Assembly (NCBI RefSeq): GCF_022045235.1
Contig: NW_027266341.1
Location: 30,318,001-30,382,000, forward strand
Length of the DNA stretch: 64,000 nt
Direction of reading: 5' to 3'
Origin: Haliotis cracherodii
Taxonomy: Eukaryota
The notes under the pieces are model-generated. The model had not been told where the DNA came from, searched no databases, and saw only the letters and a program-made list of their open reading frames with translations. Below are positions 1-64,000 of the stretch, in pieces. A program made the translations under genes and the position numbers. Numbering within the stretch: position 1 is the first letter of the stretch; each line of letters begins with the position of its first letter.

Positions 1-471
1 TTGTGTACAGGAAGTTGACAGATTTCGAGGCGGAAGTGTCATGGTGTGGGGTGCATTCTGTGGCAATGCACGTTCCAGGCTTCTCGTCATCCGTGGCAAC
101 CTCAACGCTGCTGCTTACCGCGACCAGGTACTGGCACCAGAACTTCTGCCTTTTATGGCAGCACATGGACCCGGTTTGATCTTCCAACACGACAATGCCA
201 GACCCCACACAGCAATTTTGACAAGGAATTTCCTTCAGAATGTAGGAGTCAACGTTATGAACTGGCCGTCAAGGTCTCCCGACCTCAATCCCATCGAACA
301 CGTCTGGAATGCTCTTGGCAGAACCAACCACAGAATTTGCAAGATCTTGGCACCATTTTGCAGCAACAATGGCGTCGTCTTCCCAATCAAGTGTTCACAA
401 GCATCACAAGGTCCATGCGGAGGCGTTGTGTGGCAGTTGTCAACGCACATGGTGGCCATACACGCTACTGA
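1..471 (+). mobile_element. Tc1/mariner transposase C-terminal fragment (DD34E), frameshifted
   Basis: ORF 41-520 has VWGAF, FQHDNARPH and WPSRSPDLNPIEHVW, with 34 residues between D and E. After a frameshift it continues in ORF 46-471 as ...SMRRRCVAVVNAHGGHTRY*, a typical Tc1 C-terminus. Confidence 0.9.
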
Positions 472-574
472 ACTTGTGTGCCATCAGATTCTCGTGCTTG
501 GGACTTATGATTTAAACTGATGTTATTATCGAATACCGTAGGTGCTTGGAACAAATTATGGTTACCACCGTTAA

Positions 575-1430
575 TTAAAATCCATGGCATGAAGTATAAT
601 ACGTACATTAAACTATACGGCTCCTTGGTGTGGTCCACAATCCAGCTCGGAGCAAAAGTCTGTGGAAACCACAACCTCTCGTGTATGAATGGAACTCAAA
701 ATAAGGCTGTGAGACTTTTATGGGCCTTAGAGAATTTGTTCCAAGTAATTCAGGAGACTTGGGAAGGGTACCTTTAACAACACGACAGTTAGAGACCGTA
801 CGTAAGTTATATAAACGCTTTGGTTCTCTTCAACACAGAACACGAAGGAAAGGTTTTATGTGGGTCAACAGACGTGATGGATAAGAAGAGAAACTGGATT
901 AAGTACAGTACACTTAGTACTGGAAGCTTCATTTCAACGGATAGTGATTATCATTATCGTCATTATAGTAAAGAAGTTAGAGACACAGTAATTGAGAAGT
1001 ACAAAAGAGACTTTACTGGATCAATAAACCAAGTTAACAGTTAAAGGGTAACGGAGGAAACAAACTACGTCTGTACAACCAGTTCAAGAGCGAGCACAGT
1101 GAGGAACATTTCAACCAATTTGCCATGGCTACATTAAATTGTACAAGGCTTGCAGTTTTTAGGAGCTGGATGGCTCCTATTCGATTGGAAACTGGACGGT
1201 ATACAAACGTACATCAAGATGAGAGTGTGTGTGTTATCTGTAACAGCTGCATTTAGGGGGAGATACATGTGTTATTACACTGTCCAATGTATAATGATGT
1301 TCGCCAGGGTTTACTTAACATATGTAATGAAGTGTGGTGAAATTAAAGCAATTAAAGTGATGTTGTTAAAGTTCTTATTAATATTTAGGAGATCGGCCTT
1401 TTTCAAACATACGTTTAGTCTCTCATAACC
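575..1430 (+). mobile_element. Decayed LINE ORF2 3' part (paralogue of 21560-22400)
   Basis: Near-identical to 21560-22400, which follows an RT-like stretch at 20770-21100. Fragmented peptides include YTKLY..LVWSTIQ.GA.V.G and GGNKLRLYNQFK. No intact ORF. Confidence 0.55.
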
Positions 1431-1559
1431 CAAAAGAAGTGGCTCAATTTGTGACACATTATATAATATTATATATGTAAAAATAAGGTGAGAATTAAAT
1501 AAACTAACTGCATGTTTGTCTGTCTGTCTGCAAAACCCTGAATTAAGGTTTAATCCCCT

Positions 1560-2720
1560 CTCATCTAAATAAAATCGTCCAACATCGGCACCTGCACACA
1601 CATGGAGGGTAGTTACAAAGACAAAACAACCAGCTTAGACAGTGGAAGGATATTTACAGAAACAAACAAAATTTTATTATCCGGCAAATAGGGGCATTCC
1701 TATAAAAAATGCATTTCATCACCGATTGCATTTTTACATAATGTACATTTTGTCTCCTTTAAAGACATTGAATGATCTCCGATTTTCAACAATTGACCTG
1801 TGATTTTAGCAGTTCTGAAGCGTGTTAGATATATACGTAGGTTAGAGGGTTATAATGTCAATTATGGCTCCAAGGAAGGTATCTCTTTATAAATATAAGT
1901 AATATCCTTTGATGAATTCACTTTGGAAGGTCTCCTATTTTGAACAAACGGTTCAATCAAAACTGTTGCAATCATGACAAACAAGAGATATCATTTGTGA
2001 AATCATTCAGAAATGGGAAGTTGTTGTCTTGATTACATTGGGTAAATGAAACATTATTTTCCAAACACTATCTGAGGAGTCATCAGATGATGGTAATTTA
2101 CACCAGTACGAGATTTAGTGAACATGTTCAGTGAATTATAATTAAGGTAGGCCTACATGTTTAATACATTTTAAATGTACATGTTCCAAGAGTATTGGTT
2201 TCTCAAAGCCCACTATTTCTGAATCATCTAGCAATATGTACTGAACCAGGTGGTTCAAAATAGTTTAATCTGAAAATCGATAAGCATTGCTAACAGTCTA
2301 TTGTGCTTGTAACAATGTATACATAGACCTCGATGCCTGATCTTTCAGTTTTTTCTGATCTTTACACATTCTTCTGGTGTCTGACACCAAAAACATATGC
2401 CTTATTTGGCGACAATATTACATCCGTTTGACTTATTGATTACATTATTCTTCAAATGCTGTTAAACATTTCTATGATGATCTGAAGTTAAATCCTTCAG
2501 CATATCATACCATATAATATCACTAAAGTTTTAGTACAATCCAAGTAAATTCGATAATAATGTTATATACACTTTGCACTTCATTAAAACCATTTTAGAT
2601 AGAAACGTTTATAGGTCGTCTAGGCACAGTGCGAATAAGAAGGTGACAAAATTTTCACCTGTTGTACACCAATAAGGAACAATCCGTTGTATCAACATTA
2701 TGTGAAACATGCGTTATCTG
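1560..2720 (-). mobile_element. Decayed LINE ORF2 C-terminal remnant (paralogue of 22530-23450)
   Basis: Minus strand around 1720-1840 reads RIYLTRFRTA...CTLC...IGDEMHF across frameshifts, the C-terminal Zn-knuckle region of CR1/L2-group LINEs. Confidence 0.5.
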
Positions 2721-3269
2721 GTACAGTAAAAGTATCTCAGCACATTCAGAATAAACACTTTGTAAATGGTTGAGTAGTTATTCCTGATCCCGGCTTGCGC
2801 TTCGCTGAGAGTAGACAATTAGGGAAAGCTTTCACAAGTAGCTAGTTATTCAATACAGCCGTGAAAAATGTATAAACTATCACTGACTTTTACGCCTCTC
2901 ATAACTCAGTAAGAGTGGCTCTATACACTGTGTATATAATTTACAATTATAATTTTGCATTTGTAAGAAATCTATAAAGGTGAGGCGAGAATAAAAGTTC
3001 TGTCTGTCTGTCTGCCCCTGCACTGCCACGGTCAGCTAAACTTCCTTTACTTGTTATAGATTGTTTTGATTGAAGCTACAAGTCAGGATTCAACGAGAGA
3101 AGGCATTTACATAAACAGGCAGTATTACATGTTATTACATGGGCAGAGCTTTTGATGTATTCATTGTACATAAAGTCAAAACTACAAAATCCTTTTATGT
3201 ATACAAGTACGGCCTATGCATATGTACAACGTACAAGGCTGTAGAATTACAGGTGTGACACAAGGACCA

Positions 3270-4098
3270 GCAGTCCGGTATATACATTTATCCTACTGGA
3301 TATCCTACTGGATTTGGGCCTGCCGTACAAAATAAAATACATACAAGGTTTTGACATTATCCTGCAGGATATAAGCTCACTCGAGCAAGCCGTACAAAGT
3401 AAAACACATACAAGGTGTGATATTATCCTGCAGGATATAAGTTCCTTCGAGCAAGCCGTACAAAATGAAACACATACAAGCTGTGACATCATCCTGCAGG
3501 ATATAAGCTCACTCGAGCAAGCCGTACAAAGTAAAACACATACAAGCTGTGACATCATCCTGCAGGATATAAGCTCACTCGAGCAAGCCGTACAAAGTAA
3601 AATACATACAAGCTGTGACATTATCCTGCAGGATATAAGCTCACTCGAGCAAGCCGTACAAAGTAAAACGCATACAAGCTGTGACATTATCCTGCAGGAT
3701 ATACGCTCATTCAGGAATGCCGTACAAAGTAAAACACATACAAGTTGTGACATTATCCTGCGGGATATAAGCTCATTCGAGCAAGGCGAACAAAATAAAA
3801 CACATACAAGGTGTGACATTATCCTGCAGGATATACGCTCATTCGGGCATGTTGTAATAAATAAAACACAAAGGTGTGACATGCTGGATGACATAAGCTC
3901 ATTCGGGCAATCCCTACAAAATAATACACATACAAAGTATGACATTACCTTGCAGGATATACCCTCATGACGGCATGCCGTACACAATAAAGCATATACA
4001 AGATTTGGCATTATATTACAGGATATAAGTGCATTTAGACATGCCTTACACAAACAAACAATAAAACACATACAAGATTTGATTTTTTTCTACAGGAT
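3270..4098. repeat. 66-bp minisatellite, about 12 units
   Basis: Unit catacaagctgtgacattatcctgcaggatataagctcactcgagcaagccgtacaaagtaaaaca gives the 22-aa periodicity in ORFs 3314-3970 and 3247-4071. Confidence 0.95.
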
Positions 4099-4101
4099 AT
4101 A

Positions 4102-4254
4102 GGGGTCACGGGTGGCCCAGTCGTCTAAAGCGGCGCGATTCGCTGTGCAAGGTTGCCAAGGGACGCCCAAAACCCATGATTGCGGGTTCGAATCCCGGTT
4201 CGCCCCGATTATGTTTCTAGGTTTGTCAGCACCATACCCGTGTTCGTGGGTTTC
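4102..4254 (+). mobile_element. tRNA-derived SINE, 5' part (family A)
   Basis: A-box-like gtggcccagtcgtc and B-box gggttcgaatccc. A reverse-complement copy lies at 18905-19155. Confidence 0.75.
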
Positions 4255-5199
4255 ATCGAAGTGGTAAACGTCTGAGACCTACATCACTGTACATCACCTC
4301 ATTATCAAGGGTATCAGCTACCAAGCAAACTACACAAAGAAATGTTTAAAGATTATGTGTCCTGCTGTCTACTGTATTTCGGTTTGACAGATGATTTCAT
4401 CTAGGAGATACTAAACATATTTAAGATTTAAGATTTAAGATAAAGATATATTCACCAAATACCATGTATGAAGAACCCTTGAATATGAAGTTAGTCAGTA
4501 CCAAACATGCTCGTTTTGTAAGATGAAAGAAGAATGTATTCTTCATGTCTTCTATGAATGTAACATTGTCAATCATATCTGGGTGTTCCCGGAAAGCATC
4601 TTAACTGCCTCACATCAAAACAATTAGTATCAACTGTAAAAATGTATGCGTTGGTTGGGATTTTTTTATTCCTCAACCACATCATCCTAGCCAGCAGGAA
4701 GTATATAACCCGATGTAGTAAAATTGGTTCTAATCCTTTAAATTGATGGGTGATTTTAAGAAAACACTAAATATATCTTTCACTGAAGCTTTATTTACAA
4801 AACAAAATGATGCCGAACACAGTTTTAATAAAATGCAAAGGCATTTGGAGAATATATGTTTCCAGAAATGTACTGTGTGTGTGTGTGTGCGCGTGCGCGC
4901 GCAAACACGTGCGTGTGTGTTGGGGTTGGTGGTACTGCTGCTTAACGCTTTGCAAAAAGTGTTTGTGACGGGAACCACCTTTTCGCGTAATCCTTCAGAG
5001 CGTTTACGTGAACACATGCCTATGGTATACTAAGTGACTGAACGCTTGGAACAACATGTTGCTCTGACGCCTGTATACAACTAAAACGGACATTTGACTC
5101 TTTTTTTTAAACCTGCGCTAGAATTGTGATGCATAATGTAATGTGAGCAGCTTTTATTCCTTGAGCTACCACTATACGTAGGTGATACGGGCAGCCATG

Positions 5200-8100
5200 C
5201 TATTGCTGTCTTGACCTCACGATAGGCAGGACGAAGCGAACTATCACAATTGATATCCACTGTGTCAGGTCAGCATTCCTTGACACCAGGAGGTCAAACA
5301 CTCTTTGATGGCCTCGAAGAGCTGCGAACACAATTGGAGTCTAACCACTTTCTCCACATAAGTTGATGTTGGAGGGTGACAAGATATGTTGCACTATAGC
5401 TGTGTTACCTCCAATACAGGCAAAATGAATTAAGCTATTACCATGGTCATCCATCAGTGTCAGATCAGCCTCCGTTGATACGAGGAGATCAAACACACGT
5501 TGGTGTCCTTTACAAGCTGCTACCATTACTGGTGTTTTCCCATTACGTCCCCTACTATTTATGTTAGAGGGTGACAAGACATGTTGTATTATAGCTGTGT
5601 TACCTCCAATACAGGCATGATGAGGTAAGCTATGACCATGGTCATCCACCAGTGTCAGGTCAGCCTTCTTTGATACGAGGAGATCAAACACACGTTTGTG
5701 CCCTGCAGTGGCTGCTGTCATTAAGGGTGTATATCCACCCTCTCCTCTAGTATTGATGTTAGAGGGTGACAAGACATGTTGTACTATAGCTGTGTTACCA
5801 CCATTACAGGCATGATGAAGTAAACTATTACCATGGTCATCCGCCAGTGTCAGGTGAGCCTTCTTTGATACGAGGAGATCAAACACACGTTGGTGTCCTT
5901 TACAACGTGCTACCATGACTGGTGTTCGTCCATATTGTCCTCTAATATTGATGTTAGAGGGTGACACCAAATGCTGCACTATAGCTGTGTTAACTCCAAT
6001 ACAGGCGAGATGAAGTAAGCTATTACCATGGTCATCCAACAGTGTCAGGTCAGCCTTCTTTGATACCAGGAGATCAAACACACGTTTGTGCCCTCTAGTG
6101 GCTGCTGTCATGACTGGTGTTCGTCCATACTGTCCTCTAGTATTGATGTTAGAGGGTGTCAAGACATGTTGAACTATAGCTGTGTTACCGCCAGTACAGG
6201 CATGATGAAGTAAACTATTACCATGGTCATCCCGCAGTGTCAGGTCAGCCTTCTTTGATACGAGGAGATGAAACACACATTGGTATCCTTTATTAGCTGC
6301 TACCATGACTGGTGTATGTCCATCTTGTTCTCTAGTATTGATGTTAGAAGGTGACACAACATGTTGTGCTATAGCTGTGTTACCACCATCACAGGCAAGA
6401 TGAAGCAAACTATTACCATGGTCATTCAGCAGTGTCAGGTCAGCCTTCTTTGATACGAGGAGATCAAACACACGTTGGTGTCCTTTACAAGCTGCTACCA
6501 TGACTGGTGTATGTCCATCTTGTCCTCTAGTATTGATGTTAGAGGATGACAAGACATGTTGTATTGTAGCTGTGTTACCTACAATACAGGCAAGATGAAG
6601 TAAGCTATTACCATGGTCATCCCGCAGTGTCAGGTCAGCCTTGTTTGATACGAGGAGATCAAACGCACGTTGGTGTCCTTCACAAGCCGCTGTCATGACT
6701 GGTGTAAATCCATACTGTCCTCTAGTATTGATGTTAGAGGGTGACACCAAACGCTGTACTATAGCTGTGTTACCTCCAATACAGGCATGATGAAGTAAGC
6801 TATTACCATGGTCATCCATCAGTGTCAGATCAGCCTCCGTTGATACGAGGAGATCAAACACACGTTGGTGTCCTTTACAAGCTGCTACCATGACTGGTGT
6901 TTTCCCATCACGTCCTCTACTATTTATGTTAGAGGGTGTCAAGACATGTTGTACTATAGCTGTGTTACCGCCAGCACAAGCATGATGAAGTAAACTATTA
7001 CCATGGTCATCCCGCAGTGTCAGGTCAACCTTCTTTGATACGAGGAGATCAAACACACGTCGGTGTCCTTTACAAGCTGCTACCATGACTGGTGTATGTC
7101 CATCTTGTTCTCTAGTATTGATGTTAGAAGGTGACACAACATGTTGTACTATAGCTGTGTTACCTCCAATACAGGCATGATGAAGTAAGCTATTACCATG
7201 GTCATCCACCAGTGTCAGGTCAGCCTTGTTTGATACGAGGAGATCAAACACACGTTGATGTCCTTCACCAGCTGCTGTCATGACTGGTGTTTTCCCCTTA
7301 CGTCCTCTACTATTTATGTTAGAGGGTGTCAAGACATGTTGTACTAAAGCTGTGTTACCACCAGTGCAGGCAAGATGAATTAAGCTATATTCATGGTCAT
7401 CTAACAGTGTCAGGTCAGCCTTGTTTGATACGAGGAGATCAAACACACGTTGGTGTCCTTCACCAGCTGCTGTCATGACTGGTGTTTTCCCATTACATCC
7501 TCTACTATTTATGTTAGAGGGTGTCAAGACATGTTGTACTAAAGCTGTGTTACCACCAGTGCAGGCAAGATGAGTTAAGCTATAACCATGGTCATCTAAC
7601 AGTGTCAGGTCAGCCTTCTTTGATACCAGGAGATCAAACACACGTTTGTGCCCTCTAGTGGCTGCTGTCATGACTGGTGTATATCCATACTGTCCTCTAG
7701 TATTGATGTTAGAGGGTGTCAAGACATGTTGAACTATAGCTGTGTTACCGCCATTACAGCCATGATGAAGTAAACTATTACCATGGTCATCCACCAGCGT
7801 CAGGTCAGCCTTCTTTGATACGAGGAGATCAAACACCTTCCGGTTTCCTTTACAAGCTGCTACTATGACTGGTGTTCGTCCATATTGTCCTCTTATATTG
7901 ATGTTAGAGGGTGTCACAACATGTTGTACTATAGCTGTGTTACCTACAATACAGGCAAGATGAAGTAAACTATTACCATGGTTATCCACCAGTGTCAGGT
8001 CAGCCTTCTCTGACACGAGGAGATCAAACACCTTTTGGTGTCCTTTACCAGCTGCTAGCATGACTGGTGTAAATCCATACTGTCCTCTAGTATTGATGTT

Positions 8101-10814
8101 AGAAGGTGACACCAAATGCTTAACTATAGCTGTGTTACCTCCAGCACAGGCAAAATGAAGTAAGTTATTACAATCGTCATCCACCAGTGTCAGGTGAGCC
8201 TTCTTTGACACGAGGAGATCAAACACGCTTTGGTGTCCTTTACAAGCTGCTACCATGACTGGTGTATCTCCATTACGTCCTCTAGTATTGATGTTAGAAG
8301 GTGACATGACATGTTGTACTATAGCTGTGTTACCTCCAATACAGGCATAGTGAAGTAAACTATCACCATGCTTATCCAACAGAGTCAGGTCAGCTGATGC
8401 TGATGCGAGAAGAAGAAACACACTTTGGTGTCCTGCAACGGCCGCTATCATTAAGGGTGTACGTCCATCTTCCTCTCTAGTATTGATGTTAAAAGGTGAA
8501 ACCACATGTACTATAACTGGGTTACCTCCCTGAGAGGCATAACTGAGTAAACTATTACCCTGGTCATCCACCAGTGTCAGGTCAGCCTTCTTTGACACAA
8601 GGAGATCAAACACATTTTGGTGTCCATTACCAGCTGCTACCATGACTGGTGTCTGTCCATCCTGTCCTCTAGTATTGATGTTATAAGGTGACAAGACATG
8701 TTGCACTATAGCTGTGTTAGCACCAGCACAGGCAAGGTGAAGTAAGCTATTACCATAGGCATCTAGCAGTCCCAGGTGAGCATTCTTTGATACGAGGAGA
8801 TCAAACACAGTTTGTTGTCCTTTACCAGCTGCTGTCATGACTGGAGTAATACCATCATGTCCTTTAGTGTTGATGTTCGAAGGCGATATGACATGTTCTA
8901 CTATTGTTTTGTTACCACCTAAACATGCATAGTGTAGTGATTTCCCGTACTTGTCATTAATGTTCTTGTTTGATATTGATTGCAATAACTGGTAACATTC
9001 ATTGGATCCTGTTCGTGCAGCTTCCATGAGTGGAGTCCTGCCTTCATCATCTACAGAATTCATAACAACAGTCTTAAAGAGGTCTCTGTTGTGTTGTTTC
9101 AACACTTCTAGTATTTTCTGCTGTCCTGTCATGCACGCTACATTTATGATGGTTTTGTAATTTTCAGTAGTACTGACTCCATCGGCACCCTGTTCTTACA
9201 GATATAGTAATGTTCCAGAACTTCCACTCAAAGCAGCAAATAAAAGCAGGCTATTCATTAAGATGATGCCTGGATATTCACACCTAGAGAAAAGCCACTT
9301 TAACAATGTCACGTTGTTTTTTAATACACAACCTGTAAACGATTCTTTGATTTCTTTTTGCGTAAATTCTTCGCCAGTTTTCTTTTCTATACTTTTTGCA
9401 AACTTTGAACTGTGTCCACGTACAATCCAACATAAGAAACTGTGGTCCATGTCTCTTTTGTGAAACCAACTTTCTTCCATGGATTCGTCAGGCTGGAGCT
9501 TTTCAAGAAGTTGAAGAACTATTTTGTCTTGCTGGAGGATGGGGTGTGTCACTGATTTGGAAAAATGCCCATCTTTTATTGATTTTGCAAGCCGTGTGGT
9601 TAGAATGTCATAGTAATTTTCTGAGATGTAGATGACATGAAGGTGTTCATCAGTCTCGGTTTCTGATACTGGCTGGGGTTGCACTCTCTCATATATGAAG
9701 TTGTCACTGCAATGAGTCAGCACAAGTGTTGGGCTGATATCATACAAGACACAAGCACAGGCATCATAGATCGAAGAGTGGGCAAATCCCACTGTATCTC
9801 CACGTGTGAAGTATGTTCCCCTGAAGCCCTTTGCTGCGTCGTACATTCCTGAACATGAAGCTTTTGGGAACAAGTCTAACACGGTACTAACCATATTGTC
9901 CAGTACCTGGTCCTTTCCTGCTGATTCCAACATGGCCAAATCTAACTTCTCCTCACACAGTAGCATAAGAACCAATATGGCTGATCGATCAGTTTTTGAT
10001 CCCAGTAAGCTGTTTAGTTCTAATCTAAGATAGAGCAGTGGTTCCTTGAAAAAATTCATCATATTTTTGGAAAAAGAAGAAAATTCAAAAAATAGTTTAC
10101 AAGTAAGTGGAAATCCAAACACAGAATCGGCGTCCCACAAGTCGCATTGTAACATATCTTCATAATCTGTGTCATTTTCATTATCTTCATCAAAACACTT
10201 GTTGTGGAGTTTTCTGTGTTTCTCAAATATAGCTTTCTTCTCTTCCTGAGTATATCTGTGTTTCGTTTGTGTTGTCATATCCATCACTGTTTGTCCCTTG
10301 AACAACGATAACCCCTCATACTGCATCTGGGCAAGCCCATCGTGGAAGTTGTAGGTCTTGGATGTGAACACAACACGGATATCCTTTGTGGGTTGTTGTG
10401 CTGGACCAGAAACACTACTAGTTTTCTTTTCACCTCTTCTTTTGGCTTGCTGATTTCTGAGTGAATGTTTCTCAAATGTATTATTGCACCGTTGCAAGTG
10501 AAGAACAAGCTTACTCAGAAATGGTTTCAGCTGGGAAACATCTGCAAACATATCATCTATGATCAGAAATACTCTAGGTGATAAACTCAAGAAGCTACCC
10601 AGGTCGAACTGATCAATCCTGTCCACAGCCGCCAGCTTGTACCCCCTTCTTCTGTACTGTGAACCCAAAATGAGAGCAGTCGTGGTTTTCCCTTCTCCTG
10701 GAGCACCACAGATGGTGACATGGCCAAATTCCTCCAGATTTCTTTTTGCACTTCTGAAGGCTTCTGCTTCAACAAAGACTTCTTTTGCTGCACTTATTTG
10801 TAGGTCAAGGGTAG
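5200..10814 (-). pseudogene. STAND NTPase (nSTAND3-like) + ankyrin-repeat gene, copy 1, large terminal exon, with two in-frame nonsense codons
   Basis: Walker A GAPGEGKTT and Walker B FLIIDDMF, then about 19 units of a 65-aa double ankyrin. ORFs 9196-10854 and 5341-9132 share one frame, separated by TAA 9196-9198 (TTA in copy 2). TAG 5341-5343 corresponds to TGG in copy 2, and the frame continues to the homologous stop at 5200. Acceptor ...tttgtgtttctag| before 10814. Confidence 0.85.
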
Positions 10815-11929
10815 CTAGAAACACAAACAGAACAGTATTATATCTTTCATGCATGTTATAATATAAAAGATGCTAATGTTGTTGCTTTTGAAACTACTTT
10901 GATTATGAAGGTTGGTGCTGTCATGTGAGAAAGTGTCTTGGTGAGAGTGTTCGACAATCCCTAAATTCTAAATCAGGTCAATACCACTCAGTGACTGAGT
11001 CACAAGATGTATAAGAATATTTGCCTTTTAAATAGAAGAGAACTGTTCCCGAGTGGTTCCGGGAAACCACTACAAACCTATAGTTGAAAAATAAAATATT
11101 TCTGATTGCAATAAGTTAACACATATATATATTAGTTTCTGTAAACAATAATTCAGTTTGTAATTGTCCTTTTTTTCTTTTTTTTTCAACTTTTTATTCA
11201 GTCATTACACATGATACATAAGCACTTGGAGAGCAATGCAGTTTTACGAATATCGATCTTTCTCAAAAGGATATGGTACAGAGGAGGCCTAAAGCATAAT
11301 CCACATCATGGTACAGAAGAGGACCATGAGGTTTGTAATTGTCCTTGCTGAAACAATCTGAATCTGTGTGTGTGTATTCCCGTATGAAGCAATGGGTTTA
11401 ATGGTTGCATTACCATTAAAACATTACTTAACAAATATTGACAATTCTTTGACTACAATATTACTTTGATTTATCTTTCCACCTCCGAAACAAATTTCAT
11501 ATTTAAGTATGTTTTCTTATTGAAATGATTGTGAACTATTCAGCAAATATATACAGTTGTTTCTCAAGTTCCTGTTTTCTTGCTTGTGATCATGAATTGT
11601 TTCTAAATATACACAAATGATTTAATATTCTCATTATCTATTTCTATATAGTTTACAATATTGTCTTGTTCGTGAAATAACGCAAGAGATGGAAATTCTT
11701 CTTCCTTGCTTAAAGACATATCTTTCAATTTACTGTTACATTCCTGGTAGTAATCCTAGCGAAAATATAAAGCAAAAAAAAACCAAGACATCCCTTTGTA
11801 ATTGTCTCCTGAGTAATCACTCAGTTTAGTCGATGGAATGGTCAACATCCTGATATTTTGTCAGGAATTTATATTCTATGTACTGTCATGATTACTTTGA
11901 TACTTTGATAATATTGATGTAAGATGCTT

Positions 11930-12545
11930 TTCAGAGTGGGGAAATTCGGTGTTTGTGCTGTTTTCATTGGTAGAATGCACCAAATAAACGATTCCGCTAT
12001 TATCCAAAGTCTGGCTACCCCACATGACAGGTTTATACTTTCCACTGACAAGGCCGCAAATAACGTAACTGCTATGTGTGAGCATCACTGCATTACTTGT
12101 TTGATCAGAGAACTTGGTAAAATTCACATATAATACCACATATAAAGCCAGTATGTTAACTGAAGAAAAAAGCTGAAAAACCCCCAAAACTTATTTTACT
12201 GTTGCATCAATTTTGGCTTGACTCTAAATCCGGAAGACAAGTCCATCCCGGTTTTGTACTGGCTTCGAAAGCTGCATACAATCCGTACAGAGTATATACT
12301 AAATTACATTCATTGAAGAAAATATGAAAACCTAAATGTAAACATAGATATACAAGGCAACTGGTACAATAAGGACATCGGTAGGATGAGAGATCATATG
12401 ATTGAAGCATACTCCCCAAGCGGGTTGTCACATGGGATGAGACACTCTCTTATAGGAAGAAAAGAAAGCGAATGCTCTCTCTCTCTCCAGACACTCTCTC
12501 AGACACTGTCGTGTACTGATTACTGTGTTCATTCAAGTTCCCCGA
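11930..12545 (+). mobile_element. Penelope-like element RT N-terminal remnant (related copies 34630-35280 and 39498-40095)
   Basis: Peptides (S/P)TDKAANN...C....I.CLIRELG and VLYW..KLH..PY resemble the PLE motifs PADKA.NN and LYW.PKLHK. The block occurs three times in the window. Confidence 0.55.
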
Positions 12546-12694
12546 ATAAGAGATGATCAAGTAATTACGGAATTAACTTTAGATCATAAAAGGAAATATA
12601 CTCTGTCCAAAAATAAATTACAAAAGTAGTAAAATCGTAAATATCAAATATCTGCCGATATCCATACAATATTCACAGAGACACAGACACACCA

Positions 12695-12695
12695 T

Positions 12696-12778
<83 letters not shown>

Positions 12779-12783
12779 CACAC
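12695..12783. repeat. (GCAC)n/(CA)n microsatellite
   Basis: Direct reading. Confidence 0.95.
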
Positions 12784-12809
12784 CTTTGGTTTTCAGTTGC
12801 ATGTACCGA

Positions 12810-13580
12810 AGATATGACACAACTGACGGAAGCCCAACGCATCAACGACTGCATACAGGCCAACTGAAGCCAGTTTTTTTCTACGGGGAAGCAAGACCAT
12901 TACAAGACTGTGGAACCGTTATCAGACACACGTCACTTATGTGAACGAACCACCACGGTCCACTCTTCACCTACAGCAACACCAGGAGTGAGTTTATATG
13001 CTTTTCGTCACATCGGCAATATTTCATCCAAATCGTGACGACAAGACAGTGAGGAAACGTTTTTTACGCTGAAGGTGTTCGCGCTAGACGACCAGTTCGA
13101 GGGGTCATTTGGAAGGACCTGCATCGTCGCCTGCGACGTCAATGGTGTCAAGTCAAAAGAGTATGGCCAAAACTGCCATGGAGACAAGTTTGACTTAGTG
13201 ATGAGCCACGTTTTATGCTTTGCCGTGCGGATGATTGACGTCGTGTTACAGGCGTCGCGGCTAATGCATAAAACTCTGTATACAAAACGTTGACAGATTT
13301 ACTGGTGGTCGTGTGATGATTTGTGCAGCCATCTCCTACACTGTTGGGACAGACTTAGTGCAAGTTCAAGGAATTTAACGGCACAACGTTACACGAATGA
13401 TATACTTCGGTAGACGACCTTTACCTTAAAAATCTACTGTTCCATGTGTGCCATATGGAACCTGGGTCAATGGGAATGATGTATGCAAATTTTGAACATT
13501 CGATTACCATCTGCTGTTTTTACGATACATAAAGTATACATCTAAAATCTTTTTTGCGTTTCTTTTTTTGCAGTGTTTTT
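12810..13580 (+). mobile_element. Highly decayed Tc1-like element
   Basis: Broken peptides SDEPRFML, VDRFTGGRVMICAAISY..GTDLVQVQG.LTAQRY..DIL resemble the other Tc1 copies. TIR-like end ttgcgtttctttttttgcagtg near 13555-13575. Confidence 0.6.
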
Positions 13581-13712
13581 ATTGATATTTGATGCACCAG
13601 TTTAATGCAGGCTACATATTTATATGATGCATTTCTTTTCATACGTATCAGATTCCACTACACAGTTGACAAACATTCTCCAATTATCAGAATAAAGGGT
13701 GACAGTGCCTAC

Positions 13713-13793
13713 CTTCATCAACAGTTCCTGCAGGGGTCGCTCCAGTGAATACATTATGCGTCCCAACCAGAGTGAGGGCTTGAGGGGCTCCAT
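13713..13793 (-). CDS. 81-bp internal exon of STAND-ankyrin copy 1 (DGAPQALTLVGTHNVFTGATPAGTVDE)
   Basis: ttttcag| ... GAAG|gtagg, phase 1-1, in frame with the large exon (E-A-TLDLQIS). Conserved with identical length at 36121-36201 while the flanks diverge. Confidence 0.8.
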
Positions 13794-13800
13794 CTGAAAA

Positions 13801-13903
13801 GAGGTGAGGTGAAATTGGGTTTAACGTCACGCCCAAGATTATTGCACTTACATAGCGACGTGCATGCACGTGAGTGTGTGTGACTGCTTCTACTAGTCCG
13901 GAC
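13801..13903 (-). mobile_element. 5'-truncated SINE 3' end (family of 59442-59794)
   Basis: gaggtgaaattgggtttaacgtc...tagtccggac matches 59445-59548. Confidence 0.8.
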
Positions 13904-14645
13904 AGTTTGCTGCACATGTTCTCAACAGTTAAGAGCCACTGGAATTTGTCATGAATTGATATGAATTCTCGTTTGCATTTCGTTTGAAGTTGTGGTGTAT
14001 GACGTGTACATTGTATACTGACCCACACTTCGTTACCCTCATATTATGAATGAAGTTTTCCCTTGAGTTTGTCATGAGGGGTTTAAAGTACAAAGTTAAA
14101 AAAGCAAAACATTTGAAGGAATTAAACTTCATCTGTTCTGATATTGCAAAAACATAAGGCAATTCCTGTGACTGTGACTATTAATTCTACTTGATTCAAA
14201 TACTTTCTGTGAATTTAAAGAAACTTTGTCTCCGCCATTTCGAAACAAGTTTTTAATTGAGAACAAAGCCAATTTGAATGGAGTTCGTGTTGACGTCATT
14301 ACTTTTCTCAAATATATATACAAATACCAACTCAAAATGCGTCTTTTATAAAACTGAGTGACTCCTAAGCCGATCAATAGTGGAATGGAGCTTATCATAG
14401 ACGTGATAGTACATGATTGGTGAATATTTGTGTTGTAATATGTTTCGAATTTTGATTTTAAAGGATTCCAATCTCCCGTACATAATATTGAAAATGTGGC
14501 AATGCTAGATCAGCGAGCACTAACTATGATTAGTGCTACATGTGACCTCTGACATCCCCTTTTGTTAGCGTTCATTGACCTCTTAATGCTCAGGAGTGGA
14601 CAGTAAAAAATGAAAATGACATATAGTTTCAGCTCGTCTGGTTAC

Positions 14646-14718
14646 CTCTTAATGGGATGACCTCCACCATTTCGTCCTCACTGTCATCTTCCAGAGTGGT
14701 CAACGTATTTGTGGCCAT
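14646..14718 (-). CDS. Probable first coding exon of STAND-ankyrin copy 1 (MATNTLTTLEDDSEDEMVEVIPLR)
   Basis: ATG at 14718 in acaATGg context, 24 codons + 1 nt, then donor |gtaacc, in phase with the 81-bp exon. An acceptor tttgtcag| precedes 14775 (5' UTR part). No counterpart was found in copy 2. Confidence 0.55.
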
Positions 14719-16287
14719 TGTAGTCCTTCACATCAACAATTAACACACAGACGAAACTACCACGTGAGGATGCACCTGACAAACGAAATCAATAATGCAT
14801 ATCTTATTCAGATTTCGTTTGACTTTCAAGTTTCACTTCATAGTTTCGTGTTTCCTTGCATTTTAGAAATTTTATTTGGAACCGAATGCTTAAGCATGAC
14901 GTTATTACACTAAAAATGTTTTTAAAAAAAATTTAGGCAGTGCTAGCTGGGAAGTGTAAAGACACACACTCGTAATACTCCCAAGCCAATGTGACAAACT
15001 GCCACCAAATCTATTGGATCTCACTACAAACACGGGACACCGTGTTCCAGAAATACCTATTTTTGTTTCTTTCTTACTTAACGACAGCTATATGACTATT
15101 TTCTGTGAATAATTGAATCTGGACCAAACAATCCTCAGTAACGTCATGAAGATCGTTCTACGCAATTAGGATACGACGGCATGCATCCACCAAATCGAGG
15201 AGCCTTACCATCTGATACCGTTAGTCGCCTCTTGTAACAGCAAAGTCGCCTCTTACGAGATGTGTTGCTGAAGACCAATTCTAAACCAGTTCTAAACTTC
15301 CACAGAACGGTTTGAGACCCGCAAAACTTAAATGTTTTCTATCAACGATAGGCCTAAAAACAAGAACTGTTTCTCATATCAAACAATTATTATCCTCAAA
15401 ATGCATCGGAAATTAAAAGAGTAAGACTTACTGTGTATCAAGCGAGATCATCATCCCTAATTTGCTTGTAATACCTGGAACATCTTCAAGCTGACGCTCC
15501 CTCGCTTGTCACACTCAGAATATCGCTTAAACAACGTGCTGATCCATTTGTTTAATTTGAATGCCCTCTGTATAAATAGACTCAAGGCCACACACTCCAT
15601 ATAACACCGCTAGTCTTTGTCACTGTTTCTCCAGCCAAATTATTGAAACGCAAATCAATGATATTCATGAGAATACCAAATACTTTATTGCTACGACATA
15701 ATGTCAATCGATAGCCAGCTCATTCGCTCCATTGAAACCAACACGGCACAGATGGCCCAAATGATACCAGCTTGAAGTGGGTGTGTCTCGGAGAGCAGCT
15801 TCATGAGTCACAGGCTTGACGTATACAATTTTGTACACGATTTCCTAGCGTGATATTACGCCACATCCCCTGCAATATGGCCAGGTGATCCACCTACTCT
15901 TAGTACAATGCAGACTTTGAAGTCTCTAAATCACACAACATAATAATAAACCTCAGGAAACATCATTACTGATAGGTGATCACACTGAAAGCATTGAATT
16001 TAGTTGCAAAAACTGTGTTTTCTTGAGACATTATTTGCAATGAGTGTCTGTGGTTAATACCAATAGCCTCGAGTCTAAGTTTCTATTTTTGTATTCAAGA
16101 ATCCCTGACTACGGTTCACTGATGTTCAACCTGGTTTGAGGGGTCAGTCTACCTCCTGCTCATTCTTTTGAAGACACCCTACAAATGGATGTCCTACCAG
16201 TAAACATTTTCCTTGCAGTGCTAACATGCTATTTGGAAAGAACACATGATGTATTTAATCGTTTCCACGTGGACTCTTTGTTATATA

Positions 16288-17803
16288 TACTGAACTGCAA
16301 AAGAAACGCCACCATGGATAGATATATTAGAAACCCTATTTGTCCAAAAACTGTAAACATACTTTGAGACATATTTAAAAGATGAAACTTGGCAAAACTG
16401 ATCATCAAGGTTGAAATTAAAGTGAAACACAACAATAGTCTCTGAGAAAATGGCACCACAAGTTTGCATCTCGTGTGTCCGCCATGTGCATTGATGACGG
16501 CCGTGCAACGCCGATACATAGAATGGATGAGGCGGTTGATGAAGGCCATAGGCACTTGAGCCCACACTCGGAGGAGCGCCTGACGCAGTTCAGCTGCAGT
16601 TGTCGGCCTTGGTCGGACGTCATTCAGCTGTCTTTGAATCTCGTCAAACAGGTGCTCAAAGGGATTTAAATCGGGACTGAGGACAGGCCACTGCATGGTT
16701 CTGATGCTATTCTGCTGGAGAAGGTCTCTTGTTGCTCTCGCAGTGTGGGCACGGGCGTTACCATGCTGAAACTCGTGGTTGCGGCGACGTGCCAAATGAG
16801 GTATGGCGTGTGGTCTCAAGACTTGATCGATGTACCGAGCTGCTGTGACACCATTGCCTCTCCCTGGACCGATGTTCTGAGAGACCACAGGGCCGACCCT
16901 CTGTGCAAGACCAATTCCAACCCACACCATGATGCTCGGACCATCCCATGAGTCTCTCGCAACAATACAAGCATGCGAATAACGTATCCCACGGCGTCGT
17001 CAGCCTCTCTCTCTCTGCCATCTGCTGAAATACATGAAATACGGTAACGGCTCTCGTCTGAGAAGAGGACTCTTCTCCACTGCTGGTGGCGCCAGAGCTG
17101 GTGCTGTGTGGCCCACTGAAGACGGTCCCGGCGAAGACGTGGTTTCAGAATGGGTCCTCTGTGTCGCCTGTGAGAGTGGATGTGTCTGCTCGTCAATCGT
17201 CAACGCACGGTGTCCGCATTAATGTGTCGCTGGTGTGTCCCCATGGTCTGTCGAGCAGTTTCCGCAGCAACAGTAACAAAGCAATCTTGAAGATGCTGTC
17301 GCACAATCTGACGATCCTGACGTCGGGTGGCGACCCTTGGTCTTCCTCCACGTTGTTAGTCATCTGTAGTGTTGGTGGGCTGGTGCCGTTGCTGGAGCCT
17401 GTATATGGCCCTTAACTGGACTTGAAATGCATTGGCAACTTGCCGGGCGGTTTGTCCAGCTTGCAATCGCCCAAAGGCTTGGTGTCGCTGATTTCTTGTC
17501 AATCGTGGCATGTGGTAGCAATTCAATAACGAATGAATGTTTTCCGATCTGGGTGGATTTTTATAGGGCAAGAAATGGGGTAACGCACAGAACACACGTG
17601 CATTGGGTTACCATGGCTGTTGCCGTGATGCGTTTGGGCGATCGGTTTTATTGTCATCTGCTTTGTTTTTTTTATCATCAAATTTAATATTTCCGGACGA
17701 GGTAATGTTAAATTTTAGAAACTTTGACAAAGATTACACAGATATTTAAAGGATTACTTTTATGCAATGTTCCTTGGGGTGATGTTTCTTTTGCGATTCA
17801 GTA
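16288..17803 (-). mobile_element. Full-length decayed Tc1-family transposon (1516 bp)
   Basis: TIRs tactgaactgcaaaagaaac and gtttcttttgcgattcagta, flanked by TA. Frameshifted transposase: MPRLTRNQRHQAFGRLQAG (HTH), WRRVLFSDESRY, VWVGI, FQHGNARAH (D to G), WPVLSPDLNPFEHL. Confidence 0.92.
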
Positions 17804-17963
17804 TAATGAAAGCCTAAAAACTATATTCACACAAACACACAGCAATGTCGACAAAACGGAAGAGATGCAAAGTGAAATATACTATTGCTGCCCATTGTAC
17901 ACATGCCTTATCCCAGCCTGGTATAAATGCTTAAGTAAAATGATGATTTGCGTATATACGAAT

Positions 17964-18100
17964 TTGTGTGTGTGTGTATGTGTGTGTCTTCGCGTATGTG
18001 TATGTGTGTGTGTCTTCGTGTGTGTGTGTATATGTATCTTCGTGTGCGTGTGTCTTCGTGTGTGTGTGTATGTGTCTTCGCCTCGCGCGTGTGTGTGCGC
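17964..18100. repeat. Degenerate (GT)n microsatellite
   Basis: Direct reading. Confidence 0.9.
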
Positions 18101-18904
18101 ATTACATGCAAATGAATGTTACTGAGGCAGGTAGAGAGCCATTTTGTTTTGAACAATGTGTTATTGATTTGTTTGCTGTTTGTAGTTTTCATAGATATTA
18201 TAATTGTTGTACTTCACGCGAGTGCGCACATAAGCACGCACATACAGTCTTACATGCATATGTTCAGTCAAATAGCTGACAGTTACAGACACATATTATC
18301 CTCATTTGTTCAAAGTGGACATGAATTCTGGACGGATGCATATGACATTGAAAACAAAAAGAAAGGACATAAATATACCTCAGGAATTATCGTCCTCACC
18401 AGCGGTCACTGCCAGTGCGCACATAGGCATGTTCTTACAGTAATACATGAATATGTTTTCACATTACCCATGTGAGGTATATTATTCTCAGTTCTTCTTC
18501 GTGCAGAAGTACATGGTACATGGTGCAACCTCCAAGGTACAGACAATATTGTGGAATTTGGCTTTCTAAGTTAGAAGTATTTAACACAATAGAGCATATA
18601 CAAGGTTTGATATGATGTTGCAAATTTATTTAGATTAGATATATTTTTCAGGCAACAAGCACATATTTTTCAATGCATAATCAGTTAGTTGCTGGTGTTA
18701 CGGGTAGGACAGGACATGCTTACTATTTTCGCAAAACCTCATCCCTTAATCCATTCATATAATTTTCACCACTATTTTGGCTTTAACGCCCAATGGAATG
18801 TGTTTCGTTGGATAATTCAGACTGATTATTCACTGGCGTTGACATTATATCGTTACTTTTATATCATAGGCATATTAGCTGTAATTGTATCAGTGATAGT
18901 ATAT

Positions 18905-19155
18905 ATGTGTGACGCCGCTTTTAACAGTATTCAAGTTATATTGCGGCGTGTCAACTTAATGTGGGAGGAAAGCCCGAAGTGATGCAGGTCTCAAGGGAAA
19001 CCCACGAGCAAGGGTATGGTGCTGACAAACTTAGAAACATAATTGGAGCGAACCGGGATTCGAACCCACAATCATAGGTTTCTGTCGTGCCCAAGGGACG
19101 CAACCCTGCACAGCGAATCACGGCGCCGTAGACGACTGGGCCACCCGTTCCCCCT
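18905..19155 (-). mobile_element. tRNA-derived SINE (family A)
   Basis: Reverse complement of 4102-4254, including the B-box (gggattcgaaccc on +), plus a 3' tail. Confidence 0.75.
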
Positions 19156-19219
19156 TTCCCAAGATAACTTGCTGATCTTAAACTATTTAAGTCTTGCTAA
19201 GTGTTGTGTGTATATGTGT

Positions 19220-19445
19220 TTCAGACCGGACTAACGCGGTCGTTATAGTGCTAGAAAGAGTCACCATGCTGCACAGTATACTGACCCGGAGCTGACCAGT
19301 CTTTGTTTTATCACCTAAATGGAAAGGGGCATGCTGGGTAACAAGTACCATCTTTAACGTCTCTTTATTAAATCGTGCCCGGAGATCAAACGACCCATCT
19401 TCCGCTCTCTAGGAAGACGCTTAATCCACAAGATCACAGGGGCAG
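19220..19445 (-). mobile_element. Diverged SINE (family of 59442-59794)
   Basis: cagtatactgacccggagctgaccagtc...gggtaacaagtaccatcttt...cttccgctct matches 59545-59790. Confidence 0.7.
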
Positions 19446-19459
19446 TCTTTGTCTTTGAA

Positions 19460-19630
19460 ATCATGCGCTGGAGGGTTGAATTATGGCGTGTAAAGTAGTC
19501 TGAACAGCTTTTATTCCAGGAGCTACCACGATGCGCAGGTGGTGCCGATAGCTTTACTATTTCCTTCTTGACTTCGCGATAGCCAGGACGAAGTTAACTT
19601 TTACAATTGATATCCACTCTGTCAAGTTAT
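19460..19630 (-). pseudogene. Isolated remnant of the 3' end of a third STAND-ankyrin copy
   Basis: cagcttttattcc..gagctaccac...ttgacttcgcgatagccaggacgaag...caattgatatccact aligns to 5115-5270 and 28375-28530 (last codons and 3' UTR). Confidence 0.7.
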
Positions 19631-20299
19631 CTAAAGCTGGGAATACATCATAATACATTACTGTCACTCGAATTCTGTATTGGTTTACGCCACGCCCAAC
19701 CATTTGAACTATACCGCGGAGGTCTGTAAATACTAGTAATTGAGGCTGGAACAGCCAATAGTTGATGGCATGTAATAGGACACAATCTGATTAAAAAAAT
19801 ATAATCACAATTGTTTCACATAATGTAATGATGTGATTGCTAGGTGTTACAATATCCCCGATTTGATGCAAGCAACATGCAATATACAATAACAAGAAGA
19901 GTGTGGGATCTAGTTAATAGTGTTTAACAGTCTCAAAGCATTTTCAACGTATTGTCAATGAGGGTTTGATTCATTCTAATAGCTCAGACTATTGTGATCC
20001 TCAATAGGCTGATATTCTGGGGCAATAATATAGGCAACATGATTTCCTACAGTACCATACATACAAGTTATAAGTACATAGGTACAGTGTACAGAGGGTC
20101 AGAGGATCTGCCCTTGTAGTGGAGCAGCTTGACTGCACTTGTGTGTTGGTGACTTCCTCGAGAATGGTATGAATGTCAACGCAACAGTACTGAGCCGTTA
20201 GCGTTGAATCCATATCAGCCGCAATTAGAGGCTATCCTACATACACCATGTGGGCTACGATGTACTGCACACAATTCAAGTGTATGATGTGTGATGCAG

Positions 20300-22400
20300 A
20301 GAGGGAACGGAGTACACAGAATGGACAAGGAAGCGCCAGTACAAGGCAGTGGATGTTGCAAAGAGAAAGTGTTTTGATAGGTATGTTACAAAAGCTAAGC
20401 GACAATACGCAGAAAAGGCTATAGATGATATAGTAAAGCTTTGCGATTCAGAAGTTGACTTTTAGAAGAACACTGGAAATTAGGTGACTGAGAATATACC
20501 ATTTGAAGTTCAAGTATCGGATTGAACAATATCAAGTGAGGGGTTTAGAAGGAAGCATATTGGGCCCTCTTAAACTTTAATGTTAGTGAAGGCAGACATG
20601 AAGGCGACTGTGATGTTTGAGGTGAAGAATATACCGCGCTTAACACTGTTCTATACTCCACACTATTATACAGGCTCAGCATGGCACATCTTCAGGGTGT
20701 GACAAAATACCAGCAGAGGGGCTTAAAAATGAAAACTGTGTTAGTTTTATTCAGAAACTGTTTGACTTGTGCTTTCGTTTAGGGAAAATGCTCTTCGTGT
20801 GGGTAAAGGGTACAATTAACGCTGTACCAAAGAGTTCTACTGCAGTCCCAAGAGATTTGCTTTCGTACAAAGGTATTGCTTTGACACGCTCAACTTACAT
20901 GATGCACTGCTGTGTCCTGAACAACCAACTTCCCAAACACGCTCAACTTAACGACCTCTTGTCTGACAGCCACAATGACTTTAGAAGCGGACGATCTTCT
21001 ACAGAGCATGTGTCAACCTTACCCTCCATTATAGAAACCGGTCTTGAACAGTCAACTTTGTCACCTTCGTAGATTCCAAGAAAGCATATGACTGTATAGA
21101 AATAAATATTTTATGGAAAAAAAATAGGAAACATTGGTATTCATGGACTGTTTTATTGTGCAGTTTACATCACTATGTACGTATGTCAAAATAGGAAACA
21201 TTGGTATTCATGGACTGTTTCATTATGCAGTTTACATCACTATGTACGTATGTCAAGTGTTATGTTGTATGCAAACGACAACATTTTAATCGCGGAAATG
21301 AAGGAAATATGAATCTAATACTAGATTGTCTTAATGTAGTGCCTGGAAAGTAAAATGACTATCAATGCACCAAAATCAAGATCAATCCACTTCAGAAATC
21401 CGTCTGTGCGCAGAACCACATGCATAATAAATTATTTGTGGAACAACGCCTATTGAAGTTGCCATCAGTTACAACCATTTAGTATTGCTAGTCACAGAAC
21501 ATTTAGATTATCAAGCATGGCACTAGGGCTCCTGATCTCCAAGTTTTAAATCCTCGGTGGCATGAAGTATAATACGTACACTAAACTGTACGACTCCATG
21601 GTGTGGTCTACAATCCAGCTCGGAGCAGAAGTCTTGGGAAACCATTACCTCTCGTGTATAAATGGAATTCAAAATAAGGCTGTGAAACTTTTATGGGCCT
21701 TAGACAATTTGCTCCAACTAATTTTGAATCAGGAGACTTGGGAAGGGTACCTTTAACAATACGACAGTTGGAGCCCGTACCTAAGTTATATGAACGCATT
21801 ATCTCTCTTCAACACAGAATACGAAGGAAAGGTTTTATGTGGGTCAACAGACGTGATGGATAAGAAGAGAAACTGGATTCGTACAGTTCATTCCAAGTAT
21901 AAAGACTTAGTACTGGAAGCTTCATTTCAACGGATTATGGTTTTCATTATCGTCATATTAGTAAACAAGTAAGAGAAAGTATTTGAGAAGTACAAAAGAG
22001 ACTTTACTGCATCAGTAAACCAAGTTAACAGTTAAAGGGGTAACGGAGGAAACAAACTACGTCTGTACAACCAGTTGACGAGCGAACACAGTGTGGAGCA
22101 TTTCAACCAATTTGCAATGTCTACATTAAATGGTAAATAGCCAGCAGTTTTTAGGAGCTGGATGGCTCCTATTCGATTGGAAACTGGACGGTATACAAAC
22201 AAACGGTTATTACACTGCCCAATGTATAATGGTGTTCGCCAGTGTTTACTTAATATATGTAATGAAGTGTGGTGAAATTAAAGCAATTAAAGTGATGTTG
22301 TTAAAGTTCTTATTAATATTTAGGAGATCGGTCTTTTTCAAATATGCTTTGTACATACCTTCAGTCTCTCATAACCCAAAAGGAGTGGCTCAATTTTATG
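20300..22400 (+). mobile_element. Decayed LINE ORF2 (RT) remnant
   Basis: ORF 20767-21072 has PKSS...SYKGIAL...VLNNQL...LLSDSHNDFRSGRSSTEHV (YRGI.L and EQNGFR.GRS motifs), followed by VDS.KAYD. Many stops, and an internal ~69-bp duplication at 21121-21255. Confidence 0.7.
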
Positions 22401-24039
22401 GCACATTATATAATATATATAAGTAAAAATAAGGTGAGAATCAAATAAACTAACTGCATGTCTGTCTGTCTGTCTGTCTGCAAAACCCTGAATTAAGTTT
22501 TAATCCACCCTCATCTAAATCAAATCGTCAAACATTGGCATAATGTACATTTTCTCTCCTTTATAAAAAAAACAGTCAATCATCTCCGATTTTCAACAAT
22601 TGACCTGTGATTTTAGCAGTTCTGAAGCGTGTTAGATATATACGTAGGTTAGAGGGTTATAATGTCAATTATGGCTCCAAGGAAGGTATCTCTTTATAAA
22701 TATAAGTAATATCCTTTGATGAATTCACTTTGGAAGGTCTCCTATTTTGAACAAACGGTTCAATCAAAACTGTTGCAATCATGACAAACAAGAGATATCA
22801 TTTGTGAAATCATTCAGAAATGGGAAGTTGTCGTCTTGATTACATTGGGTAAATGAAACATTAATTTCCAAACACTATCTGAGGAGTCATCAGATGATGG
22901 TAATTTACACCAGTACGAGATTTAGTGAACATGTTCAGTGAATTATAATTAAGGTAGGCCTACATGTTTAATACATTTTAAATGTACATGTTCCAAGAGT
23001 ATTGGTTTCTCAAAGCCCACTATTTCTGAATCATCTAGCAATATGGAATGAACCAGTTGGTTCAAATTTATTTAATCTGAAAATCGATAAGCATTTCTAA
23101 CAGCCTATTGTGTTTGTAACAATTTATACATAGTCCTCGATGCCTGATCTGTCAGTCTATTCTGAGCTTTACACATTCTTCGGGTGTCTGACACAAAAAA
23201 CACATGCCTTATTTGCTGACAATATTACATCCTTTTGACTTATTGATTACATTATTCTTCAAATACAGCTAAACATTTTCTCAGACGATCTGAAGTTTAA
23301 TCCTTCAGCATATCAAACCATATAATATCACTATAGTTTTAGTACAGACCAAGTGAATTCAATAATAATGTTATTTAGACTTTGAACAAAATGTTTACCT
23401 TATTGTACACCAATACAAAACAATTATGTGAAACATGCGTTATCTGGTAGAGTAAAAGTGTCTCAGCGCATTCAGAATAACCACATTGTAAATTGTTGAG
23501 TAGTTATTCCTGATCCCGGCTTGCGCTTCGCTGACAGAAAACGATCAGAGAAAGGTTGTACATGTAGCCAGTTAGTCAATACAGACGGGAACAAATTAAC
23601 CAGAAAGTAAAAGAAATATAAATTTTACTGACTTTTACGTCTCTCATAACTCAATAAGAGTGGCTCAATACACTGTATGTATAATGTATTATAATTTTGT
23701 ATTTTTAAGGACTGTATGGAGGTGAGACGAGAATAAAGTTTCTGTCTGTCTGCCCCTCAATGCCAGGTTCAGCTTAACAGCTTTACTTTTTATTGATTGG
23801 CTTGATTTAAGCTACAAGCCAGGATTCAATGGGAGAAAGCAATTGTCAAGGATTAGGTTGACATATGTTACACCAACAGGAAATATTATATGGGCAGAAG
23901 TGTTGATGTATTCGTTGTATATAAAGTCAAAACTACACACGCTTCATAGGTATACAAATACGGTCAATACATGTGCACAGTACAATGTACAAGTCTGTAG
24001 AATTACAGGAGTGGCAGAAGGGCCAGCTGTTTGGTATGT

Positions 24040-26200
24040 ACCTTTAACTTGCAGGATATATGCTCAATCGGACATGTCGTACAAAAAACACATACAAGGT
24101 GTGACATTATCCTGCAGGATATATGCTTATTCGGACATACTGTACAAAATATAACACATACAAGGTGTGACAGTATCCTGCAATATATAGGCTTATTTGG
24201 GCAAGCCGTACAAAATAAGTCGCATACAAGGTGTTACATTATCCTGCAGGATATACGTTCATTTGGGCAAGCCGTACAAAAAAAAAACACATACAAGGTG
24301 TGACATTATCCTGCAGGATATATGCTTATTCGGACATACTGTACAAAATATAACACATACAAGGTGTGACAGTATCCTGCAATATATAGGCTTATTTGGG
24401 CAAGCCGTACAAAATAAGTCGCATACAAGGTGTTACATTATCCTGCAGGATATACGTTCATTTGGGCAAGCCGTACAAAAAAAAAACACATACAAGGTGT
24501 GACATTATCCTGCAGGATATATGCTTATTCGGACATACTGTACAAAATATAACACATACAAGGTGTGACATTATCCTGCAATATATAGGCTTATTTGGGC
24601 AAGCTGTACAAAATATAACACATACAAGGTGTGACATTATCCTGCAATATATAGGCTTATTTGGGTAAGCTGTACAAAATATAACACATACAAGGTGTGA
24701 CAGTATCCTGCAATATATAGGCTTATTTGGGCAAGCCGTACAAAATATAACACATTCATGGTGTGACAGTATCCTGCAATATATAGGCTTATTTGGGCAA
24801 GCTGTACAAAATATAACATATACAAGGTGTGACAGTATCCTGCAATATATAGGCTTATTTGGGCAAGCCGTACAAAATATAACACATACAAGGTGTGACA
24901 GTATCCTGCAATATATAGGCTTATTTGGGCAAGCTGTACAAAATATAACACATACAAGGTGTGACAGCATCCTGCAATACATATGCTTATTTGGGCAAGC
25001 TGTACAAAATATAACACATACAAGGTGTGACAGTATCCTGCAATATATAGGCTTATTTGGGCAAGCTGTACAAAATATAACACATACAAGGTGTGACAGC
25101 ATCCTGCAATACATATGCTTATTTGGGCAAGCTGTACAAAATATAACACATTCAATGTGTGACAGTATCCTGCAATATATAGGCTTATTTGGGCAAGCTG
25201 TACAAAATATAACACATACAAGGTGTGACAGTATCCTGCAATATATAGGCTTATTTGGGCAAGCCGTACAAAATATAACACATACAAGGTGTGACAGCAT
25301 CCTGCAATATATAGGCTTATTTGGGCAAGCTGTACAAAATATAACACATACAAGGTGTGACATTATCCTGCAATACATATGCTTATTTGGGCAAGCTGTA
25401 CAAAATATAACACATACAAGGTGTGACAGCATCCTGCAATATATAGGCTTATTTGGGCAAGCTGTACAAAATATAACACATACAAGGTGTGACAGCATCC
25501 TGCAATACATAGGCTTATTTGGGCAAGCTGTACAAAATATAACACATACAAGGTGTGACAGCATCCTGCAATATATAGGCTTATTTGGGCAAGCTGTACA
25601 AAATATAACACATACAAGGTGTGACAGTATCCTGCATTATATAGGCTTATTTGGGTAAGCCGTACAAGCTGTACAAAATATAACACATACAAGGTGTGAC
25701 AGTATCCTGCAATATATAGGCTTATTTGGGCAAGCTGTACAAAATATAACACATACAAGGTGTGACAGTATCCTGCAATATATAGGCTTATTTGGGCAAG
25801 CTGTACAAAATATAACACATACAAGGTGTGACAGCATCCTGCAATATATAGGCTTATTTGGGCAAGCTGTACAAAATATAACACATACAAGGTGTGACAG
25901 TATCCTGCAATATATAGGCTTATTTGGGCAAGCTGTACAAAATATAACACATGCAAGGTGTGACAGTATCCTGCAATATTTAGGCTTATTTGGGCAAGCT
26001 GTACAAAATATAACACATTCAAGGTGTGACATTATCCTGCAGGATATATGCTTATTCGGGCATGCTGTACAAAATAAAACACATACAATGTGTGACATTA
26101 TCCTGCAGGATATACGCTCATTCGGGCACAGTATCCTGCAGGATATACACTTATTTGGGCAAGCTGTACAATATAAAAACAGTATACTACAGGATATACG
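24040..26200. repeat. 66-bp minisatellite, about 32 units, paralogous to 3270-4098
   Basis: Unit catacaaggtgtgacagtatcctgcaatatataggcttatttgggcaagctgtacaaaatataaca. A 199-bp three-unit higher-order repeat starts at about 24083, 24283 and 24482. Confidence 0.95.
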
Positions 26201-27559
26201 CTAAGTCAGGGGCGGGTCAAGAGGGATATCATAGTATCAAGAAATAACTATAAAATAACTGCCACTACTGTTTACCATCTACAAAATGGTTCTTTTTCTG
26301 TCTGAAAATGTATTTCAGGGATGCACCTCCTGATGTTATCGGATTTTGAAATGCATTCCTGAAGGCGATATCAGTTGTGTTTCAAGTTGTTCCACATAAG
26401 CATTGAACAGTGTAAAGGATATTTGGGAGATAAACAATGTTGAGCTAGGTTACCTGTAGATTTAACCGCGCTAATTAGATTTTGGAACCGAACGCGCAGC
26501 ATTGAAAACACAGTATGTTTATCACCATTCTACCATGACTAAATAAACCGCGAACTCTTTTGTTGAGTCCAATGTTTTGAGTGGGTTGTCTATCTGAATT
26601 ACGGAATTACTGACAACAGGCTGTAAGCCAAATATGGCACTGTATATGTTCAAGCAGTTTGTTTACACTGTTATACTTCACTCGAATATATGACATGCAT
26701 TAAAAGCATATATGCACTAAAACTTTGTAAGCTAACATGACGTGGGCATCCCTAAAGAAAACTGACCAAACTTTGAACGTCATTCGTTCTACACCGCACG
26801 TCACCATTATCACGTCATATCGCTCATTGTGACGCAAAAGATATGACGCCACAGTCGTGTATAGTACAGCACCAAATTCCATTTGTACTCTGTAATTGTA
26901 GGTATAACGATTTAAATATGCTACCAACAATGACTGCAAAAAAGTATTTTTCTATAATTATTAGCTAACGCGGTGATGCGGCCGTCAAATCAGCTATTTC
27001 AGAGGGGGTTTATTGTGATTTAATAGCGAGAATCGAGTAATTTCTAAATTCATGGTAGAATAACTGTTATCTTATAGGTGTGGATTATTATCAGACAATA
27101 TTCTATGATGTTGTCACTGTACATGACCCCATAAACAAGGGTATCAGTTACAAGCGAACTATACAAAGAAAAGTTTTAAGTTGTATTTCGGTGTGACTGA
27201 TGACTTCATTTAGGAGATAATAAACATACCGTGTTTTCAGTTTTGCAAGATTAAATTGAATTTGGACCCTAACATGCTGCGTTATGTCAATTCAACCATG
27301 ACAAAATAAAACGAGAACTCTTTGTTCTAAGCAAAGACATTGAGTGAAGCGGCTTTGGTTGAGTCCATTGTTTTGAGTGGGTTGTCAATCTGAAATACGG
27401 AAACCCGGATAATGAAATAAATATGGCGTTATATTTGCACAAACAGTTTTTGACACATCGTAATACATGTACGTCACTCGCCTATTTGCCAGGCGCTGAA
27501 AGTATGCAACACACAGTATTTTGTGACCCAGTTACTCGAACACAACTTTAAAACATACT

Positions 27560-28080
27560 TTTACAAGGGTTGCTCCATAGATTATGTCTAAAGATCTTAA
27601 CTGGAAACATATGTATACACAAAATATAAGTACTAAGCATGTTACACTTCTGGATTTCCAATATAGATTCATTCACATTATTATGCTAAAAGAACCCCTG
27701 AGAATGAAGTTAGTCAGTACAAATAAATCCTCGTTTTGTAAGATGGAAGGAGTAGGTATTCTTCATGTCTTCTATGAATAGAACATTGTCAATCAGATGA
27801 TGGTACTGCAAAACGTCTAAACTACCTCTCATCACAAACAATCAGTTTCAACTTCAGAACTATATATTTTGGTCGTGAATTCTTCACTCCTCAACCACAT
27901 CATTCTAGCCAGCAGGAAGTATATAAACCGAGGTAGTAAAATCGGTTCTAAACATTTAATTTGATGTGTGATTTTAAGAAAACACTTAATATATCTTTCA
28001 CTAAACTATTTTCAAAAGAAAAATGAAGCCGATGGCAGTTTTAATAAAATGTGAAGGCAACTACCAAACATGTTGAGAAT
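27560..28080 (+). mobile_element. L1/Tx1-like LINE C-terminal remnant (paralogue of 4440-4860)
   Basis: DFQYRFIH...(C/S)SFCK...ILHVFYEC-type peptide in ORF 27584-27781 and at 4500-4565. Confidence 0.5.
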
Positions 28081-28158
28081 ATATGGTTAGAACCAGATTA
28101 AACAGCTACACATGTTCCCAGAAATGTCATTTTAAGAAAGAGTGTGAGTGTGTTTTTG

Positions 28159-28214
<56 letters not shown>

Positions 28215-28216
28215 TG
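28159..28216. repeat. (GTGC)n microsatellite
   Basis: Direct reading. Confidence 0.95.
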
Positions 28217-28458
28217 TTTGTTGGGGTGGGTGGAACTGTGACGGGAACAGTCGCGTAAACTTTCACACGTGCTTATGATGTACTAAGAGACTGAATGCTG
28301 CGAGCTACATGTTGCTCAGACGCCTGTCTGCAGCTAAAACGTATATTTGACAGCTTTTCTGCTTTGAAAACATGCGCTACAATTGTGGTTCATAATGTAA
28401 TGTGAGCAGCTTTTATTCCTTGAGCCACCACTGTACGGAGGTGGTACGGGGAGCCATA

Positions 28459-31400
28459 CTATTGCTGTCTTGACCTCACGATAGGCAGGACGAAGCGACC
28501 TATCACAAATGATATCCACTGTGTCAGGTCAGCATTCCTAGACACCAGGAGGTCAAACACTCTTTGATGGCCTCGAAGAGCTGCGAACACAACTGGAGTC
28601 CAACCTCTATGCCCACCTACGTTGATGTTAGAATGTGACAAGAGATGTTGCACTATGGCTGTGTTACCACCAGCACAGGCAAGATGGAGTAAGCTATTAC
28701 CATGGTCATCCCGCAGTGTCAGGTCAGCCTTCTTTGATACGAGGAAATCAAACACACTTTGTTGTCCTTCACCAGCTGCTGTCATGACTGGTGTACGCCC
28801 ATCCTGTCCTCTACTATTGATGTTAGATTCTGACACAACATGTTGTACGATAGCTGTGTTACCACCAGCACAGGCAAGATGGAGTAAGCTATTACCATGG
28901 TCATCCCGCAGTGTCAGGTCAGCCTTCTTTGATACGAGGAAATCAAACACACTTTGTTGTCCTTCAACAGCTGCTGTCATGACTGGTGTACGTCCATGAT
29001 GTCCTCTAGTATTGATGTTAGAGGATGACACAACATGTTGTACTATTGCTGTGTTACCTCCAATACAGGCAATATGGGGTAAGCTATTACCATCGTCATC
29101 CAGCAGTGTCAGGTCAGCCTTCTCTGATACGAGGAAATCAAACACACTTTGTTGTCCTTCACCAGCTGCTGTCATGACTGGTGTACGCCCATCCTGTCCT
29201 CTACTATTGATGTTAGATTCTGACACAACATGTTGTACGATAGCTGTGTTACCTCCTAAACAGGCATAGTGAAGTAAACTGCAACGTTGGTTATCCAGCA
29301 GTGACAGGTCAGCCTTCTTTGATACGAGGAGATCAAACACACTTTGGAGTCCTGAAGCAGCTGCTACCATTACAGGTGTACGTCCATCCTGTCCTCTACT
29401 ATTGATGTTATATTCTGACACAACATGTTGTACGATAGCTGTGTTACCACCAGCACAGGCGAAATGAAGAAAACTATAACCATTGCCATCCAGTAGTGTC
29501 AGGTCAGCCTTCTTTGATACCAGGAAATCAAACACACTTTGGTGTCCTTTACAAGCTGCTTCCATGACTGGTGTACGTCCATCCTGTCCTCTACTATTGA
29601 TGTTAGATTCTGACACCACATGCTGTACGATAGCTGTGTTACCACCAGCACAGGCTAAATGAAGTAAACTGTCACTGCGGTCATCCAGCAGTGTCAGATC
29701 AGCCTTCTCTGATACCAGGAGATCAAACACACTTTTGTGTCCTTTACAAGCTGCTTCCATGACTGGTGTACGTCTATCCTGTCCTCTACTATTGATGTTA
29801 GATTCTGACACAACATGTTGTACGATAGCTGTGTTACCACCAGCACAGGCTAAATGAAGTAAACTGTCACCATGGTCATCCAGTAGTGTCAGGTCAGCCT
29901 TCTTTGACACGAGGAGATCAAACACACTTTGGTGTCCTTTACAAGCTGCTTCCATGACTGGTGTACGTCCAACTCGTCCTCTAGTATTGACAATAGAGGG
30001 TGACACCACATGCTGTACGATAGCTGTGTTACCACCAGCACAGGCTAAATGAAGTAAACTGTCACCGCGGTCATCCAGCAGTGTCAGATCAGCCTTCTCT
30101 GATACCAGGAGATCAAACACACTTTTGTGTCCTTTACAAGCTGCTTCCATGACTGGTGTACGTCCATTCTGTCCTCTACTATTGACGTTAGAGGGTGACA
30201 CAACATGTTGTACTATAGCTGTGTTACCACCAGCACAGGCTAAATGAAGTAAACTGTCACCATGGATATCCAAAAGTGTCAGGTCAGCCTTCTTTGATAC
30301 GAGATCAAACACACTTTGGAGTCCTGCTGCAGCTGCTACCATAACTGGTGTAAATCCATCATGTCCTTTAGTATTGATGTTAGAAGATGACAAGACATGT
30401 TGCACTATAGCTGTGTTACCTCCAATACAGGCATGATGAAGTAAACTATAACCATCGTCATCCACCAGTGTCAGGTCAGCCTTGTTTGATACGAGGAGAT
30501 CAAACACACCTTGTTCTCCTATTGCAGCTGTTGTCATTACAGGTGTATGTCCATAACGTCCTCTAGTGTTGATGTTAGAAGCTGACACAACATGTTGTAC
30601 AATAGATGTGTTACCACCTTGACAGGCTAAATGAAGTAAACTGTCATCCTGTTCATCCAGCAGAGTCAAGTCAGCCTTGTTTGATACGAGGAGATCAAAC
30701 ACACTTTTGTGTCCTTTACAAGCTGCTACCATGACTGGTGTATGTCCATGAAGTCCTCTAGTATTGATGTTAGAGGGTGACAAGACATGTTGTACTATAG
30801 CTGTGTTACCTCCAATACAGGCAAGATGGAGTAAGCTATAACCATGGTCATCCACCAGTGTCAGGTCAGCCTTCACTGATACGGGGAGATCAATCACACT
30901 TTGTTCTCCCATTGCAGCTGTTGTCATTACAGGTGCATGTCCATTACGTCCTCTAGTGTTGATGTAAGAGGGTGAAACAACATGTTGTACAATAGCTGTG
31001 TTATCACCTCGACAGGCTAAATGAAGTGAACTGTGATCATGTTCATCCAGCAGAGTCACGTCAGCCTTGTTTGATACGAGGAGATCAAACAAACTTTTGT
31101 GTCCTTTACAAGCTGCTATCATGACTGGTGTATGCCCAGGATGTCCTCTAGTATTGATGTTAGAGGGTAACAAGACATGTTGTACTATAGCTGTGTTACC
31201 TCCAATACAGGCATGATGGAGTAAGCTATTACCATGGTTATCCAGCAGTGTCAGGTCAGCCTTTTTTGATACGAGGAGATCAAACACACTTTTGTGTCCT
31301 TTACTAGCTGCTGTCATGACTGGTGTACGTCCATGTTGTCCTCTAGTATTGATGTTAAAGTGTAACAAGACATGTTGTACTATAGCTGTGTTACCTCCAA

Positions 31401-33905
31401 TACAGGCAAGGTTGAGTAAGCTACTACCATGGTCATTCAGCAGTGTCAGGTCAGCCTCCTCTAATACGAGAAGATCAAACACACTTTTGTGTCCTTTATA
31501 AGCTGCTACCATTACCGGTGTATGGCCATCCTGTCCTCTACTATTGATGTTGGAAGGTGACACAACATGTTGTACTATAGCTGTGTTACCACCATAACAG
31601 GCAAGATGGAGTAAGCTATAGCCTTGGTCATTATGCAGTGTCAGGTCAGTCTCATCTGAAAATAGGATATCAAACACACTTTTGTGTCCTTTAGAAGCTG
31701 CTACCATGACTGGTGTACATCCATCTTGTCCTCTTCTATTGATGTTGGAAGGTGACACAACATGTTGTACTATGATTGTGTTACCACCATCACAGGCAAG
31801 ATGGAGTAAGCTATCACCATGGTCATTCAGCAGTGTCAGGTCAGCCTCCTCTGATGCGAGGAGATCAAACACACCTTGGTGTCCTTTATAAGCTGCTAAC
31901 ATGATTGGTGTACATCCATAACTTCCTCTAGTATTGATGTTAGAAGATGACACGATGTCTTGTACTATAACAATGTTACCACCTAAAGATGCATAGTGTA
32001 CTACTGCATTCCCGGACTTGTCCTTAATGTTCTTGTTTGATATTGATTTCAAAATCTGGTAACAGTCATTGGATCCTGCGTTTGCTGCTTCCATGAGTGG
32101 AGTCATGCCTTCATCATCTACGGAGTTCATTACAACAGTCTTAAAGAGGTCGCTGTTGTGTTCTTGTAACACATTTAGTATCTTCTGCTGTCCTGTCCTG
32201 CACGCTTTATGTATGATGGTCTTGTAATTTCCAGCAGTAGTGACTGTATCGCCACCTTCTCTTAAGAGATACAAAAGTGTTTCAGAACTTCCATGCACAG
32301 CAGACAGCAAAAGCAGGCGATGCAAGGTGATACCAACGACTGGATGTTCACATCTAGAGAAAAGCCACTTTAACAATGTCACATTGTTTTTAAACACACA
32401 ACCTTCAAAGGATTCTGTGATTTCTATTTGTGTAAATTTTTCACCAGTTTCTTTTTCAATACCTTTGGCAAACTTTGAACTATGTCCAAGTACAGTCCAA
32501 TATAAGATACTTCTCCCCATGTCTCTTTTGTGAAACCAACTTTCTTCCATGGATTCATCAGGCTGGAGCTTTTCAAGAAGTTGGAGAACTATTTTGTCTT
32601 GCCGGAGAATGGGGTGTGTCACTGATTTGGAAAAATGCCCATCTTTTATTGATTTTGCAAGCCGTGTGGTCAGAATGTCATAGTAACTTTCTGAGATGTA
32701 GATGACATGAAGGTGTTCATCAATCTCGGTTTCTGATACTGGCCGGGGTTGTACTCTCTCATATATGAAGTTGTCACTGCAATGAGTCAGCACAAATGTT
32801 GGGCTGATGTCATACAACGCACAAGCACAGGCATCATAGATCGAAGAGTGGGCAAATCCTACAGTATCTCCGCTTGTGAAGAATGTTCCCCTGAAGCCCT
32901 TTGCTGCTTCGTATATTCCTGCACGTGAAGCTTTTGGGAACAATTCTAACACAGTTCTAATCATATTGTCCAGTGCCTCGTCCTTTCCTGCCGATTCCAA
33001 CTTGGCCAAATCTAACTTCTCCTCACACAGTAGCATAAGAACCAATATGGCTGATCGATCAGTTTTTGATCCCAGTAAGCTTTTAAGTTCTAATCTAAGA
33101 TAAAGCAGTGGTTCCTTGAAAAAGTTCATCATATGTTTGGAAAAAGATGAAAATTCAAAAAATAGTTTACAAGTAAGTGGAAATCCAAACACAGAATCGA
33201 CGTCCCACGGGGCGCATTGTACCATGTCTTCAAAATCTTTGTCATTTTCATTACCTTCATGAGAACACTTTTTGTGGAGGTTCCTATGTTTCTCAAATAT
33301 TGCTTTCTTCTCTTCTTGAGTATATCTTTGTTTCGTTTGTTTTGTTATATCCACCACTGTTTGTCCCTTGAACAACGAGAACCCCTCATACTGCATCTGG
33401 GCAAGCCCATCATGGAAGTTGTAGGTCTTGGATGTGAACACAACACGGATATCCTTCGAAGGTTTTTGTGCTGGGTCAGAAACTCCACTAGCCTCCTTTT
33501 CACCTCTTTTCTTAGCTGGATGATTTCTGAGTGAATGTTGTTTCCTTAAATCCTTCTTGCATCGCTGTAAGTGAGGAAGAAGCTTACTCAAAAATAGTTT
33601 CAGTTGGGAAACATCTGTAGATAGTCCAACCGATCCAAACATATCGTCTATGATAAGAAATACTCTAGGTGATGAACTCAAGAAGCTATCCAAGTCAAAC
33701 TGATCAATCCTGTCCACAAACGCCAGCTTGTACCCGTTTCTTCTGTACTGTGAGCCCAACATGAGAGCTGTCGTGGTTTTCCCTTCTCCTGAAGCACCAC
33801 AGATGGTGACATGGCCAAGTTCCTCCAAGTTTCTTTTTGCAGTTCTAAAGGCATTAGCTTCAACAAAGACTTCTTCTGCGTCACTTATTTGTAGGTCAAG
33901 GGTAG
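28459..33905 (-). CDS. STAND NTPase (nSTAND3-like) + ~38 ankyrin repeats, copy 2, intact large terminal exon (NLR-like architecture)
   Basis: 1831-aa open frame with Walker A GASGEGKTT, Walker B FLIIDDMFG, VVFTSK, GFPL, GFAHSSIYDAC, then about 18 units of a 65-aa double ankyrin (TPVMxAAxxGH / SLLHxACxGG). Homology with copy 1 begins at the acceptor ttttctgttttcatttcaag| before 33905, so the ORF start at 33954 is probably intronic. Confidence 0.9.
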
Positions 33906-35639
33906 CTTGAAATGAAAACAGAAAATCATTATATCTTTCATGCAAGTAATACAATTAGAGATGTTAATGATGTGTCGTTTTCAAACTACTTTGTTATAAA
34001 TAATAGGAAGGGACTGCCATATGAGAAAGTGTTTTGGTAAGAGAGTGTTCGGCAATCCCAAAATCTAAAGTAGGCAACAGCTTCTGCCAGGACAATCCCA
34101 TAATCCCAAATGGTGCCAGACTCGCAAGTTGCTTTAAGTACTATTGGTATTCTAAAGAAGGATTGTTCCACGAATCCACTCCAAACCAACAGTAGACATA
34201 ACAAATGAATATCTCTAGATGAAATAAGTAAGCTCATATAGAATATAGTTTCTGCAATTGATTTTGTAATTTTCATTGCTTGGAAGAACATTTAAAATTT
34301 GTTTGTCTATTAAATGGTGTTATGGCCACTAGCACATTATTTAACAAATATCGACCCCATTTTGACTGAAATAATACTTTGATATATCCTTGCATCTCCC
34401 AAACAGATTGAATATCTATCTATGTTTTCTTTATGTTTTTCTTAACTATTCAGTAAATTTATAATATTGTTTCTCAAGTTCCTTTTTCCCTATTCACTGA
34501 CGTGTACATATGACGAACCAGACATGAAGGTTAAAATATCTATTAGTATGTAGGTTTGAAGGATGTAGGCGTGTGTCACAAAATGGACAATAGAGAAGAT
34601 GAACCTTTTGAATGTCCAACAGAGTGTGTAAATTCGGTGTGTGTGTTGTTGGCAAATATAGAATGCACAAATTGTAAACCCATTAAACCTAGTCTGTCCC
34701 AGTCAGCTGTCATCCAAAGTATGGATGCCCTACGTGAAACATTAGTACTTGATCCCACTGACAAGGCCGCAATTTAACGTTACCGCAATATGTAAGCATC
34801 CCGTCATTTCTTGTTAGATCAGAGAACTTGGTAAAAGTGACATATATATAACACGACATATAAGACCAGTATGTCCACTGGGGAAGAAAGTTCATAAAAC
34901 CACACAACAGAAGCATCAACTTCTGGCTTGACTTTAGAACTTGAAAAAAAGTCCATTCAGCTTTTGTACTGGATTCCAAAGGTCCATAAACATCTGTACA
35001 GATTATGTTCAATTACATTCATTGAATCTTTTCTGAAAACCTCGATGTAAAACTTTGGTCTGCAAGTCCGCTGGGACGTTACATCCACTAACTGAATCAG
35101 ATATACTGGCACAATAGAAGTTGGCTAGGGGATGATTTCTAACATTCAAAAATACTGTCGTTTTTTCAGCAGTAACATGGTATAGGACACTGTTTCAAGA
35201 AAGCTGATCCTCTCTCATTCCAGACACTCTCTCATACAGCGCCATGGTCTTATCACTTTGTCCATCCTAGTTCTGCACGTTAAGGGTAATCGGGATGTTG
35301 TGACATTGTCAAGTTGAAAAACAGACATTCAATTTATGATGAAATTGACATTAAATCATAAATTACATATATAGAATAATAAACGACCTATGGGGAATAA
35401 CCGATTATCTGTCCCGAGTGTATAAATGGTGTTCTTACAGCATTCTGTCAAGGGGTAAAGATAATCTGTAATTCCGAGTTTAGAGTAGGTTATTCTCTAT
35501 ATTACTAATTGTTATTTTAAGAGAGAACATGAAGAAACACATATAACACTACAGACAAATTTCACTGAAGGCATCCTATTGTTCAGATGACTTAATGAAA
35601 TGAATTTGTGACGTTAACAGTGGATGATGTCATATGGTT

Positions 35640-35893
35640 TGGTTGGTTGGTTTGTTGTTTAACGCCGCACTCAGCAATATTTCAGCTATATGACGGCGGT
35701 CTGTAAATAATCGAGTCTGGACCAGAAAATCCAGTGATTAATATCATGCGCATCGATCCACGCAATTGGGATCCATGACATGCATCAAGTCAGCAAGCCT
35801 GACCACCCGATCCCGTTTACGACAAGCATAGTCACCTTTTACGGCAAACATGGGTTGCTGAAGACCTATTCTACCCCGGAATCTTCACGGGTC
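35640..35893. repeat. Dispersed ~250-bp repeat (SINE-like); other copies 15100-15300, 37333-37530 (inverted), 42119-42290 + 43462-43565 (inverted, split)
   Basis: Shared string tttaacgccgcactcagcaatatt.cagctatatgacggcggtctgtaaataatcgagtctggaccaga...catgggttgctgaagacc.attcta with a (gttt/gttg)n tail. Confidence 0.85.
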
Positions 35894-36120
35894 TGACGTC
35901 ATATGGCTTTAATTGACGACTTAACATCGAAAATCGCTTAAATGCACATGTGCAAATATGGGAAAGTAATTACACAGGAAAATACAACCATTATGGGTAA
36001 TATTTATATGTCATAGACTAGTTCACTTCTAGATTATAAATTATCATATGTTTTCTTTCCATACGTGTTAGCTCCAAATACACAACTAGAATAACCTGAA
36101 TCATGGCTGACGGTGCCTAC

Positions 36121-36201
36121 CTTCACCAACAGTCCCTGCAGGGGTCGGTCCAGTAAATATGTTCTGCGTCCCGACCACAGTGACGGCTTGAGGGACTCCA
36201 C
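36121..36201 (-). CDS. 81-bp internal exon of STAND-ankyrin copy 2 (xGVPQAVTVVGTQNIFTGPTPAGTVGE)
   Basis: gttttcag| ... GAAG|gtagg, phase 1-1, homologous to 13713-13793. Confidence 0.8.
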
Positions 36202-37716
36202 CTGAAAACAGTCCACAACGGTAAGGGATTTAACTGAATAAAGTATAGTTTGACAGAGAAAAATAAATTCAACAAAGAATTGACACCGTCCTGGTACTTT
36301 GGAAAAAAATCCTCTTTTCAACAGGATAGCATAATTGTGACAGAAGTATATTTTTAGGAGAGAAATAATATCTAAATAATATGGAATTCAGTTGCTGTTA
36401 ATATTAACATGTCTCATCATTATAATGATGAACTACGTTTCTGACACTGCGGGAGTGCATACAAAAGGCTGTAAAGTACTGTATTTAGACATTTGTGAAG
36501 ACCAAAACTAAGGTTTGACAACAATTTTAACATCGTTCAATATTAGTTACCTAAGTTTTGATACAGCGAATTCCCGAGAGTCAGAATAGCAGACAACTGA
36601 ATGTTTACTGCCATATAATCATATAAAACAGTTCAGGGTTACTGGTATTTGTCATAAACTGCTATGAATATCGTTTGTCATGTCCTTTTCGACTGAAATT
36701 ACCTTCAGCAATTTGGTTTATATAAATCTGAAAAAAATCTAGAGATTTACAGAAGTGTGGTGTATTAGGGGTATATTGTAAAGGGACCAATAATTTGTGA
36801 CCCTCATGAAGTGGCAGGACATCACTGGTGGGTGCTACAATGTATCGGACATTGTGACTCAGTGTGTGCCTAAGTTCATGGCACGTCAATAGTGTAACAC
36901 ATGCAAAGGAGTCGTGACTATATCATAAACGCCTATTGAAGTCTCAGAATGCCTTCAAATGACAGACATATTTCCCGTAATCACTCGTACCTCGTGGGTT
37001 ATTCTATAAATGTACCTCATTTGAAGGGTATATGTTTTACACGGGTCTCGTTGAATATCTACAAATTGTGATGGTGGTGCAAAAGGGGATGAGCATAATA
37101 TTTTATTTACATGTTACAAAATATCTATTGTTGTGAAAAAGGTTTTTACCAAAAATTGCCCTTTCTTATTAATGTTAACAAGACCTTATAATTGTTTTAC
37201 AGTCTAAGCCGAAAATAAAGTTACAGCTGCCAAGAGACCATACCATAAATAGTAGAACAAATGTGTCTTTCACCATATGATTGTATTGCCGTTATCTACA
37301 AGCAGTGAAAGGAAAACTTTTCATAACTACTTGAAGATCTGGGGTAGAATAGGTCTTCAGTAACCCATGCTTGTCGTAAAAGGCGACTCGCTGTAACCGT
37401 ATCCCAATTGCGTGGATCGATGCTCATGATATCAATCACTGGGTTGTCTGATCCAGACTCGATTATTTACAGACCGCAGTCATAAAGCTAGAATATTGCT
37501 GAGCGTGGCGTTAAACAATAAACAAACAAACATAACTACTACATACAAACACAATAACATACCATCAACATGCTCATAAGTACCGATCATTTCTAATATG
37601 GAAGCCCCATGTCATACATGATTAATATATAGACCTGTGATTCTTCCATGTCACTCAACATGAATTTAATAAGCTCATAAGCTATAACTTTGTATGAACA
37701 CCACTATTTTCCATGG

Positions 37717-37990
37717 TCAGGTGTATTTGTTATAAAACAAATCAATATTGTCATCATTCTGGCATTCCACAAACACGAAGTCTGGCACAGGATCATAAGG
37801 AAACTTCTCAAAGTCAAGTTCAAAAGTCTTCATCAATCTGACCTTAGCGTCATATGCCAGTGACCCATATGCCTTCTCAGTGCTCAATGAGTTGTGATTG
37901 GCTTCATGGCACGCAACCCGGAAGTGTTGTTGTGGAGATTTCTGGACAGTGTAGGTCATTAGGTCCCCATGGTTGTCATAACAACCGAGA
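37717..37990 (-). pseudogene. Possible carbohydrate-sulfotransferase-like C-terminal fragment
   Basis: KAYGSL...RLMKTFELDFEKFPYDPVPDFVF resembles the Y..DF..F.Y C-terminus of the CHST/Sulfotransfer_2 family. Only a short motif supports this. Confidence 0.3.
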
Positions 37991-40900
37991 AATGAGTGAG
38001 TGAGTGTATATTGTTTTACGCGACACCCACACATTTGAACTATACCGCTGAGGTCTGTAAGTAATTAAGGCTGGACCAGCCAATAGTTGATGGCATGTGA
38101 CAGGCCAGTATCTGACTTTATGAAACAAATTAAAATCACAATTGTTTCACATACTTTGATGATGTGATTGCTAGGTGTTACTAAATCCCCGATTTGATGC
38201 AAGCAACATGAAATATACAATAACAAGAAGAGTGTGGGATCTAGTTAATAGTGTTTAACAGTCTCGAAGCCTTTTCAGCGTATTGTCAATAAGGGTTTGA
38301 TTCACTCTAATATCTCAGACTGCCATGATCTTCAATAGGCTGATGTTCTAGGGCAATAATATAGACAACCTGATTTCGTCGTCGGGTAGCCTAATGGTTA
38401 AAGCGTCACGGCGAAGACCCGACATGAGTACAATGTGTGAAGCCCATTTCTGGTGTCCCAAAGAGAAAGTGTTTTGATAGGTATGTAACAAAAGCAAGCG
38501 ACAATACGTAGAAAAGGGTATAGATGATATTGAAAAGCTTTGCGATTCAGAACAAGTTGACTTCAAGAAGAACATTGGAAATTAGGTGATGGTAAATGTC
38601 ACACATCAAAAGCAGAAGTAAGGATATTAAGGTACATTATTGAAAACGAAAACGAAAAATAGTTTATTTCACATCAATTTAAATGGCATTATATTACAAA
38701 TGATAAGTGTTGAGAGTTCTCCTTTGTTTCACGAAGACAAACTGATCAATCAGAACTGTTTTAACCATGACAAACATGACATTCAGAAGTGGAAAGTTGT
38801 AGTCTTGATTACATTAGGTAAATGAAACATCAATTTGCAAGCACTATCTGAGAGAGTGTTATCAGATGGTAATAATTTTCACCAGTACGAGATCATACTG
38901 TAGTGTACATGCTCAGAGGATATTTCCCCAGTTAGCCTGTACATGTCGCGTACGCGTTGAATGTTATAACTTAGGTACGCCAATATGTTTAATACATTTT
39001 AAAGTACATGTTCCAAGAGTATTGTTTTCTCAAAGCTCCTATTTCTGAACAATATAACAATACAGACTGAACCATTTAGTGAAAAACGTTTAAGCTGACA
39101 ATTGATAAGCAGTTCTAAAAAGTCTATTTGAGAATTTTGTTTGAACCACTGTATACATGACCCTCAATGCCTGATTTAAACACAAAAACATGGGTTTACC
39201 TTATTGGACGACAGTTTACACACTATTAGATCCTTTGTCTTATCTATATGCACTTTGAGTTCACATTTATAACATTTTTCTTCAAATACGGGTAAACATT
39301 TTCTTACGTTGGCGCTTCATGATGAAAACTCCACTTCTTGTGTCTTGATAATTTATAATCAAAGATGTCGCCTATATCGTTGAAAGCTTTTCAAATATGG
39401 CAAACACTTTACCAATTGATGTCACAGCTTTAAATAAATATGAATGATGACGCAGCGTATGCCCAAAAGTGGCCAAATAGAGAAGATAAACTTGTAGAAT
39501 GCTTTTCAGAGTGGGGAAATTCGGTGTTTGTGTTGTTTTCATTGGTAGAATGCACCAATTAAAACCAAATATAACTATTCTGTCCCAGACAGCTGTTATC
39601 CAAAGTCTGGATGCCCTACATGACAGGTTTATACTTTCCACTGTGTGAGCATCATTGCCTTACTTGTTTGATCAAAGAACTTGTCAAAAGTGACATATAA
39701 TGCCACATATAAGACCAGTTATGTAAGCTGAAAACCCCCACAAAACAGTTGCATCAATTTTGGCTTGACTCTAAATCCGGAAGACAAGTCCATTCCGGTT
39801 TTGTACTTGATTCGATAGCTGCATAACAATCCGTACAGAGTATATTCAATTACATCCATTAAACAAAATCGGAAAACCTCGATGTTAACATAGATATGCA
39901 AGTCAACTGGTACAATAAGGACATCGGTAGGGTGAGAGATCATATGATTGAAACATACTCTCCTGGCTGGTTGTCAAATGGGATGAGACACTCTCTTAGA
40001 GGAAGAAAAGAAGGCGAATGCTCTCTCTCCATACACTCTCTCAGACACTGTCATGGACTGATTACTGTGTTCATTCAAGTTCGCCGAATAAGGTATGATC
40101 AAGTTATTACGGAATTAACTTAACATCATAAAAGGAAATATACTCTGTCAAAATATAAATTACAAAAGTTGTAAAATCGTAAATATCTGCTGATATCCTT
40201 ACAATATTAATACAAAAATTGTTTTCTTCATTAATTGGGATTGATTTGAAGGGGGAAAATGATGTACTGCACAAATTTGGTGAAAAGACAAAAAACACAA
40301 CAATGTGAGTCCTGTGTGACGCTATGATTGACACAAAGTTACGCAGAACGACGACGGTTGTTATCTGCATTTCTGACAAATTCTCTTCGTTACATTGGAA
40401 AACATAAAAACAAATAACAGTACGCAGATTGTCTGATTGTTTCTGATTACTTACATGACACATTTATGTATATACCATCCCTCAATCAACGAGAATCCTC
40501 CTCTGAAAATCCCGCGTACTGTTGTCAGTGAACCTGCCATTTGGTAGAAGTCGGTCACCGGCAGTGATGTCATACGGTAGTAAACATTGTTGTACATATT
40601 TGGTAATTTCTTTGAGGTGAATGTTTTAAATCGGCACCATGCGGGTTCTTTGATCTCATCTAGTTTGCATTATCATCATTGCCTTTGTAATACACAGATG
40701 GTGGAAACGTTTAGGTTTGAGTGTACGGTCACATTATTTGTGAATAGTAAGCAGTACATCGGATGACGACACTCATGACCGTTGTGTTATGTATTTAAGC
40801 GTCACTGGGATCATGACAACAGAAAAATGCATCGATTCGATGCTAAAAAGGTGAGATTTTAGCGTGTGTAAGAAACAGAATACTGCAATCGTGCCTGTCA

Positions 40901-42288
40901 GATACCATTTGTCTTACGTGTTGTTTCAAAAAGTATCTAACGGGCGAAAGAGAACTTGTTAGATATGCTTTGAAACAACTCGTAAGATAAATGGTATATG
41001 ACAGGCACTCGTGTAGTAATCTCTATTTCTTACACATAACGTGATATTTGTCAACACTATCCATTATGGCGGAAAGAGCACTTCGGCGTTCGTGTTTGAA
41101 TATTTTCCAAAACATTCTAAACGATTCCAGGTTCCTCGGCGACGTTTCAGAATTATCATTGGTGTTTTGGTCAAAAACAGATTCCCGTGATCATTAATGT
41201 TCTATTTTTGAAATCAATCCTTCGACTAAATGTCCATTATCCGTTAGATTTCTAAACACACAGTAGATCTAATTTTGCTTTGCCTAAAATGACAGTGGGT
41301 GATATCACAGAAGGGGGAATTTCCAACAGAATTCAAACTTTTAATGTGCGTGATGTATTTCGAATTATGATAGTCAACTTCGAAGTGAGGGTTAAAGAGG
41401 AGAGACATATATATCGTCGGATCATTTGTTTTCGGACATCAAACATTTATCGCGAATTACTCCCGCTATAATGAGGGTTGTGGTGTCAACAGACATTGTA
41501 AATACTCAGATGATGGCTTCATTTTTAGATAAAGCTGTCTTGTGAATGAGATGTTTTACGGTTCTTGTGATCAGCGAATGTCTCTATAGCGTCCGAAAAC
41601 CCATAACACGGGAATAAAGCTATTTACACTCTAAAACTAGTACGTTCGACAGAGACGTAGGTGGACATTCGACTGAAGCACAAGCAACTTATCAATGACT
41701 TACGATCTGAAAAGTAGTCTGTCATAATCTGACCTCAGGTCATCACCATGGAGTAGCCAATCACTGGCATGGAATTTGATCTCATACAAATGTTTGATAC
41801 CAGTTATCTCAAATGGGTGGCTCCAGACATTCTTTCTTTTTGTTTGCATTAATATCATCATCACCTTGATAATCTTCGGATATGGCGGAAACCTTTTTGT
41901 GTAGGGTCACATTATTTATTAGTAGTAAGCAGTACATATGATGACGTCACTTATGACAGTGGTGTTATATATTAATGCGCTACTGCGATCATGAGAACAG
42001 ACAAAATGCATTGATTCGATGCTAAAAAGGTGTGATTTTAGGGTGTGTAAGAAACAGGTTACTGCACTCGTGCCTGTCAGATACCATTGATTTTACAACT
42101 CGTTACAAAGCTAAATTAGACCCGTGAAGATTCCGTGGTAGAATTGGTCTTCAGCAACCCATGCTTGCCGTAAAAGGTGACTATGCTTGTCGTAAGACTC
42201 GACTTACGGGATCGGGTGGTCAGGCTTGCTGATTTGGTTGATGCATGTCATCGTATCCCAACTGCGTGGATCGATGCTCATGATGTCA

Positions 42289-43461
42289 ACAAGAAAGAAG
42301 TGAGCAAAGCTCACATACCCCCGTTATCCCTGCTGGTCAACAACAAATAGTAAATAGTTTGTTAATTAATGAAATATTACATATTTCTAACTGATAAAAA
42401 CTAAGATTGAGTTCCAGTGACAATTGAACCACCCCCCCCCCCCCCCCAATCTCCCATGTTACCAGTGTTCACTACGAGGAAGTAGATCACCATGAACACC
42501 TTTGAATAAAAAATTGATTGAGGAGTTACATAAGAAGAATTACCAAAAGGATAAAAAATTGTTGATGTAAAAACACATAAAAAATGGAACAATATCATAT
42601 AAGAAAATCAATAAATCAATAAATTCCATCAAGCCGTAACAGATATGGTAAAGAATTCATAAATTCAAACTATCACAAAGCACAGATACTTATGATGATC
42701 TACATGTGTGGAAACAATTTTGGAAAATATATTAGCTATACTAAACCAATCAAAATTTCTAAATTCCATCAACAGCAAAAGAGAAAACTTTCGGAATCTT
42801 ATAAAAGATGAAAAACAATCATAGCGGTTAATGTAGCAAGTTTGCTGAAGCTAGGATACATAATATTGTAAACATGGATCGTACAAAAACTCTACCCAAA
42901 ATTTATGTTTCACCATGATACCATGGAAACGGCAAAAATAAAAAAAATCAGAAACTTCAAACTAGCAAAAGGCACAAGTACTCATTGTGGTTAATGTGTG
43001 TAGAATGTTTGGTGAAGCTAGGGTGCATGGTTAGAAATATATGGGCCGTACAAAACACCGACCCTAAAAGTTTAAGTTTCTAATGTTTTCATGGAAACGG
43101 CAAAAATAAAAAAAATCAGAATCTTCAAACTAGCAAAAGGCACAAGAACTCATTGTGGTAAATGTGTGTAGCAAGTTTGGTGAAGCTAGGGTGCATGGTT
43201 AAAAAGTTATGGGCCGTACAAAACACCCCACCCTAAAAGTTTAAGTTTCTAATGTTTCCATGGAAACGGCAAAAATTAAAAAATTCAGAATCTTCAAACT
43301 AGCAAAAGGCACAAGTACTCATTGTGGTAAATGTGTGTAGCAAGTTTGGTGAAGCTAGGGTGCATGGTTAAAAAGTTATGGGCCGTACAAAAGCTCGGAC
43401 GGAAGGACGGACGAACGGAACGCTCTATACCCCCGATTTACTTCGTAAACGGGGGTATAAT
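42289..43461 (-). mobile_element. Non-autonomous Helentron-type (HINE/DINE-1-like) element with an internal ~168-bp tandem array
   Basis: Palindrome tatacccccg...cgggggtata at 43425-43459, (acgg)n microsatellite 43396-43421, ~168-169-bp repeats (catggaaacggc at 42922, 43090, 43259), and subTIR atacccccg plus hairpin gtgagc-aaa-gctcac at 42300-42323. It splits the dispersed repeat. Confidence 0.8.
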
Positions 43462-43951
43462 TACTGGATTGTCTGGTCCAGACTCGATTATTTACAGACC
43501 GCCGTCATATAGCTGGAATATTGCTGAGTGCGGCGTTAAACAACAAACAAGCCAAACAAACCAACAGAGCTAAGTTGGTATTACACGGGAGCGAGTTCAG
43601 AATTTATTTATTACTCGTCATTTGTACCTATGTAAAAATCAGCTGATTGACTCCGTAAGTCGCTTCCCGAGTTCAAATCAGGTCATGAGTAAGTATACAA
43701 AGTCATGTAAATAGTCATCATCAAGTGCAACTATAATATCAACATTTCAGCAATTCCAATGGAGAAAACACCCGAAGACTCTTTTTTTCCACAACAAATC
43801 TACTTTAATGAACTTCCTGCGAAACTGCGAGGATGTTTCGAAAACAATAACAAAACAAGTTTAATCATTCATTGACAAGGCCAAGGTCACAACATCACAT
43901 GACCGCAGGCAGGGGGATTCCCCCGATGACAGTCTGTTTTCAAACTTTCCA

Positions 43952-44795
43952 TTACTGGAGATTCGTGTCTGATGACTTGTCAGCATGGTCAGTGCTCTGG
44001 TTAAGAAATTTTACTTTTATCACAGAATTGGTGATTGTACCGGCAAAGATAGAGCTGAGTGTGCGAGACTGGCTAGCTGTCATATTGAAAGTTTGGGATG
44101 GAGCAGAGACGGTCGACGGCTGGCAAGTCGGAACACAGAGCAGTGATTGTGAAGTGCAAGAATCACTAGGCCTGTCAATCAATGTACTGATGCGTTTGTG
44201 CTGCTCTTCAGAAATATTTGAATAGTTATTGACACTATGCACATTTCTATGGCCACTGAATTGCATTGTCTGAGTAGGTGGAACATTTTTCTCAGAAGGA
44301 AGTTTGGACAAGATACTTTCGGGCGGAATGACTCATCCACCGTTTGGTAGACTCAAGTTTTACATTTGCTGCCATATGCATGCATTTCATTATGGACCCA
44401 AGTTTGTTGATGCCAACATGTTGTCACTTAAACCAAGGATGTGTCGGAGCGGGAGCAGTTTTAGAATTTGTTGCCAAGTAGAAAGGTACGTCATGGCCAC
44501 TAAAACCATTTGGTCTAAGGTTAGCATAGCGCTGATACGCAAGGACCGAGCAGCGATTGTCACCTGTTGTCCAAGCTTTTGGCGTGACAGCCTGAATATC
44601 CCGGATGTTTACACCAGTGCGTGTTATGGTTTGCCGCTCATCAAACTGCAGATACTCCATGCCATTTCCATCTTGATTTAACATCACGGCTCCCCAGCGC
44701 ATATTTCTATGGGGAGTAACGCTGCGCAGTCCAAAATGTGTAGTGTTATGCCACCAAAGTAGACTCGGGAGTTTCCAGACCTAATTCCCCGGATT
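43952..44795 (-). mobile_element. Crypton-like tyrosine recombinase (DUF3504/ZMYM-type) remnant
   Basis: WGAV.L..D.NGMEYLQFDERQT.TRTG...RCSV.AY..Y...RP...PFYLA...WFK (44424-44702), then VPPTQTMQFSGHRNVHSVNNYS (GH...Y catalytic region; 43952-44311). Stops and frameshifts are present. Confidence 0.75.
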
Positions 44796-44799
44796 TCCA

Positions 44800-45165
44800 T
44801 AATGTGTCTATGTCGTTCTGACTTAGGGACCAATCACATGATCTATTTATTGAAACAGGCAGATATGAAGGTATTGCAAGAGAACACAGACTTTGTAGGA
44901 TTTGTAAAACTGATTGTACTGAAGATGAATATCACTTTTTTATGTGTATGTCCAGTGTATGAAGATTTAAGAGCAAAATATCTAAATAACTATTTCTACC
45001 GCAACCCATTGTAAATTAATGACTTGTGATTGTACAGAGACTATTAGAAATCTATCAATGTTCATTTATCATGCCATGAAACTAAGAAAATGTATAAATT
45101 TGTAACACGCCCCACACATTGTACTATAGGCCTTTGGCCTCATAAGTACCATGAATAAAGATTAA
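44800..45165 (+). mobile_element. 5'-truncated LINE 3' end inserted in the Crypton remnant
   Basis: NH.L.IETGRY...RLC..C....EDEYHF..VCPVY.DLR peptide across frameshifts, then hairpin aggcc-ttt-ggcct and AATAAA. Confidence 0.7.
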
Positions 45166-46641
45166 GGTATTTCATCCCCCTTTTGAGGCACAGGCACAAT
45201 ATAGAAAAAGTCATCTTTGAATAGATCATTAAGATCATCAAACAAACTGTAGTCATTATCAACAAAGGTGGGTGGGGGTAACGTGGCCGAAACTGTCTCC
45301 GGAATTCGTTGCATTGGATAGCGAGGTAACCTGTTTCATGGAACCATCATCCAGTTTACCGTTGAACATGCTCTATGTCCCTAAAGGTTGAACAACCGAT
45401 AGCACCCGTCCCTTCAGTTGACCATCAATTTTGACACAATCATTTACTTTTATAGCTTCAGTTGCCATTGTGATAAGATCATTCATTTGACTATAGATTC
45501 ATCGTCTTTAATTTTCATGTCGTTTATTATTTCTAATTAATGAATATTTTCTCATCCGTAATATTTAGAACATATTACTTTTTCGATTTCATAATAATTT
45601 ATGTGAACAAAAAGTATTTGTAATCACGCCCTGGTGAGAATCGGTACATTTTGACAGTAGCCATTTTGTTTGGTCATGTGATGTGGCCGTCCAAAAATAG
45701 TTCTGTGTGCACGTGATGTTACTAAACAATGTGTAATACCGCTGTATGTGTATTAAACGGGTGATCACTTCACGGATGAGTAATAACTATATAATACTAA
45801 ACAATCTCCAATATAATACCAATTTCGCTTTGTAACAGCAAGTTTTAGGATCAATTGTATCTGACAGGCACGAGTGCAGTAACCTGTTTCTTACACACCC
45901 TAAAATCGCACCTTTGTAGCATCGAATCAATGGCGATGATGATATTAATGCAAACAAAATAAAGAACACGCTGGATGCCGAGTTAAAAGTTTACACCTCA
46001 AAGAAATTACCAAAAATGTACAACAATGTTTACTTCCGTATGACATCACAACCGGTGACCGACTTTTACAAAATGGCGTGTTCACTGACAACAGCACGCG
46101 GGATTACCAGAGGAGTATTCTCGTTGATTGAGGGATCATATACATAAATGTGTCCCGAAAGTAATCAGAAACATTCTGACATTCCTCGTATAGTTATTTG
46201 TTTACCATGTTTTCCAATGAAACAAAGAGAATTAGTCAGAAATGCAGATACCTACTGTCGTCGTTGTGCGTGATTTAGCGTCAGTCATGGTGTCACACAG
46301 GACGGAAACTTTTACAGTTTCTGTTGAATTTACCACATCATTGTAATGTTTATGTGTACCCAGCCTCGACTACGACGAAATAGTCTTACATCATATAACT
46401 GTGCCAATGACTACAATAATTCTCAGATGAGAATAACCATGTACGTCAATAAGACCTCATGCCTGGCTGAGTGTGTTGGGTTTAACGCTGCTTTTAACAT
46501 TATTCCAGTTATATCAAGGTATGGACAGCATGACTGACAATCAAGACTTTAATTGTAACCATTGTAGTGTACAGGTAGAACATTCAGGAGGAAATTTTCA
46601 TCTTTGTTGACTAGATTTTTACTGGCAGTGGCAGTACCTAG

Positions 46642-47116
46642 TAGGGCTGGGACGGGTAACTCGGGTACTCGGGTCGTGTAGGTAAAGGACTATCTGGACC
46701 CATGGTTCTTCCTGACTACTACGCCCATTCCTTCTGACTTTTAAGGGGCGGTCGGGTAGCCTAGTGGTTAAAGCGTTCGCTCGTCACGCCGAAGACCCGG
46801 GTTCGATTCCCGACATGGGTACAATGTGTGAAGCCCATTTCTGGTGTCCCCCGCCGTGATATTGCTGGAATATTGCTAAAAGCGGCGTAAAACCATACTC
46901 CGTCAGTCAGTCTGACTTTTAAATGTTTGAATAAAAATAAAACTTCAGTGTCATTTTATACATGTATCTAAACACATTTTACCAGAGCTACGGTCAAACT
47001 TTTCCCAATGGGACAGTTTGTACCTACCTCTTGAGACCTACAGCGGGTACCCGAGTAGGGTCGGGTAATAGGGGGGTGGGTACCCGGGTAATAAATTTGG
47101 ACTCTTCCCAACCCTA
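46642..47116. mobile_element. Non-autonomous hAT-type MITE
   Basis: TIRs tagggctggga and tcccaacccta, exact 8-bp TSD GTACCTAG at 46634-46641 and 47117-47124, subterminal cgggta repeats. Confidence 0.85.
46745..46910 (+). mobile_element. tRNA-Asp-derived SINE nested in the hAT MITE
   Basis: tagcctagtggttaa (A box), gtcacgc (GTC anticodon), gggttcgattccc (B box), (agtc)n tail. 12-bp TSD tctgacttttaa at 46733-46744 and 46911-46922. Fragments of the family occur at 38380-38460 and 58540-58595. Confidence 0.88.
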
Positions 47117-47350
47117 GTACCTAGGGTCCAAACTGTTGAAGATCAGCAACGTCTTCGATGCCAGAAGCATCCCGCCATGGTAGCATTTATGATGCAGAGT
47201 CAATGTAGAGACGACTGCACACGTCTCATGCCGATTGTTGGTAATGGGAGATGGTAAATGTGCATCAGTTTAAGCGTGGAGAAGGTAGTATGGAACCAAA
47301 AGGCGACTGCCACGGGGTGGACAGCAGCTGTAGAAGTACATTGTGCTGGG

Positions 47351-47903
47351 AGTAGTTGTCTACATCAGTCAAGGACCGCTCAGGATTTCAGGACTAAGAT
47401 GGCGGCACATCCGTTTCCGGTGGCGTGCGCCTCCAAGATGACGTCCCATCCGTTTCCGGTGGCGCGCGCATCCAAGAGGGCGCCCCATCCGTTTCCGGTG
47501 GCGTGTGCACCTCAAAGAGGGCTGCGCCTCCGTTTCCGGTGGCGTGCGCCTCCAAGAGGGTGTCGCAACGGTGTCCGGTGTCGTGCGCACCTCCAAGAGG
47601 GCGTCGCCTCCGTGTCCCGTGGTGCGTGCACCTCCAAGAGGACGTTGCCTCCGTTTTCCGGAGGAGGAGGAGGAGGAGGAGGGAGGGAGGGAAGGGGGAA
47701 AAAAACCCCAGGGAAGCGGTCGTAAAAGGTGAACAAGAAAAGAGTTTTGTTGTTGTTGTTGTTGTTCTAAACATAGACGTGTTGGTGGTGGTGAAGGGAG
47801 GGTGGTGGTGAAGGGAGGGAAGGAGGAGGCGGGTTCATGGTGTGGGGGTTTGAGGGTCGTCAAAGCAAAGGATGAAAGCGTTCTTTCGGGAGAGATGGGT
47901 GGC
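47351..47903 (+). repeat. Left TIR (553 bp) with six 39/41-bp GC-rich subrepeats
   Basis: Reverse complement of 56907-57404. Subrepeat ccgtttccggtggcgtgcgc(a)cctccaagaggg at about 47411, 47450, 47489, 47530, 47569 and 47610. Confidence 0.93.
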
Positions 47904-47921
47904 CCTGAAAAGGGCCGTTTT
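47880..47921 (-). terminator. Histone-type 3' stem-loop plus purine-rich downstream element
   Basis: Minus strand AAAAC-GGCCCTTTTCAGGGCC-ACCCA-tctctcccg-AAAGAAC. The 6-bp stem/4-nt loop spans 47901-47916, 21 nt after the stop of ORF 47938-48231. Confidence 0.85.
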
Positions 47922-47937
47922 GAAGAAGATGACTTCT

Positions 47938-48231
47938 TTACATGCAGGTGCACGCAACGGTACAAAGGCACGGGTGGACAGTCATTTGGCGTCTTACAGG
48001 ACACCTATTGGTGTGCGTTAAACGACGCATGTAGGTGTCCTTCAGCACAGTGCTGCAATACACGCATTTGAAAGTCCGATCCCATGCCCTTGTACCAAGG
48101 GCGTACACGGGCAGGCACCCTTGGCATCTACCACATTGCCATGATGGAGACAATGGTGGGGATGTTATTATCTTAGTAGAAATCAGTTCCAGATCCCAGT
48201 TTTCAGACATGTTGTTGCTGTTGCTGCTCAT
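47938..48231 (-). CDS. Small Cys-rich (CxxC...CxxC Zn-ribbon-like) protein, 97 aa
   Basis: ATG about 50 nt after TATAAAA of promoter cassette A. CGRC and CVYC pairs. The stop is followed by the histone-type stem-loop. Confidence 0.6.
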   Translation of the reverse strand: MSSNSNNMSENWDLELISTKIITSPPLSPSWQCGRCQGCLPVYALGTRAWDRTFKCVYCSTVLKDTYMRRLTHTNRCPVRRQMTVHPCLCTVACTCM

Positions 48232-48251
48232 GATGATGATTTCTTTTTACA

Positions 48252-48548
48252 AGTGGCACTGATTCACTTGAATCCACACTTGTTTTATAGGAGAGCCACT
48301 GACACCCTGCTTCCTGGTTGGTTCCCCAGGCAGCAGCTCCGATTGGTTCGTTCCGGTGCCTGGCCTGCACCTCGGTTTTCCAAAACGGACCGACCCCTGT
48401 GTTTCTTTTCCATAGGAAATGGATTTTTCCATGGGAGAGAAAGCACAACCCCGGTTCGACCATTCAGAGCCCAGCGTGGTCCGAGCGCCGACTCTGATTG
48501 GTCGACAACCCAGGCTTCTGATTGGTCCGATTTTGATCCGTTTTTTTT
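48252..48548 (-). promoter_or_regulatory. Promoter cassette A (multi-CCAAT + TATA)
   Basis: TATAAAA at 48289-48283, several gaCCAATc boxes, core aaatccatttcctatggaaaagaaacac. Homologous to cassettes B, C and D. Confidence 0.75.
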
Positions 48549-48689
48549 CTTGGATAGCCTTGTTTTTTTTTTAGGTAGACGGTCGTCTGAATGCTAAAGG
48601 TGGACCGTCATAGGTAGGCATGAACGTGGGGGAATGTCTTCAAACAGACGTTAACGTTGATCCATAGAATGATGATACCATGCCTACGC

Positions 48690-48996
48690 GATTACGTCAT
48701 GTTGCCAGACACACGTGGTGTTTCACGCGTGTTGTCAGGCAAAACGTGATGTCATGTGTTTGTGTGACTACAAACGTTGATTAAGTATTGAGATGGATAG
48801 AGAAAGATCGATACACATGCGTGACGTTTGCACACGTGATGTACTTCGTGTCGTGTACTTCAAATTATTATTAATATTATTTAATGATACCGAGGTGTTG
48901 ACACTCGTGTAGGTCTACAGACGTACTTTGACACGTGTTTTCATGCACACGTGTTGTTTGACTCGTGTCTCCATTCACACGTGGTGTACTACGTGT
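48690..48996. promoter_or_regulatory. CACGTG (E-box) / ACGT-core cluster
   Basis: CACGTG at 48712, 48833, 48932, 48948 and 48978, plus TTACGTCA (48692), TGACGT and ACTCGTGT variants. Confidence 0.5.
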
Positions 48997-49138
48997 CTCT
49001 ATTTATATATTTATATATATTTATATCTATTTATTTTATTTTGAGACGTACCATGGTGGTGTCACGCGTAGACGTATGCCTCCAAGAGACCTAGGGATTG
49101 TTTTGGATTGTGGGTTTGGCAAAGCAAAGGATGAAAGT

Positions 49139-49180
49139 TGTCTTTTGGGTGAGATGGGTGGCCCTGAAAAGGGCCTTTTG
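49139..49180 (-). terminator. Second histone-type 3' stem-loop plus downstream element
   Basis: Minus strand CAAAA-GGCCCTTTTCAGGGCC-ACCCA-tctcaccc-AAAAGAC. Stem-loop at 49160-49175, downstream of the BIR gene. Confidence 0.85.
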
Positions 49181-49410
49181 GGGAAGAAAAAACTTTTCTG
49201 CTGCTGTCCAAGAAGAATCATCATGTCCAAGCTTATGACAAGACAAGGATCGTCGAAGCGGTACTTGTAGCCATCTGGGTATGTCATCTGGGTGCCCTAC
49301 GTGACACCACTTGTGGGTCCAACAAATAAAATAAAATAATTTTAACAGGAACTTGAACGGGAACTTGAACGGGAACTTGAACAGGAACACAGGACACGGG
49401 AAACGTCCTC

Positions 49411-49865
49411 CTAGGCAGCCGACCGTGCTACGTTATTCGTGTACCTCTGTTTCTCTTCGCAGAGATAGTGTAGCTGTAGCTTCTTCTTGTGTTTCACCAG
49501 ACCTGGTAGCTTGAGGTAGTCGCAGTCTGGGACCACTTGTGATGTGCCGCCCAAGGATCGTCGTGGGACGCCCATTGTCTCAGCCGCACACCACATTGGA
49601 AACAGCACACACCATCGGCACCCTGAGTGTAGACAAAGCCCGCATGGGCCATCTCTTCAGCAGTCTGATACATTTGCGTTGGCCACGCCTCAAACGAAGC
49701 GAGCCTTCTTTCAAAGCGTAGATAATAGTGCGATGGCGTGTGACTGAGCAGTGACATCGCATCCTCAGCATGCGTACTCTTACTCCAACATCCACGAGTA
49801 TCTGCACTACCCATCACCACATCTCCGTCACGAGTCGTCGTACCACTCTTCTTTGTTTCAGCCAT
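49411..49865 (-). pseudogene. BIR-domain (IAP-like) gene 1, frameshift before the last Zn ligand
   Basis: RRLASFEAWP...EMAHAGFVY...DGVCCFQCGVRLRQW...DDPWAAHHKWS. The expected PDCDYL is in the adjacent frame (ORF 49411-49608). Confidence 0.85.
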
Positions 49866-49889
49866 TCTTGATTTTATAAAATAAATTTT

Positions 49890-50190
49890 ACAAGTGACAC
49901 TGACCCACTCGAATCCTCTCTTGTTTTATAGGAGAAGAACCGGATTGAAAATCGCTGCTTCCTGGTTGGTCCAAAACGCAACGCACTGATTGGTTCGTTC
50001 TGGTGCCTGGCCTGCACCTCGGTTTTCTAAAACGACCCGACCCTTGTGTTTCTTTTCCATAGGAAATGGATTTTACCATGGGAGAGAAAGCACAACTCGG
50101 CTCGGGTGCTGTCTTCTGATTGGTCGGTGCTGTCTTCTGATTGGTCGACAACCCAGGCTTCGGATTGGTCAGATTTCGATCCTGTTTTGG
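49890..50190 (-). promoter_or_regulatory. Promoter cassette B (multi-CCAAT + TATA), between divergent BIR1 and PolB
   Basis: TATAAAA at 49930-49924 and CCAAT boxes, including a 21-bp tandem gtgctgtcttctgattggtcg. Homologous to cassette A. Confidence 0.75.
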
Positions 50191-50263
50191 GGAAGGGTTG
50201 TCCATAAATCAGACGTTCAGTCCATCTTAGAGTACAGACGTTCATCAGACACGCATCGCTATC

Positions 50264-53075
50264 ATGACGAGCAACCAAAGTACGCCCTATCGTTTGGAGA
50301 GGAAAGACACCACCTGCTCCAGACGGTTAAGAACTGCTAATCATATGTATTGTTTGACTTTCAACCCAGACTACTTGGACACCGTACCACTGGACTGCGT
50401 TCTCATGGAACTGCCAGCTTTATTTGACAGAGTGATCGATGACTTTTATCAACAGATGTCAGGTCAGAAGTGAGATCGTATTGGTCTAGGTATCGATCAT
50501 CCCGCTTTGAACACTCCCATACGGATTCCCTTTTGTCGCTTTGAAGATCTCCATGGGCTTAATATTTTACATGCCGTGGAAAACGTCCAACAGTCCAACA
50601 AAGCCCTGAACATCGATGCCACCATGGTTGTGACTTTAGTACACATAGCAGATCCCGACAGGCTAGGATCGGGCAGTGGTGCTCCCCGACTGAAAGCCTT
50701 TTTAACACGCAAAAAGTGCATTGTACGGATGCCTCTACCAGAGACTGTTGTACAAGTGTGATGAGGCTCCACCCCACGCCACCGTGCTGCATGTATATCA
50801 TCATGATCAACACTACGATGTCATCACTTCCATGCCAGCTTTTTATGGGTCTAACCATTACTGCGAACGCTGTGACCACCGTTACGACCATCCCGAAAAA
50901 CATCCCTGCACCAAGGAATACCGCTGTCACCGCTGCCTCCACTCTAGCTATTGCGGACCCAAGGAAGAGCATGGGATCCCTTGCTTGACATGTCAACGTT
51001 GGTTCCCAAATCAACAGTGTTATACACGACATCTCCAGTCACCATCAGAGGGAAAACCCAGCGCCTGTCAATTGATTCACAGGTGCCCGACCTGTTTTCA
51101 GCTGGTCCACGTCTTGGAGACTCCCATGGCTCACCACGAGTGCTCAGATGAAGAACATCCCTGCTTGGTGTGCCGAGAACCCATGACCCCAGACCATCGT
51201 TGTTACATGACACCTCTCCGTGAAGAAAACGAGGCTGAGGAGGGGGAGGAAGAGGAAGAGGGGGAACAGGGGGGAGGAGGAACAACATCACCTACGAGAC
51301 AATGTCCAATACATCTTCTACGATTTTGAATGCATGCAAGACTCCAGTATGCACTAGCTCCATTATCTAATGGAAACGGACCCCCATCTGCACCTCCAGC
51401 ACGCCAGGAATGGAGGTGAAAAAGAGTTCACGTGTGGAGAGGGCCAACATCGGTACAGTGTGGATGGCTACGATCCAGCGACAGGCACCATCTACGAATT
51501 CCTGGGCTGTTTCTGGCATGGGTGCCAGGCCTGTCACAAGACCCAACGTGGAGAACCTCATCCCGTCCTGGGCACGTCGTTGGGAGCCCATTATACCGAC
51601 ACCAACTACCGCTTGAGTCTCTTGACTCAACGCCCTGAGGTGAAACGGAGTTTACAAAAATGCAACAGGGGGACTCCGCTCTGCATGCTTTCTTGCAGGG
51701 GTCCCAATGTATCGACGTCCCTGGGCCGCTCAACCCTTGCGACGCCTTCTATGGAGGACGCACCAATGCCACACGATTATGCTACGAAGCCCAAGAAGGT
51801 GAAACCATCAAGTACATCGATATTTGTTCCCTTTATCCATACATTTGTAAGACCGGAGCATTTCCCACGGGACACCCGACCCTTCTCCATCAACCACCTG
51901 TGGACATGTTGTTTGAACTGAAAGGCCTGATCCAATGCCGTGTCCTACCCCTGAAACGACTCTACCATCCGCCTTACAGATCGGGTGGCAAACTGCTCTG
52001 TCCTTTGTGCCGTACGTGTGCCGATACCAGGTCAGACTCCCCCTGCGAGCACACGACCGAAGAGAGGTCATGGGTGGGCACGTACGCCACCGTAGAACTC
52101 CAGGAAGCCGTGAAGAAGTATGATTACCAGGTGCTTCAGATCTACGACGTATGGCATTTTGACACCTTTGCAAAGCATGACCCCGACACCCAGCAAGTAG
52201 TACTCTTTGACACTTATATCGATCGTCATTTCAAGAAGAAGCTCGAAGCCAGCGGATACCCCGAAGGCTGTACGGATCACGACGCTTACATCCAGGAGAT
52301 CTGCGACAAAGAAGGCATTGGGTTGGACAAGGACCGCATCGAAAAAAATCCAGGACGTCGCACGATTGCCAAGAAGCAACTGAATTCGTTCTGGGGCAAG
52401 TTTGGACAGTCAGAACATCTATATGAACGATCCAGTACAGTACTTTGCCTTGTGGAGGAATGAACGCAATACCATCGAGGATGTTACCGTTGTCAACGAA
52501 CACATGGTGGAAGTGACCTATACCCAGCAGAAAGAATTCCAAACCCCTCATTCTCATTTCAATGTTGCCATCGCTGCTTGGGTCACTGCACAAGCACGTC
52601 TCAAGCTGTACGAGACCCTTGCCCTGGTGGGCCGCAGGGTCTTGTACTTTGACACGGACAGCGTCAGTTACATTCATCGACCCCACAACGCGAATCCAGA
52701 GCTGGGACATTCGTTGGGCGAGTTTACAGACGAACTGGACCGAAACACCATCAAGACGTTTGTGTCAGGAGGTCCCAAAAACTATGGCTATGAGTTAATG
52801 AACCCCAGACCCGATGTAACGCGCACGACCTGCAAAGTGCGAGGGTTCACTTTGAATTACAGAAACCAACAACATCTCAACTTTGACACCATGAAAGGGC
52901 TGATACTGGGATAACGGTCTGGGAAAGAGGGGGAGAAATCAGTTTGGATTACCCTCTTGTGACCCGACCCATCCGAAAAGACTACCGTGTACGACAAGCA
53001 CGTCTCGTCTACGACGAAACCACAGGGCTGCCTGTAGACACGCTCCCCTTTGGGTACAGAGACGACTTTCTATAA
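50264..53075 (+). pseudogene. polB: Protein-primed family B DNA polymerase (Polinton pPolB), frameshifted and internally deleted
   Basis: HYDVIT + Cys/His-rich N-terminus, FYDFEC (ExoI, ~51315), VDGYD...YEFLGCFWHGC (Vsr-like insert), FYGGRT, YIDICSLYP, AKKQLNSFWGKFGQ, VLYFDTDSV, GPKNYGY, KVRGF, and terminal TLPFGY with stop at 53073-53075. Confidence 0.93.
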
Positions 53076-53137
53076 ATAGTTCATACCATTGGGGTATCAC
53101 AGCGGATCGAAACTGAATCAACATGGACCCCTACAGA

Positions 53138-53375
53138 AAAAAACGGATCGAAATCTGACTAATCAGAAGCTTGGGATTTCGACCCATCAGAGGCCGCGCT
53201 CGGGCCATGGTGGGCTCTGATTGGCTGAAACGAGGTTGTGCTTACTCCCTCACACTACAAGCCTAACCCTATGGAAAAGAAACACAAGGGTCGGTCCAGT
53301 TTGGAAAAATTGAGACTCAGACCACACACCGGAATGGACCAATCAGAAAGCAGGACCTCCCTGCCTTTTAATACG
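53138..53375 (+). promoter_or_regulatory. Promoter cassette C (diverged copy)
   Basis: aaaaaaacggatcgaaatctga..aatcagaagc...cctatggaaaagaaacacaaggg...ggaccaatcagaaagcagg...ttttaata, upstream of ORF 53575. Confidence 0.65.
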
Positions 53376-53574
53376 ACCAATGCTCTCCGGTCATTACTTT
53401 TCACTGAACGGACCAAGCAACAACATCGTCCCTCTGATTGATGTTCCTCACGTTGTGTTGGCTGTTGGCGTTTTATCTGGAAGAAACACGTGTTTGGAGA
53501 GAGTACCATCAAGTGTTGACACACATCCGTGAAGACTTGGAAAGAAAAAACAACGAACAGAAAATCCGGACATC

Positions 53575-54595
53575 ATGTCGAAACGGTTGAATGCCAAGAC
53601 ACGGAGCGACATGGGTGGTAAAGGAAGCAGTGGAGATGGGAGCGGTGAAATGACTGCTGAACTGTGGGGTGAAGTGTACGACGTGATGTGTGCAAAGATA
53701 AAGACCGACAACGTATACGCCAAGTTACGTGCGAAGGCCGACGAAGTGATGTGCGACATGATACGTTCGAGGATAAGGCAATCGAAGGACCCCAAGAAAG
53801 TAGCACCGAAGACGAAGATAATGAAGACCCAGAAGATAAAAACAAGCAAACCAGCAGCAGCAGCAGCAGCTGCAGCGATTACCACCACCACAGCAGCAGC
53901 AGCAGCAGCAGACACCGAAACGAAGGGGACATCCTTTTTTAAACCTGCTACACCTGCAACGCCTGCAAAACGACGACCACGGAAGAAATTGTCTCTGAAG
54001 ATCTCTCATCAAGAACAACTGTAAGTACCATGCTCTTCTTTGTCTCAGTCATTCTTGATGTGATGATGATGATGATGTCGATGTTGATCGTGAGTATGAC
54101 TATTCATATGACTGAGTCTGTCCTATGATTGACAGGACCCCTGATGTCAGTTCAGCCAAGTCCGTGCTAGAACAGTGGTGGGAACAAACCCCTCGGGAGC
54201 CAACCTATTCACCGAATGCACCTGTGATGATGACGCCCGGTGACAGTGATGATCATGAAGCGCTCAAGCTGGCAACTCTCCCTTCCATGGATCTGGACAC
54301 ACCCACTCTGCTTGATGCTTCTTGGTCACCAGCATCACCGGAAGATGTCCTCTCCTCAGGTATGCCCATGGTTTGCGACGATGATGATGATGATGATGAC
54401 AACGTTGACGACGATCCTTATGGAGAAGCTCAACTCACTCCCCTACAACGCGAATGTAGTACCTGCCGACACAACAACATGTTAAGATACATCAGCTGCA
54501 ACAGTGGTCAAGTAATGTGCCATGTCTGTTTCAGGGAGGCCATACCTGTTCTACTGAGGACCAAACATGGTTGGGACCTGTTTGGGACTGTTTGA
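53575..54595 (+). CDS. Two-exon gene (53575-54020 + 54136-54595), 301 aa: K/A/T-rich basic region, acidic tract, C-terminal CxxC...CxxC
   Basis: Intron 54021-54135 (CT|gtaagt...gacag|G) joins ORFs 53575-54024 and 54125-54595 in frame. NLS-like KRRPRKK, poly-D, CSTC...CHVC. Confidence 0.65.
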
Positions 54596-55218
54596 TGGAG
54601 GACCACATGTTATGGTGACCCCATCTTCACTCGAAGAGCTTTACAACACATAAGCTGCAACAGTGGTCAAGTGATGTGGCATGTCTGTTTCAGGGAGGTC
54701 ATAGACTGTACTTGTTTAACTGATGGACCTCTCACATGTTTGATGGAGGACCACATCTTATGGGCTTGAAGATAGAAGAGCTTGAAGATGGAAGAGGAAA
54801 CGTTGTCGCGTTGTTGTTGTTGTTGTTGTTGTTGTAGGGACATGCAAAGCACTCCCTCCTCCATTGTCTTTTCGTATTTCCAATGTATCTGGTTGTGATT
54901 GCTCATTATTAAACAGTGATTGATTGATTATATAGTATAAATAGATAAAAGAGAAAGGCCATGCTTGAAAGATCAGCTGCCTGGTGTCAGTCATTCCAGT
55001 ACAAATCACCACTACCACCGTGTGCCATGTCATGTGTCATGTCATCTATCATGCCGTGTGTCAGTCAGCCCAAACACAGGATGATGTCACGTGATGAGGT
55101 GGAGGAGGTGGAGGAGGTGGAGGCTAAGGTCATGACCTTCCATTGAAGGGGGTAGGGTGGAGAGTTTCATAAAAGCAGGCGAACCCTCAGACCTTCTTTC
55201 AGTGAAGTCACAGTTATC

Positions 55219-55864
55219 ATGGAGCAAAGACGTTCTATGAATGCCATGTCATCCTCCCGAGATATTGTCACCGATTCCAAGTGGGAGTCTGAAAAGGCGG
55301 GAGAACAAGAAGCGAGAAAACGCCCACTCTTTATGGACGATACACTCTTGACTCACATGGCGACTCAGTGACATTCTGGAGATACCTTTTCCTTCTTACA
55401 CCTTGTGTCATCCTTCTCATCCCAACTATGATTCATTTCAAGAACGTCTGAGGTCTTTTCAAACGTGGCCTAAACAGATGACCCAGACCCCTTATGACAT
55501 GGCCATGGCTGGCTATTTCTATCCAGGACGAGGTGACCGTGTTATCTGTTATTGCTGCGGTGTGACACTCTGCCAATGAGAAGCCACAGACCAACCCTGG
55601 AAAGAACATCTGAAGCACGCCAAAGTCACCTGCGAATACTTGTGTGTGTTTTGTCCTGATGGAGAAGTGAACGAAAAATACAGACGTATTTGTCCCAAGA
55701 AGCACGGAAGAGAAGAGTTGAGTGTCTTGTTCACCCCAAGTGACAAAGTTTCTTTTTTTCAAAGTGTACAGACGTTCATACCCTCGTGGTCACCCCCGTG
55801 GTCACCCCTCGTGTTCACAAAAATCACAGGGATGTCCCCCCCCCCCCCCCCCCTCATCCTGTGA
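55219..55864 (+). pseudogene. BIR-domain (IAP-like) gene 2, disrupted
   Basis: From 55409: HPSHPNYDSFQERLRSFQTWP...DMAMAGYFY.GRGDRVICYCCGVTLCQ*EATDQPWKEHLKHAKVTCEYL. TGA 55577-55579 replaces the conserved Trp. Upstream ATG at 55219 follows cataaaa. Confidence 0.85.
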
Positions 55865-55989
55865 CTTTTGTTTTGTTGTGTTGGTTCATGTGATCAGGGG
55901 GGATTAAAAAAAAAGTTGAACCCATAGTAGTGTTATGTTGTGTGTAGGATGAAGAAAAAACAAAACAGGATCGAAATGCACACCCCCAT

Positions 55990-56255
55990 AAAAACCGGAT
56001 CAAAATCGGACCAATCCAAAGCCTGGGTTGTCGACCAATCAGAGACCGCGCTCGGACCATGCTGGGCTCTGATTGGCCGAACCTGGGTTGTGCTTTCTCT
56101 CCTATGGTAAAATCCATTTCCTATGGAAAAGAAACACAGGGGTTGGTCCGTTTTGGAAAACCGAGGTGTAGGTCAGGCACCGGAACGAACCAATCGGGGG
56201 TGCTGCCTGGCGAACCAATCAGGAAGCAGGGTGTCAGTGGCTCTCCTATAAAAAC
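55990..56255 (+). promoter_or_regulatory. Promoter cassette D (five CCAAT/ATTGG boxes + TATA)
   Basis: TATAAAA at 56247-56253, 38 nt before ORF 56291. Homologous to cassettes A-C. Confidence 0.75.
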
Positions 56256-56290
56256 AAAACAAGAGCGAAGCCACTCACACACTGCATTCT

Positions 56291-56875
56291 ATGAAACCAA
56301 CCATGCCAGCTCGATACAGTTGTATGAAGTGCCAGACCGACAGTCACAGTTACCTGTACTGCCCTGAAGTGACATGCCTCGAGTGTCACGCTCAAGGTCA
56401 CCGTCACTATGTCTGTCCGAAGATGAACAGTCAAGAGAAGCAGAACCTGGGCCCCTGTTACAACTGTCAAGTCATGGGTCATTTCGCTGCAGATTGTCCA
56501 GAACCCAGTCGAAAGAAGACACCCCAGCGCCCCTGTTACAACTGCCAAGTCGTGGGTCATTTCACTGCAGATTGCCCAGAACCTAGTCGAAAGAAAACGT
56601 CAGCAACACCGTTCACGTCGACACCCGTGGCATCCGTGGCACCCATGGCACCCGTGACACCCGTGACACCCGTGACACAAGTGCTTCATCTCATAGAAGA
56701 CCTAAAAGAATGCCTCACACAACTCCGTGCAGGCATCACACCTCGTCTAGAGAAAAGAAAACGGAACAGAAGCCCCTCAAGAAAACACGCTTCAAAGCGC
56801 CAACGACACCTTCAGTCCGAGGATGAGATGGAAGTAGAGGATGAAGAAGATAGATCATCTGAACAAAGTGACTAA
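56291..56875 (+). CDS. 4x CCHC zinc-knuckle protein with basic NLS-like segment and acidic tail, 194 aa
   Basis: CMKCQTDSHSYLYC, CLECHAQGHRHYVC, CYNCQVMGHFAADC, CYNCQVVGHFTADC (all Cx2Cx4Hx4C), plus KRKRNRSPSRKH. Intact frame downstream of cassette D. Confidence 0.85.
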   Translation: MKPTMPARYSCMKCQTDSHSYLYCPEVTCLECHAQGHRHYVCPKMNSQEKQNLGPCYNCQVMGHFAADCPEPSRKKTPQRPCYNCQVVGHFTADCPEPSRKKTSATPFTSTPVASVAPMAPVTPVTPVTQVLHLIEDLKECLTQLRAGITPRLEKRKRNRSPSRKHASKRQRHLQSEDEMEVEDEEDRSSEQSD

Positions 56876-56906
56876 CGCATGGGCCATGCTGCTCCACTGC
56901 TCCACT

Positions 56907-57404
56907 GCCACCCATCTCTCCCGAAAGAACGCTTTCATCCTTTGCTTTGACGACCCTCAAACCCCCACACCATGAACCCGCCTCCTCCTTCCCTCCCTTC
57001 ACCACCACCCTCCCTTCACCACCACCACCACGTCTATGTTTAGAACAACAACAACAACAACAAAACTCTTTTCTTGTTCACCTTTTACGACCGCTTCCCT
57101 GGGGTTTTTTCCCCCTTCCCTCCCTCCCTCCTCCTCCTCCTCCTCCTCCTCCTCCTCCCCTGGAAAACGGAGGCAACGTCCTCTTGGAGGTGCACGCACC
57201 ACCGGACACGGAGGCGACGCCCTCTTGGAGGTGCGCACGACACCGGACACGGATGCGACACCCTCTTGGAGGTGCACGCCACCGGAAACGGAGGCGCAGC
57301 CCTCTTGGAGGTGCGCACGCCACCGGAAACGGAGGCGACGCCATCTTGGAGGCCATCTTGGTCCTGAAATCCTGAGCGGTCCTTGACTGATGTAGACAAC
57401 TACT
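56907..57404 (-). repeat. Right TIR (498 bp) with four full subrepeats
   Basis: Reverse complement of the left TIR; begins at gccacccatctctcccgaaagaac. Confidence 0.93.
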
Positions 57405-57410
57405 GCTGGG

Positions 57411-58200
57411 CATGGCTCTGTATAAAATCGTCCAGTTACAGTTTGAATCTGATCCCCCCTCAGGTGGAGGAAGGCAATGACATGCTTCGTGATCCAGATT
57501 AAAGGAAACCCGTCCATGGAAATTACAAATGGCAGGACCGACCACTGGGAATGTCCCTGGGAGTAAACCAGAAGTAACTGCAGTGTAATGAATTTATTTG
57601 GACATGCAGAACGATATTTTTTAGATCTCCACTCACAATAAATTGCATCAGCGAAAACATGGTGCAGAGTCCGCTGACAGAGACACTGCAGAAGTGAGGA
57701 GGACGTTCCAGGTACGGGGAGTTGAAGATCTGCATATTGTACATCATGCAAACTTGTGGATTCTTCTTTGGCACTGAATATCGGTGCGAAGATGTTGTGG
57801 ATGATGGAGTCCAAGACTTGAACAGCATGATTCTTGACCAGTTTTTGTATGACGTCTCTGAGAATTGGTAGACTGGCATGAGAATAATGAATGACGAGGG
57901 GTGGTTCTGTTATTAGCAGCAAACACCCCTTCTTCAGGAAGGACGTAACAAACAGTTGCCCAGGATGGTCAAGTTGGGCCAAAACAGCCGGAAGATAGCA
58001 GGAGAAAAGTCCCAGTTGTGCAGCACAAGAGAGCAAGTACATAGGGGTGGCACTGTTTGTCTTCTGTCCCTGGTTCCGTCCTCGGAATCGTGCCAACGGA
58101 ATCAGATCCCTGTCATCCACAGGAATGGAGGATGATTGATTACCCAACTTATGAGCATCATCATCAACTTGTGGAGCCAAAGACCGCAGTCAGAGGGCAT
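57411..58200 (-). mobile_element. Decayed DIRS-like retrotransposon RT remnant (target of the Polinton insertion)
   Basis: ORF 56999-58180 has IQKLVKNHAV...FAPIF...QWSVLPFVIS...ITKHVIAFLHLRG, resembling DIRS RT (L.K.AI, F.S.IF, YQ...LPFG.S, K.V...L...G). Catalytic YxDD not seen. Confidence 0.45.
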
Positions 58201-59441
58201 GACATCGAAGGTGGGCACTTTCAGGGAGTCGATTTCCTTAGTCCCAGAAAGGACTTATCCGGGGAAGATGCAGTGGACCCAATCACAGGCGCTGGTGGAA
58301 GCCTTAAAGTGTTTAGGTCATCACCCAGCATTTCAAACATCGACGAAGAAGGGCACATCTTCTGAGGTGAATCCAGTGAGAGCTGGGACACCATCTAACA
58401 AAGGCAACCTATGGACTCCACATTACTGTGATCCTTTTCTGGGGCGAAGGATCTTGTCTCAACGGGAGAGGGAGTGCGATAACAGCAGGTCGTCTGTGTT
58501 ACAAGTGGAGAGGAACAATAAGCCGTAGTTGCCGAAGAGTGAGTGAGTATGGTTTAACGCCGCTTTTAGCAATATTCCAGCAATATCATGGCGGTGTTGC
58601 CAAAGAGGGAGACAGCAAATACACACGAGGGTGGGAAGGTACTTGCCCGATACAGGTGGTTGCACAAGGTGATGACGTCGAGGCTGACTGGCGTCCCATG
58701 GAGATAGACATGCATCTCGTTGGGTACGGGAACGGCCTCTGGGTAGAGGAGTTGAGGTAACAGTCAACTGTTGTAAAGTCCAAAAGAGCGAGAAAGCATA
58801 AAGCGTGCATAAAATATGTGCCGACTCTGTCCTTTCAGGCTAGGATCATATGGCGACATATGAGGTAGAACAGCTTTCTTGACTCATACGTCCTGGGTTG
58901 AGGCGTTGGACAGGTCGTCAGTTATTGTAGAAGTGAAGCATGGAGTAAAACTCACTTTGGCCCTGGTAGAATACTGATCTACAGCAAAATACAGGTTGAT
59001 AAAATGTCAAAAACACCAACATAGTTGGCCAGCGGCAAGCTTATCCAGGTCGGTCCTCTGTTTCGTGATGAAGTGTAATGTGGAGCAAAATCACATTTGG
59101 GTGGGTGTTTCAAGTTGCAAATTGTTGTGTTTGCTTGCAAAGTTTTTTTTTATATTTTATGCGGAAAAAGAGACAAAATGTAATGTGTGAGACAGGATAA
59201 GTATAAATGGCTAGCTCAGCACACCATCACTCTTCAAATTTTATGTAACTTAATAGAGTCGAGTTTCTGAACCTGTGGACCTTGCGAAGTTGCAAAACAT
59301 GGCATCATCAAACGCACATAATTTTACTTACCACATTCATGTATAACCTGACCAATAATGTTACAGTTCTCTGCGTGTCCGCCCATCATACCAATCACTG
59401 AAACCAAGGAAGAAGATTTAATGAGGGAGTAGTGAAAAGAG

Positions 59442-59794
59442 GTGGTGAGGTGAAATTGGGTTTAACGTCGCGTCCAAGATTATTACACTTATATAGCGAC
59501 GTGCATGTACGTGTATGTGTTTGTTAGGCTGCTTGTTCTAGTCCGGACTGATGCCGATTTATAGTGCTAGCACACTGAGATACCATGCCGCAGTTTAACA
59601 TGGATACCCCACTCAGACACAGTATACTGACTCCGAGCCGACCAGTCCTTGTTTTAGCCCCTTAATGCCGAGCGCCAGACAGGGTAACAACAAGTACCAT
59701 CTTTTAACGTCTTTTGGTATGACGCGGCCGGGGATCGAACCCCGGACCTTCCGCTCTCCGGGCGGACGCTCTACCACTAAACCACGGAGGCGGT
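59442..59794 (-). mobile_element. Full-length tRNA-derived SINE with central conserved-type domain
   Basis: Minus strand tggtttagtggtagagc (A box) and gggttcgatccc (B box). 14-bp TSD agtagtgaaaagag at 59428-59441 and 59795-59808. Confidence 0.9.
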
Positions 59795-59859
59795 AGTAGT
59801 GAAAAGAGATAGCTCAATATGTTTTGAGGTATATTGATATTGGGATTTGTTGGGATGAT

Positions 59860-60368
59860 TACAATGTTTGCACTTATGTAACCAGCTACAATTTAGAGCA
59901 TTGTCATATGTGCACTAATGTAGACAGCTACAAGATAGGGCATTATTATGTGTACACTTATGTAGCCAGCTACAAGACACAGCATTATTATGCGTACACT
60001 TATGTAGCCAGCTACAAGACACGGCAATATTTTGCGTACACTTATGTAGCCAGCTACAAGATAGAGCATTATTATATGTACACTTATGTAGCCATCTACA
60101 AGACACAGCATTATTATGTGTACACTTATGTAGCCAGCTACAAGACACGACTTTATTATATGTACACTTATCTAGCCAGCTACAAGATAGAGCATTATTA
60201 TATGTACAATTATGTAGCCATCTACAAAACATGGCATTGTTATGCGTACAATTATGTAGCCAGCTACAAGACACGGCTTTATTATATGTACACTTATGTA
60301 GCCAGCTACAAGACACATCATTATTATGCATACACTTATGTAGCCAGCTACAAGACACGGCATTATTA
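59860..60368. repeat. 42-bp minisatellite (continues at 63591-63715)
   Basis: Unit tacacttatgtagccagctacaagacacagcattattatgtg gives the 14-aa periodicity in ORF 59824-60369. Confidence 0.95.
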
Positions 60369-63300
60369 GAGAGAGAGAGTTTATTGCAGTAAAGGGGCCA
60401 CCGGCCCATTATACAATACATATTTCATTGATTTTTTCAATTCAATTGAGCGCCATACAATATTATACATTGGTCAATCAAAGTGACAATTAATTAATAT
60501 TGAGTTGTTTACATCTTTTTTTCATTGACAGGAAAATATATTTCGCTAAGACATTTACAGTGTAGGCATTTTGTGATGACAGTAGATGTTGGAATTTAAA
60601 AAGAGTTGGGTTTTGTACATAGTATTTCGGTAATAGACTTCTTATATCATTATAGAATGGGCATATCATACAAAATTGGTATTCAGTTTCGACACAAGGT
60701 ACGATACACAATGGACAGAATCTTTCATTCGCACTTATACCAAGTGTACGTCCGTATTCAATCATAAGTTTATGGTTTGAACATCTAAATTTAATCAGCG
60801 CATTTCTATAAGGATGTACAATGACAAGTGATAGGTATTCTTCAAATTTAAAGAGTCTTAACAGACTGGTACATTTTCAATTTAGAATATTTTGACAAAT
60901 CCTCAAACCACATTTGGTAATCAATCTCTTTACAACGCTCTTCAAACTCTGACAAAAAAGAAGTGGTATAATTAACATTTTGGTTTTTCAGCAATACTGG
61001 CAATGATAAATTTCTAAAATCATTACATTGGGAGCGCATTGTATTCAAAACCTTGGACATTTGAAAAGACAGAGTTTTCTGTGTTTTATACCAGGAACCA
61101 CTGATAGAGAACTGAACACCTAAATATTTATAGGAAGGAACTATTTCTAATGGTCTATTGTCGAGATAAAACTTTTCATAGTTCCTAAGTCTACCACCTT
61201 TTCTTAAAACAACTACTTTTGTTTTCTCAACATTAACACAGAGGCTCCATTTTTTACAATAAACAGATAATTTGTCAAGTCTTTTTTGTAGACCCTTTAC
61301 TGTGCTATCGAAGAGTGCCATGTCATCTGCAAACAGTAACATAAAAATATTACAAATGCCCAGTTCTATACATCTGTCCTCATCTACATTCAAAAAATCT
61401 ATAATATCATTAATATACAATGAAAAAGTAGTGGAGATAGTTGGCATCCCTGTTTCACACCATTTAAGCAGTTGTAAAACCATCCTGCAGTGAAATACAT
61501 GACTGAAAATTGGAATACATATTTCTAATAAGGCGAAAAACACTTCCTTTTATGTTGTACAACCAAATCTTATATAACATACTTTTTCTATTAATTGAAT
61601 CAAATGCAGCTTTAAGGTCAATAAAACAACAATATAATCGACTTTTATACAAAGCAAAGTATTTAGCGATCAATGTATCTAAAATAAAGATGTTGTCCAG
61701 TGTTTGAAATCCATGTCTAAAACCAGCTTGTTCAGGGATAAGAATATCATTAGTTTCAACAAATTTGGTCAGTCTGTCACATATAATTTTAACAAATATT
61801 TTACCAGAAACTTCCAATAAAGTTATGGGGCGATAATTTTTAGGATTGTTAACATTTCCTTTTTTATGAATTGGAAGTATTGCATCAAGTGACCACATAG
61901 ATACCAGTTCTCAATACTGCATTGTATAAAGTCAGTAATAGGTTAACGCAAGCAAATGGAGCATTTTTGAAAAAGTCAATTGGTATACAACTATATCCTG
62001 GAGCTTTGCCCTTTTTCATACCTGAAATAGCAGCAGTAATTTCATCATAACTAATATCTCTATCTAAATCATTCGTATTTACAGTTGTATCTATCAAATC
62101 ATCGGTGATTGAGTCAATAAAGTCCATTATGCTTTCAAAAAAGGATTGTTCATCAGGTGAAGTGCTTATGCTATTAAAGTGGCTTTCAAAATGTCTTATC
62201 CACTCAGCAGGTGTAATAACTGGGTTAGTGAATTGTCGTTTTCCCTTTAGAATTGACCAGAATAGTTTGTTGTCCCTATTAAGAAGGCTCTCCTGAAGTT
62301 TTTCCTTTTTCATATTGAGAGCACGTGTACATTTCAGGTGACATAAATGTTTGTATGATTTCCATGCTTCGATATAGGTGAGGCCGTCGCGTGTACAGTT
62401 AGTTGCATGAAATGCACGAAATTTACGGCGTGCGTCACACCTGGCTTGGTAGCATTCCGCATCACACCAGTTATGTCCCTTGTTGACTGTGGATACAGAC
62501 GGTTTCTTGAAGTCCTTTGAACATGACAGTAGCAAATCGTGGAATGTTTCAGCCACTTCCTCGACACGCCCACATGCTGCTATTGTTGTTATTTCTTGGA
62601 TAGAATGATCCGATTTTAAATTCCAATTTTCAGTGTAATTTACCATTTTGTTCTCGTTCCAGACATATCTTGACTTTTTAGATAATGTATCGTTGGTCAA
62701 CTTAGGTGATCTATATCCCTTGAACAAGACAGAGTATGTGATAGGAAAGTGTGTGGATTCAACTTCGTTACAAATATTGAAACTGGTAAACTGGTGAAAT
62801 ATGTTATTTGAGCACAAAACATAATCTACAACGCTTTGGCCCTCATTCACAACACAAGTTATTTTCCCAATGTCTTTATCTTGAAACAAACGACCATTGC
62901 AGATACGGAGTTCATTTTTCTTTCAAAAGTCTAACAATGACTTTCCCCTTTTGTTTACATTTTTGTCTTGAGATATTCTTGGGGCGGGTTCATCCATTAT
63001 ATAGTTTATATTTTCGTCAATTGGCAAATAGGTGGTATCATCATTTTCTAAATAGTCTGCTAAATTCCCAGTTCTGGCGTTAAAGTCACAATGTAGAATG
63101 AATTCACAATTTAGGAAAAGAACTTCGAAACGTATCAATATCCTCTTCTAGAATATCAAACAATTGTTCCTTTGAGTGTGAGCTGGTTGACCCTTCTGGA
63201 GAGTAATACACAGTGCCTATCACCACAGTAATGTTTAACTGAAGTTTTATCCACTGGACATTATCTGTTTTAGTACAGCCATGTAATTCACAGACGTTAG

Positions 63301-63590
63301 ATGAAATGTCTTGATTCACGAATGTGAGTATCCCGCCTGAGTTTCTGATAGCACCACTTGCTTTAGTTCTGGTTTTGCTGTATGTATTTTGCTGTATGTG
63401 TCTACTTTATCTTCTTTATTCAACCAGGATTCCACGAAACATGCTATATGATGTTTATTGATAAAATCTAAAGAAAGACTCTTTTGTAGTAATCTCTTGA
63501 AACCTTCACAGTTCCACACTGACAGTTTTAGGCTGATATTTGTGCATAATGGACGTTGGCCACACCCCTAATCATCATCCTTCGTATCTG
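60369..63590 (-). mobile_element. Decayed LINE (APE endonuclease + RT, CR1/L2-group), near full-length ORF2
   Basis: WNCEG, ESWL, CDFNARTG, NKRGKSLLDF, SVVDY, STHFPI (APE); YRPITLL, EQAGFR, IDLKAAFDSI, LLFADDMAL (RT); C-terminal CPLC...CPFY. 3' hairpin gggcc-ggt-ggccc, AATAAA and (CT)n tail. Multiple frameshifts. Confidence 0.92.
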
Positions 63591-63715
63591 TGCGTACACT
63601 TATCTAGCCAGCTACAAGATAGAGCATTATTATATGTACAGTTATGTAGCCATCTACAAGACACGGCATTATTATGTGTACATTTTAGTAGCCACCTACA
63701 AGACATGGCATTATT
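63591..63715. repeat. 42-bp minisatellite, distal part
   Basis: Same unit as 59860-60368. Confidence 0.9.
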
Positions 63716-64000
63716 AAATAATGAACAACAAACGTTCCTGTGACATTGAATAAGATTTAAGTTATGTTTTTTACCAAATCTGAAACAATTTCGGTTTTCA
63801 AAAGATTAAAGACTCCTGTAAGTGTTCAAATGGTTTAATTTGCCATACTGACTTCAGAAAATGCGTGATTTCATAAAACAAAATAAAAAAACATGATCAT
63901 GCCAAAATGTCAATTTACAAATCAATAGCGTGTGTGTCACCTCCGGTTGCGATGCAAGCAACACATCTTCGTCTCAAGGAATGGACCAGGCGTCGCACAA

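Follow-up and report, generated by a model that had tools for sequence, protein, structure and literature searches.

How did a Polinton with nearly perfect ends come to span only 10 kb and to lack all of its core genes? The question is raised by an element in the abalone Haliotis cracherodii, located within a window of 64,000 nucleotides (the whole stretch of DNA analyzed here). The element occupies positions 47351-57404 (10,054 bp) between exact 6-bp copies of GCTGGG (47345..47350 and 57405..57410), a target site duplication (TSD) expected at the given ends by chance with a probability of about 2.4e-4. Sequence comparison delineated terminal inverted repeats (TIRs) of 553 bp on the left (47351..47903), consisting of the AGTAGT end with a 45-bp unique tip, a minisatellite of ~40-bp units (47396-47661, 6.6 units) and a G/A-rich inner part, and of 498 bp on the right (56907..57404), with a minisatellite of 4.6 units (57165-57352) and the ACTACT end. 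The outermost 44 bp of the two ends are perfect inverted copies beginning with AGTAGT. These features match those of the Polintons/Mavericks (Polintoviricetes, adintoviruses), namely, termini of the form (AGT)2//(ACT)2 or (AG)3//(CT)3, TIRs of 100-1,500 bp and a TSD of 5-8 bp, and the resemblance extends to a pPolB gene and core-flanking accessory regions; the length, however, falls below the 13-25 kb range of complete Polintons. With a single TSD copy counted, one minus-strand frame of the flanking DNA is open for 261 codons before and 48 codons after the insertion site (the other flank frames across the site reach only 63/24 and 10/26 codons), which fits insertion into one continuous target; the interrupted ORF has no Pfam, PHROGs or PDB match. 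The TIR hairpin is no better than those of shuffled sequences (z -0.32). The end alignment confirms the AGTAGT termini, TIRs and exact duplication reported in an initial sequence-only reading, and its observation that left-arm genes point left and right-arm genes point right also stands, with gene A and BIR1 on the left, and pPolB, gene C, BIR2 and gene D on the right.

In a six-frame Pfam search of the element, only DNA_pol_B_2, BIR (twice) and zf-CCHC were detected. This search is weak as proof of absence because it did not recognize the kind of capsid that related Polintons have, and their ATPase and protease scored only marginally; we therefore dropped it as the sole proof and used our own profiles with controls. 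The profiles, built from 79 INT and 66 MCP sequences and from 3-6 sequences each for ATPase, PRO, mCP, PW and PZ, were run against 996 six-frame windows of the element and revealed no remnant of any of these seven proteins (best E of at least 1.1). For the RVE integrase, the best E in the element was 2.7, with 174 of 176 held-out 40-aa fragments detected in the control; the respective values were 4.3 and 200/202 fragments for MCP, 3.5 and 40/44 for the packaging ATPase, and 3.9 and 17/19 for the adenain protease. The mCP profile (best E 3.5) caught only 18 of 37 windows in a leave-one-out control, that is, it has about half sensitivity. When 178 ORFs of 21 Polinton loci were compared with the element using tblastn, none of the matches listed outside pPolB and the antisense frames fell below E 0.01. 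The absence of integrase, packaging ATPase, protease and capsid proposed in the sequence-only reading is thus borne out, with no degenerate copy detected in any of the six frames. The accompanying description, that the ends enclose only pPolB plus accessory genes, holds with respect to the core genes, but pPolB is not a retained gene: it is itself destroyed.

What remains around pPolB are accessory genes arranged in repeated cassettes with CCAAT/TATA promoter modules, four of which (A-D, ~300 bp each) are 71-93% identical to one another. In the left arm, all on the minus strand, gene A (47938..48231) is a single ORF for a 97-aa Cys/His-rich protein, zinc-finger-like by eye and without a family match, preceded by promoter-like module A (48245..48546) with CCAAT boxes, AAACACA and a TATAAA 58 nt upstream of the ATG. 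BIR1 (49411..49865) is a single-BIR (IAP-like) gene identified by Pfam, in which the domain end lies in another frame near 49540; promoter-like module B (49886..50188) is positioned head-to-head between BIR1 and pPolB. The right arm, on the plus strand, begins with promoter-like module C (53104..53380), which is the most divergent of the four (71-79% to the others) and for which no clear breakpoint indicative of a mosaic origin was found. Gene C (53575..54770) is spliced and encodes a low-complexity protein with a Cys-rich C-terminus, identical to H. cracherodii model P0121; its 3' end is duplicated (54489-54625 and 54648-54770), and its family has no Pfam match and no usable Atlas match. BIR2 (55219..55740), another single-BIR gene, is broken relative to P0131 by frameshifts near 55357 and 55692 and a stop at 55577. 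It is followed by promoter-like module D (55963..56253), 93% identical to module A, and by gene D (56291..56875), an open frame for a 194-aa zinc-knuckle protein (CCHC; Pfam zf-CCHC). Neither the repeated promoter cassettes nor the histone-type 3' signals described below were part of the sequence-only reading. The presence of four such similar modules suggests that assembly collapse between repeats could have made the element short. This is very unlikely, given that the 64-kb window contains no N, that the modules are short and diverged, and that many small lesions lie away from the repeats.

The dead pPolB (50264..53075, plus strand), recognized by Pfam DNA_pol_B_2 and by comparison with Haliotis relatives, belongs to the type with a Vsr-like insertion, as in mollusc Polintons. 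It is 83-92% identical to 13 Haliotis models, members of a multi-copy family, and 42-49% identical to proteins from oyster, clam, insect and snake. Compared with the Haliotis relatives, it carries 3 stops (50471, 51355 and 52912; the first at codon 70), together with 10 deletions and 5 frameshifts. Among the deletions are one of ~89 aa at 50731 and one of ~352 aa at 51348, the latter corresponding to the exonuclease II/III region. This region is present in 11 of the 13 family gene models and the remaining two begin downstream of it, so that its loss is not family-wide. The length estimated for this pPolB is 1,422 aa; the exonuclease insert makes family members differ in length by tens of residues.

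The state of pPolB bears directly on the suggestion that the element is a linear-plasmid-like derivative maintained by its own polymerase. The combination of TIRs and pPolB with an absence of virion genes does resemble the layout of eukaryotic linear plasmids and transpovirons (PMC5499653 for the latter). However, this copy has neither a working pPolB nor a helicase fused to an inactive one: pPolB, with its early stop, frameshifts and most of the exonuclease region gone, cannot be made, and six-frame Pfam found no helicase or RNA polymerase domain in the element, which, moreover, is integrated with a TSD. Because pPolB is dead, the copy is not a plasmid-like replicon, and self-replication of this kind is scarcely credible here.

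By itself, the absence of core genes is of little consequence, since most Mavericks are defective: of 3,511 vertebrate loci, 96% are (PMC8097293). In the accessible part of another survey, 9 of 72 Polintons lack MCP, PRO and ATPase together but are not described as lacking integrase (PMC4028283), whereas here the integrase is gone too and both ends are nearly perfect. The insect Polintons without polB, as far as they are described in the portion of the source available, similarly combine intact TIRs and retained cargo with the loss of an essential gene, but these keep the integrase and virion genes and have lost polB.

We tentatively favor, with slightly less than an even chance of being correct, a history in which the copy inserted as a member of the multi-copy abalone Polinton (Maverick) family and was subsequently eroded in place through deletions. 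The RVE integrase would have inserted the family member, producing the 6-bp duplication; a ~7-kb deletion directly behind the pPolB stop would have stripped the contiguous ATPase/PZ/PW/protease/capsid/integrase block; and many smaller deletions, frameshifts and stops would have killed pPolB and the BIR genes, leaving two accessory arms built from repeats of a CCAAT/TATA module and a short gene. The deletion site suggested by the sequence and by gene order in relatives is the 28-bp spacer between the pPolB stop and module C (53076..53103). In all six fetched loci with at least three core genes, these genes are located downstream of pPolB. Since the other core genes of the relatives form one block immediately after pPolB, a single deletion at 53076-53103 accounts for all the absences. 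A deletion near the junction of PolB and cassette C (~53075-53140) had been proposed previously, and finds support here, given that the profiles detect nothing and that the core block of the relatives sits there. The layout of vertebrate Mavericks is the same, with two modules that converge and accessory regions on the flanks (PMC8097293, section 7). The family to which the element belongs presumably carries the core block between pPolB and module C, and the deletion may have arisen through recombination between repeated modules.

The expected size of the missing block comes from H. rufescens: in Table S3 of PMC10748475, 4 of 125 rows are PolB2 elements with the integrase end lying 6.8-7.2 kb beyond that of pPolB, and adding such a block and the pPolB deletions to the present element yields 18.3-18.7 kb. 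The pPolBs in these four rows are 1,524-1,527 aa long, against the 1,422 aa estimated here, so they could represent another family. The same table has no rows for two black-abalone assemblies, which may mean simply that these were not included. Furthermore, no integrase-linked H. rufescens pPolB of 1,422 aa appears there, which is compatible with a family that natively lacks integrase and virion genes, that is, a satellite lineage equipped with a pPolB of its own but dependent on another abalone Polinton family for integration and packaging. In the same vein, no fusion to a core gene at the family level is seen among 143 gene models, of which 13 are family pPolBs, and integrase-less integrated PLVs exist (PMC11296320). 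However, rows with pPolBs of 1,360-1,399 aa and a linked integrase could be this abalone family, given the variable length of the exonuclease insert; a block on the opposite strand would not be expected to give fusions; and relatives with the same pPolB type carry the block. A native satellite lineage is therefore unlikely. Among the 143 models, one nemertean protein contains a weak 33-aa INT match.

Non-autonomous Polintons mobilised in trans are classified in Repbase as 'N' families, and the abalone element could be of this kind. Loss of the core block, perhaps along with pPolB function, would then have preceded integration, with the proteins of a complete member mobilising the intact TIRs of a cargo element with accessory cassettes. 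We regard this as a realistic, if less probable, alternative to decay in place. The unique TIR parts show only 1-2 differences in 305 sites, fewer than the pPolB decay predicts (P 0.02), and, together with the exact TSD, contrast with the heavy internal decay. The clean 28-bp junction without a core-gene remnant would be rare for random deletion. Genes A and D and exon 1 of gene C are open, and genes C and D together carry 1 disabling lesion versus 4.7 expected from pPolB and the BIR genes (P 0.05). At another H. cracherodii locus, model P0003 also joins pPolB to module C. Finally, insect Polintons without polB are reported, in the available part of the source, to be still mobile (bioRxiv 10.1101/2025.02.07.637071).

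Other observations weaken this alternative or fit decay in place. The TIR-versus-gene clock gives different outcomes with and without the minisatellite: the changes at conserved pPolB sites (4 of 125) fit the whole-TIR divergence (P 0.27; combined whole-TIR test, P 0.15), and the comparison could be biased by CpG decay in the gene or by conversion from one TIR to the other. The link in P0003 is a predicted intron of unstated length, and among 3,228 candidates, only two gene models show a fusion to either module C or gene C, namely the P0003 join and a model that has an unrelated N-terminus and matches no core gene. There is no annotated near-twin of the element, the nearest family pPolB models being those at 83-92% identity, and its gene C cluster has one member (sister clusters have up to 37), and nothing indicates that a twin was amplified recently. 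The unique TIR parts are cleaner than the pPolB decay predicts (P 0.02-0.15), so that loss after insertion is favored only slightly over loss before it. If the deleted structure were multi-copy, it would be a defined helper-dependent Polinton, showing which cis sequences are enough for an element to replicate and integrate.

The histone-type 3' signals in the accessory arms matter more than the missing core genes. The first, on the minus strand (47875..47921, stem 47901-47916), consists of a stem-loop, ACCCA and a purine-rich downstream element, and scores 35.8 bits with Rfam RF00032 (Histone3; gathering threshold, 34 bits). Its stem begins 21 nt past the stop of gene A, an intron-free ORF, in the sense orientation. 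The second, with the same parts (49135..49180, minus strand; 37.7 bits with RF00032), lies 235 nt past the BIR1 reading frame, a less clear assignment than that of the gene A unit, inside a copy of the inner TIR segment that is older and diverged (49105-49187, 85%). The chance of this pattern is 0.01 per element. The purine-rich downstream elements, GAAAGA, AAAAGA and AAAAAAGAGA, are candidate U7 snRNA pairing sites.

The 6-bp stem with a 4-nt loop, ACCCA, purine-rich element, short single ORF and CCAAT/TATA promoter are those of the replication-dependent histone cassette, whose transcripts are non-polyadenylated and end 4-5 nt past the stem, and stem-loop-ended mRNAs are described as unique to these histone genes (PMC10730174). 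Here, in contrast, the reading frames belong to a mobile element and encode zinc-finger and BIR proteins, and processing is predicted from sequence. A comparable arrangement was found in the unrelated Polinton contig L004, the only one of 21 fetched Polinton loci, many of which end before the arms, with a histone-type stem-loop (35.8 bits with RF00032); we therefore do not regard the stem-loop as a general trait of Polintons. In L004, the stem-loop is in the sense orientation 28 nt past the outermost zinc-finger gene (zf-C2H2), and the two pPolBs are only ~35% identical. The cassette products are not histones but zf-C2H2 (L004), BIR and zf-CCHC proteins, gene A being without a family. No report of a histone-type 3' signal on Polinton genes was found in the literature searched, Polinton papers included. 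The match between gene A and the L004 zinc finger (9/25 identities, E 0.019) is too weak for a claim of homology.

The element may thus borrow the host histone-mRNA machinery. The outward-facing units would add the stem-loop and downstream element to the promoter module and short gene, and, if these are used, SLBP and the U7 snRNP would yield a non-polyadenylated, S-phase-type mRNA. We consider it an even call whether some animal Polintons express small zinc-finger and IAP-like accessory genes from such histone-like cassettes, with SLBP/U7 snRNP processing and coupling to the host S phase. The bolder proposition, that the 10-kb copy is a helper-dependent carrier of histone-like cassettes, is doubtful. 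If the former is true, a virus-like element would use the histone 3'-end pathway for non-histone genes, and the signals would offer initial insight into the timing of Polinton gene expression. Their occurrence behind non-histone genes in two Polintons this distant offers a cheap test for SLBP/U7 use. A degenerate third site on the plus strand (56876..56935) retains the 3' half and the downstream element without the 5' arm; a complete version of this site is read through by H. rufescens model P0125.

The element spans 10,054 bp (47351-57404), and its terminal 44 bp are perfect inverted copies, each beginning with AGTAGT, with GCTGGG on either side as the target site duplication (TSD). The terminal inverted repeats (TIRs; left, 47351-47903; right, 56907-57404) contain a minisatellite of ~40-bp units, 6.6 units on the left and 4.6 on the right. 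One minus-strand frame of the target is open for 261 codons before the site and 48 after it, with one TSD copy counted, and the remaining flank frames are open for only 63/24 and 10/26 codons around the site; this is therefore a real insertion into a continuous coding target. The target itself (47119-47344 and 57411-~58500, minus strand) is a GC-rich (0.48-0.49) coding sequence of about 309 codons that has no match in Pfam, PHROGs or PDB, and is probably another decayed mobile element. A tRNA-derived SINE-like piece lies in the target region (~58540-58600). No second copy of the element was found within the 64-kb window.

The only six-frame Pfam matches in the element are the protein-primed polymerase pPolB, two BIR domains and zinc knuckles. 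Because Pfam, when tried on 21 fetched Polinton-bearing contigs, scored integrases but failed to detect the capsid proteins and gave ATPase and protease very low scores, we built our own profiles from 79 integrase (INT) and 66 capsid (MCP) proteins (145 of 150 matches; five were left out for length or no assignment) and from 3-6 proteins each for ATPase, protease (PRO), minor capsid protein, PW and PZ. Against 996 six-frame windows of the element, these profiles yielded nothing better than E 1.1. In controls, held-out 40-aa fragments were recovered for INT (174/176) and MCP (200/202), and leave-one-out 80-aa windows for ATPase (40/44), protease (17/19) and minor capsid (18/37); the PW and PZ profiles had no control. 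The absence of INT, MCP, ATPase and protease is solid, and that of minor capsid, PW and PZ is weaker.

Six of the fetched loci carry at least three core genes, and in all six these genes lie downstream of pPolB. In vertebrate Mavericks, pPolB-ATPase-PZ converges with INT-mCP-PW-MCP-PRO, and accessory regions flank both (PMC8097293). In the present element, 28 bp separate the pPolB stop (53073-53075) from promoter-like module C, a layout in which a single deletion behind pPolB suffices for all the core-gene absences. The sequence-only reading, namely, a 10-kb Polinton with intact ends and TSD, no integrase, packaging ATPase, protease or capsid genes, and a possible deletion at the PolB/module C junction (~53075-53140), is supported by the open target frame, the profile search, the core-gene order in relatives and the 28-bp gap. 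Table S3 of PMC10748475 lists 125 rows for H. rufescens (assembly name taken from PMC9048639), four of them PolB2 elements in which the end of the integrase lies 6.8-7.2 kb past pPolB; restoring this block, from rows not tied to the present family, would give a total of 18.3-18.7 kb. In most of the remaining rows, the integrase is immediately adjacent to pPolB, and in the majority of the 125 (GCA_003343065.1) a low-scoring integrase of ~957 bp directly adjoins a pPolB of 1,230-1,280 aa (PMC10748475), which is a different, abundant abalone Polinton type. Recombination between the four repeated ~300-bp modules (A, 48245-48546; B, 49886-50188; C, 53104 onward; D, 55963-56253; mutual identity 71-93%) could have been the deletion route; no mosaic origin was seen in module C.

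The closest pPolB relatives are Haliotis gene models (best 120 of 287 matches); among the matches listed, 13 models are 83-92% identical to the window copy and three more only 52-56%. Alignment to these relatives shows three stops in pPolB (50471, 51355, 52912), along with five frameshifts and ten deletions. Two of the deletions are large: ~89 aa are lost at 50731, and at 51348 a loss of ~352 aa takes out the exonuclease II/III region. The small differences could stem from the gene models of the relatives. The two large deletions are real because relatives keep both regions: the exonuclease region is present in 11 of the 13 family models, the other two starting behind it, and the N-terminal block is kept in both models that extend that far. 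BIR2 has two frameshifts and one stop, and the end of the BIR1 domain is in a different frame. pPolB is dead; with its stops, frameshifts and exonuclease loss, a plasmid-like replicon is excluded for the present copy, for which the linear-plasmid-like derivative suggested earlier is not borne out. Within gene D, a basic segment resembling an NLS (56726-56809) shares 62% identity across 29 aa with residues 541-569 of the Haliotis model P0020, part of an insert within the family's pPolB exonuclease region, a likeness that appears to reflect sequence shuffling within the element.

As to whether the core genes were deleted after insertion or the element was a satellite mobilised in trans, the two origins initially proposed, there is evidence on both sides. 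Decay in place, to which we give nearly an even chance, is consistent with the TIR differences when the minisatellite is counted (9/478; equal-rate test P 0.15), with the unremarkable lack of non-slippage indels in the unique TIR (P 0.24) and with the lack of an annotated near-twin (gene C cluster n=1, sister clusters up to 37); furthermore, 96% of vertebrate Maverick loci are defective (PMC8097293). Loss before insertion, a substantial possibility that we put at somewhat over one in three, is favored by the unique TIR parts, which differ at just 1-2/305 sites, versus 4 changes in 125 conserved codons plus 3 stops in pPolB (equal rates P 0.02), by the clean junction behind pPolB, and by genes C and D, in which 4.7 lesions would be expected and 1 is present (P 0.05). 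Gene model P0003, from another locus, also joins pPolB to module C, although the join spans a predicted intron. That the whole family is natively core-less seems improbable. Non-autonomous Polinton families exist in Repbase, and our literature search found no paper dedicated to them. Related cases include nine Polintons, out of 72, that have none of MCP, PRO and ATPase (PMC4028283), insect Polintons reported to be still mobile without polB (bioRxiv 10.1101/2025.02.07.637071) and an integrated PLV on record without integrase (PMC11296320). We regard the element as a real, mostly ordinary defective Polinton, with a chance that it belongs to a helper-dependent subfamily.

All 23 right-arm matches are Haliotis proteins (17 gene C, 5 gene D, 1 BIR2), and for gene C the match to the H. 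cracherodii model P0121 is exact; black abalone is therefore the most probable host, and the accessory genes are family-wide and not chance captures. Gene C (53575-54770), with no family match in Pfam, is represented by no fewer than 17 clusters of Haliotis models, several labelled as isoforms, and hence is spliced and apparently transcribed.

What lifts this locus above an ordinary defective Polinton is a directly testable feature, histone-type gene ends. Rfam Histone3 (RF00032) matches above the gathering score at 47875-47921 and 49135-49180 (minus strand), both oriented like the left-arm genes. At either site, the fold is a GGCCCT-TTTC-AGGGCC hairpin, with ACCCA and a purine-rich stretch downstream; a shuffled element contains the strict stem-loop pattern 0.01 times on average. 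The first stem-loop starts 21 nt past the stop of gene A, a single ORF of 97 aa, where module A supplies CCAAT boxes and a TATAAA 58 nt upstream of the ATG. AAACACA, which we liken to the histone H1 promoter box, is invariant in all four modules. The second stem-loop, 235 nt past BIR1, could be that gene's own or the leftover of a gene since lost. Gene D has a counterpart site downstream, in the mirror position; the copy in the window lacks its 5' arm, but the whole motif is contained in the H. rufescens model P0125, which reads through it. Beside the second stem-loop, 48700-49090 combines an AT-rich tract with five CACGTG boxes and a single word of the TIR minisatellite, GCCTCCAAGAG, and resembles an older copy, now buried, of an element end.

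Replication-dependent histone mRNAs have this set of cis features, and their stem-loop ending is described as unique to them (PMC10730174). Most likely, the family would use SLBP and U7 snRNP to end the mRNAs of the genes with this signal and thereby tie them to S phase. The rival explanation is that a tail acquired from a histone gene persists as a generic terminator or as junk; against this, the signal is duplicated inside the element and directly follows a non-histone stop in two distant elements. The second of these, L004, the one locus among 21 fetched with the same hairpin, has a pPolB about 35% identical to that of the window; its hairpin lies 28 nt past the outermost, outward-facing C2H2 zinc-finger gene, with AAAAAAGAGA behind it, against 0.04 expected by chance in 167 kb. 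The hairpin was not found in the other 20 loci, many of which end before the arms. A literature search on Polintons and the histone stem-loop, mainly in open literature, found no report, as judged by titles and the opening of abstracts, and a prior mention is possible; in the searchable text, 'stem-loop' is absent from PMC8502044, and 'histone' and 'hairpin' from PMC8097293.

In L004, a TBP-like gene (7189-7695, minus strand; Pfam TBP, E 1e-27) adjoins the integrase. The 21 fetched animal-type Polinton contigs come from GTDB bacterial genome bins, five from one Endozoicomonas bin, and represent eukaryotic contamination of the bins.

Elsewhere in the window, two long host genes (5341-10872 and 28459-33954, minus strand) have an NTPase-like N-terminal part and 195-bp ankyrin-type repeat arrays (36 copies in two clusters); a stop at 9196 interrupts the former. 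A small TIR element (46646-47118), which we take to be hAT-like, has the 8-bp duplication GTACCTAG at each side and contains a tRNA-derived SINE (Rfam tRNA, 46750-46821). Tandem arrays of the 42-bp type with long spurious ORFs occupy 3245-4089, 24458-26204 and 59871-60368, and pieces assigned to families by eye include Tc1-like transposases (19-471, 16229-16999) and LINE RTs (60848-62922).

Follow-up and report, generated by a model that had tools for sequence, protein, structure and literature searches.

Histone-type mRNA 3′-end signals behind several cargo genes of an apparently two-part Polinton family in abalone

Introduction

Textbook accounts give the SLBP/U7 pathway one class of substrate, the histone mRNAs. 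Under the Mimivirus/virophage 3′ hairpin rule, hairpins that vary in sequence direct polyadenylation. Bidnaviruses have single-stranded DNA, a parvovirus-like capsid and no integrase, and their segments share termini. In histone mRNAs, the hairpin is recognized by SLBP, the downstream element base-pairs with U7, and cleavage by CPSF73 falls five nucleotides past the stem; such mRNAs have no poly(A) and decay after S phase, and the median distance from stop codon to hairpin in histone genes is 30 nt (10.64898/2026.10.14.759114, section 9 for the distance). The available part of that work reports no SLBP in viral genomes and uses neither “non-histone” nor “transpos” (10.64898/2026.10.14.759114). 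Inhibitor-of-apoptosis (IAP) cargo has been described in adintoviruses, in a source whose available part uses “bipartite” for bidnaviruses only and “stem-loop” not at all (PMC8502044), and mollusc pPolB2 polymerases with VSR, including one from Haliotis rufescens, appear in the part consulted of another (10.1101/2023.08.22.554363). Within the literature covered (including parts of PMC8502044, PMC11071308 and PMC5011920; most subscription journals, supplements and Repbase fell outside this coverage), no description was found of a Polinton, virus or transposon that uses histone 3′ signals, or of a split Polinton.

Here we analyze a 64,000-nucleotide stretch of the Haliotis cracherodii genome, hereafter the window, together with related loci in the same genome and in distant Polintons. 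The original prediction from this DNA was that a virus-like element had co-opted the histone 3′ signal, a claim that comparative sequence supports well. It recognized two signals and missed a third cassette, a shared promoter and a partner element carrying integrase and capsid genes.

Results

Exact copies of the 16-mer GGCCCTTTTCAGGGCC stand on the minus strand at 47901-47916 and 49160-49175, as predicted, with no other match in the window even at up to three mismatches (the mean for shuffles was 0.22). Both copies fold as a canonical 6-bp/4-nt hairpin and exceed the 34-bit cut-off of the Rfam Histone3 model RF00032, at 35.8 and 37.7 bits. ACCCA lies directly 3′ of each and AAAGA begins 9 nt after, reproducing the predicted flanks, and the predicted spacing of 21 nt from the stop of the Cys-rich (“Zn-ribbon”) ORF to its hairpin was likewise recovered. 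The predicted 235 nt from BIR1 to the hairpin holds when measured from the stop of a shifted continuation; from the stop of the ATG frame the distance is 318 nt. The 16-mers with ACCCA are indeed identical, but they do not count as two observations: the sites are 84.5% alike over 84 nt, including ~50 nt downstream, and signals 1 and 2 are copies of one cassette end. The expectation that the window holds no histone-fold ORF was borne out, with no tblastn match to host H1, H2A, H2B, H3 or H4 in the window or the element loci.

The element in the window is a decayed copy of the polymerase-bearing half of an abalone Polinton family. It is a Polinton-type insertion of 10,054 bp with ends AGTAGT/ACTACT, flanked on both sides by the 6-bp target-site duplication GCTGGG (47345-47350 and 57405-57410). 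Self-comparison of the window revealed its inverted arms: the left terminal repeat (47351-47903) starts with AGTAGT and contains 39-41-bp GC-rich repeats, and the right one (56907-57404) ends in ACTACT. The insertion target (47140-47350 and 57405-58530) is GC-richer, with broken frames and no Pfam match, and is perhaps another mobile element.

On the minus strand, signal 1 (47882-47921; hairpin 47901-47916, ACCCA 47896-47900, purine element 47882-47888) follows the 97-aa Cys-rich ORF (47938-48231), for which no Pfam family, homologue or Atlas lead was found, and promoter cassette 1 (48283-48546), which has three CCAAT boxes, AAACACA and TATAAAA. Signal 2 (49141-49180; hairpin 49160-49175, ACCCA 49155-49159, purine element 49141-49147) follows BIR1, an inhibitor-of-apoptosis domain gene (PF00653; 49411-49865) broken by a frameshift, and promoter cassette 2 (49886-50188). 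On the plus strand lie the protein-primed DNA polymerase B gene (PolB, PF03175; 50231-53072), split over several frames with deletions; promoter cassette 3 (53137-53347), diverged and with no TATA match; a 149-aa Lys/Ala-rich ORF (53575-54024) and a 156-aa ORF with Cys pairs (54125-54595), both with no family and no hairpin downstream; BIR2 (PF00653; 55352-55861), broken, with no hairpin directly downstream; promoter cassette 4 (55990-56253); and a 194-aa zinc-knuckle ORF (PF00098; 56291-56875). The remnant of signal 3 (56907-56928, plus strand) keeps the last 3 nt of the stem, ACCCA and the purine element, having lost most of the hairpin, and is complete in other copies. PolB, BIR1 and BIR2 are thus all broken in this copy. 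The four promoter cassettes are copies of one 210-300-nt unit with CCAAT boxes, three of the four with TATAAAA. Only three of the seven genes of this element type (type A) have the hairpin signal, and PolB is not among them. A second small hairpin (47870-47888, minus strand) can form between the purine element of signal 1 and a nearby downstream CTTTC, and similar folds occur in the distant loci L144 and L089.

Elsewhere in the window, two paralogous intronless genes on the minus strand (5341-10854 and 28459-33954), the first stop-interrupted, have a part that by eye resembles a P-loop NTPase and 17-18 copies of a 195-bp repeat that by eye is ankyrin-like. The tRNA-like matches at 46750-46900 and 59720-59791 are presumably heads of tRNA-derived SINEs. 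Translations judged by eye point to transposase-like and reverse-transcriptase-like remnants at 19-777, 16229-16999 and 60490-62646.

Wherever both ends of a copy were recovered, AGT-ended terminal inverted repeats occur together with a 6-bp duplication: in four of four type A copies (that of the window and three others) and in the one such copy of a second type (type B). The polymerase of another copy has up to 99% identity, over the matched parts, to Haliotis cracherodii proteins, 91% to H. rufescens and 50-61% to H. asinina. Among the polymerase matches listed, at least 26 keep open frames of at least 1,100 aa, from which we conclude that the family is young. The abalone polymerase also matches a hit named as VSR-type and has a YEFxGCFWHG motif, which we take to be the VSR insert.

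We found that the hairpin followed by ACCCATCT has 317 exact matches in the genome, against 0 for a reversed control; a broader hairpin pattern has 486, with places taken from the first 100. Within 11 kb of 35 polymerase loci in the listed range there were 50 signals, 50 facing outward and 0 inward. A signal accompanied 14 of 15 such loci at polymerase identities of at least 88%, 6 of 11 at 76-87%, 2 of 7 at 60-75% and 0 of 2 below 60%. A typical copy has a pair of signals on one side and a single signal opposite. No fewer than four kinds of cargo gene (BIR, Cys-rich, zinc-knuckle and an 86-aa ORF) end in the signal and have the shared CCAAT/TATA promoter before them, with stop-to-hairpin distances in other copies of 60-328 nt for BIR1, 10 nt for the Cys-rich ORF, 106-241 nt for the zinc-knuckle ORF and 46 nt for the 86-aa ORF. 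The signal is conserved and 3′ of ORFs outside the window, and its flanks are neither captured histone pseudogene nor unique to this locus; neither of these two checks refuted the original prediction.

Across 53 distinct sites, with six unrelated upstream contexts, the hairpin is identical in 51 and ACCCA is present in all. The purine element C/T-R-AAAGA is kept at 52 of the 53, many of them picked by the 317-match pattern, of which this element formed no part; its sole common change, A/G, would still pair with U. All 53 sites share ~50 nt downstream. Terminal 30-mers and downstream bases vary between subfamilies, but the signal does not. The RF00032 model, also run on other copies, scored one (L050), with a one-sided stem change, below the cut-off. 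AATAAA follows 12 of 49 sites, mostly those of BIR1, and lies ~105-135 nt after many BIR1 sites; its absence at other signals is no argument, because three hairpin-less genes are also without it. Two further arrangements were seen: a ~2.6-kb derivative made up of repeat, broken ATPase, BIR2 piece, hairpin and repeat (L178:6460-7001 and L057:1-1850), and a locus (L056) with an older one-strand order of family ATPase, BIR2, zinc knuckle, hairpin, promoter and Cys-rich ORF.

In each of 11 comparisons with the window the 39-nt signal was unchanged (0 differences); the comparisons are non-independent, setting one older copy (the window) against related younger ones. Fourfold sites differed at 4 of 29 to 10 of 28, so that neighbouring silent sites differ by 14-36% where the signal is unchanged, and the next 30 nt had 1-5 differences. 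The loci, 12 in number, were picked by similarity elsewhere in the element, and 11 gave an alignable Cys-rich core. Conversion at the edge of the terminal repeat is a possible cause of the identity. The ratio pN/pS came to 0.16 across 40 pairs of open BIR1 copies; the Cys-rich ORF gave 0.37 across 80 pairs, and the zinc knuckle 0.70 across 12 pairs. These values indicate purifying selection on the first two genes.

Host core histone genes end in GGTCCTTTTCAGGACC, ACCAA and then CAAAAGAA, and host H1 genes in the H1-5S array end with the element's own 16-mer. From hairpin to AAAG the element and host H1 both have 14 nt, and core histones 13 nt; in purine element and spacing alike, the signal matches each of the five host histone classes. 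Similarity between element and host H1 is confined to the ~45-nt signal. The promoter cassette contains AAACACA, a motif labelled the “H1 box”. An H1 origin of this promoter was rejected: it gave no alignment above shuffles with the host H1 promoter, which is without AAACACA. There was also no alignment with core histone promoters. SLBP is encoded in the host genome. A search of that genome for U7 snRNA with Rfam RF00066 found nothing, and a U7 motif pattern gave 54 matches against 44 in a control, none with a clear hairpin by eye.

Host H1 genes occur in tandem ~3,012-bp units, each with one H1 gene and one 5S rRNA gene (L006-L030; C23, 50.93-51.15 Mb), and the core histone quartet is separate, on C37. 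At another locus (L003:598-1546; C56, 40.23 Mb) an intronless 297-aa SET-domain ORF (PF00856) with CCAAT and TATA boxes has a hairpin of 42.6 bits 14 nt past its end. This ORF has no similarity to the Polinton element beyond the signal, and 64 relatives, mostly of 250-310 aa, were found among protein representatives.

Single outward signals not accompanied by a polymerase led to the type B element. A copy of ~10.3 kb has ~500-bp terminal repeats that are 93% alike end to end and 94% alike to a type A repeat, the terminal 30 nt of type A and a 6-bp duplication. One end has the promoter, the 86-aa ORF and the hairpin; after these come ATPase, three ORFs with no assignment, rve integrase, capsid and protease. 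Three separate pieces of this copy were read, and further coding stretches were located by search; the largest gap in the reading, ~2 kb between integrase and capsid, is too small for the 4.3-kb polymerase gene. In eight of nine type B copies of the listed range, counted by hand, the signal lies 1.0-1.3 kb from the ATPase.

Genome-wide, ATPase, integrase or capsid genes were found within 10 kb of 0 of 42 type A polymerases (at least 88% identity, at least 700 aa open). Conversely, of 25 family ATPases accompanied by integrase or capsid, 14 of them by both, 0 had a polymerase within 12 kb, versus 21 of 73 other capsid genes; the match lists behind these counts are lower bounds, and the motif list is complete. 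Protein-primed PolB occurs on type A only, and integrase, ATPase, capsid and protease are not found with it, all being on type B: two complementary gene sets with shared termini. We saw no complete copy with the same ends, and both halves keep full-length open frames in many copies. In four decayed loci a polymerase lies no more than 10 kb from a family ATPase, and in a relative at ~55% identity the whole gene set is united and the signal is missing; these combined loci and the unsplit relative fit descent of both types from one element. Other Polinton families in the host genome have polymerase, integrase and capsid together on many contigs. At least 150 A32-type ATPase matches are listed, mostly 218 aa open, and by eye none on C1-C5 is near a listed hairpin.

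Beyond abalone, we scanned 93 loci whose polymerases are related (80 from metagenomes, the best of 493, and 13 from IMG/VR; 709,677 bases) for the hairpin pattern and ran Rfam on 43 of the 93. The scan gave six hairpins in four loci, against four in 20 shuffles together. Rfam scores were 35.5 and 35.0 for L126, 35.1 for both L089 and L090 and 32.4, below the cut-off, for L144; a U-G-closed variant was also detected with Rfam. The distant hairpins are of the type GG(C/T)TCTTTTAGGA(G/A)CC, and those of L089 and L144 differ by a two-sided C-G/U-A change. They are found 18-41 nt past the stops of small non-histone cargo ORFs. L126 and L144 have ATPase, protease and capsid genes beside PolB, and L126 an integrase as well. 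Homologous cargo in L143, L140 and L154 and one L126 gene had no hairpin within 260 nt, and searches of IMG/VR yielded no hairpin pattern match and no close polymerase. A polymerase tree (45 rows, L139 dropped, midpoint root) implies at least three changes of hairpin label, the state of the unlabelled rows being unknown, and groups the abalone family with abalone relatives, away from L089/L126. Capture of the signal thus probably recurred in Polintons, judging from a different variant behind other cargo in 4 of 93 distant loci, a lower bound given that most of these loci are fragments.

In L126 (5375-6949) the 3′ part of a cargo ORF is repeated twice more downstream, each time after an intron-like AG and with a stop and hairpin at its end. 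These may be alternative last exons; three tRNA genes come next, and a protein kinase gene lies just upstream. AATAAA lies directly inside the downstream element of L126. In L089 (2543-2589) a second, imperfect hairpin stands 11 nt past the stop, directly before the main one.

Contigs of three organisms cover the cassette, with depths of 221, 118 and 28 in the hairpin bin versus 4, 3 and 2 in the next outward bin; the RNA status of these contigs is a guess, their promoter bins are as deep as the ORFs, and contigs cannot show ends. A small-RNA run contributed 1 read of 21.6 million. Exact look-ups of abalone cargo proteins matched 0 of 9 hairpin-ended and 0 of 6 other proteins.

Discussion

Our combined findings suggest, with a probability of roughly three in four, that the cargo mRNAs end by histone-type SLBP/U7 processing. 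The unit would be a portable cargo cassette of promoter, intronless ORF and histone-type hairpin with downstream element. Host SLBP would bind the hairpin and the U7 snRNP cleave after ACCCA, yielding short cargo mRNAs with no poly(A) and stopping outward transcription before it enters the terminal repeat. The apoptosis inhibitor and the zinc-binding cargo would in this way be limited to S-phase cells or to oocytes and embryos, where a DNA element can replicate and pass to offspring. The signal was most likely taken once from the end of a host H1-type gene and later duplicated behind further ORFs. Each half, the one with the polymerase and the one with integrase and capsid, would supply the proteins that the other is missing, and on the gene content of the two types we favor such complementation in trans, with somewhat less confidence than the processing itself. 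The widest reading is a tentative one, to which we give slightly less than even odds: a two-segment endogenous Polinton virus using SLBP/U7, with animal Polintons having captured host histone 3′ signals repeatedly as a general means of linking expression with S phase or the germline.

Stop-to-hairpin distances of 106-328 nt in the zinc-knuckle and many BIR1 copies speak against histone-type processing, as do the AATAAA at 12 of 49 sites, the failure to find U7, the zinc-knuckle pN/pS of 0.70, a promoter with no homology to those of host histones, the possible pairing of the purine element with CTTTC in signal 1 and the hairpin-less homologues of distant cargo genes. The signal might instead be a passive relic, a host H1 3′ end captured once at the repeat edge and kept uniform by conversion and recent amplification, with a role at the DNA level or none. 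Two of the three hairpins do sit at the terminal repeat's inner boundary, a position open to homogenization by conversion, the ~50 nt downstream are common to all sites and the compared copies are related; moreover, the right arms of the window's element and of type B are without a hairpin, yet both elements inserted. A relic is nonetheless unlikely, since the internal BIR1 site is outside the repeat, the signal is constant where terminal 30-mers and downstream bases vary between subfamilies, and it is always in sense orientation behind an ORF, the very position in which distant Polintons show a different variant.

It is just as improbable that the hairpin has a partial function, serving SLBP binding for translation, storage or decay of mRNAs that are polyadenylated or otherwise ended with no U7 cleavage. 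The AATAAA past many BIR1 sites and inside the L126 downstream element would fit this, as would the failure to find U7 and the long 3′ UTRs of some copies, but the purine element, with a spacing that matches five host histone classes, is needless for SLBP binding alone. More remote still is the idea of a decoy, in which hairpin RNAs titrate SLBP or U7 off histone mRNAs and lower histone supply, the ORFs being secondary. Element-type signals do make up 317 against 486 of all types in the assembly, although histone arrays may be collapsed there, and human cytomegalovirus reportedly affects the histone 3′-processing pathway; purifying selection on BIR1 and the Cys-rich ORF argues against a decoy.

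If histone-type processing of the cargo is correct, a mobile virus-like family with the signal behind unrelated genes would be a natural exception to the histone-only use of SLBP and U7, and would offer ready substrates for asking what makes an mRNA histone-like. Poly(A) RNA-seq would miss such cargo, biasing what is known of Polinton expression. If they act together, the split halves would illustrate from nature how the genome of a segmented DNA virus can come about, with older unsplit remnants alongside.

Compared with the 3′ ends of metazoan replication-dependent histone mRNAs, the abalone signal has the same 16-nt hairpin with G-C as pair 2 and U3 in the loop, the A/C-rich 5′ flank, ACCCA and a purine element at host spacing, and the genes are likewise intronless and compact, with CCAAT and TATA boxes. 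They differ in that the ORFs are non-histone and on a mobile element, the 3′ UTRs are often longer and the promoter is unrelated. The family resembles Polintons/Mavericks (adintoviruses) in its PolB (PF03175), long AGT-ended repeats, 6-bp duplications, rve integrase, A32-like ATPase, double jelly-roll-type capsid and adenain-like protease. Unlike them, it has its core genes split over two ~10-11-kb elements with shared ends, and its cargo ends in histone signals.

As in non-autonomous deletion derivatives of Polintons, each half is without needed genes and retains terminal repeats; here, however, the halves are complementary and full-length frames are open in many copies. Bidnaviruses likewise pair a PolB segment with a second one, being described as bipartite in the available part of PMC8502044, but the abalone elements sit integrated between target duplications and carry capsid genes of Polinton type. 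Finally, as under the Mimivirus/virophage rule, mRNAs of a DNA virus or parasite would end at hairpins read by another party's machinery, whereas the abalone hairpin is a fixed host histone signal.
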